From positions 1 through 64,000 of the forward strand of contig NIVC01003088.1 of NCBI GenBank assembly GCA_002269645.1: a stretch of DNA of 64,000 bases, in the 5' to 3' direction. The position numbers and the translations under genes were made by a program. How positions within the stretch are numbered: position 1 is the stretch's first letter; every line of letters starts with the position of its first letter. Below, one piece after another: positions 1-64,000 of the stretch. This DNA is from Macrostomum lignano. Taxonomy: Eukaryota. Under the pieces are notes generated by a model. That model worked only from the letters and a program-made list of their open reading frames with translations, had not been told where the DNA came from and ran no database searches.

Positions 1-2010
1 TAATGTCTTCTTTTAGCTAGAGTCTTAATGCCTAAATTTACAAAAAGCTTGCAAAATTGCTTTTTAGTTAAATATAAAATCCAACATTCTACTCTATGAG
101 GGCTTGCCTAATATAGCTTTTTAAGTGGCTATCTAAGAGGAGCTTATGAATAGGCTGGCAGCCATACCAACTAGTCAAAGAGTCACTGCTATGAGCCATT
201 AAATAAATTATAATTATGAATGATATAAGGCCTATAAAGACAATTTTAAGGGCAAATGATACATTATTCTTCGATGCTTTTAAGGTATAACCAAGCTCTT
301 TGTTCCAAGTCTGACTAAGGATGTTGGCTTCTTTACAAGTAGAGCCTTAAGACAGGCATTTTGATAGCTCTAGCCAAAGTTGCCATACTAAAACATGGTT
401 ATAAGAAATCAACTAAACTGTCTTATTATCATCTCAGCATTGGACAACTTGCTGCATCCACTAAATCATCATATTATATTACAATATATCAATAGTCTAT
501 ATGATATCATATGTATACTAGAATCATAAGTGGCAAGGTTGGCAAAAACATAAGTCTTAATTAATATATAAATAATTTACCAATATACATTGCAGCTTGT
601 ATCTTATAGTTTAGTTTAAGTGCTATAGTTTTTCTAGCAAATTGGCCTAATCAATTGTTTGAATGCTCTGAATAAACTCATCATATATATGTACTATATC
701 TAGGTACACTAGCTTGGCTTTCCACAGATACACAAAAGAGCTATGCTTGTTAGGAAGGAAAGACTGCCAGCAAATCTTATCTCACATGATCAAGCAGCTT
801 CTTTTTGTCTGACTGTAAACTCTAGTATAAGTTTATTAGGAAAGGTAGACCAGATTTACAGATTTGCTTTCTGGACATTTTAAATTAGAGCACATGCTTT
901 AATTAAGGTGCATTCTTTTTAAATATATAATAGGTGTGCTTAGCCAAAATTGTTTGTTCTCCAATGTAGGGATAGATTTTTTATATATAAAGTTTTTTAT
1001 AAAACTGAAAAAAAAGAATTCGTTTTTAGGAAAATGTGCCTTTTTAATTGTTTTCCACAAATATTTTTGCTCCTTGTTTATTGCACACCTCAAAGGGGGG
1101 CACTAGATTGCTAGTATCCTTTAAAAACACCCAAAACTTTAAAAACCTTTTGCCATGTTTCATGTTTTAGACCTACCTTTTGATATGATATTAATGTTGT
1201 TTGTTCAACTTAATTAATTGTATATCCCTTCTTTACAATTCTATATAGACTTACAAACTACAATACATTAAGAGACTTAATCCTAATAAACTTTAGAAAA
1301 AAATTATTTCTAATGATCATTGTGCCTAATGACTCCAATCCTATCTAACCATTATTAGTGGCTAGGCCTAATATAAGAGGTATATGTTTTTTGGTGCCTA
1401 GCATTTTGGTGCCTTAGTTTGCTTTTTGTGCCTAAATGATGAATTAAAATGAAAAACAAAAATAGAAAGTGAGCCTTAATTAAATAACTGCTTTGCAATC
1501 AAAATTGAAAATGATAGCTTTTTATTGTGGTATATTGGCATATTAGGCCTATTTATATTTTTTGAAAAAGTAGCTCTTATTTTATTTACTTTTTTGTTTT
1601 GATTTTTAAAAAAAATCAAAAAATGATTGTATATTACTCAATAAATAAAATCATCCTAAAAGAGATTTGTCATATTTCATAATTTTGATCAAAAATATAA
1701 TATGGCATCATTGTTAGTTATCATTATTACCTAAGAAAGCCTTTTTAGCATGCATTCTAAGTCAAGTGTAGCCTTGTAGGTTTGTATGCATGGATTTACA
1801 GCAAATAAAAGTAACCTAAATAGAATTCTCTAATTAATTAACAGAATACTACTTTTCTTGGGAAAATGGAAAGTTTTTGAGAAAATTCATTATATTGTAA
1901 AAAGATTACTTTATTATTTGTATAGGCCTAGGCCTATCACAAACTGAGATACCTAAAACTAAAAGCAATCTGCAATACCAAAATGCTAGGCACTAAAAAG
2001 CATAGAAACT

Positions 2011-2322
2011 AATAATAATAATAATTGATTACACCTGCCCAATGGGCAGATGTGCAACCGACAGCTCAGCCGCAGCTATTGCACGGCGCATCTGAAGGCT
2101 GCGTACGGCTGTTCAGTCCAACTGTCCAAGGACTGGGGGGTCGCCACACACACCCTCAATTACCCCAGCTAATGCTAGTACCCATTTTACAGCTGGGTAA
2201 ACTGAAGCAACGCAGAGTTAAGTGTCTTGCTCAAGGACACAAATTGTTGCAGAGGGATCGGGAATCGAACCCCCGACCTTCAAGTCGTGAGTCCGACGCC
2301 CTAACCACTAGGCTACAACCCC
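2011..2322 (-). mobile_element. tRNA-derived SINE with Meta/CORE-like central domain, copy 1
   Basis: Minus strand starts GGGGTTGTAGCCTAGTGG (A box) and GGTTCGATTCC (B box). It continues with TGTGTCCTTGAGCAAGACACTTAACTC...CAGCTGTAAAATGGG and ends in an (ATT)n tail. Possible TSD TAGAAACT at 2003-2010 and 2326-2333. A homologous copy lies at 59966-60247. Confidence 0.85.
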
Positions 2323-3786
2323 TACTAGAAACTAGAAACTGTATAAGATATATTTGCAGCAATAGATTATTTATAACATTTATACTTTTCTAGGCCTATT
2401 TAAATTGTTTAAAAAAGCTAACTTTTTTATTATTTTATAATGATTAATGACTACAGCTATTTTGTAATTCCAGTAGGGCCTATAGTCTTCTATCAGATGC
2501 ATATCTTAAAAAAGGCCTTCTAAACTTACTTATTCTCACTAGTTAGGCCCTACCCTAATTTAAGCAAAAAATCAACTGTCTATATTTGTATAATAAATAA
2601 GAAAAAATTAAAAATGACTTAAATTATCTATTAAGTAGGACTACTTAGAGTTTTAAATGTAAACAAAGTCTAAGTAAAAAAGTAAAAAAATAATCCTTAC
2701 TTTTCTTTAAGAAAATTGTCAGCTGTGTCATTGTATAAATTCATTTTTCAACAATGGATTGGCATTAATTTTATTACTAGGCCTAGAGTTAGAGCTTGAA
2801 AGTGAAAAAAAGATCTTAATGGTAAGTCGGTACTTAGTCCATAAAGTACTTAAAGTACTAAAGCGTTAAGGTTAAGATTATAAAATGTTAGGCCTAGTTG
2901 TTCTGTTCCCTAATCAAATGAAAGGTGCAGGGGTCAGGCTCCGTATGTAGAAAAAAACAAAAAGCAGACGGCAAAGCAAAGGGCTCAGAACTTAAAAATG
3001 AAGGCTGAAGTTTTATAAATTTAAATCACTCATGAAATGATAACAAAGTAATGTTTAATTAACAGAGAAACTATGATGTCAAACACTGGACAACTCTACG
3101 AGCAAGGTCATGAGTCCACGAGGTAATTTTTTGCAGGAAAGTACGACTTATGGCTTAAAAGATAAAATTTTTATTTGTTTTTCTTTTAAAATGTTTATAT
3201 ATATTTTTTAATATTAGAAAGGACTTTGTCAATTACTAATAAATCTTACTTAACAAAAACTTTTGATAATTTGTTTTAAAATTCATATGCCGGGCTTAAA
3301 GACAACAATTAACTGCGTTTGTTTTTAACGACTTTCATATATTTACCTGTCCCAAGGCCTCTAAATGTGTTGCCCCCCCCGAGCAGCAAAATTATGTATC
3401 CAATAGAAAGTTCGACGTCTCCGATACGTAACTTTTTTGTTGCAGGAACGTCACTGAACGTATCCAATTTTTACGATCCTCTATTGAACCTCGATCGTTT
3501 CTGCTACAAAAATGGTGAACAGATAATGCTCGTATTGTTTTTTTTTATTATTTATTCCACCATGCACCTGCCCGCTGCCTCCAAACCTTGCCCGCTGCCT
3601 ACCACTTGCGAGCCTGCGTACATCAAAGAAGGTTAGCGAGAACAACTTTAGCACCTGCAATTTTTTCAAAGATTTCATGAGCAATGCTGTAAGCCAGTAG
3701 GCTTTTCCGGTGTTGTTTTGTTGATTGCACAATTGTAGGGAGGCAGCAGGCAGGTGAAAGGCAGAGGGCAGGTGAGTGGCAGACCC

Positions 3787-3793
3787 TATAAAT
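3787..3793 (+). promoter_or_regulatory. TATA box of peptide gene copy A, preceded by clustered CAGGTG/CACCTG E-boxes
   Basis: CCCTATAAATG lies about 110 nt upstream of ATG 3899. It is conserved in copies B (7581-7587, minus) and C (10088-10094). GCAGGTG is repeated just upstream. Confidence 0.65.
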
Positions 3794-3898
3794 GCGAGCT
3801 GCTCAAGTCGCAGAGAAATCAAGCTCAACTCTCACTCTCCTGCTACAAGTTTTACTCTCTCTGCTTGCAACTCAGCCACATCCAATCGTCTGCTCAAC

Positions 3899-4325
3899 AT
3901 GAAGGTGCTCTGCTTCTGTCTGCTGGCTCTCCTGGCGATGCAGGTAAGCGAGCAACTCGGATATTTTCAACAAAAGGGAATACTCGTACATTTGCTCTCA
4001 GAATGCCGTAAAGTGTTGATTCTGTCTCGGTCCTTAATCCAACTTACCCGGCTCAAGTCCTGATCATGCGGTCAGATTACCTGATCTCTCGAGCTCTCAG
4101 TCCCTGAGCAAGTCTCTCCGCCCCGACCTCCTCTCGCAGCTCGACTCCGGCCTCGCCTGCAGCGGCAGCGACCGCTCCTGCGCCGGCACCTGCTACAGCC
4201 CGAGAACGCACCGCTGCATTGACGGCTACTTCCTGTGCCCCAGGTACCACTGGAAGTGCGGCGTGGCCTGCTACAATCCGTGGATGTACCGCTGCGTGAG
4301 GGGCCAGCTGAAGCTTCGCGGCTAG
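3899..4325 (+). CDS. Secreted 8-Cys CBM52-like peptide, copy A (exons 3899-3943 and 4140-4325; alternative in-frame acceptor at 4101)
   Basis: MKVLCFCLLALLAMQ|LDSGLA signal peptide, with a GTAAG donor and a CTCTCGCAG acceptor in phase 0. Mature peptide is CSGSDRSCAGTCYSPRTHRCIDGYFLCPRYHWKCGVACYNPWMYRCVRGQLKLRG*. The C-x3-CY-x-P-x3-RC-x2-G unit occurs twice. Confidence 0.85.
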
Positions 4326-5899
4326 CTGTGATGGCAAGGATGACCTCTGCGCGCTGCGCCTGCTGGTATTGGTCACGGATGTCCGACTGAATGACCGTCC
4401 ACTGCTTGACTCTGATTGGCGCTCTTTCATGCAGAAATATATATTGGCCGAATTATTACATTGAGCTCAAATTACAAATACAAATTGTTCAAACTGTATA
4501 CTGAGTTTGCTATCGCAGGAATCGCCCTGCGCACTCTGCACCTGGGTGTTTTGGGGACAACGGTTTGCCGCTGATCATTAGCGATTATACAGATGCGTGT
4601 AGCTGCAAGAGATTAATGGAGATTAATGCTACATAATCCAAATTCTGTCAGTAAGGCAAGGATGACCATTCGGTTATTATTAGACTACATCGAATTCGAT
4701 AACCGCTATAACTTCATATTGCAGGTGTGTAAAATGGGACACTGGACTACAGCTTTTCCATCTTACCACAATTACGAATAACATGTAATAACCTGTACTA
4801 CATGTACTTGTATACTGGATGCTGAGTTGAAAATGGTGATTGGGGATCAAATCCGTGCTCTTGTCACTCACCCACTTTTGCCATGATATCAGGTGTTTGT
4901 CAGTACGACTAACTCTTTTTACGAGCAATTTCCCCCCCCCCACCCCGTTAGGGATGCAACAAGTGAAGAGATAATTTTTGGAATCAACTAAATGTACGTT
5001 TTGACCTTGTTGAGCCACTTAAACGCCAAAAGACATAGGCAGAGCAAAAGCAAGTGCCACAACAGACTGTCACAACCGGTCCAAAAAGGGGAAGCGAACC
5101 CCAACGCCAAATGAAAGCGGGAGGGAGAGACATTCGGGCCAAATCAAATCAACGAAGCGCAGAAGAAATAAAACAAGACGGACCGGACCTGCCAGGTCAA
5201 AGCGCCAGCAGCTCCACCTGTCGCAACTCGCTGCGATCGAGAACCGCGCCAGAGACCGAGGCTGCAGAAGTCGACGAGGCGGAACTCGCGCAGGCCATCA
5301 GAGGTTCTCAGGATCAAGCCAGTGGCACTAACGCAGGCTTCTGTCTCGACCGCTTCCAGCACTCGAGCCCGTCGGTCGGGAACACGTCGGACGGTTGGCA
5401 TGTTGCCAGAACTGCAACTGGGCTAGGAGCTCGCCACGCACCGGTACTCGTTGATGCTGCTCATGAATGGCGATGTTAATATCCATGCGCGCGCGGAGCA
5501 GGGCCTTTGCAGGTTTGGCCACTTTGCAGAACCAGTCTAGTTTGCCGACTATCGCGAATGCCCGAGCTCAGAAACTCTGCGTCCAAGTCGCCGAGCAGAC
5601 TGATGTCAAAGTGGCAGCTGACAGCGACAGGACCGGCCACAGGCTCGAGCGGCAGGGCAGGCGGCAGTGCGAGCAGCTGTCTCGCATGGAATTAAAATAT
5701 TGTATTGGACTGTCTAGCAGACGCCATCCGCTTAGGGCCGCCGCGACAGGTTTCTCATCCTCCCAATTTCTGTCTCACGTCCAGGGAGTCCGGGATAGCA
5801 GCCGAATCAAATCTCCCCTCTCTCCTATGTCCGGCTCTCCTCTGGTTTAGCGTCAGCTTCGTCCTGGTCGTCGTCCTCAAGCTCGCTGGGGGCGCATTC

Positions 5900-6030
5900 G
5901 AGCTTGCAGCGAGCAGGCGGCCTGTCAGCTAGCTCCTCTTTATTGCCACTTGTCGGTAGGGCCTTCTCGCGCGTAAGGCATCTTTGAGGGCCTGCACGGT
6001 CTTGCTGCACAGTGCGGAGTCCCTTTTGAG
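5900..6030 (-). pseudogene. Frameshifted SAP-domain remnant inside a decayed GC-rich coding-like stretch (about 4950-6600)
   Basis: Minus-strand translation across one frameshift reads SALCSKTVQALKDALR/EKALPTSGNKEELADR, matching the SAP motif, followed by an acidic tract (ELEDDDQDEAD). Flanking frames contain stops. Confidence 0.45.
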
Positions 6031-7049
6031 TGCAGTGCTTGGCAAATCAGGCTGGCGAGAAATATTTTGCCAAAATCCGCCAACTCAGCGGCCGCGACAC
6101 GAGACTAAATAGCATAAAGTGCAAGTAGGAGGCGGCCCTTCAATGCTTCGACTACCAACAACTCCCAATATTGACCCTTGGCATCTCACCGACCCCTATG
6201 AGCCAAAGATCTTCAAATATTCTACTCATGAGGCCTGACCTCTCAGCAATTCGATTCTTTCATGGCGATTCTGTATAGCGCCAATGTATCCAGTACACCC
6301 CTTTGCGCCAATCAGCACTGCGCTTCAGTGCAGCCTTTCCAGGCGTCCAGATCTCACCAGCACGTCGATCACACGTGTCTGCATCAGCTCTAACTTCGTT
6401 GGTCACTGGCCTTTACCCAGGCGTAGCTTCTGGACCTTAGCAGGTGGCACCAGGTGACTCTTGAAACCCTGATGCGAATTTCTCGACATTCTCAGCTATT
6501 CTCTCCAGCATTCCGTAATCACCCCGACGCCGTCGGCACCTTCACCTAGCTGAGGATGTCCAGCAGTTGAGGCTTGCCCACTACCATAAATTACTATTCA
6601 TAAACTACAGTATTTTTTCTAATAAGCTGGATTAGAAAGTAAACAGTTATATACTTGTACAAGTACATGGCTTAACATGGCAGTTTCATGTGCAATGGAA
6701 CTAGTGCTATTGCTTGAACAGACACTGCGTGAACTGCAGTTTCCAATGGCTCAATGTTATACAGCTATTCCAGCATTGATGCGCGCATTGCTAAAAACTC
6801 ATATCGAGTGCCACTGAGATATAAAAAACCGATTTAACACGTATGCAGCTCATGCAAACAATTCGCTTTGTAATTTGCAGCTCAACTTTTATTAATCAGC
6901 TGATATTGATTTCTCAGATACAATTATGGAACTGATAAAATCTCATGAAACAGCGCCAATCAGAGTCAAGCAGTGGACGGTCATTCAGTCGGACATCCGT
7001 GGCCACTACCAGCAGGCGCAGCTCGCAGCGGTCATCCTTGCCATCACAG

Positions 7050-7476
7050 CTAGCCACGAAGCTTCAGCTGGCCCCTCACGCAGCGGTACATCCACGGATT
7101 GTAGCAGGCCACGCCGCACTTCCAGTGGTACCTGGGGCACAGGAAGTAGCCGTCAATGCAGCGGTGCGTTCTCGGGCTGTAGCAGGTGCCGGCGCAGGAG
7201 CGGTCGCCGCCGCTGCAGGCGAGGCCGGAGTCGAGCTGCGAGAGGAGGTCGGGGCGGAGAGACTTGCTCAGGGACTGAGAGCTCGAGAGATCAGGTAATC
7301 TGACCACATGATCAGGACTTGAGCCGGGTAAGTTGGATTAAGGACCGAGACAGAATCAACACTTTACGGCATTCTGAGAGCAAATGTACGAGTATTCCCT
7401 TTTGTTGAAAATATCCGAGTTGCTCGCTTACCTGCATCGCCAGGAGAGCCAGCAGACAGAAGCAGAGCACCTTCAT
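7050..7476 (-). CDS. Secreted 8-Cys CBM52-like peptide, copy B (exons 7476-7432 and 7235-7050)
   Basis: Same structure as copy A with an S-to-G change (CSGGD). AATAAA at 6893-6888 on the minus strand. Confidence 0.85.
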
Positions 7477-7946
7477 GTTGAGCAGACGATTGGATGTGGC
7501 TGAGTTGCAAGCAGAGAGAGTAAAACTTGTAGCAGGAGAGTCGAGTTGAGCTTGATTTCACTGCGAGTTGAGCAGCTCGCATTTATAGGGTCTGCCACTC
7601 ACCTGCCCTCTGCCTTTCACCTGCCAGCTGCTGCCTCCCACCTGCCCGCTGCCTCCCACCTGCCCGCATGCGTCAGCGAGCGGTCAGCGAGAACAAATTT
7701 GCACCTGCACTTTTGTTTGCCGCTACGCTCGTAATTGTACGAGAGCTCTGCCTGAGCAGCAACGGTGCTGTATGCCACTGTGAAGGGTCTTTGGCTACGA
7801 GCAAGTCGTGCTACGAGTAGTTGAGCATCGTTTCAGTATCGAGTGGATGAATCTGAAAAGGTGGCTTCGCTCACCAAAAAAGTGCATGCAGGTTGCCTAT
7901 CAATGCGTTGAATAAGCTCAATATTTTATCAAACTCTTAGTTAATT

Positions 7947-9531
7947 AGTCGCCATAATCAACGCGCCGCCACTCCCGCTGCCCAACATCCTGACGCTGCC
8001 GCCAGAAACGCCGTTGCCGTCAGAGGACAGTTTTAACGTTGCCAGTCACCATGGCTGAAGTCGTAATGCTCGCCCAGAATACGCCGGGCGGCAAGGCGCT
8101 GGGTCCGGACGAAGTGCCCATCGAGATTAACCGCGTGCTCTCCGGTGAAATGGCACCCACGGAGTGGACCATGGCATTCGCATCGCCATTCCAAAAAAGC
8201 CGGGCACTACACGGCTAGACGAGCAAAGCGAAGTTGTTCAATCGGATGCTGCTATCGTGGTTGCAACCCATGCTGGATCCCTACCTGCAACCTGAGCAGA
8301 ACGGGTTTCGGCCCCACCGTGGCACAGTGGCGCAGATCCTAGCTCTTTGCCGAATCATCCAGGAGGCGCGCACGCGCCAGTTGGACCTGATTGTTGTCTT
8401 CATTGACTTCATGAAGGCATTCGACTCGGTTGCGAGGGCTGCGCTCCCGCATGTGCTCCGAGCGTATCATGTACCAGAACAGCTGTTCTCCGCCATAATG
8501 ACGTTGTACTGTGCTACGAGAGCAGCTGTGATGACGCCGGACGGCCTGTCGGACTCTTTCGAGACATCCTCCGGGGTGCTCCAGGGGGACACTCTAGCGC
8601 CGTTCCTGTTCGTCCTGGTGCTTGACTGGGTGCTACGAACTGCTCTTCCTACCGACGAAGACGGCTTCCTATTGCGGCGACGCGTGGGTCGACGTCAACC
8701 GGAGAAACGGCTCAGCGTGCTTGGCTACGCCGATGACCTCGCCCTGCTGTCCTTGACCGTAGAGGGCGCCCAGCGCCAGCTGGACAAGCTGGTTAGCGCT
8801 GAAGCGAGCGTCAGCCTGGTGGTCAACACGAAGAAGACCGTTGTGCTCTGCTTGCCGGGCGACATCGAGGCCGCAATTTTCTGCCGAGGCGCTGGCGGGC
8901 AGGTAACGGAGCTTCCGCGCTGTCAGCAGTTCGTCTACCTCGGCGGTCTGGTACCTGACGTCCGCGGAGATCTGCGGCGTCGCCGCGGGCTCGCTTGGGC
9001 TGCCTTTCGCTCTGTGAGGGCGGTCCTGCAGTCCGAGGCCCTGCCTGACCGCCAGAGGGCGGCGCTGTTCCAGGCGGTGGTCGAGACCGTCCTGTTGTAC
9101 AACGCCGAGACCTGGACGCTGACGGATTCGCTCGAACAGCAAGTCAACGCGGCGCACGCTGGCCTGCTGCGCGCCGCCTTCAAGATCAGCGACGAGCGGA
9201 TCACCAACGCACACTCTATCGCCGTGCCGGCCTGGCCCGTCCAAGTGAACTGCTGCGACTTCGGCGACTCCAGCTGGCAGGCCACATCATCCGCGCCGAG
9301 TCCTACTGCCCGCAGCCGGTGCAGGAGGTGCTGCTGCTAACGCTGCAGGCACCCTACCGGCGCGGCCAGGCCCGAACTCGGCGTTTCGTCGACTGCCTGC
9401 TGGCCGACTCTGGCGCCCCGGACTCTGCCGGCGGTGCGGCCTTTGTTCGCGCCCAGGCTCTGAAGCGTGCGCTGTGACGCTGCATTTTTCCACCTGACAG
9501 CGTACTTTGTTGCTGTTGTTGTTGTTGTTGT
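7947..9531 (+). mobile_element. 5'-truncated, frameshifted RTE-type non-LTR retrotransposon (RT domain)
   Basis: Motifs KALGPDEVP, QNGFR, FIDFMKAFDSV, GVLQGDTLAPFLF, YADDLAL and FVYLG. RRLQLAGHIIR follows a frameshift near 9210. Stop at 9475-9477 and (TTG)n tail at 9507-9531. 10-bp TSD TTAGTTAATT at 7937-7946 and 9532-9541. Confidence 0.9.
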
Positions 9532-9560
9532 TTAGTTAATTGTAGTCAAAACAGCCTTTG

Positions 9561-9750
9561 AAACAGCAGTTAAACACCAGTTTAACACCAGTTTAACACC
9601 AGTTAAACAGCAGTTAAACACCAGTTATACATCAGGTAAACTTCAGTTAAACACCAGGTAAACACCAGGTAAACACCAAGTAAACACCAGGTAAACGCCA
9701 GGTAAACAACAGGTAAACACCAGGTAAACAACAAGTAAACACCAGTTGAA
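9561..9750. repeat. 11-bp minisatellite (G/T)TAAACACCAG
   Basis: Visible tandem units; many contain GTAAACA. Confidence 0.85.
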
Positions 9751-10198
9751 ACCAGCTGCACCTCCAGCAGTCTCAGTTCGAGAGAGCATCAGAGACCTGT
9801 AAATTACAGGTTGTTTACAGTGTACGTGGACTTTATAACTAACTGAAAAATATTTTGTAGAAGGAAGGCAATTACGAGTAGTAAAGTCCTGAACTCTAAT
9901 TGTCACTGAGTATTGTATACCGATTGCGCAATCAACAAGCCAACAGTAAGAAACCTACTGGCAAACAGCAATGCTCAGCAAATGTCTGAAAAAATGCAGG
10001 TGCAAATTTGTTCTCACTGACGCATGCGGGCAGGTGGTAGGCAGCAGCTGGCAGGTGAAAGGCAGAGGGCAGGTGAGTGGCAGACCCTATAAATGCGAGC
10101 TGCTCAACTCGCAGTGAAATCAAGCTCAACTCGACTCTCCTGCTACAAGTTTTACTCTCTCTGCTTGCAACTCAGCCACATCCAATCGTCTGCTCAAC

Positions 10199-10625
10199 AT
10201 GAAGGTGCTCTGCTTCTGTCTGCTGGCTCTCCTGGCGATGCAGGTAAGCGAGCAACTCGGATATTTTCAACAAAAGGGAATACTCGTACATTTGCTCTCA
10301 AAATGCCGTAAAGTGTTGATTCTGTCTCGATCCTTAATCCAACTTACCCGGCTCAAGTCCTGATCATGCGGTCAGATTACCTGATCTCTCGAGCTCTCAG
10401 TCCCTGAGCAAGTCTCTCCGCCCCGACCTCCTCTCGCAGCTCGACTCCGGCCTCGCCTGCAGCGGCGGCGACCGCTCCTGCGCCGGCACCTGCTACAGCC
10501 CGAGAACGCACCGCTGCATTGACGGCTACTTCCTGTGCCCCAGGTACCACTGGAAGTGCGGCGTGGCCTGCTACAATCCGTGGATGTACCGCTGCGTGAG
10601 GGGCCAGCTGAAGCTTCGTGGCTAG
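10199..10625 (+). CDS. Secreted 8-Cys CBM52-like peptide, copy C (exons 10199-10243 and 10440-10625)
   Basis: Same protein as copy B. TATA at 10088 and AATAAA at 10782-10787. Confidence 0.85.
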
Positions 10626-11441
10626 CTGTGATGGCAAGGATGACCGCTGCGAGCTGCGCCTGCTGGTAGTGGCCACGGATGTCCGACTGAATGACCGTCC
10701 ACTGCTTGACTCTGATTGGCGTTGTTTCATGAGATTTTATCAGTTCCATAATTGTATCTGAGAAATCATTATCAGCTGATTAATAAAAGTTGAGCTGCAA
10801 ATTACAATGCGAATTGTTTGCATGAGCTGCATACGTGTTAAATCGGTTTTTTATATCTCAGTGGCACTCGATATGAGTTTTTAGCAATGCGCGCATCAAT
10901 CAACCAGTCATGAAACTCCCAATGCGAGTTTGGAGCAGGCATCAATCAACGTATTGGTAATTCTTTCGTGATTGCGCTCAATCAGCTGTTTTAAATGTAT
11001 AATTGCATTATGAATTGTCATACCCGTGACTAATTCCACTAAACAGCTGATTACCTCTATTTAACAGGTGAGTATAAACTCTGTCTGAAAGGTAAATCTG
11101 TCTAACAGGTGACTCTGTCTAACAGGCTACTAACGCATGACTACTTAAGACACCATTCGGATTTGTTATTTTTGAAAAAATGTAACTTTTTGCAATAAAA
11201 GTACACGCTGTGTCTGCTTCTTGTAATAAACAACACCGCCCTCCTTCGGTCTTAGGACTTAGGACTGATTAATTACTCACCAAAGCTGCCCACTTGCAGC
11301 CATAGACATTTCTTTTCTGTACATTTGTAGTCTCAAGAAATTGCTACATCTTTGGTTAATCGAATTCAATCATAGCCAATTCTAAGCCTAAGGCTGATAA
11401 AAAATCATAATTTTGTTTAAACAATCAATCAATCATCCGAG

Positions 11442-12488
11442 ATGATACTCAACCGGCACAATTTCAACTTGGCTCTGCTGGTGCTCGGCTACTGTCTCAC
11501 CCGCTGCATCGCACCGTCCATGTCGAAGAAGGCCGACAAATTTGGCTTGCTGGAGGATGTGGATCAGGACGCGTGCACGGCAAAGACCGGGCCCTGTCCG
11601 TTCCAAATCTGTCCGGGAGATTTCTTTCGCGCAATCTGCGACCAGTTCTCACTGCTCAAGTCTACGACTCACCCGCTGAAGCTGACCGACCTTCATAACG
11701 ATTCCGTCTGCTGCAAAAACGGCGACTGCTCCGACTTGATCACCAATGCCGACACCGAGGCCGCCTGCTCGGTGACTCAGGAGGAGCTCGTTGACGCCAT
11801 TAAGGATACGTGAGTGTTCAGATGGAGTACTTTGTGTCATTTGTCCTGTCTCTTAGAACCCGTCTAACAGATGCAACCTGTTAGATAATGATGTAGCACA
11901 GATGATGTTTCACAGACCATGTCTAACAGACCCCTGTCCAACAGTTACAGTCCCTATCTAACATCTGCAGTCCCTGTTTAACAGCTGCAGTCCCTGTTTA
12001 ACAGCTTCAGTCCCTATCTAACAGCTACAGTCCTTATTTTACAGCTACAGTACAGTCCCTATCTAACAGCTACAGTCCTTATCTAACAGCTACAGTCCTT
12101 ATCTAACATACAGTCCTTATCCAACAGCTAAAATCCTTATCTAACAGCTACAGTCCTTAATCTAACAGCTACAGACCCTAACAGCTACAGTCCTTAATCT
12201 AACAGCTACAGTCTCTATCTAACATCTACAGCCATATCTAACAGCTAGAGTCTCTATCAAACAGCTACAGACCCATCTAACAGCTACAGACCCTATCTAA
12301 CAGCTACAGACCCTATCTAACAGCTACAGACCCTATCTAACAGCCACAGTCCCGCAACACACTCCAGCACGAACTGTTTCACATCGGCCAACTGTGTCAT
12401 ACAGCACCCAGAGTCGCTGGCTCGTCTAGAAAAGAAAGTTTGCAATCTGACTATGAAGATAGTCAATGGATTCTACTACTGTACTTAG
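11442..12488 (+). CDS. Orphan secreted Cys-rich protein, about 168 aa (exons 11442-11809 and 12350-12488)
   Basis: Hydrophobic N-terminus (NLALLVLGYCLTRCIA). The ORF 'stop' overlaps the donor AC|GTGAGT. The phase-2 acceptor CCACAG at 12349 opens TPATHSSTNCFTSANCVIQHPESLARLEKKVCNLTMKIVNGFYYCT*. This gives 12 Cys after the signal peptide. Confidence 0.65.
11930..12345. repeat. About 20-bp intronic minisatellite CTATCTAACAGCTACAGTCC
   Basis: Visible tandem units inside the predicted intron. Confidence 0.9.
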
Positions 12489-13419
12489 GTAAGGTACAAC
12501 AAGCTCTATGTAAGAGCGAAAAATTCGGTCGTTTAAATCGAACTACTTTTTATTTCAGACTTTCCTTAACCGCCTAGATGCAGTAGCGGTCTAACGCAGA
12601 ATATCTCAGTGTATAACCAAATTATTTTCTTCTTCTTATCTAAGCTGTCGACGCTAAATAATCTATCTGACTAAAGTAGATCAAAGTAATTAAGACTAAG
12701 TAGATAATCGTATTAATATTGCGCTTAAATATTCTCCTTATGCCAGCAATATCACAGATACCCTAAAATATACGTGGCTACAATCAGTGTGTCAGACAGT
12801 CAGAACGCCTGTGTCAATGCTAATAAGTAACTCGTGCTATTTATTAAATTATTTACATTTTTAAATGATGAAGGCGGTGAAATTTCAATTTAATCACAGA
12901 ACTCTTTCAACTGAGCAGCAAAAGCTGAAGTTTCGTTTCTTTTACCGTAATGCAGTCCAAATCTGTTTTGAGTACAAACAAACCGAGCAGGAAATTGAAC
13001 AAATTAAGAAAAAGCTTTGAAAAGATGCTCATTCATTACTCGGTAAAGTATTTAACGAAAACAACTGGCGCTGGTAGGATTCACCTCATTACCAATAGGT
13101 GCGTGAGCTTCAAGTAGAAAACAAAGGAAAGGATGCCAAAACTGTGCAGATTGAAGCAAATTTTTAACGCCATTTATTGGAAAGAAGACCGCAAAACAAA
13201 GGCATACAAGCTAGAAGTTACTATATAGGAACAGAATTATTCATGAAAAAAATAAAATGAGCTGCTGCGAATGTCTCTTTTCTAAGAAATGGAAAAAAAT
13301 TCAAGATGACAAACGCAAAACATGAGACAAACAGTGGCATGCAAAATTGGGTTGGATGGGCATTGGAATTCTGGGTGGATCTGGGATGGTCAAGAGTCGG
13401 GATTCGAGATCGGAAGTTA

Positions 13420-14880
13420 CGATCAGGCATGGGGATTGGGGATGGGGATCAGGGATAGGGATCAGGGATGGGGTTCAGGCATGGAGGTCAGGGATGGAGA
13501 TCAGTGATGGGGATCAGTGATGGGGATCGGGGATTGGGATCAGTGATGGGGATCAGTGATGAGGATTGGGGATGGGGATCAGTGATGGGGATCAGTGATG
13601 GGGATCGGGGATTGGGATCAGTGATGGGGATCAGTGATGAGGATTGGGGATGGGGATCAGTGATGGGGATCAGTGATGGGGATCAAGGATGGGGATCAGT
13701 GATGGGGATCAGTGATGGGAATCAGGCATGGAGGTCAGGGATGGGGATTAGTGATGGGGATCAGGCATGGAGGTCAGGGATGGGGATCAGTGATAGGGAT
13801 CAGTGATGAGAATCAGTGATGGGGATCGGGGATGGGGATCAGTGTTGGGGATCGGGGATTGGGATCAGTGATGGGGATCAGTGATGAGAATCAGTGATAA
13901 GGATCGGGGATGGGGATCAGTGATGGGGATCAGGGATGGGGATCAGTGATGGGGATCAGTGATGGGGATCAGGCATGGAGGTCAGGGATGGGGATTAGTG
14001 ATGGGGATCAGGCATGGAGGTCAGGGATGGGGATCAGTGATGGGGATCAGTGATGAGAATCAGTGATGAGAATCAGTGATGGGGATCGGGGATGGGGATC
14101 AGTGATGGGGATCGGGGATGGGGATCAGTGATGGGGATCCGGGATGGGGATCAATGATGGGGATCGGGGATGGGGATCAGTGATGGGGATTGGGGTTGGG
14201 GATCAGTGATGGGGATTGGGGATCGGGGATGGGGATCAGTGATGGGGATCAGTGATGGGGATCAGTGATGGGGATCGGGGATGGGGATCAGTGATGGGGA
14301 TCAGTGATGGGGATCAGTGATGGGGATCAGTGATGGAGATCAGTGATGGGGATCAGTGATGGGGATCGGGGATGGTGATCAGTGATGGGGATTGGGGATG
14401 GGGATCAGTGATGGGGATCGGGGATGGGGATCAGTGATGGGGATTGGGGATCGGGGATGGGGATCAGTGATGGGATCAGTGATGGGGATCAGTGATGGGG
14501 ATCAGTGATGGGGATCGGGGATGAGGATCAGTGATGGGGATCGGGATGGGGATCAGTGATGGGGATTGGGGATGGGGATCAGTGATGGGGATCGGGGATG
14601 AGGATTAGGGGTAGAGTTCAGGGATGGGGATCGGGGATGGGGATCAGTGATGGGATCAGTGATGGGGATCAGTGATGGGGATCAGTGATGGGGATCGGGG
14701 ATGAGGATCAGTGATGGGGATCGGGGATGGGGATCAGTGATGGGGATTGGGGATGGGGATCAGTGATGGGGATCGGGGATGAGGATTAGGGGTAGAGTTC
14801 AGGGATGGGGATCCAGGATGGAGATCAATGATGAGGATCAGTGATGAAGATCAGTGATGAAGATCAGTGATGGAGATTTT
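13420..14880. repeat. G-rich satellite (GGGGATCAGTGAT / GGGGATC units)
   Basis: About 1.45 kb of 6-13 bp units; explains ORF 13468-13806. Confidence 0.95.
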
Positions 14881-14998
14881 GGTTTGCTGGGCTTTGGGTC
14901 GGAGAGCGATGAATTTGCAGCTTGAATTGAAATTCAAAATTAAGATGCACTGTTTGTTTACCGTCTAGTGAGTCAGGTGAACTAGCAGTCATAGCAAA

Positions 14999-17900
14999 TC
15001 AGTTTAACGATTCGCCCGCGTCTTCTAATCCGAAGACCCCTCCGTCGTCGTCGACAACGCCAACTCCGCCGATGCTGTCGGTTTGACAGGCGGTCAAATT
15101 GTAGCAGACGTCGTTTCCGGGACTAATAATTGCATTATTATGACTATCATCGTTAGCATTATGAAGATTATTGTTATTTTCATCGTTGTTATCGGTGAAA
15201 TCTAATAGCATCGTTGGCGAAGTCTGCGTAGCCATGTTCTCAGCCGATACGAATACGAAATGATGAGTCAGCGGAGGCGGCGGAGGTGGCGGAGGTGGCT
15301 GAAACTGCGGCTGATGCTGCTGCTGGTGGTGATGAACAGCAGGGAAAGCTGGGTGATAGTTATAGTGATGATAGAGCGGAGCAGATGGCACGCCCACGGG
15401 TTCGTACTTCATCAGGCCTGGGACGGTGGCGGCCGGCTCGATCCAGTAAGTGGCCGCTGGCGGTCCCTGCATCGGTGGTGGCGGTGGCGGCGGCGGAGGC
15501 AGCTGCTGCAACGCCGGAGACGCCGCTACCTGGTGTTGGGGAGCAGCAGTGCACTTGCGCATAGGGGCAGAGTACTGAGCATAGGGGAACTGCGAGAGCG
15601 GATGCTGCTGCTGCTGCTGCTGAGTCTGAGTGACTGCGGCAGCGGCGGCCGCGGCTACGGCTGCGTTGAAAGCGGAAATCGAGACGCCCGCAGCGGCTGT
15701 GTAAGATGAAGAAGCTTCGCCTTCCGCTACAGATGACGAGCCATTCTCGTTGTCGCTGTTGTTACATGTACTGGGCAAAGTCTTGCGATGCTGCAGCAGC
15801 TGCTGCTGATGCTGGTGCAGCTGGTCAATGGTGCACAGGTCCACGTCGGCCTTGTGCGTGCGCTTCTCCTTGGCTCGCCGGTTTTTAAACCACACCTTTG
15901 TGTTGGTTGGGTGTGCGAGGCTGTTCGGGACACAGTGCTGCTGCAGCTTATTTAGTACGGATACTAGTACGGATTCTTCCTCGGGGAGGGGCGGATTCTT
16001 CCTGAGGAGTGGCGGATTCTTCCTGGGGGAGGGGCGAATTCTTCCTGAGGAGTGGCGGATTCTTCCTGGGGAGGGGCGGATTCTTCCTGGGGGAGGGGCG
16101 GATTCTTCCTGAGGAGTGGCGGATTCTTCCTGGAGGAGGGGCGGATTCTTCCTGGAGGAAGGACGGATTCTTCATGAGGGAGGGACAGATTCTTAGAAGA
16201 GGGGTGGACTCTTAGGGTAGGTAGGGGCGGATTCTTCCTGGGGAGGGGCGAATTCTTTCTGAGGAGTGGCGGATTCTTCCTGGGGGAGGGGCGGATTCCT
16301 CCTGAGGAGTGGCGGATTCTTCCTGGGGGAGGGGCGAATTCTTCCTGAGGAGTGGCGGATTCTTCCTGGGGGAGGGGCGAATTCTTCCTGGGGGAGGGGC
16401 GGATTCTTCCTGAAGAGTAGCGGATTCTTCCTGGGGGAGGGGCGGATTCCTCCTGAGGAGTGGCGGATTCTTAATGGGGGAGGGCGGATTCTTCCTGGGG
16501 GAGGGGCGGATTCTTCCTGAGGAGTGGCGGATTCTTAATGGGGGAGGGGCGGATTCTTCCTGGGGGAGGGGCGGATTCCTCCTGAGGAGTGGCGGATTCT
16601 TAATGGGGGAGGGGCGGATTCTTCCTGGGGGAGGGGCGGATTCTTCCTGAGGAGTGGCGGATTCTTAATGGGGGAGGGGCGGATTCCTCCTGAGGAGTGG
16701 CGGATTCTTCCTGGGGGAGGGGCGGATTCTTCCTGGGGGAGGGGCGGATTCTTCCTGAGGAGTGGCGGATTCTTAATGGGGGAGGGGCGGATTCCTCCTG
16801 AGGAGTGGCGGATTCTTAATGGGGGAGGGGCGGATTCTTCCTGGGGAGGGGCGGATTCTTCCTGGGGGAGGGGCGGATTCTTCCTGAAGAGTGGCGGATT
16901 CATAGGGTAGGAAGGGGCGGATTCTTCCTGGAGGAAGGACGGATTCTTCATGAGGGAGGGACGGATTCTTAGAAGAGGGGTAGGTAATAGGGGCGGATTC
17001 TTCCTGGGGAGGGGGCGGATTCTTCCTGATGGAGGGGCGGATGCGAATTCCTACGGATACATTAAAAACTGTTTTAAATAGATTTGATCCAGACCAAAGC
17101 ACTGTCAAATTTCATAATACACGCGCGCCCACCAACTTACCAGCACTTTCTTGTAGGGCAATCCGACAAGCCTGCTTAGCTCGTCCACAACGGGATAATC
17201 GGGATATTTCGATTTGACAAAAACTTTCTCCAGCTCAACTTTCTGCTCTTCGGTCAGATTGGTGCGGCATCTTTTCGGCGCCTCAGAGGGCATGAGAGAG
17301 CCGCAGGCATTGCTGGCGTGACTGCCCTCAACATTAGCGGCTAGACTAGAGGGTAAAATCAGCATCTTGCCAGACTCCGTATCCTGCAGATGAAGCGGCA
17401 GATGCTGGCGATGAAGCTGTTGGGGAATCTGCGGAGGCAACTGCGGATGCTGATAGACGCTGTGAGAAGGCAGAATCCTGGGCTGGTGCAGCGGGAAGTA
17501 CTGGCAACCGGACGAGACGGCTGCAGCGGCTGCCCACATGTCCAAGCCGTAGGCAGGGGGAGCCGCATGGAGCACCGGGGGCTCCGGCTTGAGGTCCAAC
17601 GCTGAGCCAGAGTCTGGGATCGTAGTAATTGAAGTAGCTTCATCATCAGCAGCGGCTGTAGCTGTATGGGACTCAAAGATGAAGGATGTGCCAGGTACGC
17701 AGCAGTACGACGATCCGTTAGTGGAATCCTGGCCAGTTTGCTGAGCTGAGTTCAGCTGAGACAGGCCATCGTTGTCGGCATGATCTGCAGGCGGTGGTGA
17801 AGCGGCAAACAGGCTGTCGCCGCAGCATGCAGCGGCAACGGAGACGTCCGGGTCGGATTTTGACGCTATTGTTGACAACGACGCGATGCCAGTTTGGTCA

Positions 17901-18034
17901 GCCGGTCCGGCAGCGGCCTGCAGTAGGAACTTGGCATCGTCGTCGGAGACCACCAGAGCTGCATTATGCTGCTGCTGGTGATGCAGAAGTAATCCGTCCT
18001 CATTCGAAGGCGATGACAGCTTTGCTTCATTCAT
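14999..18034 (-). CDS. Divergent K50 paired-class homeobox protein (goosecoid-like), about 596 aa (exons 18034-17141 and 15895-14999)
   Basis: Spliced homeodomain PKRCRTNLTEEQKVELEKVFVKSKYPDYPVVDELSRLVGLPYKKVL|VWFKNRRAKEKR. Phase-0 GTAAGT...AAAG intron between homeodomain positions 46 and 47, typical of the PRD class. K50 present. Poly-A, P, Q and H tracts. Confidence 0.85.
15965..17040. repeat. About 20-22 bp intronic minisatellite GGGGAGGGGCGGATTCTTCCT
   Basis: Tandem units filling the homeobox intron; explains several spurious ORFs. Confidence 0.95.
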
Positions 18035-19443
18035 AGCTGTCGATTTTAATGCCTGTTTTAGCCTACAACTAAGGCTTGGGTTTAAGCTTGGCAGAATATT
18101 TTAGATAAGACTCAGACTGTTGACGCGAGATTCTCAGCTCACAGCGCTTAGACTTCTAGAACTTTAACACTAACTAAAGGATGGAGGGAGAGGGCTAATA
18201 CGCAGTCACCTATAGTCGCTTTAATTATTGGCTATAGAGCAAGGCGGGCGGCAGGCGGAGCGACAACCACCCCACTTTTTTCTACCCCCTCCCAATGTGC
18301 TTAATCGGCCAAGCTTGTGTACAGCTGTGTGATAAGGGTTTAGGCCTGGGGGTTAGCCGGTTTTATGGGGTGGGGGTTGGCTCACGCCTGGCCTAAATTG
18401 ATAAAAACATGCGGCGGCAAGATCAGTCAATGAAATGGCCGCGAATTGTCTATTTTTGGAAACTAATGAAACAGCAAAACCAGACAAGCTGATAACGAAA
18501 ATCAGTGAGCTACATTTCACACCCTTATTGTATTCTAAAATACTTGAAAACAAAGACTACTTACTTGTATACATGTAGCTAGGATTTTTAAACTTCTGCG
18601 CCGCTAATCATCTCAATGATCTGCCATGGGTCCACGACATCTGACCGCGACAGCCGTTGGACTGCCTGCCAACCGTTCGTTTGACTGTCATCACTCATCA
18701 GTTGACTGCCAACCATTATTTGACCACATGCCAGCCATTTGAATGCCAGTATGCCACTAATCAAATACATGTACCTGATTGACTTCTTGCATGCGTTACA
18801 CTACACCTAGCTTACACGACGGATTTTTCACTCACAAGCCTATCATGCGTACACGTTACAGATACATGTCATGCAAATGATCGCTTATTGGTCAAAACTC
18901 AAAACATGGCAGTCAGATTTCTGGCTCCCTCTGATTATGACGACATAATCGATAGTACGCAAAAGCTAATATTTAAAAGACAGGAAATTGTTCGATAAAA
19001 AGTGTAGCATGTGGCACTGCACTGTGTACTATTCACTATCACTATGTACAAAATTTGAAGGCTCTAATGGAATTAGGCCATATAATTATCACACGAGTGA
19101 TGCTAAAAATTAAGCGACGAAAAAACAAATCATATGAGATTTCAGGAAAAAAGAAGTCGTTTTTACAAGGAGAGGCAATTGAGACCAAGACATGGTAAAT
19201 GTACATAGTTGAAATGCAAGACAATCGAGTGTAGCCGAATCTTAAAATAATGGACATGTAATAAATTAAATTCAGTCATGTATGATGGGTTTCGACCTTC
19301 GCGCCCCTTGTTAGGGAAGCCTTCGGGCCTCAGGCTCAGAAACAAATCACTTAGAGTCCTGGCCCCCCACTCCTGTCAGATGGTCAGCCCCATGGTAGCT
19401 TGATCGTGTGGCGAGCAGTCTAGGTCCTATAGCTAAGAGAGGG

Positions 19444-19549
19444 ACAGCGAGAGACAAGCAGGGAGAATTTTGAAGGTAGAAATTAGCTAATTCGCTAACA
19501 GCGAGAGACAAGCAGGGAGAATTTTGAAGGTAGAAATTAGCTAATTCGC
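19444..19549. repeat. Perfect 52-bp direct duplication (54-bp period)
   Basis: ACAGCGAGAGACAAGCAGGGAGAATTTTGAAGGTAGAAATTAGCTAATTCGC at 19444 and 19498. Confidence 0.9.
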
Positions 19550-20649
19550 AGACTAAGCTAACTCGCTGCCACCAGCCCGTACGTCCTGGCTCACCACACC
19601 GGGGCTCTCGAAATCGGGCTTCCGACTAGAAGGGGCTTTGCACTTACCTGCCAACTAGTGTCTTTTTGCTGTCTATCTCGAAGTCATAGCCGATGATAAG
19701 GGACACTGCTGGGACTAGATCGCATTGGCCATGCAGGTACAGAGGGGACTTGTGCAGGGGATTCTTGCAGTGGCGAGTCTATGGGGTAGCTGCATGTACT
19801 ATTACATTGCTAAATACGAAGATATGTACTTTTGGCCTTCAACGCGCCAACTGCCTCTCATAGCGCTGATGATAGACTAACTCGAACCTCAGAGACCGCA
19901 TTATTCATTACCCGAGCCGCTTGGCTAACATAGAGTGCACAAAGTACATCTCTGGCGCCGATTCTGCACTTCTGGCAGTTTTGCTCACTGATTTGATTGA
20001 TAGATCGACTGAGAACCGCCTTGCCATTGGTCCACTGTGACCGGCGCCTACTAGCTTAGCTACTCATCTGAGCCATCGGCGAACAAAGAAATAAAACCGA
20101 TAAAAATAACTGTCAGATTTAACCTTCTCCTTAGATCATTTCACACTTCAGATCGAATTGGAGTTTCAGACTACTAGCAGTATTATTAAGTGATTTCTGC
20201 CTCAGTAACAGCACTGCTGAACAAAATGAGCAAAAGTGTGCGCCTAATCCAGCTACTGAAATAGGGGACAGATAGGGAATCACCCAATCAAGCAAGTCTA
20301 GGTAGCCTCTCACCCAACCAATCAGAAACTCAACAGCCGGAGACCAGGTAATCCACAGTGACCGAATCGGCTTGATGCTCTGTAGCTGTAGACTCGGGAT
20401 GATGCTGACACAATCTTTGCTGATAGCTAGCAGGTGATGATCTTCGCTTGATGTTCGCTGCTGACGACCGGGGGATTCGTCCTTGATGATGATGGGGGGA
20501 AGTCGCAATCCGGGGATCAAGAAACGACGGTCACGATCCGGGATGTCTCAAGCTAGGCTAAGGTCCCAGGAGGTTGAGGTCCGAGCGGGCCAAAAACACC
20601 GGTTTAAATAGCCGCCAACTGGACCGCAGTTTGTTATAATGGAACACGT

Positions 20650-20780
20650 CGATTCTGATTGGCTGAGCCGTTTTGTTAAAATGAGCGCCGAATTTTCTGA
20701 TTGGCTAAGCTTGTTGCCACCCAGAATCACGTGACCGAGAGATCCTATCAGTTCCCACAGAGTCGTAAAAAGATGGCAGG
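20650..20780. promoter_or_regulatory. Promoter-like motif cluster (two inverted CCAAT boxes, CACGTG, YY1-like AAGATGGC); target transcript unclear
   Basis: GATTGG at 20657 and 20699, CACGTG at 20728, AAGATGGC at 20770. Confidence 0.3.
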
Positions 20781-21876
20781 TGCGGCCATAAATCAATCAA
20801 AATCGCAACAAAATGATTTATGACTTTTCGCGTAGGATTGACAGAAATTAATGAAAAAATATACACTAGAAAGCTCTCATTAAATAGAAAGTGAAGATAA
20901 TGAAGAGAAATCGCTAATCGCTAATCCCAAAGTACTTTTAGGGGTAAAACGCATAGCTGTCAAAGCTGTCACACGCTTGAGTGAACACGAACAATAGGCT
21001 CCGACCTCATAAATCTTGATGGCCTGTCAAAATGATGAGAAAAAAGCTACCGCCCGCATCCTCTCAGACCATCTGGCGCCCGTCTCAACACTGAATGAGG
21101 CGCAGGTGGCTGTCAGACCAACTTCGGAAGCGATGATTTATGACCCAAAAAGCTAGGCCTATGTTATTATGACTACTATGACCCGACATTATATCTAGTA
21201 TAGATTCTATGACTATTCGCAGAAAAAGGATAAAAATGCTCCTTGCCCACTGTTAGTAGGCAAGTAAGTTTAGAGCCCATGTGCTAGCGCGGGATTTGGG
21301 AAAAAGTGCGTCCTCATCATGTACATGATGTACATGTTGAATTCTTTGCTTTGTCCCCCCACCATAAATCCATGGCGACGCCCCTGCCAGTTGGTTAAAA
21401 ATTTAAACATTAGCTAGACGCGATCCCTTAGTTTTTCTTTATTAATAGCCATTATTTTCTATTGTATCGTGGTCATGAAGCGCAGCCAGCTTTATAGTCA
21501 TAAATGTGGTGCGTGACAGTAAATGTTAACATACTTAAATACCTATAGGCCTCGTATCAAGAACAAGAAAAGATGACTCTATTTCATGGATCCTACTAAT
21601 TGGTTATGGTGAAGCAGTGAATGAGTTTTTTAAAATCTTGGCGGACTTTTTACCTACAGCTATATGAAACCCATTTTAACGGATTCGGGCGTACGAATTG
21701 TTTTCGCAGTAGAACAAAGCAAATTGGTTGATTGCAAATTTTTAGGTAAAAAAGACAGAAAACTACAAAAATCTTTTTAAATTTGCTGAAATTTTAAGCT
21801 TATGCTGTAAAACTTTAAAATAGCCATATTAAAATATAATTCCCGTGTTGCTCAAACTTTATTAGAAAACATAGTT

Positions 21877-22443
21877 TGTAAAGAAAGTTGTTTCGTTGGG
21901 TCTATTTTGAATTTTTCCTAATTGACTGGGCTCGTGTGCATATTGCTATATTAGGATATAGAGTTAGAAATTAGGTGGTCGCCAATTATTTTTCCCAAAA
22001 AATAATAAAAGTCAATAACAAATATTGGCTATAGCAATTGAGTAATTTGAGTTAAGTAGTTCAACAATTAATTAATACCCTGAGCGAGCACTGGGACAAC
22101 TGACTGTAACTGTGGTGTGGACCGTGTGGTGGCTACTCACTGGGAGATAGTTGGAATGTAAATAATGACAAAGACCTAATGAAGTGTAATTGGAAGAACC
22201 TAAGGCTGAGACTCTAATACTGAAACTACGGTGCAAATGAAAGCTGTTATCTCAAGGATGCTAAGCTACGCTAACTCACGACCCAGCAGTCCAAATCCAA
22301 GTTGCCCGTCAACCATCCCAGCGCGACGCTCTTTCTAATTTAAATATATTTCGTATAAATTAAAGATTAACAAAATAACGTACGAATTATACTACTACAA
22401 TTGCAATAATCAATATTTAAAATCGACTTATAATTTCATTACA
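21877..22443 (-). repeat. 3' LTR (567 bp)
   Basis: By eye it differs from the 5' LTR only by a 2-bp indel and one substitution near 21935. Confidence 0.95.
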
Positions 22444-23512
22444 AATGCCCTCCTTGCGAAAAATAAGCCAATGTCCTCATTGGACTACTGCAATACAGTA
22501 AGAGCATACATTAACCGCATTATAGGGAAATGTTACGGATTTAATGGGAAAAAGACAACAGACTACGGAACAGCAACAATGTCAACAGCACATTCCTAAC
22601 CCGAAGACAAACACAAAAATATGCGCTTGGGAAAATGCAACTGCGACACACCAGCACAGAAAGCGAAACAAATGCGCTCTTAAGTTGTACACCACGACCA
22701 AGAAATGGCGGGGAAACATTGAGACAACGAAGCTTCAAACCGCGGAGCAAACCAACAGGGAAACGTGACAGGGAGAACACAGACTTGCGACTCCTGCACA
22801 TGCACCTGCGGTAGCAGCTCACCTCCGCAACACAACCAAAGGAAATGCTTTAAATGTAACGGTGCATACATTAAGAAGTACATCTAACATGAACGAGTAC
22901 TCTAAACTTTACTACAATACATACAAGTCTGTAAATTACATATAACGAAAATAGTAAACGAAATCAATTGTCAACTGAACAAAATCGAGATTTACGAACG
23001 ACATTTACGATCATATTGAAAAAATAAATGACACAGCACATAACCGAGAACATTTTCTGAACTTAGCACAAAATCGAACAATAATAGGTTTTATGAACGA
23101 AAGGACAACGCGCGACAGATATTGGAAAAGAGAAACAGTGCATTGATTGGGGTTAAAATATTTCAAACGAATATATTTAACTAGACGACAACACGAACAT
23201 GAGCAATGCTATCGAAAATGGTATTTGTTTGAGGTGATAAAACAAGAGCAAATCTACGCAGCAACGCTCAGTCAATAATCAAACACTAATCATGCAGTAT
23301 TTGAAACGAGTTAATAAGAAATCAAGCAACGAAGTTCGAACCTGGAACGAAACTAGGTTAATTATTAGCAATGGGACATTAATACATATAAATCTGACCT
23401 AATTGACTAGATAATCTTTAACCTAAAAAAACTCTAACTGACAATATTTCTAAATGCTATTAGTTGTTATGATTGTTTTAAGTGGCTCTTCTTTTGGACG
23501 ACTTTACGACAC

Positions 23513-26500
23513 TCATTCATCAGCTTCAACCTCATCTTGCCAAAGACCTGGCAGCCGAGTTGCAGGCTGCACGACCAACTTCATCGCGCCCACGTGCACA
23601 ATTTTCTTCTGACCTCGGTCTTCACCATGACGCGAAAGCTTCACTACTTCATAATTCACTGGCGAGGTCCTTCGCACCACCCGGTAAGGTCCTGACCAGG
23701 GTGCGTGGTGTTTATGTGACCATCTGGAGTCACGCTGTCTGAGCGCCAGTGGCGGCGTAAATATCCATACCAACGCATTCTCAGCAAACTTAGTTTTTTT
23801 CACTTTACGATCGTAAAATTTCTTTTGAATTCGCTGAACGGCCTTGGTGGTCTTCCTGATCGATTCGTACGCCTCAATCAACCGCTCTTTCGTGTCCTGA
23901 GCGAACGAAGCAGGTGTCAGGGCAGGCTCCGGCTCTCTATAAACTAAATCGATCGGCAACACCATTTCACGACCAGTCAGAACGAAGTGCGGCGTAAAAC
24001 CAGTCGATGCGCTAACAGAGCTTCGGTAGGCCATCAGGCAGTGCGGAATGACGTCTTCCCAGTCTTCGGGTTCAACTTTCTGAAGATAACATCTCAGCAC
24101 GCCATGGAGAGTGCGATGGAAACGCTCCACCAGGCCGTCACATTGCGGATGGAATGCTGTCGTTCGAGTTTTCTGAATTTCGAAGACCTTACACAGGTTT
24201 CTAACGATCTTGCCGTCAATGTTCTGCCCTCGATCCGAATGTAAAACGTGCGGCGCACCATACCGACTGATCCAGTGCGTAAACAGTGCGTTCGCAATCG
24301 TTGTAGCCTTCTCATCGGGTAATGGTACGAGTTCGACCCATTTACTAAAATAATCGATGATTGTCAATAATCGGTCGTTGCCGTGACGGGACGTGGCAAT
24401 TTTAACGACATCGATGGCCACTCTCTGCATCGGAAATCCTGATGACATTGGCCGGAGTGGGGCTTTGGCAGCTGACGTTGGCTTCGCCCGCTGGCACTGA
24501 ATACACTCCCTTACACACAGGTTCACATCATCCATCATCTTCGGCCAGTAGAAGCGCTGCTTTATTGCTTCTGCCGTCTTAGCTACACCAAAATGACCTT
24601 GGGCATGAATTTCCTCGATCACCTCACGTCGTCTTTTAAACGGCAAAACTAGAACTGGTTTTGTTTTAACTAATCGATGCATAATACCATTCACGAAGCA
24701 CAAATCATCAACCTTACTCATCAAAACAAGACTTTCTGGTGACATTTTGGCCTTTTCGTCTTCCATTAGAACAGTCTCACCTCTCGCTAGCTTTCGAAAT
24801 ACTGGACCAATACCACCATCCTTTAACTGTAATGCTCTCATCGATTCTCCATCTTCCTCCGTCTCAGCTTCACTACCATCACCTTCGGTGTCGGACTCTT
24901 CACCATCAGATGCGCGTGCCTCAAGCTGCTGTTTCCTTCTAGTCGCACCTACTGCATTACACTCTACCTGCTCTGTACCTACGCTATCCGTCTGACATTC
25001 TGCATCTGCCCTGCCTGGCGTCTCCGGACGACACGCTTCACAAAATCTTGGACAACGCGAAAGTGCATCTGCATTGGCATGCGTTCTACCTGGACGATGG
25101 ACCACTTCAAGATCAAACTCTTGCAACGCTTCCAGCCACCTTGCTAGCTGACCGGTTGGCTCTTTAAAGCCTAGCAGGTGAGTTAAGGCAGCGTGGTCAA
25201 CTCTAACTTGGAATTTATGACCTGCAAGATATGACCTAAACTTTTTGCAAGATTCTACAACTGCTAGCAGCTCTCTTCTAGTGACACAGTAATTTCTCTC
25301 TGCTGCATTTAAAGCGCGGCTGCTATAAGCAATTACTTTCTCTTGTCCTCTTTGCACCTGAGACAGGACACAGCCTATGCCAAAACCACTAGCATCTGTA
25401 TCTAATATAAACTGGCTGCTACCACTTGCAGTTTCAGGTAGAGCTAAGACTGGTGCCGAGGTTAGGCATTGCTTTAAAGTATTAAAACTCAGTTCCTGCT
25501 CACCAGACCAAGCAAACTGCTGGTTTTTTAGAGTGATTCGGCGCAACGGTTCGGCTATGGAGGAAAAATCTTTAATAAACCTTCGGTAATAAGATGCAAG
25601 GCCCAAGAAGCTCTGTACATCTTTCACTGTCTGTGGTCGAGGCCACTCACGAACTGCATGAATTTTCTCCTCATCAACAGAGATACCTTCTGGAGTAATT
25701 TTATGACCTAGGATCTTTATTGACTTAGAAGCGAATACGCATTTACTTGGCTTTAATCTAAGATTAGCTTCTTTTAGACGATGGAGGACTTTAGCAAGGT
25801 GGTTATTGTGCTCTTCTAATGACCTTCCCATGACTACAATGTCGTCTATATAGACTAGACATGCTTCCCACTTCAACCCTCGCAGCACCATATCCATCAG
25901 TCGTTGAAAGGTTGCTGGGGCATTTTTCAAACCAAATGGCATGACACGAAACTGATAAAGACCGTGATGGCACAGGAATGCGGTCTTTTCACTGTCCTCT
26001 TGATCAAGTTCTACCTGCCAATAACCTGACTGCATGTCCATAACAGAAAAATAAACATTACTAGCTAGAGCATCTAAGGTATCATCAATTCTTGGCAATG
26101 GATAGGCGTCTGCCTTGGTAACAGCATTAAGCTTCCTATAATCTACACAGAATCTAAAAGTTCCATCTTTCTTCCGCACTAAGACTACAGCTGCTGCCCA
26201 TGGAGATGCTGATGGAACGATCACATTGTCTTGCAACATGCTATCTATAATCTTCTTCTGCTCATTAATCGTCGGCAAATTCGTGCGTCTTAATGTCTCT
26301 TTGACAGGCAATGCACCTCCGGTATCTATCTTGTGCTTTAGCAAATCTGTTCTACCTAAGTTACCATCTGAAGCAAAGACACATTCGAACTCTTTTAAAA
26401 CTCTTCCTACTTCCTCAGTCTCATCTGCTGACAAATCCTTCGAAATGTTAAACTTGACCTCACTTCCTCCTTGGGTACTTTCACTCTTTAATGAACTCTC

Positions 26501-27409
26501 TTTTTCACCAGCGCTGCTTGCTGCACCCTGCCTAGAATCTAAACTTTCTCCTACAATGCATACCTGACCTTTCTGATCGAATGGAGTAAACTTTCCAATA
26601 CTACTTCCTGCTCGTAGTATAAGTTCTCTATCTACGTTTACATTAACCACTTTGGTTTGCATTCCTTCCTCTCTAAGTAAATCGATACCTCTAGCTACTA
26701 ATAGACCTGGAACACGATGATTTGGCTCTATTAAACCTGGTGCCAAGGATGCACCTGATTCTTTAGGCTTCAGCGATAATTGAACACTTTGACCTGGAGG
26801 AATCGATATGGTCTCTGCGACAGCAAGAAGTTGGAACTTAGGAATTTCTAAAGTTTTTCTGATTGGAATTGATTTGTTTAGGTTATTAAAAGTAATTATG
26901 CCTTGTGCTGGATGTACAGACACGTTAAATTGCTGCATAAAGTCTAAGCCTATAACCACATTCTGTTGGACATTGCTGCAGACAAATACCTCCTGCACGA
27001 AACTAAGCTGACCAAACGAGAAAGTGACTAGTTTCTTTCCTAAGACCTTTAGATTGTTTCCATTGGCTACTGTAAGCTGAACATCTGTTTTAGTGAGATT
27101 TGATCTAGGCTGATTAATAATGCTGCTTGAAACTATGGTAACACTTGAACCTGTATCTACAAGACAAGAAACTTTCTTAGAAAAGACGCTAGCTGACACA
27201 TACATGCCTTTGTCAAAATCTAAACTAAGGTTAATTCTCTCTACCCTACTAGTAAAGTGTTCTAAATTACATTCTTCGACTTCCTCAATTACATTTTTCA
27301 GAGCTGTGGGGCCATATGAGGTCCTGGCGGGAATCTGCCCCTTGATCCAGCCATGTTGCCGTTTGGGCAGTTCCGCTTCAGGTGTCTTGGCTGTCTGCAC
27401 TTGAAGCAA
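23513..27409 (-). CDS. pol: Gypsy Pol: aspartic protease, RT, RNase H, integrase with GPY/F motif
   Basis: Motifs LVDTGSS, FCVDYRKLN, YPLPRIDD, YIDDI, TDAS, H-x-GxxKT...C-x2-C, DYFSKW, HSDRG and WSGPY. Probably expressed by -1 frameshift from gag. Confidence 0.95.
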   Translation of the reverse strand: MLQVQTAKTPEAELPKRQHGWIKGQIPARTSYGPTALKNVIEEVEECNLEHFTSRVERINLSLDFDKGMYVSASVFSKKVSCLVDTGSSVTIVSSSIINQPRSNLTKTDVQLTVANGNNLKVLGKKLVTFSFGQLSFVQEVFVCSNVQQNVVIGLDFMQQFNVSVHPAQGIITFNNLNKSIPIRKTLEIPKFQLLAVAETISIPPGQSVQLSLKPKESGASLAPGLIEPNHRVPGLLVARGIDLLREEGMQTKVVNVNVDRELILRAGSSIGKFTPFDQKGQVCIVGESLDSRQGAASSAGEKESSLKSESTQGGSEVKFNISKDLSADETEEVGRVLKEFECVFASDGNLGRTDLLKHKIDTGGALPVKETLRRTNLPTINEQKKIIDSMLQDNVIVPSASPWAAAVVLVRKKDGTFRFCVDYRKLNAVTKADAYPLPRIDDTLDALASNVYFSVMDMQSGYWQVELDQEDSEKTAFLCHHGLYQFRVMPFGLKNAPATFQRLMDMVLRGLKWEACLVYIDDIVVMGRSLEEHNNHLAKVLHRLKEANLRLKPSKCVFASKSIKILGHKITPEGISVDEEKIHAVREWPRPQTVKDVQSFLGLASYYRRFIKDFSSIAEPLRRITLKNQQFAWSGEQELSFNTLKQCLTSAPVLALPETASGSSQFILDTDASGFGIGCVLSQVQRGQEKVIAYSSRALNAAERNYCVTRRELLAVVESCKKFRSYLAGHKFQVRVDHAALTHLLGFKEPTGQLARWLEALQEFDLEVVHRPGRTHANADALSRCPRFCEACRPETPGRADAECQTDSVGTEQVECNAVGATRRKQQLEARASDGEESDTEGDGSEAETEEDGESMRALQLKDGGIGPVFRKLARGETVLMEDEKAKMSPESLVLMSKVDDLCFVNGIMHRLVKTKPVLVLPFKRRREVIEEIHAQGHFGVAKTAEAIKQRFYWPKMMDDVNLCVRECIQCQRAKPTSAAKAPLRPMSSGFPMQRVAIDVVKIATSRHGNDRLLTIIDYFSKWVELVPLPDEKATTIANALFTHWISRYGAPHVLHSDRGQNIDGKIVRNLCKVFEIQKTRTTAFHPQCDGLVERFHRTLHGVLRCYLQKVEPEDWEDVIPHCLMAYRSSVSASTGFTPHFVLTGREMVLPIDLVYREPEPALTPASFAQDTKERLIEAYESIRKTTKAVQRIQKKFYDRKVKKTKFAENALVWIFTPPLALRQRDSRWSHKHHAPWSGPYRVVRRTSPVNYEVVKLSRHGEDRGQKKIVHVGAMKLVVQPATRLPGLWQDEVEADE

Positions 27410-28734
27410 ACTCTGCCAGATTGGCCTGTTGGAAAGTTTGACTGCTGTCCCTGGTGAATGTTTGGACTCTGGACTGTCATCAGATTTGGCACAGGTGCAC
27501 CACTATTTGGAGGAAACCTTTGAGGTCCAGTATGCCTCTGGGTTGGATTTACCTTGGATTTCTGGATAGGTTCAGGTGCCTTCTGGCCAACTGTTTGGCA
27601 GTACTGGGTCTGGTTACTAGCCATCAGGTTTGACTTGGACTTGGCATTGGCCTGACCTAGAGGACCCTGGCTTTGAACTAGTCTTCTTGTCTCTCTAAGT
27701 TGTTGGGCAATTCTAAGAGCTTGTTCTGGGGATGAAACCTCCAGCATGTTGGATAAATGCTCTGTAACCTTAGGGTCATTGACACCTAGGATGAACTGGT
27801 CAAGAATCTGGTCCTGAATAATCTGACTAAATCCATCCTCAGGATAGGCTTTGGTTGCCAAATTCTGCAAACTAGTCAAGAATTGCTCAAAAGTTTCATT
27901 GTCTTGACGTGTTCGAGTACGCAACTCTCGGCGTAATGTAGTCAAGTTCTTTTGGCTACCATGACGGCTAGACAAGAATTGCAAAAGTGACAAATAAGTT
28001 GCAGCTGGTAGTTGGTCAAGAGGAGTACCAGAAGGCTTGTTGTGCATTGCACATTGATTGGCTAACCAAGCTTGATAGGTTAGGAAAGCAGGTCCTAAAA
28101 ATGCAGCCATAGTCCTGATTCTTACTATGTCTGGCTGATTTGGGAAGTTGCTAATGTAATTGTCTACTCTAGCTACAAAGGTACTAAATTCCTCTTTGCC
28201 ATCAAACATAGATGGTTTCGGAATAGATGGCATTGGCAATTGGGACTGAAACTGTTGCTGATTATTAGGATTTAGGCTAAGTGGAGCCCACTCTAAGTCA
28301 GATTGGAGAAGTCTACTACTTCTTGGATAAATTAGAAGTCTAGGTCTAGCTTGTTCAGATTGCTCTGCTTGAGCTGCAGCATTTGTTAGAGCTTGAGGCA
28401 AATCTACATGGTTACCAACTAGGTCTGTATCACTCTCTTCAACTCTCTCGCCACTTGAATGATTGAGATTACCATCATTTTGAACTTGGTTAGTAGGCAA
28501 ATGATGTGCTACAAGCATATCAATAGATTCTAATTGTGAAGGAACAACGTTCTCGGAACTATTGCCATTCTGATTTTGTGACCTTTGACTTTGCCATGCA
28601 GCACTAGCATCTCCAACATCATCTGAGTTGGCATTGAGTAGAGGTTGATGCAATCCATTACTAGGCACGGCTTGGTCAATGAGTGACTCATTTCGGTTAA
28701 TGGTTCGGCTTCTTAGTTCTAGAGTATCCATCAC
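27298..28734 (-). CDS. gag: Gypsy Gag with CCHC zinc knuckle
   Basis: 478 aa ORF with PSMFDGKE, a capsid-like region (RTRQDNETFEQFLTSL...QFILG) and CFKCRQPRHLKRNC. Confidence 0.92.
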   Translation of the reverse strand: MMDTLELRSRTINRNESLIDQAVPSNGLHQPLLNANSDDVGDASAAWQSQRSQNQNGNSSENVVPSQLESIDMLVAHHLPTNQVQNDGNLNHSSGERVEESDTDLVGNHVDLPQALTNAAAQAEQSEQARPRLLIYPRSSRLLQSDLEWAPLSLNPNNQQQFQSQLPMPSIPKPSMFDGKEEFSTFVARVDNYISNFPNQPDIVRIRTMAAFLGPAFLTYQAWLANQCAMHNKPSGTPLDQLPAATYLSLLQFLSSRHGSQKNLTTLRRELRTRTRQDNETFEQFLTSLQNLATKAYPEDGFSQIIQDQILDQFILGVNDPKVTEHLSNMLEVSSPEQALRIAQQLRETRRLVQSQGPLGQANAKSKSNLMASNQTQYCQTVGQKAPEPIQKSKVNPTQRHTGPQRFPPNSGAPVPNLMTVQSPNIHQGQQSNFPTGQSGRVCFKCRQPRHLKRNCPNGNMAGSRGRFPPGPHMAPQL

Positions 28735-29078
28735 TGGACAAATGCAAGTAACAAATAAATATGTGAAAGTTTATTGTATTTTAATTGTGTATAGTAATAA
28801 TCTAAATTAGTATGACAAATTTTAAATAATAAATAATCTAACAATAGAATCTGAAAATTCTAACTGACACAAAGCATATAACAAAATAGATCAAATCAGC
28901 AAGTAATATTGGTCATTGGCATTTCCATTAGTATTAGGCCACTATATAAAAATCAAATTCACAATAGGTAAGATATTTAAATGCAACAAATATTGGTCAT
29001 TAAATAAATATTATATCAATCAATCAATAATATTATAGTGTCACAGAAGTTCCAGCAGAGTCAAATATGTGAATTCTG

Positions 29079-29096
29079 GTCCTGGCGTGGTCGCCA
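29079..29096 (-). promoter_or_regulatory. Primer binding site TGGCGACCACGCCAGGAC, probably for tRNA-Arg
   Basis: Begins with TGG one nt inside the 5' LTR. Its complement ends CGTGGTCGCCA like metazoan tRNA-Arg 3' ends; the tRNA assignment is from recall. Confidence 0.8.
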
Positions 29097-29097
29097 A

Positions 29098-29666
29098 TGT
29101 AAAGAAAGTTGTTTCGTTGGGTCTATTTTGAATTTTTCCTAATTGACTGGGCTCGCGTGCGCATATTGCTATATTAGGATATAGAGTTAGAAATTAGGTG
29201 GTCGCCAATTATTTTTCCCAAAAAATAATAAAAGTCAATAACAAATATTGGCTATAGCAATTGAGTAATTTGAGTTAAGTAGTTCAACAATTAATTAATA
29301 CCCTGAGCGAGCACTGGGACAACTGACTGTAACTGTGGTGTGGACCGTGTGGTGGCTACTCACTGGGAGATAGTTGGAATGTAAATAATGACAAAGACCT
29401 AATGAAGTGTAATTGGAAGAACCTAAGGCTGAGACTCTAATACTGAAACTACGGTGCAAATGAAAGCTGTTATCTCAAGGATGCTAAGCTACGCTAACTC
29501 ACGACCCAGCAGTCCAAATCCAAGTTGCCCGTCAACCATCCCAGCGCGACGCTCTTTCTAATTTAAATATATTTCGTATAAATTAAAGATTAACAAAATA
29601 ACGTACGAATTATACTACTACAATTGCAATAATCAATATTTAAAATCGACTTATAATTTCATTACA
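29098..29666 (-). repeat. 5' LTR (569 bp)
   Basis: See the 3' LTR entry. Confidence 0.95.
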
Positions 29667-32215
29667 AGTTAATGCCAATTATTAAAAAGTAGTGGTAAAT
29701 CCTTTGGGTTGGGTGGTATTTTAGGTTGGCATAATTTTGTTTTGGTTTTTTGATTTTTTAGTATTCGGAAGCACATTTGGAAATTTGGAAAATAAAATTG
29801 CTGAATCCGAAACATTCAGATTTCTAAAAAAAGTGAGACTTTTTCAGATTTGAATTTTGAATCCGAATATTTGGATCCATCACTAGTTTTATGTATAAAT
29901 GACATTTTAGGATTGCAGTTGTATATTACATATATACCCAATTCTGCATTTTGACAATTAATTTTTTCCATTTGCACATTAAAATTTAAAACATCTAGCA
30001 TGCATTGCCATGCCCTGTACCACCACTGTGCCAGCACCATATGCCACACCACCACTAGGCCTAGCCTCAACATACATGATATATGCCCAACACCCATCCA
30101 AACTAGACAGGTGAAATGGCCGCCAGCCAAGGTAAGTCGCAAAATCAAAAACGCGGAAAACAAAAAAAAAGGAAAGAAAAGAAAGGAGGGAGAATAGAGA
30201 AAGGCCGAGAGGGGAAAGAGGAGAGAGAAAGAGAAAGAGAAGAAAAGAGAAAAAGGCAAGAAAAGTCATATACAAAGTTAAAATTAAGTCACAATTTGGA
30301 GAACTAAGTTGCAATTGACAGGAACTAAGTTGCAAATCTGGAAAAAACTAGGTTGCACTGGAATACTGGATAGGTGAAATTTTTAGGGTTGGGCATATAT
30401 GAGCCTCAATCTAGGTTGGAATCTTTGCATGGTATAGGCCCTATTGGAAGAAAAAGTTATATTCAAATTTTTTGGGCAATTTTTTTTACCCTTAACTGTA
30501 GGCTATAAGTTACTTGGCACTTAAATTATTTAAATAACTTTTTTAGGATATTCCTAACAAAGTTTAAATAAATACCTTAAATAGTTTTATGATTCTCTTT
30601 TATTGTCAATGGAATACTCAGTGGCTTTGCTTTTAAATGCAAAAACTTTGTTTTACTATGAAAAGTACAATATTCAACATTTTTAAATAAAATAGGCAAG
30701 TTTTTGAACAAATAAAAGTATGCACACAAACCTTTTAAAATTATGCAACTTTGCCAGAAATATATATGCAAGTGTGCAAGTTTTTATCAGCACTTATAGA
30801 ATGCATTTAGGATTTTGTAAAAAATAGACAGCACGATTTTTTTATCATAAATAGGTGCTAACATTGCTATATGAAATAACTATTTAATAGAATTTTTCAA
30901 CCAAGAGTTATATTTTTTATAAGGGTATATATAGAGATATATAAGAGTTAAAACTGTTGATGATATTTTTTTAATTCATTAAAGATACCTTAATTTTCTT
31001 TCTTGTAAAACTGTATATAATTCATGAGTTATTAATTTTTTTCTAAGGCCTATATATTATTAATGTATAGTCCAGTTGTTAAGTTTAAAGTTAGATATCA
31101 AAATTGTTTTTATAATCTAGGTTTTTTGTATGATAAAAATGTTATATCATCCTGACTTTCCAAATTTCCTCTTAAAATTTGACATTGGATGCAATATTAT
31201 ACCTTGATTTTTTGCTTTTATAAGAGAAAAATTTTCTTTCTGGTTTAAAAAAGCACATCTTAAAACTAAACCCTGAATACAATTTGCATACTTAATAAAG
31301 TTAGAAAACATTTATATTAATAAAATGGTATATTGTTTTTCAATTAGTTACACACTAAAAAGGATCTAGATCACTTTAATCAATCAGATTAGTTTTCATT
31401 TTTTAAATAATTAACAAGGTTATTAGGAGTTGTTTTTTGCAGTCAGAGTAGCAGCTTCTAGAAACAAAAAAGCCTATCTTAGGCCCAATTTTCCAATCTA
31501 ATTGCTAGTTGATACTTTGAGCTCTAATGTTTAAAGCTAAACTTGTGGAAGTCCATGGTAACTCAAGGATACAAATTGTTCTAAGTGGTATTGGAAATTG
31601 AACTCTTGACTTTCAGTTTGTGAGGCCAAGGCTTTAAGCACTAGACTACATAAGTATGGTAGTTTTGCAGGAGCGCATAATTCATTTTACAAGCATGCAG
31701 CCACACTGAATTTACACTCTAGACTGACTCATCACAGTACAGAGTACTGTTGAAATTAAAGTAAAAATTGTGACAGAAAATTGCCATGGAAAATTAAAGT
31801 TCATACATTGATTACTGATGCCAAAATATCAGATTGCTAATGGCAATTTGAGGGGCTAATTTTTATTTAGTTCCATCTTAGCGATACATGCGCAATACCT
31901 GGCCGATCTGGCCGGCTAGCGAGGGGCCCTGCCGAGGTAAGTCGCTAAAATGCCCACCCGAAAAATACAAACGTGGTACTAATTAGATGCTGAGGCATTT
32001 AGCCTAAAAATACAGTTATAGTTGCTCCCGCCGTTTACCCAAAAAGTTAATTTTTGCTTCGGTTTCTTTCATAGGTAAGTCGCACGGCCAGTGTAAATCA
32101 GGAGGGTTGCGCATGTATGATCTTAACTATGGCTTATAGGATTGCCTATGATAGTGTACACCTATGCAATTTACATTATTTCTTCCTGCCAATCAAATCC
32201 CGACCCCATCATTGA

Positions 32216-38535
<6,320 letters not shown>

Positions 38536-38639
38536 GTCTCTCATTCTCAGTCTCATTCTAAGCCTAAGTCTTCTATCCTATCTAGCAACTAATCTAACTG
38601 TTTTTATTCCTCCCAAGAACTTCATCCCAAAACTAACAA

Positions 38640-39200
38640 TCCCAAGTTTTAAACTAAAAATCCCAAATTTCAAAACTATAAATCCCAAATCCTAAAAATT
38701 AATCTAATCTTAAAACGTTAAATCCCAAATCCTAAAAATTAATCTAATCTTAAAACGTTAAATCCCTAATCCTAAAACAAAGAATCCCTAATCCTAAAAA
38801 TACGTGAAATCCTAAACCTTACAATCCCAAATCCCAAAACAAAAAATACCTAATCCTGAAACTAAAAATTTTCAATCGTAACTAAAAATCCCAAATCCTA
38901 ACTAAAAATCCCAAATCCTAAAACTAAAAATCCCAAATCCTAAAACTAAAAATCCCTAATCCTAAAACTAAAAATCCCTAATCCTAAAACTAAAAATCCC
39001 TAATCCTAACTAAAAATCCCAAATCCTAAAACTAAAAATCCCTAATCCTAAAACTAAAAAATCCCTAATCCTAACTAAAAATCCCTAATCCTAAAACTAA
39101 AAAATCCCTAATCCTAACTAAAAATCCCAAATCCTAAAACTAAAAATCCCTAATCCTAAAACTAAAAATCCCTAATCCTTATCTAAAAATCTCAAATCCC
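38640..39200. repeat. About 22-bp minisatellite AAAAATCCCTAATCCTAAAACT
   Basis: Visible tandem units. Confidence 0.9.
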
Positions 39201-39814
39201 AGTCCTAAAACAATAAAAATATACGTTCAAAACATCCAATTTATCACACTACTCTAAATCTCAGCTAAAAATCTAAATATCTAAACTCCACAAACGTCAC
39301 GATAGCAGTTAAAAATTCATTCCATTCATAATTTTTTCTTTGTCTCTGTTTCTATGTCAAATACCAAAATAGTTTCAATTTTATCTTCGCGATGTAAAGA
39401 AAGATTTTGAGGTCATGATGCGGAATCTTCGAGATTGTCGGATATAGGCCAAAGGTCAAGCCAATGTTAAAGTCGACTTCAAAGGTCAAATCAAGGTCAA
39501 GATCAGTGGCATCTGTTTTTCCACGTGTATAGGTAAACTCAATGATTGAGTAGAACGCATTTCTACTTGCTTTTAACCTTTAAAGCATAAACATTTGTTG
39601 TGTTTAACTGTTGTGTTGTTACTAAAGTCAGTAGCTTATGGTGGTTTCGGTCAGTTTCTTTTATTTTAATCCTATTTTTGGTTTTTTATTCTATCTCATA
39701 AGTAATAGGTAAGAAAGAAGAATTGCGGTGGTTGTTTTTTTGAATTTTTTGTTGTTTTTAAATTCTATAATTTCCTCTGGATGTATTTCGTCATTGCACA
39801 AGCCTTGAAAATTA

Positions 39815-40330
39815 TAGTCTATGACCAGACTCTCCTCTATGACCACTCTCCCCTATGACCAGACTTTCAACTATAACCAGACTCTTCCCTATGACCAGAC
39901 TCTTATCATCTATGAGCAGACTCTCACCTATGAGCAGACTCTCACCTATGACCAGACTCTCACCTATGACCAGACTCTTCCCTATGACCATTCCCTATGA
40001 CCAGACTCTCACCTATGACCAGACTCTTATCATCTATGAGCAGACCCTCACCTATGACCACTCTCCCCTATGACCAGACTCTCCCCTATGACCAGACACT
40101 CTCCTATGACCAGACTCTCCTCTATGATCAGACTCTCCTCTATGATCAGACTCTCCTCTATGACCAGAATCTCCCCTATGACCAGACTCTCCTCTATGAC
40201 CAGACTCTCCTCTATGACCACTCTCCCCTATGACCAGACCCTCCCCTATGACCAGACTCTTTCCTACGACCAGACTCTCCCCTATGACCAGACTCTCAGA
40301 CTCTCACCTATGACCAGACTTCCCTATAGA
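39815..40330. repeat. 18-bp minisatellite CTATGACCAGACTCTC(C/A)C
   Basis: Visible tandem units; explains ORFs at 39855-40369. Confidence 0.92.
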
Positions 40331-40612
40331 GGCGATAAGTCTATGACCAGGCACCACCCAGCTAGATGATGCATATGACCAAACTACCCCAGAAATAATA
40401 GACATGTTCTTGATAGATAAGCATGCCCAAGAGCTAATCAAAAGTGCACTCAAAGGATCATTTTTTCATGTATTGCACATTTGTTCTGTTGCTTTTAATT
40501 TATGTTGTTTGTTTTCAAATTTCCCATGAACACTAGTTTAAAAAGCGCTAGGTCAACCATCGAAATTAAGAAGTTTCCCTCCCACCTATTTGCCCGCCTG
40601 GCTTTCTTTTAG

Positions 40613-40987
40613 AAGCAGCAACCAATTCGTCCTGCTCGAGACGTACCCGATGCTGTTGTCGCCTCGCTGCAGTCTAAAGTGACCGAACTGACAGCCTGTA
40701 TGACCGAATTACGTCATAGCATGGCGTCATTGACAACCGAGAATGAAGATATTCGGCGAAGGATCGATCAACTAGAAAGAGATCTGGCTATCAGGCTGAA
40801 AGGGCAGCAGCAGCAGCAGCAACAACAGAGGCAAGCTGCGCCTCTGGCTTCCGCCGATATTGAAGACGAAGACGAGGACATTGAAAATGCCGACGGCGAC
40901 CAAGGACATCGGATTGTATTCTCGGACGGGCGTAGTGGTAGCGACAGCACTACAGATGATGACGACTTCGAATTGGCGCAAGGTTGA
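40613..40987 (+). CDS. Coiled-coil plus acidic terminal exon, probably an alternative last exon of coronin
   Basis: Acceptor CTTTCTTTTAG at 40612 in phase 0. Open frame KQQPIRPARDVPDAVVASLQSKVTELTACMTELRHSMASLTTENEDIRRRIDQLERDL...ELAQG*. It has no ATG or first exon of its own. Confidence 0.65.
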   Translation, partial: KQQPIRPARDVPDAVVASLQSKVTELTACMTELRHSMASLTTENEDIRRRIDQLERDLAIRLKGQQQQQQQQRQAAPLASADIEDEDEDIENADGDQGHRIVFSDGRSGSDSTTDDDDFELAQG

Positions 40988-41104
40988 ACTGGCTGTGGCC
41001 TTGATTTTGGCTTGAACTTGGGCTATCCTCTGCTGTAGTCGGAGTTTCTGATGATTTATTAGACAGGCAAATATTTATTATCACTTTTACACGGTCCTAC
41101 AAAC

Positions 41105-41705
41105 CCCAGTCTGCCCCCAATGTACACACTTCCCTAACCTACCCCAATGTACACATTCTTACCCCCAAACCCACCCGAATGTACACACTCTTACCCAAAC
41201 CCACCCCAATGTACACACTCTTCCCCAAACCCACCCCAATGTACACACTCTCTTACCCCCAAACCCACCCGAATGTACACACTCTTACCCAAACCCACCC
41301 CAATGTACACACTCTTCCCCAAACCCACCCCAATGTACACACTCTCTTACCCCCAAACCCACCCGAATGTACACACTCTTACCCAAACCCACCCCAATGT
41401 ACACACTCTTCCCCAAACCCACCCCAATGTACACACTCTCTTACCCCCAAAGCCACCCCAATGTACACACTCTCTTCCCCAAACCCACCCCAATGTACAC
41501 ACTCTCTTACCCCCAAACCCACCCCAATGTAACCCACCCCAATGTACACACTCTCTTACCCCCAAACCCACCCCAATGTACACACTCTCTTCCCCAAACC
41601 CACCCCAATGTACACACTCTCTTCCCCAAACCCACTCCAATCAATGTACACACCCACTTGCCCCCAAACCCACCCCAATGTACACACACGCTTAACCCCC
41701 AAACC
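41105..41705. repeat. 31-34 bp minisatellite CCCAAACCCACCCCAATGTACACACTCTCTT
   Basis: Visible tandem units. Confidence 0.92.
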
Positions 41706-42619
41706 CAACCTAATGTACATTTAAAATCACATTTAGCTCGTACATTTATAATCACCAAGAGAATAAAACAAATTTTGCAAAAGTACTGTAGGACAAACTG
41801 CTATAAATTTGAAATTTTCCAAAATAATGACCAAAACGTTCCATCTATGTACGGCTTTTATTGCCAGTAGTAATCTACATATTTATCTTCTGCTTGTCTG
41901 TGTTGCCCATTCATTCCTCATTGCTATAAATTGTACTTATTTTTTATCTACTTAAGAGTCCAGACTTGCCTACTGACAGTAATATAAATATTTATACTAT
42001 TTAATTATTCTCGCTATAGTCCTTTTAAATCTTAGATAAAGGCCAGTCTTAAATTCTGTATGATTTAAAGCAAATTTGTTGTGCTGACTTTTTGACAAAC
42101 CAATTGACAAATTAATACGGAGATAATTTAATTATTTTTTGTCTTTTATTGAGTTTGGCCAATTCTTTATCTTCTACTTTATATGAGCGTATGTCTCACG
42201 ATAGTGAGAAAATAATTGACCAGTTTTTCGTTTTGTATTTCCCGCTTTCATTTTGTAATTGCTTTCGCTATATTGTATTTTACAGTTTGAAAACCATTGC
42301 TATTTGTCACTATAATTATGTATTTGTTAGTATTACAGGTAAGCTAACAACATCATCTCTATGGTGTTTTAACTCCATTTTTATTCCATTAAATTGTGTA
42401 TCCTAAATGCCCTGCCATGTCATGTTCGGAATTTAATAACTATGCATTGCGTGTTTTATACAGATTTTCTCTTGCTGCTTTTTTATACTAGCCAGTTCAT
42501 TTGTCTTGCTCATGGTGCCCCCTTCGTTTTTTGTACTTTTTATTGCTTATTCCTGGAAACAGTTTACTGGTTGTGTATGCATGCTTAACAATCTGTTGAC
42601 ACCGAGATGTGTTTCTTTT

Positions 42620-43645
42620 GCTGAAAACCGGAAGTAGAGTTCAACACCCCCTATGATACATCAGATGCCAACCGGAAGTAGGCTTTAACAGTCCCCCTAT
42701 GATATATCAGATGCCAACCGGAAGTAAGGTTAACAGTCCCCCTAAGGCACATCAGTTGCCAACCGGAAGTAATGTTTAACAGCCCCCCTATGACACATCA
42801 GATGCCAACCGGAAGTAAGGTTAACAGTCCCCCTAAGGCACATCAGTTGCCAACCGGAAGTAATGTTTAACAGTCACCTAATAGTACATTAGATGCCAAC
42901 CGGAAGTAATGTTTAACAGTCCCCCTATGACACATCAGATGCCAACCGGAAGTAATGTTTAACAGTCACCTAATAGTACATTAGATGCCAACCGGAAGTA
43001 ATGTTTAACAGTCCCCCTATGGTACATCAGATGCCAACCGGAAGTAATGTTTAACAGTCCCCCTATGACACATCAGATGCCAACCGGAAGTAATGTTTAA
43101 CAGTCACCTAATAGTACATTAGATGCCAACCGGAAGTAATGTTTAACAGTCACCTAATAGTACATTAGATGCCAACCGGAAGTAATGTTTAACAGTCCCC
43201 CTATGACACATCAGATGCCAACCGGAAGTAATGTTTAACAGTCCCCCTATGACACATCAGATGCCAACCGGGAGTAATGTTTAACAGTCCCCCTATGATA
43301 CATCAGATGCCAACCGGAAGTAATGTTTAACAGTCCCCCTATGATACATCAGATGCCAACCGGAAGTAATGTTTAACAGTCCCCCTATGATACATCAGAT
43401 GCCAACCGGAAGTAGGGTTTAACAGTCTCCTAATAGTACATCTGTTGCCAACCGGAAGTAATGTTTAACAGTCCCCCTAAGGCACATCAGTTGCCAACCG
43501 GAAGTATGGTTTGGCAGTCACATAATGTACCAGTTGCTAAACGAAAGTTAAGGTTTAACAGTCTCCTAATAGTACACCAGATGCCAACCGGAAGTAGGGT
43601 ATAACTGCCCTATCAATAGTACATCATTTGCTAGCCGGAAGTAGA
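42620..43645. repeat. 46-bp minisatellite GCCAACCGGAAGTAATGTTTAACAGTCCCCCTATGACACATCAGAT
   Basis: About 22 units; nearly all contain ACCGGAAGT. Confidence 0.95.
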
Positions 43646-44475
43646 GCGCTTTCTTGCTGTATTTATCTGTGCATGTACATTGCTAGATTCTTGATAAATA
43701 TATTTATTAAATAAATGCTTCTGTAAGAGTGCTTATTAATAAGTTTATTACTAAGTTTTCAACAGTTTCTATCCGCTGCCGATTGACTGGTTTGTGTTAT
43801 TTATATTTTTTTCGCGTAGTCAATCAACCTACTGTCAGTACTATATGATAAATATTGATTATACTTTTTTTCTAGCTTGCTTATTTATTTAAATTTGCAC
43901 AAACCAGTTACATTAGTTCGTAAAATGCATATCTCAAATTTTTCCAAAGTTTTCAAAAACCTAACTTGGTTTTTTAAATGTCCTGGTGTCCTTTTTAAAC
44001 GAATAGAAACATCTCCTAGCAGTATGAGTACATCATGAACTTCGTTAAGTTAAATATTGATTACGCGGAATATTTGCACCTTAGAGATGATTTTGATAAA
44101 GACAATTTTTTAAATCTTATATCCACACGGAAACCAATGCCGTTATTATAATGTTGTACTTTCTACGTAAGTTGTTCAATATTTATATGGTTTATTTCCA
44201 TTAGTATCGAGTGTTTCCCTCCGATTCTTGTCTTTAATTAGGCGCAAATAAACTACTGAACTAGTGATGATAAGTAGTACTATATGTGTGTATCGGAGAA
44301 AATGAAAATAGTTAAATAAACTGATTAAAAGCATAACGATTTTTACTATCGCTATGTCTTGCAAGAACTTTTAATTTTTTCTTTTGTTATAGATAAGCTG
44401 GCTTATGTTTGCAGATGTCACCTTAGTGCACCTTGCGGCTTAATGATAACACCTGTTTCTATAGAATCTGACTCT

Positions 44476-44650
44476 GTGTGTCTGTCTGTCTGTCTGTCTG
44501 TCTTAGTGTCTTAGTGTCTTAGTGTCTGTCTTAGTGTCTTAGTGTCTGTCTTAGTGTCTTAGTGTCTGTCTTCGTGTCTTAGTGTCTGTCTTCGTGTCTT
44601 AGTGTCTGTCTGTCTTTCTGTCTTAGTGTCTGTCTGTCTGTCTGTCTTAG

Positions 44651-44687
<37 letters not shown>

Positions 44688-44985
44688 TAGTGTCTGCCTG
44701 TCTTTCTGTCTGTCTGTCTTAGTGTCTGCCTGTCTTTCTGTCTTAGTGTCTTAGTGTCCGTCTGTCTGTCTGTCTGTCTGTCTTAGTGTCTTAGTGTCTG
44801 TCTATCTGTCTGTCTGTCTGTCTTAGTGTCTGCCTGTCTTTCTGTCTTAGTGCCTTAGTGTCCGTCTGTCTGTCTGTTTTAGTGTCTGCTGTCTGTCTGT
44901 CTGTCTCTGTCTGTCTGCCTGTCTGCCTGTCTGTTTGCTTTCCTGCCTGTCTGTCTGCCTGCCTGTCTGTCCGTCTGTCATTCTG
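44476..44985. repeat. (TCTG)n / (TTAGTGTC)n compound microsatellite
   Basis: Direct inspection. Confidence 0.95.
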
Positions 44986-45258
44986 CTGTCTATTTTCTGT
45001 TTGTATACCAAGAACACGAGATTGCCGTGCGTCAGTTATTCATGGCCGCCCTGTTTCCTATACCCCATTATATGGCAGGTGTTTCTATTGAGCTTACTAT
45101 AATGCTTTATGAGGCTACATGATTTATTGAGTGCAGACACAGCTCTTCATTGCTACTATATAGTCTGGTTTAACTAACTTTATTGTTTTTTTCTTCAAAT
45201 TATTTTTCCCAGTCGTTTGCGGAGCCGAACTTCAGAAAAGCAGTAAGTTCTCCTTGGA

Positions 45259-47512
45259 ATGTTAATGACCTCGGCATTGTCTTCGATTAGTTTGTACACG
45301 TGGCTACTAATCGCTAGTTGCCGGTTGCCAGCCGGTTGCCATGCGATTTCGTCGGCTTCGTCGTCTGGAGGCCAGGCGCCGCTCTTCGTTCTGCTGCTAG
45401 ACGGCCTTCGCTGGGATTATCCGTTGGATTCCAATCTGACTGGCTTTTCTCGCCTCAGGCAGCGTGGCGCTTCCGTTCTGCCGTTGAGACCAGTGTACCC
45501 TAGCCTGTGCCTGCCCAACATCTACTCCATGTTTACCGGTGAGTTCTTTATTGCTTGAATCCTGAAACCGCGAATCCCAAAAATGGAAATTAAAAATCCC
45601 AAATCCCCAAAAATATTTAATCTGAGAATATCCCTAATCGTTAAAATCCCGAATCTAAGAATCCAAATCCTGAATCTGAGAATCCCTAATCCCAAAATCC
45701 TGAATCAAAGAATCCCTAATCCCAAAATCCTGAAAGAATCCTTAATCCCAAAATCCTGAATCAAAGAATCCCTAATCCCAAAATCCTGAATCTGAGAATC
45801 CCTAATCCCAAAATCCTGAATCTGAGAATCCCAAATCCTGAATCTGAGAATCCCTAATCCCGAAATCCTGAATCAAAGAATCCCTAATCCTAAATCCCAA
45901 ATCCTGAATCTGAGAATCTTAAATCTCAAAATCCGGAATCCGAGAATCCCAAATTTAAAATGGTCCAGTATCTAGGCATCTCAATTTCCAAAATCTTAAA
46001 AGTCTTAGAATCCGAAATCTGTTGAATCCGGAATTTCGAAATCTATGTTTATCAATACTAAACTTTATTAATTATTTCCTAAAATATCTACACTACTATT
46101 AGTACTAATTTGCATTCCTTAAGGCGTCTATCCTCACCATCACGGCCTGGTTGGCAATGAAAACTACGACCCATCGTTGGATGCCATATTCAATAAGAGT
46201 TCGCCCGGTCTGATGTCGCTTCTGCACACCGAACTGGGAGTTGAGACACTGTGGGACTCGCTTTCGAGGGTAGGCAGGCGCAGCCTGTTATATTACCTTC
46301 CCGGTTGCGCCTACTCTGGCAACTACGGTCCATCCGTGTGCGCCAGGCCCTATCGCACAATGGCCCCTTTAGAAGAGGTTCAATCGGCATTGTTAGAAGG
46401 TGAGATAAATATTGCCGATATGTTGAGTAGATAACTTTATAGATTGCTTTATACTGTTAGTAGTGTTTCTGGAACAATTTTCTATACCTTCTACTTTCAG
46501 TAGCTAAAATTCTGCAAATTAATTTTACTTTCCTCCATCAATAGTCTCAACATCTTATTTTCTACGCCCTGTTATTTTCACCTCGTCGATTGGTAAAAGC
46601 TAAACAAAAATTACACAGAAAAACTACTATAAGTACTGTAATTTATTGATATAAATAGAATTTGCCTTTTTTCTTTAGAACTCCCTGCCTTTGCGCCAAT
46701 ATGTTAGGTAAATACGTAACTTTCTTGTTAGTTAAAAGTACAACTATCATTGTTGCTGTAGTCAGTAGTCTGTTTTGGTCTTTCTTGACAATAAACTTTG
46801 CTCCGTAGTAGTAAATTAATAAATTTGTGAATTTGCCGATATGTAGAGTCGTTTAGATTTTTAGATAAAAACATTGTTAGCATGAAGATTCTAATTTCTC
46901 TACTGTTAGTAGCGAGCTAAGATATTTGTTACTAAATAATGTTAAACCAGCTGACTCATGACGCAATATGAAATGCACGCGCAGGAGCAAAATCGATGCG
47001 CAATGGCTACGCCGATTTAGTGGTGCTGTACGTCGATCTGCTAGACTGGGGCGGGCATCGGTTTGGCCCCGAGTCTGCCACTAATCGGCGCCGGCTTCTG
47101 CGTCAGATTGACGTGCTGGTCAGTTTGGCTACTAAGCAGATTGTTGACAGCGACTGGGGCGCCAGCGCCGGCGCTCACCTGCTGGTGATTGGGGATCACG
47201 GCATGTCCGGGGTGGTCAAGGCTGATCGGGCTGATCTGCAGAATTTCGCTAAGCACTCCGATGTGCTGCGGGTTGTGCACGTTGGGGCCGCTGTGGGCGT
47301 GTGGCCAGTGCCCGGCAAGAATCAGAGCCTGTGGCAGATGATGCAGGTGAGTGAGTGAGTGATTGAGTAAATGGCCGAGTGAGTGAATAAGTGAATAGAT
47401 GAATGAGTAAATGAGCAAGTAAACGAGGGAGTGTGTGAATTATTGAGTGAATGAGTGAGTGAATGATTAAGTGAATAAGCGAGTGAATGGTTTAGTGAGT
47501 GAGTGAGTGAGT

Positions 47513-47587
<75 letters not shown>

Positions 47588-48516
47588 TGAGTGAGTCAAT
47601 AATTGAGTGAGTGAATGAGTGAGTGAAAAAGTGATAGAATGGCTGAGTAATGAGTGAGTGAATGAGTGAGTGAATGTTGAGTGAATGAGTGAGTGAATGG
47701 TGAGTGAATGAGTGAGTGAAAAAGTGATTCAATGGCTGAGTGAATGAGTTCAGAGTGAATAAGTGAGTGAAAGAGTGATTAAAAGAGTGAGTGAATGGGT
47801 GAGTGAATGAGTGAGTGAAAAAGTGATTGAATGGCTGAGTGAATGAGTGAGTGAGAACGAACCCAACCCCATCGCCGCAGCTGATGCAGAGCCAGCACCC
47901 GCACGTGGAGGTGCTGACAGACGCCCAGCTGATCAGCCGTTTCTACCCTCGGGTGGCCAACCAGCCTGAGCAGCCGGCGGTCAGCGCCCGCCTGCCGCCG
48001 ATCTCTCTGCTGGCCGAGCCGGGCATTTTCGTAGAAACATTCCACCGGCACTATCCTAGCTATTCCAGCGGGCCGGCCAAGGGCTGGCACGGCTACGACC
48101 CGGTTGCTAAGGATATGCACACGGCAGTGTTAGTAGCCGGGCCTCTGGTTCAGCCTGGCAAACTCCTGAGCAATGCTACTATAGGCTTCGATGCAGTAGA
48201 GAGTCTGGATGTTTATCCGTTGATGAGGCGCCTGCTAGGATTGAAGGATAGCGAGCAGCATTATCGGAATCGGATCTGGCGACGTCAGAGCAGCTCTCGA
48301 CTGCTCAGCGACCTGCTGTTGAGGGCTGATGATGGTGACCCCGCCTCGGGTATCGAGAGGAAACACAACGACGAATCAGCGGCCCTGATGCTCGATAGAC
48401 TCAACGCCAAGTCGCCTACTTCCGGTGCAGAATCTGTAATCTGTCGGTCTTCTTCTAGTAGCAGTGCAGCGGCGATTCTGCTGCTGATGACGCTGCAGCT
48501 GGTTTTTGAACTCTGA
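45259..48516 (+). CDS. GPI-anchored ENPP-family ectoenzyme (ENPP6-like), about 517 aa; exons 45259-45538, 46124-46399, 46985-47346, 47881-48516
   Basis: Signal peptide, then LLLDGLRWDY, YPSLCLPNIYSMFTG|VYPHHHGLVGN, LDWGGHRFGP, IGDHGM and KGWHGYD. Ends in a Ser-rich spacer and hydrophobic C-terminus. Junction phases 1/1/0 are consistent. Confidence 0.9.
45640..45950. repeat. About 30-bp minisatellite AATCCCTAATCCCAAAATCCTGAATCTGAG (ENPP intron 1)
   Basis: Visible tandem units. Confidence 0.9.
47347..47855. repeat. (GAGT)n/(GA)n microsatellite filling ENPP intron 3
   Basis: Starts at the GTGAGT donor itself. Confidence 0.92.
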
Positions 48517-50289
48517 CAATTTTGCTAGTTGTTTCCCAGTGAGGATATTAGCTGAGTGCTTTATTGCACCGATATGGAGTGCATAGATGCATTGCTCAAT
48601 TCCGTCTTCTTCTGATTCTGCTTCTGCTTCTTCTGTAGCTGATTAGCTACTGTGTCAATATTTCTGTAGCCTCCAGCTCTTTCAAGCCCTCTTATACTGA
48701 GTCTCACTTTGAGCCTCTTCATTTCCTGCTCTACCATTGCTTCCATTCTCTACTTACTCTCCATTCTCTACCCACTCTCCATTCTCTACCTACTCTCCAT
48801 TCTCTACCTACTCCATTCTCTACTCTCCTGTCTTTACCCTCCTTTCACTCCCTGCCTCATTCTGATTTTGAACACCAAAGATGATTTATTTTCAACGCCA
48901 AGCATCTCTTTTACCAACGCATGCAGCGGTACACATTAATAAGACTGAAGGCTCCTTGCCTACATAGTTTTTCCTACAAATCTTTCGAAATGTCGTCAAT
49001 AATTAGCGGCATTGTATTTTAACTGACTTCTGACGGAGCTATAGATAATTTTTTATCAAATTACTTTGCGTTTTGCAAAGAATAAGAATTGCATTTGTTA
49101 AGCAAATTTAGACAAAAATTAATGGGGCTTATATGCGGTGTACAAGAATTGTTTATTTATGTGCACTTTATTTTGAAAAAAAAAGATTGCAAACCTGTTA
49201 GCTTGTATTTTCTGCTATTGTCACCCCTTGTGATTTTACATATTTATAATCTTATGCCCAAATTAGCTTCCACTGTTACTATGAAAAAGTTTACCTAATT
49301 TAGCTACTGTAAGTAGCATTCTTGAGTTTAGTAACTTAGTATTTATCTTTAAAAATTATGAATACAAATTGTCCCTTATAAAGTATCGAACTAAATTATG
49401 TAGCCCAAGCAAAATTATCTTTATTAATTAAATTAGCTACTGTCTACTCTTAGTAGCAATCTTTGTTTTATTAAGTAAATTAGTATATTATTGTATAATT
49501 TCTGTATGCATCTGCTTCGAATACTTTAGGTAGGTTTAGAATGGCTGTTTTACAGTTTGCCGTGTAGTTATTAACAAATTTTCATGTGATTTCCAATGCA
49601 AATAGCTTATTAGTATATTTGATTGTTTGAATTTTTTTTGCTTGAAGTTCTTTTTAGTTCATTAAATACTAGATTAATCTGTCAGTCTTTTAATTACCTA
49701 GGAATATTTAAGGTCACCAATACTTTTTCTCATAGCCAAGGTGCTCTTTTAAGCTTGAGTAAGCGCGCGTGCGTGAGTAGCAGTTTTTCTGTAGAACAGC
49801 AATTAGTTACAGTTTTAGAAAATTAACAAAACAGCGCGTGTTTTTTCTTCTTTCAATCTCTGCTTTTTTGTCTCGTGTCTGTCTATCCGGTCTGCTTCAG
49901 CAATTGACTTGTGCACACCATCATATATATAGTACTAATAGTAAGTAGTTGATATAAAATGCAGCTGTTGAATTATACTATTGATTCGATTCGAATCCGA
50001 ATACCTTAAGCATTTAATTGAGCTGGCTCAAAACTTTTATGTAGTTATAGATCATATTAGTTTTACTACTACTACTACTAATGATAATAATAATAGTTGT
50101 AGAAACATATTTTAGCTAACAAAATGGAGTAATTCATTCTTTTATTTTTTGCTTCTCACTTTACTTTTAGATTGATGTGTTAAAAAGTAATAATTAATTT
50201 CCCTGTCTCACCGCTGCACATTTGTTGTTTATGAGTGGTTTTGTAAGGGCAATTGAATGCACAGGCCCATGAATTTTTGCCTTACAGTG

Positions 50290-50645
50290 AGAGGCGGTCA
50301 ATGTACATTAGAGAGAGCGGGTCAATGTACATTAGGGAGAGAGGGTCAATGTACATTAGGTAGAAAGGGTCAATGTACATTAGGTAGAGAGAGTCAATGT
50401 ACATTAGAGAGAGCGGGCCAGCGTACATTTAGTGAGAAAGGGTCAATGTACATTAGAGAGAGTAAATGTACATTAGGGAGAGAGGGTCAATGTACATTAG
50501 GTAGAGTGAGTCAATGTACATTAGGTAGAGAGGGTTATTGTACATTAGGGAGAGAGAGTCAATGTACATTAGGAAGAGAGTCAATGTACATTAGGAAGAG
50601 AGGGTCAATGTACATTAGGAAGAGAGGGTCAAGGTACATTAGGGG
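50290..50645. repeat. About 24-bp minisatellite TCAATGTACATTAGG(G/T)AGAGAG(G/A)G
   Basis: Visible tandem units with the palindrome AATGTACATT. Confidence 0.9.
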
Positions 50646-51169
50646 AGTGGTCCTATATATTTAGTAAGAGAGTGAATGGGCTATATTATTCACGTTTGTT
50701 TTTACTTAATTACGCAATTGAACTAAACAGCTGAAGAGATAAAAGTTATTTTTCAATTAACTATTTGTCGTTTTTTGTTTTTCACAGTGAAAAAAAATAT
50801 TGAAACTTTGCAAATGTGGTCAATGCACATTCGCACGCGCCCACAGCATAGTTTAGCTTAGCTTAATATTTTAAATTTTAGTCGCGCCTTTCTGTCAGCT
50901 TTTTGATATTTTTCACTTCGTTTATTGTTTGTTTTATTCAGTTTAAACAACAGCACGAACAAATACACAAGGCAATCAATATGTTGGTTTACCTGGGCGA
51001 CCACAAGGTTGATTTTGGGTAATTTACTGCGAAAGCTGTTTGTTGCTTCCACCATGGTTTGGCCATTGCGCTTTTTTTGAACAACAAAACATTTCTGTGT
51101 TCTTTTCATTTCCCAATCGACATGATGTAAGCATGATGTAGTGATGTAGGCTTACATGTTGGTGTAAGC

Positions 51170-51790
51170 CATAGCTACCTGTAATAGCTGTCATTATGAC
51201 CGCAGCCATCACAGTGACCTGCAGGCTGCCATACATGTACATGTAGCTACCTGTGCTGTCCCTATGACCGCAGTCATCACTCACAGTGACCTGCAGGCTG
51301 CCATAGCTACCTGCGCTGTCATTATGACCGCAGTCACCAGTGACCTGCAAGAGCTTCCATAGCCACTTGTGCTGTCATTATGGCCACAATTGACATGCAA
51401 GAGCTTCCATAGCCACTTGTGCTGTCATTATGACCACAATTGACATGCAAGAGCTTCCATAGCCACTTGTGCTGTCATTATGACCACAATTGACCTGCAA
51501 GAGCTTCCATAGCCACTTGTGCTGTCATTATGACCACAATTGACATGCAAGAGCTTCCATAGCCACTTGTGCTGTCATTATGACCACAATTGACCTGCAA
51601 GAGCTTCCATAGCCACTTGTGCTGTCATTATGACCACAATTGACCTGCAAGAGCTTCCATAGCCACTTGTGCTGTCATTATGACCACAATTGACCTGCAA
51701 GAGCTTCCATAGCCACTTGTGCTGTCAATCCCTGTCATTATGACCACAATTGACATGCAAGAGCTTCCATAGCCACTTGTGCTGTCCCAT
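51170..51790. repeat. 50-bp minisatellite GAGCTTCCATAGCCACTTGTGCTGTCATTATGACCACAATTGAC(C/A)TGCAA
   Basis: About 9 homogeneous units plus a degenerate left edge. Confidence 0.92.
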
Positions 51791-52589
51791 GACCTGTAGG
51801 CTGCTGTCTATGTTCTTGAAATGCTAAACAATTGTGCAGCAAAGCGTTGAAATTTAAAGAATTAAGATGCTGCATCTGCTCATTAGCATCTAGGTGTTTG
51901 TACTGAATTTCTTACAAATTACAGGAAAGATATTTTACAATCGATAATCTCACACTAAATTCTCGAATCTAGAATAGAATGAATCCCACGTGAATCGATT
52001 TCGCCAAATTGGTCAATGAGTAACAGTTGCTAGTAGGTAATAAAGGTAGGTAATATAATAATAGGTAATAATGATTGTTAATCATCTTAACAAGTCAATC
52101 GAGAAAACAACTGAAGGACAAAGAATCATTCGGTTTAAAGAAACGTCAGCAATAGCAAAAAGGTGTTGCATTGAATCTTAACTGTTAATGCGGTTATCGA
52201 TTTGTGTATAATTTAAACAGCGAACTTTGATTCGGTACAGTGGCGCTACTTTTAATAATAATTTAGTTATTAGCGCCTTAAACAGCTGCGAGATTGCGAG
52301 ATTATTTACTTGAAAAAACAAACGCAATTTATAGAAAACTTTAACCGGGACAAGCAGCAATTTGAAGTTTAGAATTTTGAAATTTATTAATGAATAATTC
52401 AGGTCCAAATAGTTCAGCAGCTACAGAAATGAAGTAACTAAATAGATAATGACAATCATTATCGATACTTAATTAACTCACTAATAGCAACATAGTTCAT
52501 TTTATTAGTTTAAATATCGATTATCAGCATGCTGAAAATTGGAACCAATGGAAGCTATTCCTATAATCAATAAACGAAATCGATAGTTA

Positions 52590-52890
52590 ACAAAAATCGA
52601 TAATCCTGCCTAACACAATCCTGACACACTAAACCTGCTACTAACACAATCTAAACCCAATTAACAAAAATCGATAATTGCTACTAACACAATCTTAACC
52701 CAATTAACAAAAATCGATAATTGCTACTAACACTATCTAAACCTAATTAACAAAAATCGATAATTGCTACTAATAACACAATCTAAACCCGATTAACAAA
52801 AATCGATAATTGCTACTAACACAATCTAAACCCAATTAACAAAAATCGATAATTGCTACTAACACAATCTGAACCCAATCAGCGAAAACC
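52590..52890. repeat. About 43-bp minisatellite AACAAAAATCGATAATTGCTACTAACACAATCTAAACCCAATT just 3' of the ATIC stop
   Basis: Visible tandem units. Confidence 0.88.
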
Positions 52891-52912
52891 GATAATCGCT
52901 AGTCAATCTCGC

Positions 52913-55900
52913 TCAATGATGAAACAGCCTAGTATTAGAGAATGCGATCTCAATGCCGTGCTGACCGCAAGCCTCCAGCACTTCGGCGTCGTTAGCGGAG
53001 CCGCCCGGCGCCGACACAAATTTGACGCCCGACTTGGCCGCCCTGTCGATGCTGTCACGGAACGGGAAGAACGCGTCCGAACTCAGACAGACGCCCGTCA
53101 GCTTCTCCAGCCAAACCCGGCGCTCTTCCGGCCCCAGCGGCCGAGTAGCCGCGTCCTCCAGCAGCTCGGCATCGCCGGACAGCAGTTCGTCGGCAACGAA
53201 CCGATCGATATAATTAGCAATCTCCGGTCGTTTCACGCCGCGTTTAAAACGCAACTCAGCAGCCCTCGGATGCCGGCGCAGCCACCAATTGTCAGCTTTG
53301 CTGGCGGCCAGGCGGGTGCAGTGAACTCGCGACTGCTGCCCGGCGCCGATGCCCACGACTTGGCCGTCCTTGGCCAGACACACGCTGTTGGACTGCGTGT
53401 ACTTCACGGCAATGGTGGCCACAGTGAGGTCGCGGCGAGCGTCAGCGGAGAATTTGGCGAACATCTCCGCCGGGTCGATGCGAGCGTCGTTGCGTCGCTG
53501 GCGCAGGCGGAGGCCGAACAGGGTGCGCGATTCTTCCAGTGCTGCGGGTGGAATGCGCCGCTAAAATATGTACTTTTAGCTACTCAACTGAACTGACCTT
53601 TACTCACCCCTGGCTGCCATTTGAGACCTAAGAGCCGATGCTTACTGTCATTCTAAAGCCCAGTTTACGGTAATCTACTCGCTAATCTACACATCTACTC
53701 TCTCTACTTTGTCCATATCTATTTTATTCTCTCCCTATCTCCCTTATCTGCTCTCCAATCTCTCCCTATCGAGTCTCGAGTCTCTCCCTATCTACTCTCC
53801 AGTCTCTCTCTATCTACATTACAATTTCTACCTATCTACTCTCAAGTCTCTCTCTATCTACATTACAATTTCTACCTATCTACTCTCAAGTCTCTATCTA
53901 TCTACTCTCCAGTCTCTCTCTATCTACATTACAATTTCTACCTATCTACTCTCAAGTCTCTCTCTATCTACATTACAATTTCTACCTATCTACTCTCAAG
54001 TCTCTATCTATCTACTCTCCAGTCTCTCTCTATCTACATTACAATTTCTACCTATCTACTCTCAAGTCTCTCCCTATCTACATTACAATTTCTACCTATC
54101 TACTCTCAAGTCTCTTATCTATCTACCCTCAAGTCTCTATCTATCTACTCTCCAGTCTCTCCCTATCTACTCTCCAGTCTCTCTCTATCTACATTACAAT
54201 TTCTACCTATCTACTCTCAAGTCTCTCCCTATCTACTCTCCAGTCTCTCCCTATCTACTCTCCAGTCTCTCCCTATCTACTCTCGTCTCTCCCTATCTAC
54301 TCTCCAGTCTCTCCCTCATTTACTCTCCAGTCTCTCCCTCATCTACTCTCCAGTCTCTCCCTCATTTACTCTCCAGTCTCTTCCTCATCTACTCTCCAGT
54401 CTCTCCCTATCTACTCTCCAGTCTCTCCCTATCTACTCTCCAGTCTCTCCCTATCTACTCTCCAGTCTCTCCCCCATTTACTCTCCAGTCTCTCCCTATC
54501 TACTCTCCAGTCTCTTCCTCAGTTACTCTCCAGTCTCTTCCTCATCTACTCTCCAGTCTCTCCCTATCTACTCTCCAGTCTCTCCCTATCTACTCTCCAG
54601 TCTCTCCCTCATTTACTCTCCAGTCTCTCCCTATCTACTCTCCAGTCTCTTCCTCAGTTACTCTCCAGTCTCTTCCTCATCTACTCTCCAGTCTCTCCCT
54701 CATCTACTCGCCAGTCTCTCCCTCATCTACTCTCCAGTCTCTTCCTCATGTATCTCCTCCCGGCAACTCACGCGGCTGGAAGTCCGGATCCATAGCCAGT
54801 ATGCAATACTTGCCGCCCTTCTTCTTTTGCAACAATTCAAAGGCGTCGGGCTCGTAGCCGGGCGCAATAATTCCATCCGACACTTCCCTAGAAATCACCC
54901 TGGCCGTGGCCAGGTCGCACGGGTCGGACAGGGCGATAAAGTCGCCAAAGGAGGACATTCGATCGGCCGAGCGAGCTCTGGCGTAGGCAACGGCTAGCGG
55001 GGTCAGTTCGGCGGCGAGGTCGGCCACCATACAAGCAGCTGCAGTCTCCGGATCGATCGGCAGGGTGCCGATTGCCGCACCGGCAGGCGAGACGTGTTTA
55101 AACGATGCAGCGGCCGGGGCGCCGAGAGCTTCGCGCAGTTCTCGAACTAGTTGCCAGGCGTTCAATGCGTCTAGGAGATTCACGTAGCCTGGCGAGCCGC
55201 ATTTGGTTACTATGGGCAGGCTGAGGCCAAGCGGATGAGAGATGCTGGCCGGTACCTGATGGGGATTCATGCCGTACCTGGGTGGTGTAGGCGAATATTT
55301 AATTAGCTACTAAGAAATTACTTTCGATTTAGTATATGTGGACTAGGACATTCTGCCCTCTTTGGAGGCCGGAGGCGGTTAGTGTCTTGCAGCGGATAAA
55401 CAAAAACCAAATAAACACAAATAGAAAAAACAATGCGAATTTTGTTGAATTTGAAAATTTCCTACTTACCCTAACCCTAACCCAATTCCCATATTTTTAC
55501 TATAAGTAGAGTATTTAGCATGTAATTGTAAACGCAAAGTACCTATTCTGTTATTTCCACTGTATTTCTTCTGTATGTAGTAGATAAGCAATACGACAGA
55601 CCCTATTAACTCACCTTAACGGTATGAAATTAATATCCTGATATTGGCCAAAATAGGCCCGACCAAAATAGCCCGCAATTGCAGCATCGTAGTCAGACGT
55701 GTGACAGAATGCTTGAACAGCCAGCCGCTTTCGAGTGGCCGCAGTCACCTCGTGTCCGCCATCCGGAGCGGCCAGCTCAGTCAGGATGGCGTCATAGTCT
55801 CCGGGCTGGCAGACCACAACAACTCGACAATGATTCTTAGCGGCCGCGCGTAGCAGAGCCACGCCGCCGATGTCTACGCTTTCAATGGCTTGACTGGGAT

Positions 55901-57593
55901 CCACGGTGTCCGAAGCCACCACGGATTGAAATGCGTACAGGTTGCAGACCACCATGTCAATTTGACGCAGGCCTCTGGCCGACATATCGGCCGCGTCGCT
56001 GGGATTGTCCGAACGGGACAGGATCCCGGCGTGGATGGCCGGATGAAGCGTCTTGACTCGGCCGCCCAGCATCTCGGGAAAGCCGGTGAGATCGCTAACC
56101 TGACCGAATGCAACCCGTTTTTTGAGCAGATATTATTTGTGGATGAGTTTATTAAATTAAGAGATCAGAGGTATCGATTATACTTTTTAACCTTGAGTTC
56201 GACATTACAAGGAAACTTCAGCGAGTCACTAAACTCTCAAGGACAATTCAGTGACTCACCAAACCTACAATGACATTTCAGTGACTCACCAAACCTACAA
56301 GGACAATTCAGTGACTCACCAAACCTACAATGACAATTCAGTGACTCACAAACCCTCGAGGACAATTCAGTGACTCACAAACCCTCGAGGACAATTCAGT
56401 GACTCACAAACCCTCGAGGACAATTCAGTGACTCACAAACTCTCAAGGACAATTCAGTGACTCACAAACCCTCGAGGACAATTCAGTGACTCACAAACCC
56501 TCGAGGACAATTCAGTGACTCACAAACCCTCGAGGACAATTCAGTGACTCACAAACTCTCGAGGACAATTCAGTGACTCACCAAACCCTCGAGGACAATT
56601 CAGTGACTCACCAAACCCTCAAGGATATTTCAGTGACTCACCAAACTCTCAAGGACAATTCAGTGACTCACAAACCCTCGAGGACAATTCAGTGACTCAC
56701 CAAACCTTCAAGGACAATTCAGTGACTCACAAACCCTCGAGGACAATTCAGTGACTCACCAAACTCTCAAGGACATTTCAGTGACTCACCAAACTCTCAA
56801 GGATATTTCAGTGACTCACCAAACTCTCAAGGACAATTCAGTGACTCACCAAACCCTCGAGGATATTTCAGTGACTCACCAAACTCTCAAGGACAATTCA
56901 GTGACTCACCAAACTCTCAAGGACTATTCAGTGACTCACCAAACTCTCAAGGATATTTCAGTGACTCACCAAACTCTCAAGGATATTTCAGTGACTCACC
57001 AAACTCTCAAGGACAATTCAGTGACTCACCAAACCCTCGAGGATATTTCAGTGACTCACCAAACTCTCAAGGACAATTCAGTGACTCACCAAACCCTCGA
57101 GGATATTTCAGTGACTCACCAAACTCTCAAGGACAATTCAGTGACTCACCAAACCCTCGAGGACACTTTAGTGGCCCAACAAACTTTTAAAGACATTTCG
57201 ACAACACACTAGGACTCTCTAAGACCCGCCAATGATCCAGGAATCCTCTGGGACACTTTAGAGGCCCATTAAACATTCTGGGACTTTTCAGTGACCAAAA
57301 AAGCTTTTTTAGTGACACTTCAGTGAACCAATAAAAAGCCCTGGCTTCGCTTCCAATCCCAGTGACCCTACCTCTTGCACAGGAATGCCAGCCTGAGACA
57401 GGACAGATGCAGTGCCACCCGAAGATACAAGATCGTAGCCATGCCGTTGAACCAGCTGGCGAGCAAAGTCAACTAGGCCAGACTTGTCAGTAACACTTAG
57501 CAGAGCCAATCGACGCCCTTGACCGCGCTTGTCGCCACTGTTGCCAATGTCAACATTGCCGGAAGCTGCTGGCTTGCTAGAGGCCGAGTCCAT
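52913..57593 (-). CDS. ATIC: Bifunctional AICAR transformylase / IMP cyclohydrolase (PurH), about 613 aa; exons 57593-57372, 56099-55615, 55277-54772, 53541-52913
   Basis: Motifs [37 protein letters not shown]-like [69 protein letters not shown] and RLFHH*. Junction phases 0/2/1 are consistent. Confidence 0.97.
53690..54750. repeat. About 22-bp pyrimidine-rich minisatellite CTCTCCCTATCTACTCTCCAGT (ATIC intron 3)
   Basis: Explains ORF 53709-54857. Confidence 0.93.
56220..57150. repeat. 29-30 bp minisatellite CAGTGACTCACCAAACTCTCAAGGACAATT (ATIC intron 1)
   Basis: About 31 units; explains ORF 56751-57212. Confidence 0.95.
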
Positions 57594-57892
57594 TTGCTGT
57601 CTCTTATGCGTTGATTTGAGCGTAAGATTATTTAATTTCAAGGATCTGAAAGAGAAGATAGTTTGATAATTAATCGGGGATCTACCAAATGCAATGTGAT
57701 TTTGGTAATTACATATAAACCTTCCAGACATAATACTTAATAGGGTAGATTTTTTTACATTTTTTCAAGTCCTTTATCATATAAATCATACTTCATTATC
57801 GTAATTAGTAATTTTTCACAGGAAGACTACCAGTTCTCATTCTACGACAATTGAATATCGACATTTCGATTGTCACAAATTGAATTTGTGAC

Positions 57893-59240
57893 AACCCTAA
57901 CCTAAACCCTGATTCCTCAACCCTAACCTAACCCTGATTCCTCAACCCTAACCTAAACCCTGATTCCTCAACCCTAACCTAAACCCTGATTCCTCAACCC
58001 TAACCTAACCCTGATTCCTCAACCCTAACCTAACCCTGATTCCTCAACCCTAACCTAAACCCTGATTCCTCAACCCTAACCTGAACCCTGATTCCTCAAC
58101 CCTAACCTAAACCCTGATTCCTCAACCCTAACCTAAACCCTGATTCCTCAACCCAAACCTAAACCCTGATTCCTCAACCCTAACCTAAACCCTGATTCCT
58201 CAACCCTAACCTAACCCTGATTCCTCAACCCTAACCTAACCCTGATTCCTCAACCCTAACCTAAACACTGATTCCTCAACCCTAACCTAAACCCTGATTC
58301 CTCAACCCTAACCTAAACCCTGATTCCTCAACCCTAACCTAAACCCTGATTCCTCAACCCTAACCTAAACCCTGATTCCTCAACCCTAACCAAAACCCTG
58401 ATTCCTCAACCCTAACCAAAACCCTAATTCCTCAACCCTAACCTAACCCTGATTCCTCAACCCTAACCTAAACCCTGATTCCTCAACCCTAACCTAACCC
58501 TGATTCCTCAACCCTAACCTAACCCTGATTCCTCAACCCTAACCTAAACACTGATTCCTCAACCCAAACCTAAACCCTGATTCCTCAACCCTAACCTAAC
58601 CCTGATTCCTCAACCCTAACCTAACCCTGATTCCTCAACCCTAACCTAAACCCTGATTCCTCAACCCTAACCTAACCCTGATTCCTCAACCCTAACCTAA
58701 CCCTGATTCCTCAACCCTAACCTAAACACTGATTCCTCAACCCTAACCTAAACCCTGATTCCTCAACCCTAACCTAAACCCTGATTCCTCAACCCTAACC
58801 TAAACCCTGATTCCTCAACCCTAACCTAAACCCTGATTCCTCAACCCTAACCAAAACCCTGATTCCTCAACCCTAACCAAAACCCTAATTCCTCAACCCT
58901 AACCTAACCCTGATTCCTCAACCCTAACCTAAACCCTGATTCCTCAACCCTAACCTAACCCTGATTCCTCAACCCTAACCTAACCCTGATTCCTCAACCC
59001 TAACCTAAACACTGATTCCTCAACCCAAACCTAAACCCTGATTCCTCAACCCTAACCTAACCCTGATTCCTCAACCCTAACCTAACCCTGATTCCTCAAC
59101 CCTAACCTAAACACTGATTCCTCAACCCTAACCTAAACCCTGATTCCTCAACCCTAACCTAAACCCTAATTCCTCAACCCTAACCTAAACCTTAATTCTC
59201 AACCCTAAACCCTAACCTAATTCCTCAACCCTAACCTAAT
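57893..59240. repeat. 26-27 bp telomere-like satellite AACCCTAACCTAA(A)CCCTGATTCCTC
   Basis: About 50 units; nearly all contain CCCTAA. Confidence 0.95.
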
Positions 59241-59965
59241 TCCTGAACCCGAATGCCGAACCTAAATCCTACTTCCTAAACTTGAACTCCTAAACCCTCA
59301 GCTAAACTCCTATCTGTAACCTGTAAAATTTCGACAGTCAATTATCGTGTTTCCATTGCTTACTGTCGCCGTCTTTAGCGCCGAGAATTCACGTGACGAG
59401 TATAAAAATACATTTGTTATCTCTTATCTTAGATTGATATAAACTCAGAGGGGTAACAGGGATGAATGTACACTAAGCTTGCGCAGTGTACATTTGTGCG
59501 TACTTTCCTTACACCTGTTCAACTGTCAACCGATCCAACAACAAATCACTGGAACCGGAAATGTTTATTTACAGAACAAACTACTGTAAGTAACACAATC
59601 AAATTAATAACAATAAAACCGATAGTTTATTCGTAATATAAAATATAATGATCAATATTGCATTCTTTATTCAAAATCGCACTTAATTTTACAGAATTTT
59701 TTTAAAAATTATTCAGCACCAAATTTGTGTAAATATAAGTGGAATTAACAATACTAGAATAATACTAGATAATACTAAAAATATTGATTTATTATGCAAA
59801 AGTAATCAACGATAAAATTTGAACAATCGCTTAAATATATAAAATTTATGAGACCGCCAAATTTTATTACAGCATTTTTCATTTTATTTTAAAAGTCGAG
59901 CATTCAATTAGCTTCGGCTATTGTCTATGGCCAAAACCGTGCAAGGGGAGCGCGTTAAGCGTTGA

Positions 59966-60247
59966 GGGTGTTGTAGCCTAGTGGTTAGAGCGTTCGATTT
60001 ACGACTTGAAGGTCGGGGGTTCGATTCCTGATACCACTCGGAACAATTTGTGTCCTTGAGCAAGACACTTAACTCTGCATTGCTTCAGTTTACCCAGCTG
60101 TAAAATGGGTGCCAGCATTAGCTGGGGTAATTGAGGCTGTGTGGCGACCCCCCAGTCCTTGGATGAACAGCCGTACGCAGCCTTCAGATGCGACGCTCAG
60201 CTGTCGGTTGCCTATCTGGCCATTAGGGCGGGTGTAATCAATTATAA
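59966..60247 (+). mobile_element. tRNA-derived SINE with Meta/CORE-like domain, copy 2
   Basis: A box TAGCCTAGTGG, B box GGTTCGATTCC, and the same central domain and 3' part as the copy at 2011-2322. Confidence 0.85.
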
Positions 60248-60369
60248 CCAGATGTGTCTTCACGTACAGTGAAACAGACGGTGTTTTGACCATAGACAAA
60301 AGTAAAAAGATGGCAGTGTCGAATTCTTAAATAAGAATAAATAAATAGTATAAATAGTCATTTCCCTCA

Positions 60370-60990
60370 TTAACGAGTGGATTTAGCATCGCCGGACGCT
60401 ACGGATTCAACAGCACGCAGAGCTTCTCTAGTCTGACTGAGCAAATCCATCAGCTGATGCTTCGTACACACAAATCGAACTCCAGTTGGCTGTCCGACAG
60501 TCGCCAGGCCAAGCTGATAATGAACTGGCTCATCTGACCGACCAGAATTGGCGGCACCCGTTTCGTAGACTAATCGCCATTGGGTGTCAACAATGTGACC
60601 CAGCGACGCCTCTTGCCCAGTTGCCAGGGGAGCTAGCAGAGCTCGACGCTCGAGACTAGGCCAGGCCGAGCTGACACAATCAGTCAGCACTGACAGGTGT
60701 TCGCCAATCAAGCCGCGCTCCTCCGCGCAGGCTAGCAATACTTTCAAGCTCACACCGCGACTCAATGCTTCAGCTAGTAGGGCGCAGAGCACTGAACAGA
60801 TTTCTTTGTCTAAAGGATCCGATGGAGCAGCTGGGGCGGCTTCGTTATTGTCAGACTTTTTAAACCAATCTCTATCACTGGAATAGTGCAACATCAGACA
60901 GGCGGCCTCGCACAGGCCACGGAATCGGTCGGCGGGCAGTTGCTCTACGCAACAGCGAAATACGGTGGCAAATTGTTGTGGCAGCTCCAT
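60370..60990 (-). CDS. COMMD3: COMM domain-containing protein 3 (single coding exon, 206 aa)
   Basis: MEL start, and a C-terminal COMM domain HIVDTQWRLVYE...RFVCTKHQLMDLLSQTREALRAVE resembling COMMD3 HITDVSWRLEY...FSCSMEQLQDLVGKLKDA (recalled). Confidence 0.8.
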   Translation of the reverse strand: MELPQQFATVFRCCVEQLPADRFRGLCEAACLMLHYSSDRDWFKKSDNNEAAPAAPSDPLDKEICSVLCALLAEALSRGVSLKVLLACAEERGLIGEHLSVLTDCVSSAWPSLERRALLAPLATGQEASLGHIVDTQWRLVYETGAANSGRSDEPVHYQLGLATVGQPTGVRFVCTKHQLMDLLSQTREALRAVESVASGDAKSTR

Positions 60991-61169
60991 AGTTGTTCTT
61001 TAATCTGGCTCGGGTTCCGGATCGGTTCGGGCTGTGAACAATGAGGTACAAGTACTGAGGCAGATGGATAGACGCTTGAGACTCTACTGTAAGACAGATA
61101 GCCAATTAGACAGACACTGAAATAGAGAAGCCTAAAAGGCACAAATTAAAACCGAGAAACAGATAGACA

Positions 61170-61260
61170 AATAGACAGGCAGGCAGACAGTTAGACAGAC
61201 AGACAGACACACAGACAGACAGACACAGACAGACAGACAGACAGACAGACGGACACACAG

Positions 61261-61323
<63 letters not shown>

Positions 61324-61358
61324 CAGACAGACAGACAGACAGACAGACGGACACACAG

Positions 61359-61409
<51 letters not shown>

Positions 61410-61410
61410 C

Positions 61411-61497
<87 letters not shown>

Positions 61498-61560
61498 CAC
61501 AGACAGACAGACAGACAGACAGACACACAGACAGACAGACAGACAGGCAAACAGACAGAC
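61170..61560. repeat. (CAGA)n microsatellite
   Basis: Direct inspection. Confidence 0.97.
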
Positions 61561-62125
61561 TGAGGCAGATCCAAAAGGACTTAACTAAGTCAAAGCTAAT
61601 TAAATATCGGAGACCATCTGACAGAAGGGACAAGAAGACACAACCTTAAAGCGAGCTTGGCGGTCAACGCAATCAGTGCACAATTATATTTGATAGCTCG
61701 CACAAGCAAAATACAGAATGCATTAGAAAATGGAACGAATGCAAAAAGAAACTGCAACGAAGCGCAGATTTCGAATGTGAATTTTGCATCCTACCGAACG
61801 GTCCAACAGCCACAGAAACAGGGGTAGGGAACTAGTTTAATATAAAAAGTTGAAAATTTGTACGCAACTAAAGCCATGTTAAAAAATGAGCATGAAATAA
61901 ATTGTTGGTCCACAAAAGAGTAAAACACAAACAATTAGCCTTACAAATTTTTAAAGTAAAAATGGCACATAAATCAATTTTAAACAATAATAAATAATTG
62001 GACGGGATTACTACTAACAACAGTAGCATTTCAGAGTAGATAAAAATGCGTTCCAGCGCCAGGGAAACGGTAAAACAAAACATTTTGTTTTTTGTTGCAA
62101 TTGCAAAATCCTATCAGATATCCGT

Positions 62126-62175
62126 GCGGGTAAACAGCGGGAGTATAATAATGAAATGCCTCGTCATCTAATTAG
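62126..62175 (+). other. Two fragments of 28S rRNA sequence (20 + 22 nt) flanking the R2 target site, joined by 8 nt of filler; not an rRNA gene
   Basis: GCGGGTAAACAGCGGGAGTA + TAATAATG + AAATGCCTCGTCATCTAATTAG, compared with conserved 28S GCGGGTAAACGGCGGGAGTA-ACTATGACTCTCTTAAGGTAGCC-AAATGCCTCGTCATCTAATTAG. Confidence 0.85.
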
Positions 62176-62226
62176 CACTCGCCGTTCCTCGGCTAATTGG
62201 CTTTAATTATCCCTTTGTTTGACTTG

Positions 62227-62691
62227 CTAAGGTTGCAGAGCGGTCAATACTAGTTTTAAATCTCGCAACAGGAAACCGGCTTCTTCTGGCGAGAGATCTT
62301 CTAGTAGAAGCAATTTCTGTTGTTGCTGTTGCTGCTGCTGCTGCTCGGCTGCTGTCAAAGACGATAGCAGAGTTTCGTATAGGCCAGCCAACGTGTCAGC
62401 CAAGCCGCTGATCGAACGCAGCTGCGCCTTAGCCCTCTGGTTGCCATGCAGCAGCGCTCGGAGCAGGGACGCAGTCAGGGCCAGGAGTCGAGCCTCCCGT
62501 GCCAGTTCGTTCTGCTTCTGCCGCTGCTGCTGCGACCGTCTCGGCCTGGGCATCTGCTGGCTACGGAGCAATCGCTGGCAGGGCTTCATGGCCGACTGCA
62601 GGCAGTCCGTTAGGCGCTGCTGACAGGCCAGGATGCGCATGAGCAGGCCCGGGTGGCAGGACAGGTTGCGGAGACACAGCAGGGCTCGGCA
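62227..62691 (-). CDS. RTTN: Terminal exon of a rotatin-like (RTTN/Ana3) gene; upstream exons are outside the window
   Basis: Acceptor CCACCGCAG in phase 0. LLCLRNLSCHPGLLMRILA...LLRALLHGNQRAKAQLRS resembles the rotatin C-terminus LLIFHNVCFSPANKPKILA...LWALIYNYQKAKTALKS (recalled). Confidence 0.7.
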   Translation of the reverse strand, partial: CRALLCLRNLSCHPGLLMRILACQQRLTDCLQSAMKPCQRLLRSQQMPRPRRSQQQRQKQNELAREARLLALTASLLRALLHGNQRAKAQLRSISGLADTLAGLYETLLSSLTAAEQQQQQQQQQKLLLLEDLSPEEAGFLLRDLKLVLTALQP

Positions 62692-62711
62692 CTGCGGTGG
62701 GTAGGCGGGCA

Positions 62712-62742
62712 GTCTGTCTGTCTGTCTGTCTGTCTGTCTTAG

Positions 62743-62779
<37 letters not shown>

Positions 62780-62820
62780 GTCTGTCTGTCTGTCTGTGTT
62801 AATCTCTGTGTGTCTGTCTA

Positions 62821-62851
<31 letters not shown>

Positions 62852-63060
62852 GCCTGTCTGTGTTAATCTCTGTGTGTCTGTCTATCTGTCTGTCTGCCTG
62901 TCTGTGTTAATCTCTGTGTGTCTGTCTATCTGTCTGTCTGTCTGTCTGTCTGTCTGCCTGTCTGTGTTAATCTCTGTGTGTCTGTGTGTCTGTACCTGTA
63001 TGTGTCTGTGTCTGTGTCTGTATCTGTATCTGTATCTGTGTCTCTGTATCTCTGTGTGTC
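62712..63060. repeat. (TCTG)n compound microsatellite
   Basis: Direct inspection. Confidence 0.95.
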
Positions 63061-63065
63061 TGTGT

Positions 63066-63626
63066 GTCTTAATTTATTTGCAGTCTTAATTTATTTGCAG
63101 TCTTAATTTATTTGCAGTCTTAATTTATTTGCAGTCTTAATTTATTTGCAGTCTTAATTTATTTGCAGTCTTAATTTATTTGCAGTCTTAATTTATTTGC
63201 AGTCTTAATTTATTTGCAGTCTTAATTTATTTGCAGTCTTAATTTATTTGCAGTCTTAATTTATTTGCAGTCTTAATTTATTTGCAGTCTTAATTTATTT
63301 GCAGTCTTAATTTATTTGCAGTCTTAATTTATTTGCAGTCTTAATTTATTTGCAGTCTTAATTTATTTGCAGTCTTAATTTATTTGCAGTCTTAATTTAT
63401 TTGCAGTCTTAATTTATTTGCAGTCTTAATTTATTTGCAGTCTTAATTTATTTGCAGTCTTAATTTATTTGCAGTCTTAATTTATTTGCAGTCTTAATTT
63501 ATTTGCAGTCTTAATTTATTTGCAGTCTTAATTTATTTGCAGTCTTAATTTATTTGCAGTCTTAATTTATTTGCAGTCTTAATTTATTTGCAGTCTTAAT
63601 TTATTTGCAGTCTTAATTTATTTGCA
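63066..63626 (+). repeat. 33 perfect copies of the 17-mer GTCTTAATTTATTTGCA
   Basis: 561 bp = 33 x 17 with no visible variants; abuts and overlaps the RTE 5' end. Confidence 0.97.
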
Positions 63627-63708
63627 CCACGGTGCAGATAAATGCCGCTACCTCCTCGTGGTGAGAGTGGAGAGCCGCGCTTAACTGCTGCGGCGGCCAA
63701 ATGCGGCA
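63610..63708 (+). ncRNA. HDV-like self-cleaving ribozyme at the RTE 5' end
   Basis: P2 TGCCGC (63643-48) / GCGGCA (63703-08). P3 ACC/GGT closes L3 TCCTCGT. P1 3' strand GAGAGT is followed by GG. P4 GCCGC...GCGGC. J4/2 C63698-AAA. J1/2 hairpin ATTTATTTGCACC-AC-GGTGCAGATAAAT. The P1 5' strand is only partly matched (TCTT). Confidence 0.75.
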
Positions 63709-64000
63709 GGACCAAGCGAGGGCAGCGGAGCGCGCGTCGGCGAGTTGAACGCCGTCGCGAGCGAAACTGGCGAGGTCGGCAACGTGGCGCCGCCCGCCGA
63801 GCTGCTGCTGCGCTGGCCCAATTGGATCTTCCGGGTGGCGCCGGGGACCATGAGGCTCACCAGCATCGAGCCCCAGCCGTACCAGAGGGCACGCTTCGGG
63901 TCGGGACGCTGAACTGCCGCACTCTCAAGGCCACATGGCGGAGAGGGCTGCTGGCGAGGCTAGCGCTCGACCTCAGCTGTGATGTCATCGCACTACAGGA
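63610..64000 (+). mobile_element. 5' end of an RTE-type non-LTR retrotransposon (APE endonuclease), antisense in the RTTN intron, running off the window
   Basis: Open frame from ATG 63642: MPLPPRGESG...Arg-rich...TLRVGTLNCRTL...DVIALQE, the APE N-terminal motifs. Confidence 0.88.

Follow-up and report, generated by a model that had tools for sequence, protein, structure and literature searches.

The betaGRP/GNBP proteins of invertebrates are secreted, noncatalytic binders of beta-1,3-glucan that recognize fungi. The CAZy family CBM52 is likewise defined by demonstrated beta-1,3-glucan binding, and to our knowledge its ligand specificity rests on a single characterized founder. S. pombe Eng1, described in PMC3627985 as a GH81 enzyme with three CBM52 modules at its C terminus, needs CBM52 both to act on insoluble glucan and to be targeted to the septum, as stated there with reference to Martin-Cuadrado 2008. 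M. oryzae has a stand-alone glucan-binding protein (GBP) made of a signal peptide plus CBM52 (bioRxiv 10.1101/2025.07.03.663104), so attachment to a hydrolase does not strictly define the family.

How does an animal locus compare with these systems? In the window—the whole 64-kb stretch of flatworm DNA analyzed here—three gene copies encode a peptide that shares with the Eng1 CBM52 a module of ~50 residues and the pattern CG..Y.P..Y.C..LCP..CG.ACY.P..Y.C. Unlike Eng1, it has one module and no enzyme, carries two extra cysteines (C1 and C3), and is strongly cationic. In predicted domain make-up it can be likened to the M. oryzae GBP, which is secreted, combines a signal peptide with CBM52, lacks a catalytic domain, and acts extracellularly; the GBP, however, is fungal and acts on its own wall and in plant-pathogen interplay, whereas the window peptide is animal and a foreign glucan is proposed for it. 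The betaGRP/GNBP proteins are functional analogues only: they share the role proposed for the peptide but are much larger, combine a GH16-like domain with an N-terminal beta-sandwich CBM39, and have no sequence relationship to it. Our preferred reading, to which we give a probability of roughly 0.45, is that three recent, intact flatworm gene copies, probably of Macrostomum or a near relative, encode a secreted, single-CBM52, glucan-binding lectin of defense or recognition.

Results and Discussion

Gene Structure and Splicing

An earlier note on this DNA had described three two-exon genes, each with a TATA box and a GT-AG intron, a description that was borne out, with reading frames intact in all three (Table 1); its span of 3899-10625 starts precisely at the copy 1 ATG and ends at the copy 3 stop. 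The triplication it reported stands as to copy number, but copy 2 lies on the minus strand, and the arrangement is therefore tail-to-tail and then head-to-head, with the three copies packed within 6.7 kb. From TATAAAT to ATG the distance is 112 nt in every copy, and upstream of the copy 1 TATA box lie 18-nt GGCAGGTGA-type repeats bearing CAGGTG E-boxes.

Splicing is required, because no start codon precedes V69 within exon 2. Three in-frame acceptor AGs are present in copy 1 (4100, 4112, and 4139). Acceptor 4100 gives an 89-aa precursor, while acceptor 4139 (CAG) gives a 196-nt intron and a 76-aa precursor that is collinear with the Macrostomum lignano Mlig018268 protein. With acceptor 4139, a candidate G-L-A|C cleavage site obeys the -3/-1 rule on sequence inspection, and cleavage after SGLA would yield the 55-aa mature peptide that had been proposed; with acceptor 4100 the mature N terminus is uncertain.

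Table 1. Positions of the gene copies, their signals, and the repeats around them
Feature	Position	Strand	Remark
Copy 1, whole gene, ATG to stop	3899-4325	+	
Copy 1 TATAAAT box	3787-3793	+	
Copy 1 exon 1, coding part	3899-3943	+	encodes MKVLCFCLLALLAMQ, N-terminal signal-peptide part
Copy 1 intron	3944-4100	+	GTAAGC...CTCAG, 157 nt, GC 0.46
Copy 1 exon 2, coding part incl. stop codon	4101-4325	+	
Copy 1 duplicated unit, promoter to 3'UTR	3743-4431	+	repeat families D3/D4, inverted repeats I2/I3, 97-99% identical to the other two copies
Copy 2, whole gene, ATG to stop	7476-7050	-	
Copy 2 TATA complement	7581-7587	-	
Copy 2 exon 1, coding part	7476-7432	-	
Copy 2 intron	7431-7275	-	
Copy 2 exon 2, coding part incl. 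stop codon	7274-7050	-	alternative acceptor: exon start 7235
Copy 2 AATAAA	6893-6888	-	
Copy 2 duplicated unit	6775-7649	-	875-nt inverted repeat I1, 99% identical with copy 3
Non-LTR reverse-transcriptase fragment, degenerate	8000-9470	+	RVT_1 match 7e-22 for ORF 8234-9340
11-nt satellite AAACACCAGGT, about 17 copies	9561-9745	.	same copy 2/copy 3 spacer
Copy 3, whole gene, ATG to stop	10199-10625	+	
Copy 3 TATA	10088-10094	+	
Copy 3 exon 1, coding part	10199-10243	+	
Copy 3 intron	10244-10400	+	
Copy 3 exon 2, coding part incl. stop codon	10401-10625	+	alternative acceptor CAG: end 10439
Copy 3 AATAAA	10782-10787	+	
Copy 3 duplicated unit	10026-10900	+	

A Stand-Alone CBM52 Module

What do the genes encode? 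The 89-aa product of all three copies is MKVLCFCLLALLAMQSLSKSLRPDLLSQLDSGLACSG[S/G]DRSCAGTCYSPRTHRCIDGYFLCPRYHWKCGVACYNPWMYRCVRGQLKLRG, and the precursor (76-89 aa) consists of a putative signal peptide and one 8-Cys module, in agreement with the stand-alone, catalytic-domain-free protein that had been claimed; no glycoside hydrolase such as the GH81 of the CBM52 founder is found in the precursor. The candidate signal peptide is M-K followed by VLCFCLLALLAM. This N terminus is conserved with M. lignano, and the exon 1 product MKVLCFCLLALLAMQ aligns with MMKALCVCLLVLLAVS, the signal peptide of Mlig018268. The pattern C-x3-CY-S-P-x3-RC-x-DG-x-FLCP-x5-CG-x-ACY-x-P-x-MY-RC-x2-GQL given previously recurs residue for residue. 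The 8-Cys domain (C35-C81 of the copy 1 product) is an internally duplicated 4-Cys unit, C-x6-C-x3-CY-x-P-x4-C twice, and its eight conserved cysteines are presumed to pair into four disulfides.

The module matches PF10645 (Carb_bind, CBM52) over the full model (profile positions 1-49 of 49; residues 41-85 of the copy 1 product), with 33.2 bits (E = 6e-8) for the precursor and 34.8 bits (E = 2e-8) for the mature region, both above the curated gathering cut-off of 25 bits. The family assignment made in the earlier note is supported. All elements of the CBM52 core are present (six Cys, CY-x-P, Y/H-x-C; i.e., CG..Y.P..Y.C ... LCP ... CG.ACY.P..Y.C), and the two cysteines beyond this core, C1 and C3, give the domain symmetric halves. 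Across 192 aligned domain instances (191 homologues and the window domain), 156, the window included, have the 8-Cys form and 13 the 6-Cys form, which we take to be the usual fungal CBM52 type; identity of the window domain to these presumably fungal-type 6-Cys sequences is 35-50%. By sequence, the peptide is a genuine match to CBM52, and its glucan binding is predicted.

Galaxin-like repeats (PF24748) share with the module a short CG-x3-Y-[DN]-P-x4-C-x2-G hairpin core, and 4 of 132 relatives of the peptide also match PF24748. These repeats have Cys-Cys doublets and occur in tandem, unlike the peptide, which has neither a Cys-Cys doublet nor, in the Pfam listing to E <= 10, a PF24748 match; Galaxin_repeat, named beforehand as an example of a competing assignment, is not supported. 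In the Pfam listing to E <= 10, from which HMMER filters drop most matches above about 0.1, the peptide matched neither PF24748, nor a family better than PF10645, nor any defensin, toxin, or inhibitor family. The strongest PF24748 cross-match among the relatives, P0080, looks bacterial because of its Fib_succ_major domain and lipoprotein-like N terminus.

An AlphaFold2 model of the peptide is all beta (mean pLDDT 96.5), and the module is predicted with high confidence to fold as short beta-hairpins. No PDB chain matching the peptide by sequence or profile was found, a Foldseek comparison of the model with the PDB gave nothing below E = 5, and PF10645 is without any solved structure. The sole remote fold likeness, to a granulin-like conotoxin, is not significant (E = 9).

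Macrostomum Relatives and the Integrity of the Copies

The closest relatives are the M. lignano genes Mlig018268g1-3, at 77-80% amino acid and 81% coding nucleotide identity; g1 and g2 correspond to PAA46576.1 and PAA69175.1 (UniRef A0A267DBQ1), and g3, which is frameshifted, to PAA45991.1. UniRef auto-names A0A267DBQ1 an [quoted passage not shown] which makes the window peptide a new flatworm representative of a family already known. We found no literature mention of Mlig018268, and the papers that mention CBM52 concern fungi or unrelated matters. Like the window genes, Mlig018268 has a TATA promoter and encodes a putative signal peptide of the form MKxLCxCLLxLLA followed by a single 8-Cys PF10645 module; its GC3 is likewise very high and its domain cationic. 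It differs in being intronless and 69 aa long, in having no VRGQLKLRG tail at the C terminus (nor, should acceptor 4100 be the one used, a 13-residue linker), and in being single copy in its 20-kb locus against three copies in the window; the flanking DNA does not align, nucleotide identity being confined to the CDS. Over 47 codons, dN/dS between the window gene and Mlig018268 is 0.33 (dS 0.59), and all eight cysteines are kept at 77% amino acid identity.

The window copies are far more similar to each other. In a three-way alignment they are 97-99% identical across 690-875 nt, promoter, intron, and 3'UTR included, and their coding sequences differ only by one synonymous change and by S38G, the sole amino acid difference (Ser in copy 1, Gly in copies 2 and 3). 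They are mutually too alike to reveal selection among themselves. No further copies were found in the 64-kb window.

Could the copies be artifacts (collapsed or misassembled repeats) or dead duplicates carried by neighboring transposable elements? Fragments of such elements and satellites do surround them, a frameshift disrupts one paralogue in M. lignano (Mlig018268g3, P0034), and 99% identity between copies leaves no selection signal. Yet ORF, splice sites, and TATA box are intact in all three copies, AATAAA is kept in copies 2 and 3, and scattered SNPs and differing flanks mark the copies as distinct loci; a dN/dS of 0.33 against M. lignano with every cysteine retained also speaks against dead copies. 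We consider the artifact or dead-copy explanation very improbable. The degenerate reverse-transcriptase fragment lies between copies 2 and 3, in the spacer of this inverted pair and outside the gene.

The genomic surroundings are animal-type: the neighbors in the window are a homeobox gene with an intron inside the homeodomain, a COMM-domain ORF, a Ty3/gypsy element, and a non-LTR reverse transcriptase. Together with M. lignano genes as closest relatives, they uphold the claim of an animal gene rather than a contaminant. The accompanying claim of host-like, GC-rich codons stands only in part: GC3 is 0.92 in the window genes, where intron GC is 0.46, which resembles the M. lignano orthologue (0.83) but departs from the neighboring genes (0.5-0.6).

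Distribution and Origin of the Module

How widespread is the module, and did it come from fungi? An exhaustive phmmer search gave 132 matches at E <= 1e-3, and 107 of these also match PF10645; carbohydrate-related companion domains among them include GH16 (Piromyces P0138), GH81, CBM96, ricin-B, and L-type lectin. Outside Macrostomum, identity to the window peptide never exceeds 57%. Taxon look-up covered 30 matches, most of the 132 carrying no taxon label, and placed the module in protists (eukprot), the anaerobic fungus Piromyces, and the bacteria Nannocystis and Dokdonia. A 1.29-Mb metagenome contig with the module also carries GPCR, iGluR, and HTH_animal matches and is probably animal. In the tardigrade Hypsibius exemplaris, the module gene contains an intron and adjoins a nuclear-receptor gene among animal neighbors. 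Its product OWA54156.1 (BV898_18572, auto-named "Tenascin-X") shares with the window peptide the 4-Cys half-repeats and the animal genomic context, matches PF10645 at 40 bits, and aligns with the window peptide in 15 stretches that together give E = 9e-22; it differs in its 664 aa, its many tandem repeats, and an identity of only about 35-44%.

The module had been called fungal-type and possibly horizontally acquired. Given its presence in other animals as well as in protists and bacteria, the evidence does not establish a fungal origin, and we regard transfer from a fungus into the flatworm lineage as quite improbable. It was a fungal enzyme that served to define the Pfam family, and publications on CBM52 are wholly fungal; the M. 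lignano orthologue is intronless, the animal distribution is patchy (few animal matches among the 30 looked up), and codon usage is atypical relative to neighboring genes, all of which would fit such a transfer. Set against this are the intron-bearing tardigrade gene with its animal neighbors, the probable animal contig, and the protist and bacterial occurrences, as well as the nearest non-Macrostomum sequences, which are at most 57% identical, unlabeled, and of the 8-Cys rather than the presumed-fungal 6-Cys form. The window gene itself is interrupted by a spliceosomal intron and preceded by a TATA promoter, and it shares its signal peptide with the M. lignano gene (dS 0.59), so any transfer would predate their divergence; a 50-residue domain, moreover, holds little phylogenetic signal.

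Charge, Ligand, and Possible Function

The domain is strongly positive, with a net charge of +6 over 53 aa (about +6 to +7); the M. lignano domain has +5. The 191 homologous domains have a mean of -1.2 (sd 3.0, maximum 6), which puts the window domain at the top of the family. Small, disulfide-rich, and strongly positive, the peptide descriptively resembles cationic host-defense peptides, and its antimicrobial activity is putative; high charge and Cys content suit many other peptide classes equally well.

One alternative is a carbohydrate-independent, cationic, Cys-rich effector—a membrane-active antimicrobial peptide, toxin, or protease inhibitor, or else a secretion used in reproduction or adhesion—for which the CBM52-like fold would be no more than a stable disulfide scaffold. 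A charge at the family extreme, small size, four putative disulfides, and a recently duplicated gene are typical of effector peptide families; the only remote fold likeness is the nonsignificant one to a conotoxin, and galaxin-like repeats cross-match some homologues. The peptide nevertheless retains the conserved aromatics of the CBM consensus, at CY-x-P, Y/H-x-C, and FLCP, and the Pfam listing above contained no defensin, toxin, or inhibitor. We find this alternative doubtful, if worth serious consideration.

For the glucan-binding lectin that we prefer, ligand, expression site, and biological role are what we infer. A beta-1,3-glucan-type polysaccharide is the most likely ligand, given the homology of the module to that of Eng1 and the company of glucanases and further CBMs in which it is found. 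An abundant, soluble lectin of host defense or recognition is suggested by the exceptional positive charge together with the very strong codon bias. Such a peptide would be abundantly expressed, secreted, and soluble; it would bind the polysaccharide extracellularly via conserved Tyr/His/Trp residues, and it would coat or agglutinate glucan-walled microbes (fungi, oomycetes) instead of serving as an accessory to an enzyme.

The same CBM52 assignment could also serve feeding. Diatoms, on which M. lignano is cultured, store chrysolaminarin as their glucan, and a peptide secreted into the gut or pharynx might bind this beta-1,3/1,6-glucan, or other polysaccharides of the diatoms eaten, as a noncatalytic helper that would concentrate substrate for separate glucanases or present it to them. 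CBM52-type modules of relatives are attached to GH16 and GH81 glucanases, and very high GC3 suggests the high expression typical of digestive secretions. No glucanase gene adjoins the copies in the window, however; an enzyme-free soluble CBM has no obvious catalytic benefit, and strong positive charge is unexpected in a helper for a neutral glucan. A feeding role therefore seems unlikely to us.

Implications

New here are the 4139 acceptor, the +6 charge, the GC3 of 0.92, and the dN/dS of 0.33 relative to M. lignano. Without glucan binding, the finding shrinks to an unstudied family of Cys-rich secreted peptides, already auto-annotated in databases. A peptide that does bind glucan would, at about 55 aa, be a very small animal glucan binder, easy to synthesize, and a compact target for a first CBM52 structure; CBM52 would shift from a "fungal" to a broadly distributed module, and invertebrates would have a route of fungal or algal glycan recognition distinct from betaGRP/GNBP and C-type lectins. 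Because Macrostomum is amenable to RNAi and transgenesis, function is directly testable. More speculatively, macrostomids, and possibly other small invertebrates, may use an unrecognized class of cationic, catalytic-domain-free mini-lectin on a CBM52 scaffold for defense or recognition, unrelated to betaGRP/GNBP and Dectin-type receptors, against fungal or oomycete walls or algal glucans. CBM52 and galaxin-like repeats would then be offshoots of a single ancient superfamily of glycan-binding hairpins that extends from bacteria and protists to fungi and animals.

A triplicated, intron-containing gene

How is the small cysteine-rich peptide encoded? Reading and translating positions 3500-11000 confirmed what an earlier note had proposed, namely three two-exon copies of one small gene (see the table). 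When the acceptor AG ending at 4100 in copy 1, or its counterpart, is used, each copy yields 89 aa, MKVLCFCLLALLAMQ followed by SLSKSLRPDLLSQLDSGLACSG(S/G)DRSCAGTCYSPRTHRCIDGYFLCPRYHWKCGVACYNPWMYRCVRGQLKLRG. The copies lie in the order copy 1 (+), a 2.5-kb spacer without a convincing gene, copy 2 (-), a reverse transcriptase/satellite spacer and copy 3 (+), and there is no fourth copy within the window. The duplicated units (690-875 nt, 97-99% identical) include promoter, intron and 3'UTR, and their coding sequences differ in two codons only, through S38G in copy 1 (AGC/GGC) and a silent CGC/CGT exchange. All three copies have a TATAAAT box 112 nt 5' of the ATG, and AATAAA follows the stop by 157 nt in copies 2 and 3.

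Features of the locus and its surroundings (window positions unless locus L001 is named)
Feature	Position	Strand	Remark
Copy 1	exon 1 3899-3943; intron 3944-4100; exon 2 4101-4325	+	intron GTAAGC...CTCAG
Copy 2	exon 1 7476-7432; intron 7431-7275; exon 2 7274-7050	-
Copy 3	exon 1 10199-10243; intron 10244-10400; exon 2 10401-10625	+
Alternative acceptors, copy 1	4112, 4139	+
Alternative exon start, copy 2	7235	-	equivalent of 4139
Alternative acceptors, copy 3	10412, 10439	+
E-box promoter region, copy 1	3540-3800	+
E-box promoter region, copy 2	7575-7835	-
E-box promoter region, copy 3	9840-10100	+
Antisense ORF, copy 1	4077-4430	-	117 aa
Antisense ORF, copy 2	6945-7298	+	117 aa
Non-LTR reverse transcriptase	8000-9470	+	decayed
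11-nt satellite	9561-9745		AAACACCAGGT, ~17 copies
20-nt satellite	11932-12353		~21 copies, 3' of copy 3
Homeobox gene	17105-18034; 14999-15895	-	intron inside the homeodomain
Ty3/gypsy pol ORF	23513-28734	-	1298 aa
COMM-domain ORF	60370-60990	-	single exon, 206 aa
Mlig018268	L001 10001-10210		intronless
Short leader ORF	L001 12713-12669	-	~2.5 kb downstream of Mlig018268

Each promoter also carries four to five CAGGTG/CACCTG E-boxes within 260 nt upstream of the TATA box, partly inside 18-nt tandem repeats of the GGCAGGTGA type. Together the three promoters hold 13 of the 47 such motifs in the window (background 0.73 per kb), which suggests a bHLH- or Snail-type factor as their regulator. Between copies 2 and 3 the reverse transcriptase is followed by the 11-nt satellite; a separate 20-nt satellite lies beyond copy 3. 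The ATG-initiated ORFs antisense to exon 2 in the first two copies are low-complexity, rich in A, R and S and without a family match; they most likely arise as a side effect of GC3-rich sense coding.

The window also holds a homeobox gene, a COMM-domain ORF and a Ty3/gypsy element, and we conclude that it is animal DNA, most likely from a species of Macrostomum or from a diverged paralogous locus. An intron of ~1.2 kb splits the homeodomain: exon 1 encodes the homeodomain up to position 45, and VWFKNRRAKEKR opens the ORF that follows. GC skew is strongly positive across this region, and a word-indexed search with the 309-aa homeobox exon gave no database relative at E<=1e-5. The Ty3/gypsy pol ORF is apparently intact (protease, RT, RNase H and integrase) and is preceded by a 478-aa ORF without a family match, presumably gag. 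The COMM-domain match is weak (E = 4.8e-4, just under the Pfam cut-off), and the exact product is absent from the public gene-position collection.

Splice model and precursor

Exon 1 codes a textbook signal-peptide start, to which the M. lignano relative has a homologous N-terminus (MKVLCFCLLALLA in the window versus MMKALCVCLLVLLA). Exon 2 cannot be translated alone, because ATG, GTG and TTG are all absent 5' of V69. Which acceptor joins the two? Copy 1 has three in-frame acceptor AGs, ending at 4100, 4112 and 4139, and the CAG at 4139 sits behind the better pyrimidine tract, GCCCCGACCTCCTCTCGCAG. Its use drops 13 residues (SLSKSLRPDLLSQ) and makes the precursor, now 76 aa long, collinear with its M. 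lignano counterpart: MKVLCFCLLALLAMQLDSGLA followed by CSGG... aligns without gaps to the 69-aa MMKALCVCLLVLLAVSVNSTDA followed by CGGG.... This precursor has a candidate cleavage site between G-L-A and C, and acceptor 4139 combined with that cleavage gives exactly the 55-aa mature peptide quoted in the earlier note. The eight-cysteine domain is the same whichever acceptor serves.

A CBM52-type domain

Does the peptide belong to the CBM52 family, as the earlier note had proposed from its cysteine pattern? By sequence it does: hmmscan against Pfam returned PF10645 (Carb_bind, CBM52) at 33.2 and 34.8 bits (E 6e-8 and 2e-8) over the whole profile (1-49 of 49), above the curated cut-off of 25 bits. 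No other family is a credible match; those to zf-HIT (E = 0.047) and late nodulin (E = 3.4) were dismissed as noise from cysteine spacing. An exhaustive phmmer search found 132 matches at E<=1e-3 among 1.84 billion representatives, 107 of which also match PF10645. In word-indexed searches, the 89-aa peptide gave no match, and a 40-sequence domain profile gave one relative, P0101.

The domain consists of an internally duplicated unit, C-x6-C-x3-CY-x-P-x4-C, with x6 between the two. We aligned 192 full-length instances (191 homologues plus the window); the eight-cysteine pattern is common to 156, and 13 have a six-cysteine pattern lacking C1 and C3, which we take to be the usual fungal form. The window peptide keeps the consensus aromatic positions. 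An AlphaFold2 model from the 40-sequence alignment has eight short strands at a mean pLDDT of 96.5. Foldseek found no meaningful PDB analogue of it (best E = 5), and sequence and profile searches of the PDB came back empty, with no CBM52 structure there.

A better match to a galaxin-like family had been named in the earlier note as something that would refute the assignment; the peptide has no match to Galaxin_repeat (PF24748) in a listing to E<=10. That profile is cross-matched by 4 of the 132 relatives, most strongly by P0080, which has Fib_succ_major domains and looks bacterial. The PF10645-type and galaxin repeats have a common core, CG-x3-Y-[DN]-P-x4-C-x2-G, which hints that the two families may be distantly related—a lead from sequence comparison, not a result.

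Relatives and origin

The closest relatives are M. lignano Mlig018268g1/g2 (77% aa identity), auto-named [quoted passage not shown] in UniRef, and the frameshifted Mlig018268g3 (80%). The latter (PAA45991.1) equals g1/g2 through residue 51 and is out of frame thereafter, which makes it a pseudogene, an allele with a frameshift or a product of misassembly. Mlig018268 has a TATA promoter like the window gene but lacks its intron, and its GC3 is 0.83 versus 0.92. Against 40 kb of M. lignano DNA, the window aligns only in the coding sequence (81% nt) and in one 54-nt transposable-element fragment, a piece of the window reverse transcriptase that matches L001, the Mlig018268 locus (NIVC01001342.1), at 81%. 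This speaks against M. lignano itself as the source of the window, though not decisively. A comparison of 47 codons gives dS 0.59 and dN/dS 0.33, with all eight cysteines conserved. On the opposite strand of L001, a short ORF encodes the same signal peptide, MRALCVCLLVSLALSVN and then a stop, and ends in a Mlig018268-like 3'UTR with no Cys-rich domain after the leader; it may be what is left of a paralogue, or else a gene reusing the same leader exon. Literature searches on Mlig018268, or on Macrostomum with glucan or horizontal transfer, found nothing relevant.

Was the gene acquired from fungi? The proposal that a fungal-type module implies horizontal acquisition is not supported, given the labelled non-fungal relatives and an identity outside Macrostomum of at most 57%. 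Most matches have no taxon label, including the nearest of those outside the genus, which are metagenome proteins. Labelled relatives include OWA54156.1, a 664-aa protein with many repeats from the tardigrade Hypsibius exemplaris, whose gene has an intron and adjoins a zf-C4 nuclear receptor, as well as two eukprot protists, the bacteria Nannocystis and Dokdonia, and Piromyces finnis (GH16 plus two modules). A 112-aa secreted relative lies on a 1.29-Mb metagenome contig whose neighbouring genes match 7tm_1, iGluR and HTH_animal.

In the nearest non-flatworm relatives (P0037/P0133, P0019 and P0027), the eight-cysteine module is fused to a papain-family protease, CBM96 or ricin-B lectin, fusions absent from the CBM52 papers found.

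Possible role

What might such a peptide do? As far as the cited account goes, the S. pombe glucanase Eng1 needs its module to act on insoluble beta-1,3-glucan and to be targeted to the septum (PMC3627985), and GBP of M. oryzae, a stand-alone secreted CBM52 protein, is described as glucan-binding (bioRxiv 10.1101/2025.07.03.663104). Domains fused to the window peptide's relatives are GH16, GH81, CBM96, ricin-B and L-type lectin. Two features distinguish the flatworm peptides. The net charge of the window domain (+6) and of its M. lignano counterpart (+5) stands at the very top of the range for 191 homologous domains, which have a mean of -1.2 (sd 3.0). One rival to our best reading, given below, is a feeding aid that would help to handle diatom chrysolaminarin; the other is a carbohydrate-independent cationic effector for which the fold would be only a scaffold. 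The second feature is codon bias: the extreme GC3 of the window gene, beside an intron of 46% GC and neighbouring genes at 0.5-0.6, would fit high expression.

The family itself is already known: automatic annotation has assigned this domain to the M. lignano homologues, and fungi are known to have secreted CBM52 proteins that stand alone. The new elements are the triplicated, intron-containing locus, the cationic character of the flatworm peptides and the recognition, absent from the searched literature, that animals carry CBM52-type mini-proteins. Our best reading, by analogy with characterized modules, is an abundantly secreted, cationic, non-catalytic, putative glucan-binding mini-lectin, which would bind the glucan of glucan-walled microbes and may thereby serve in their recognition or in defence against them.
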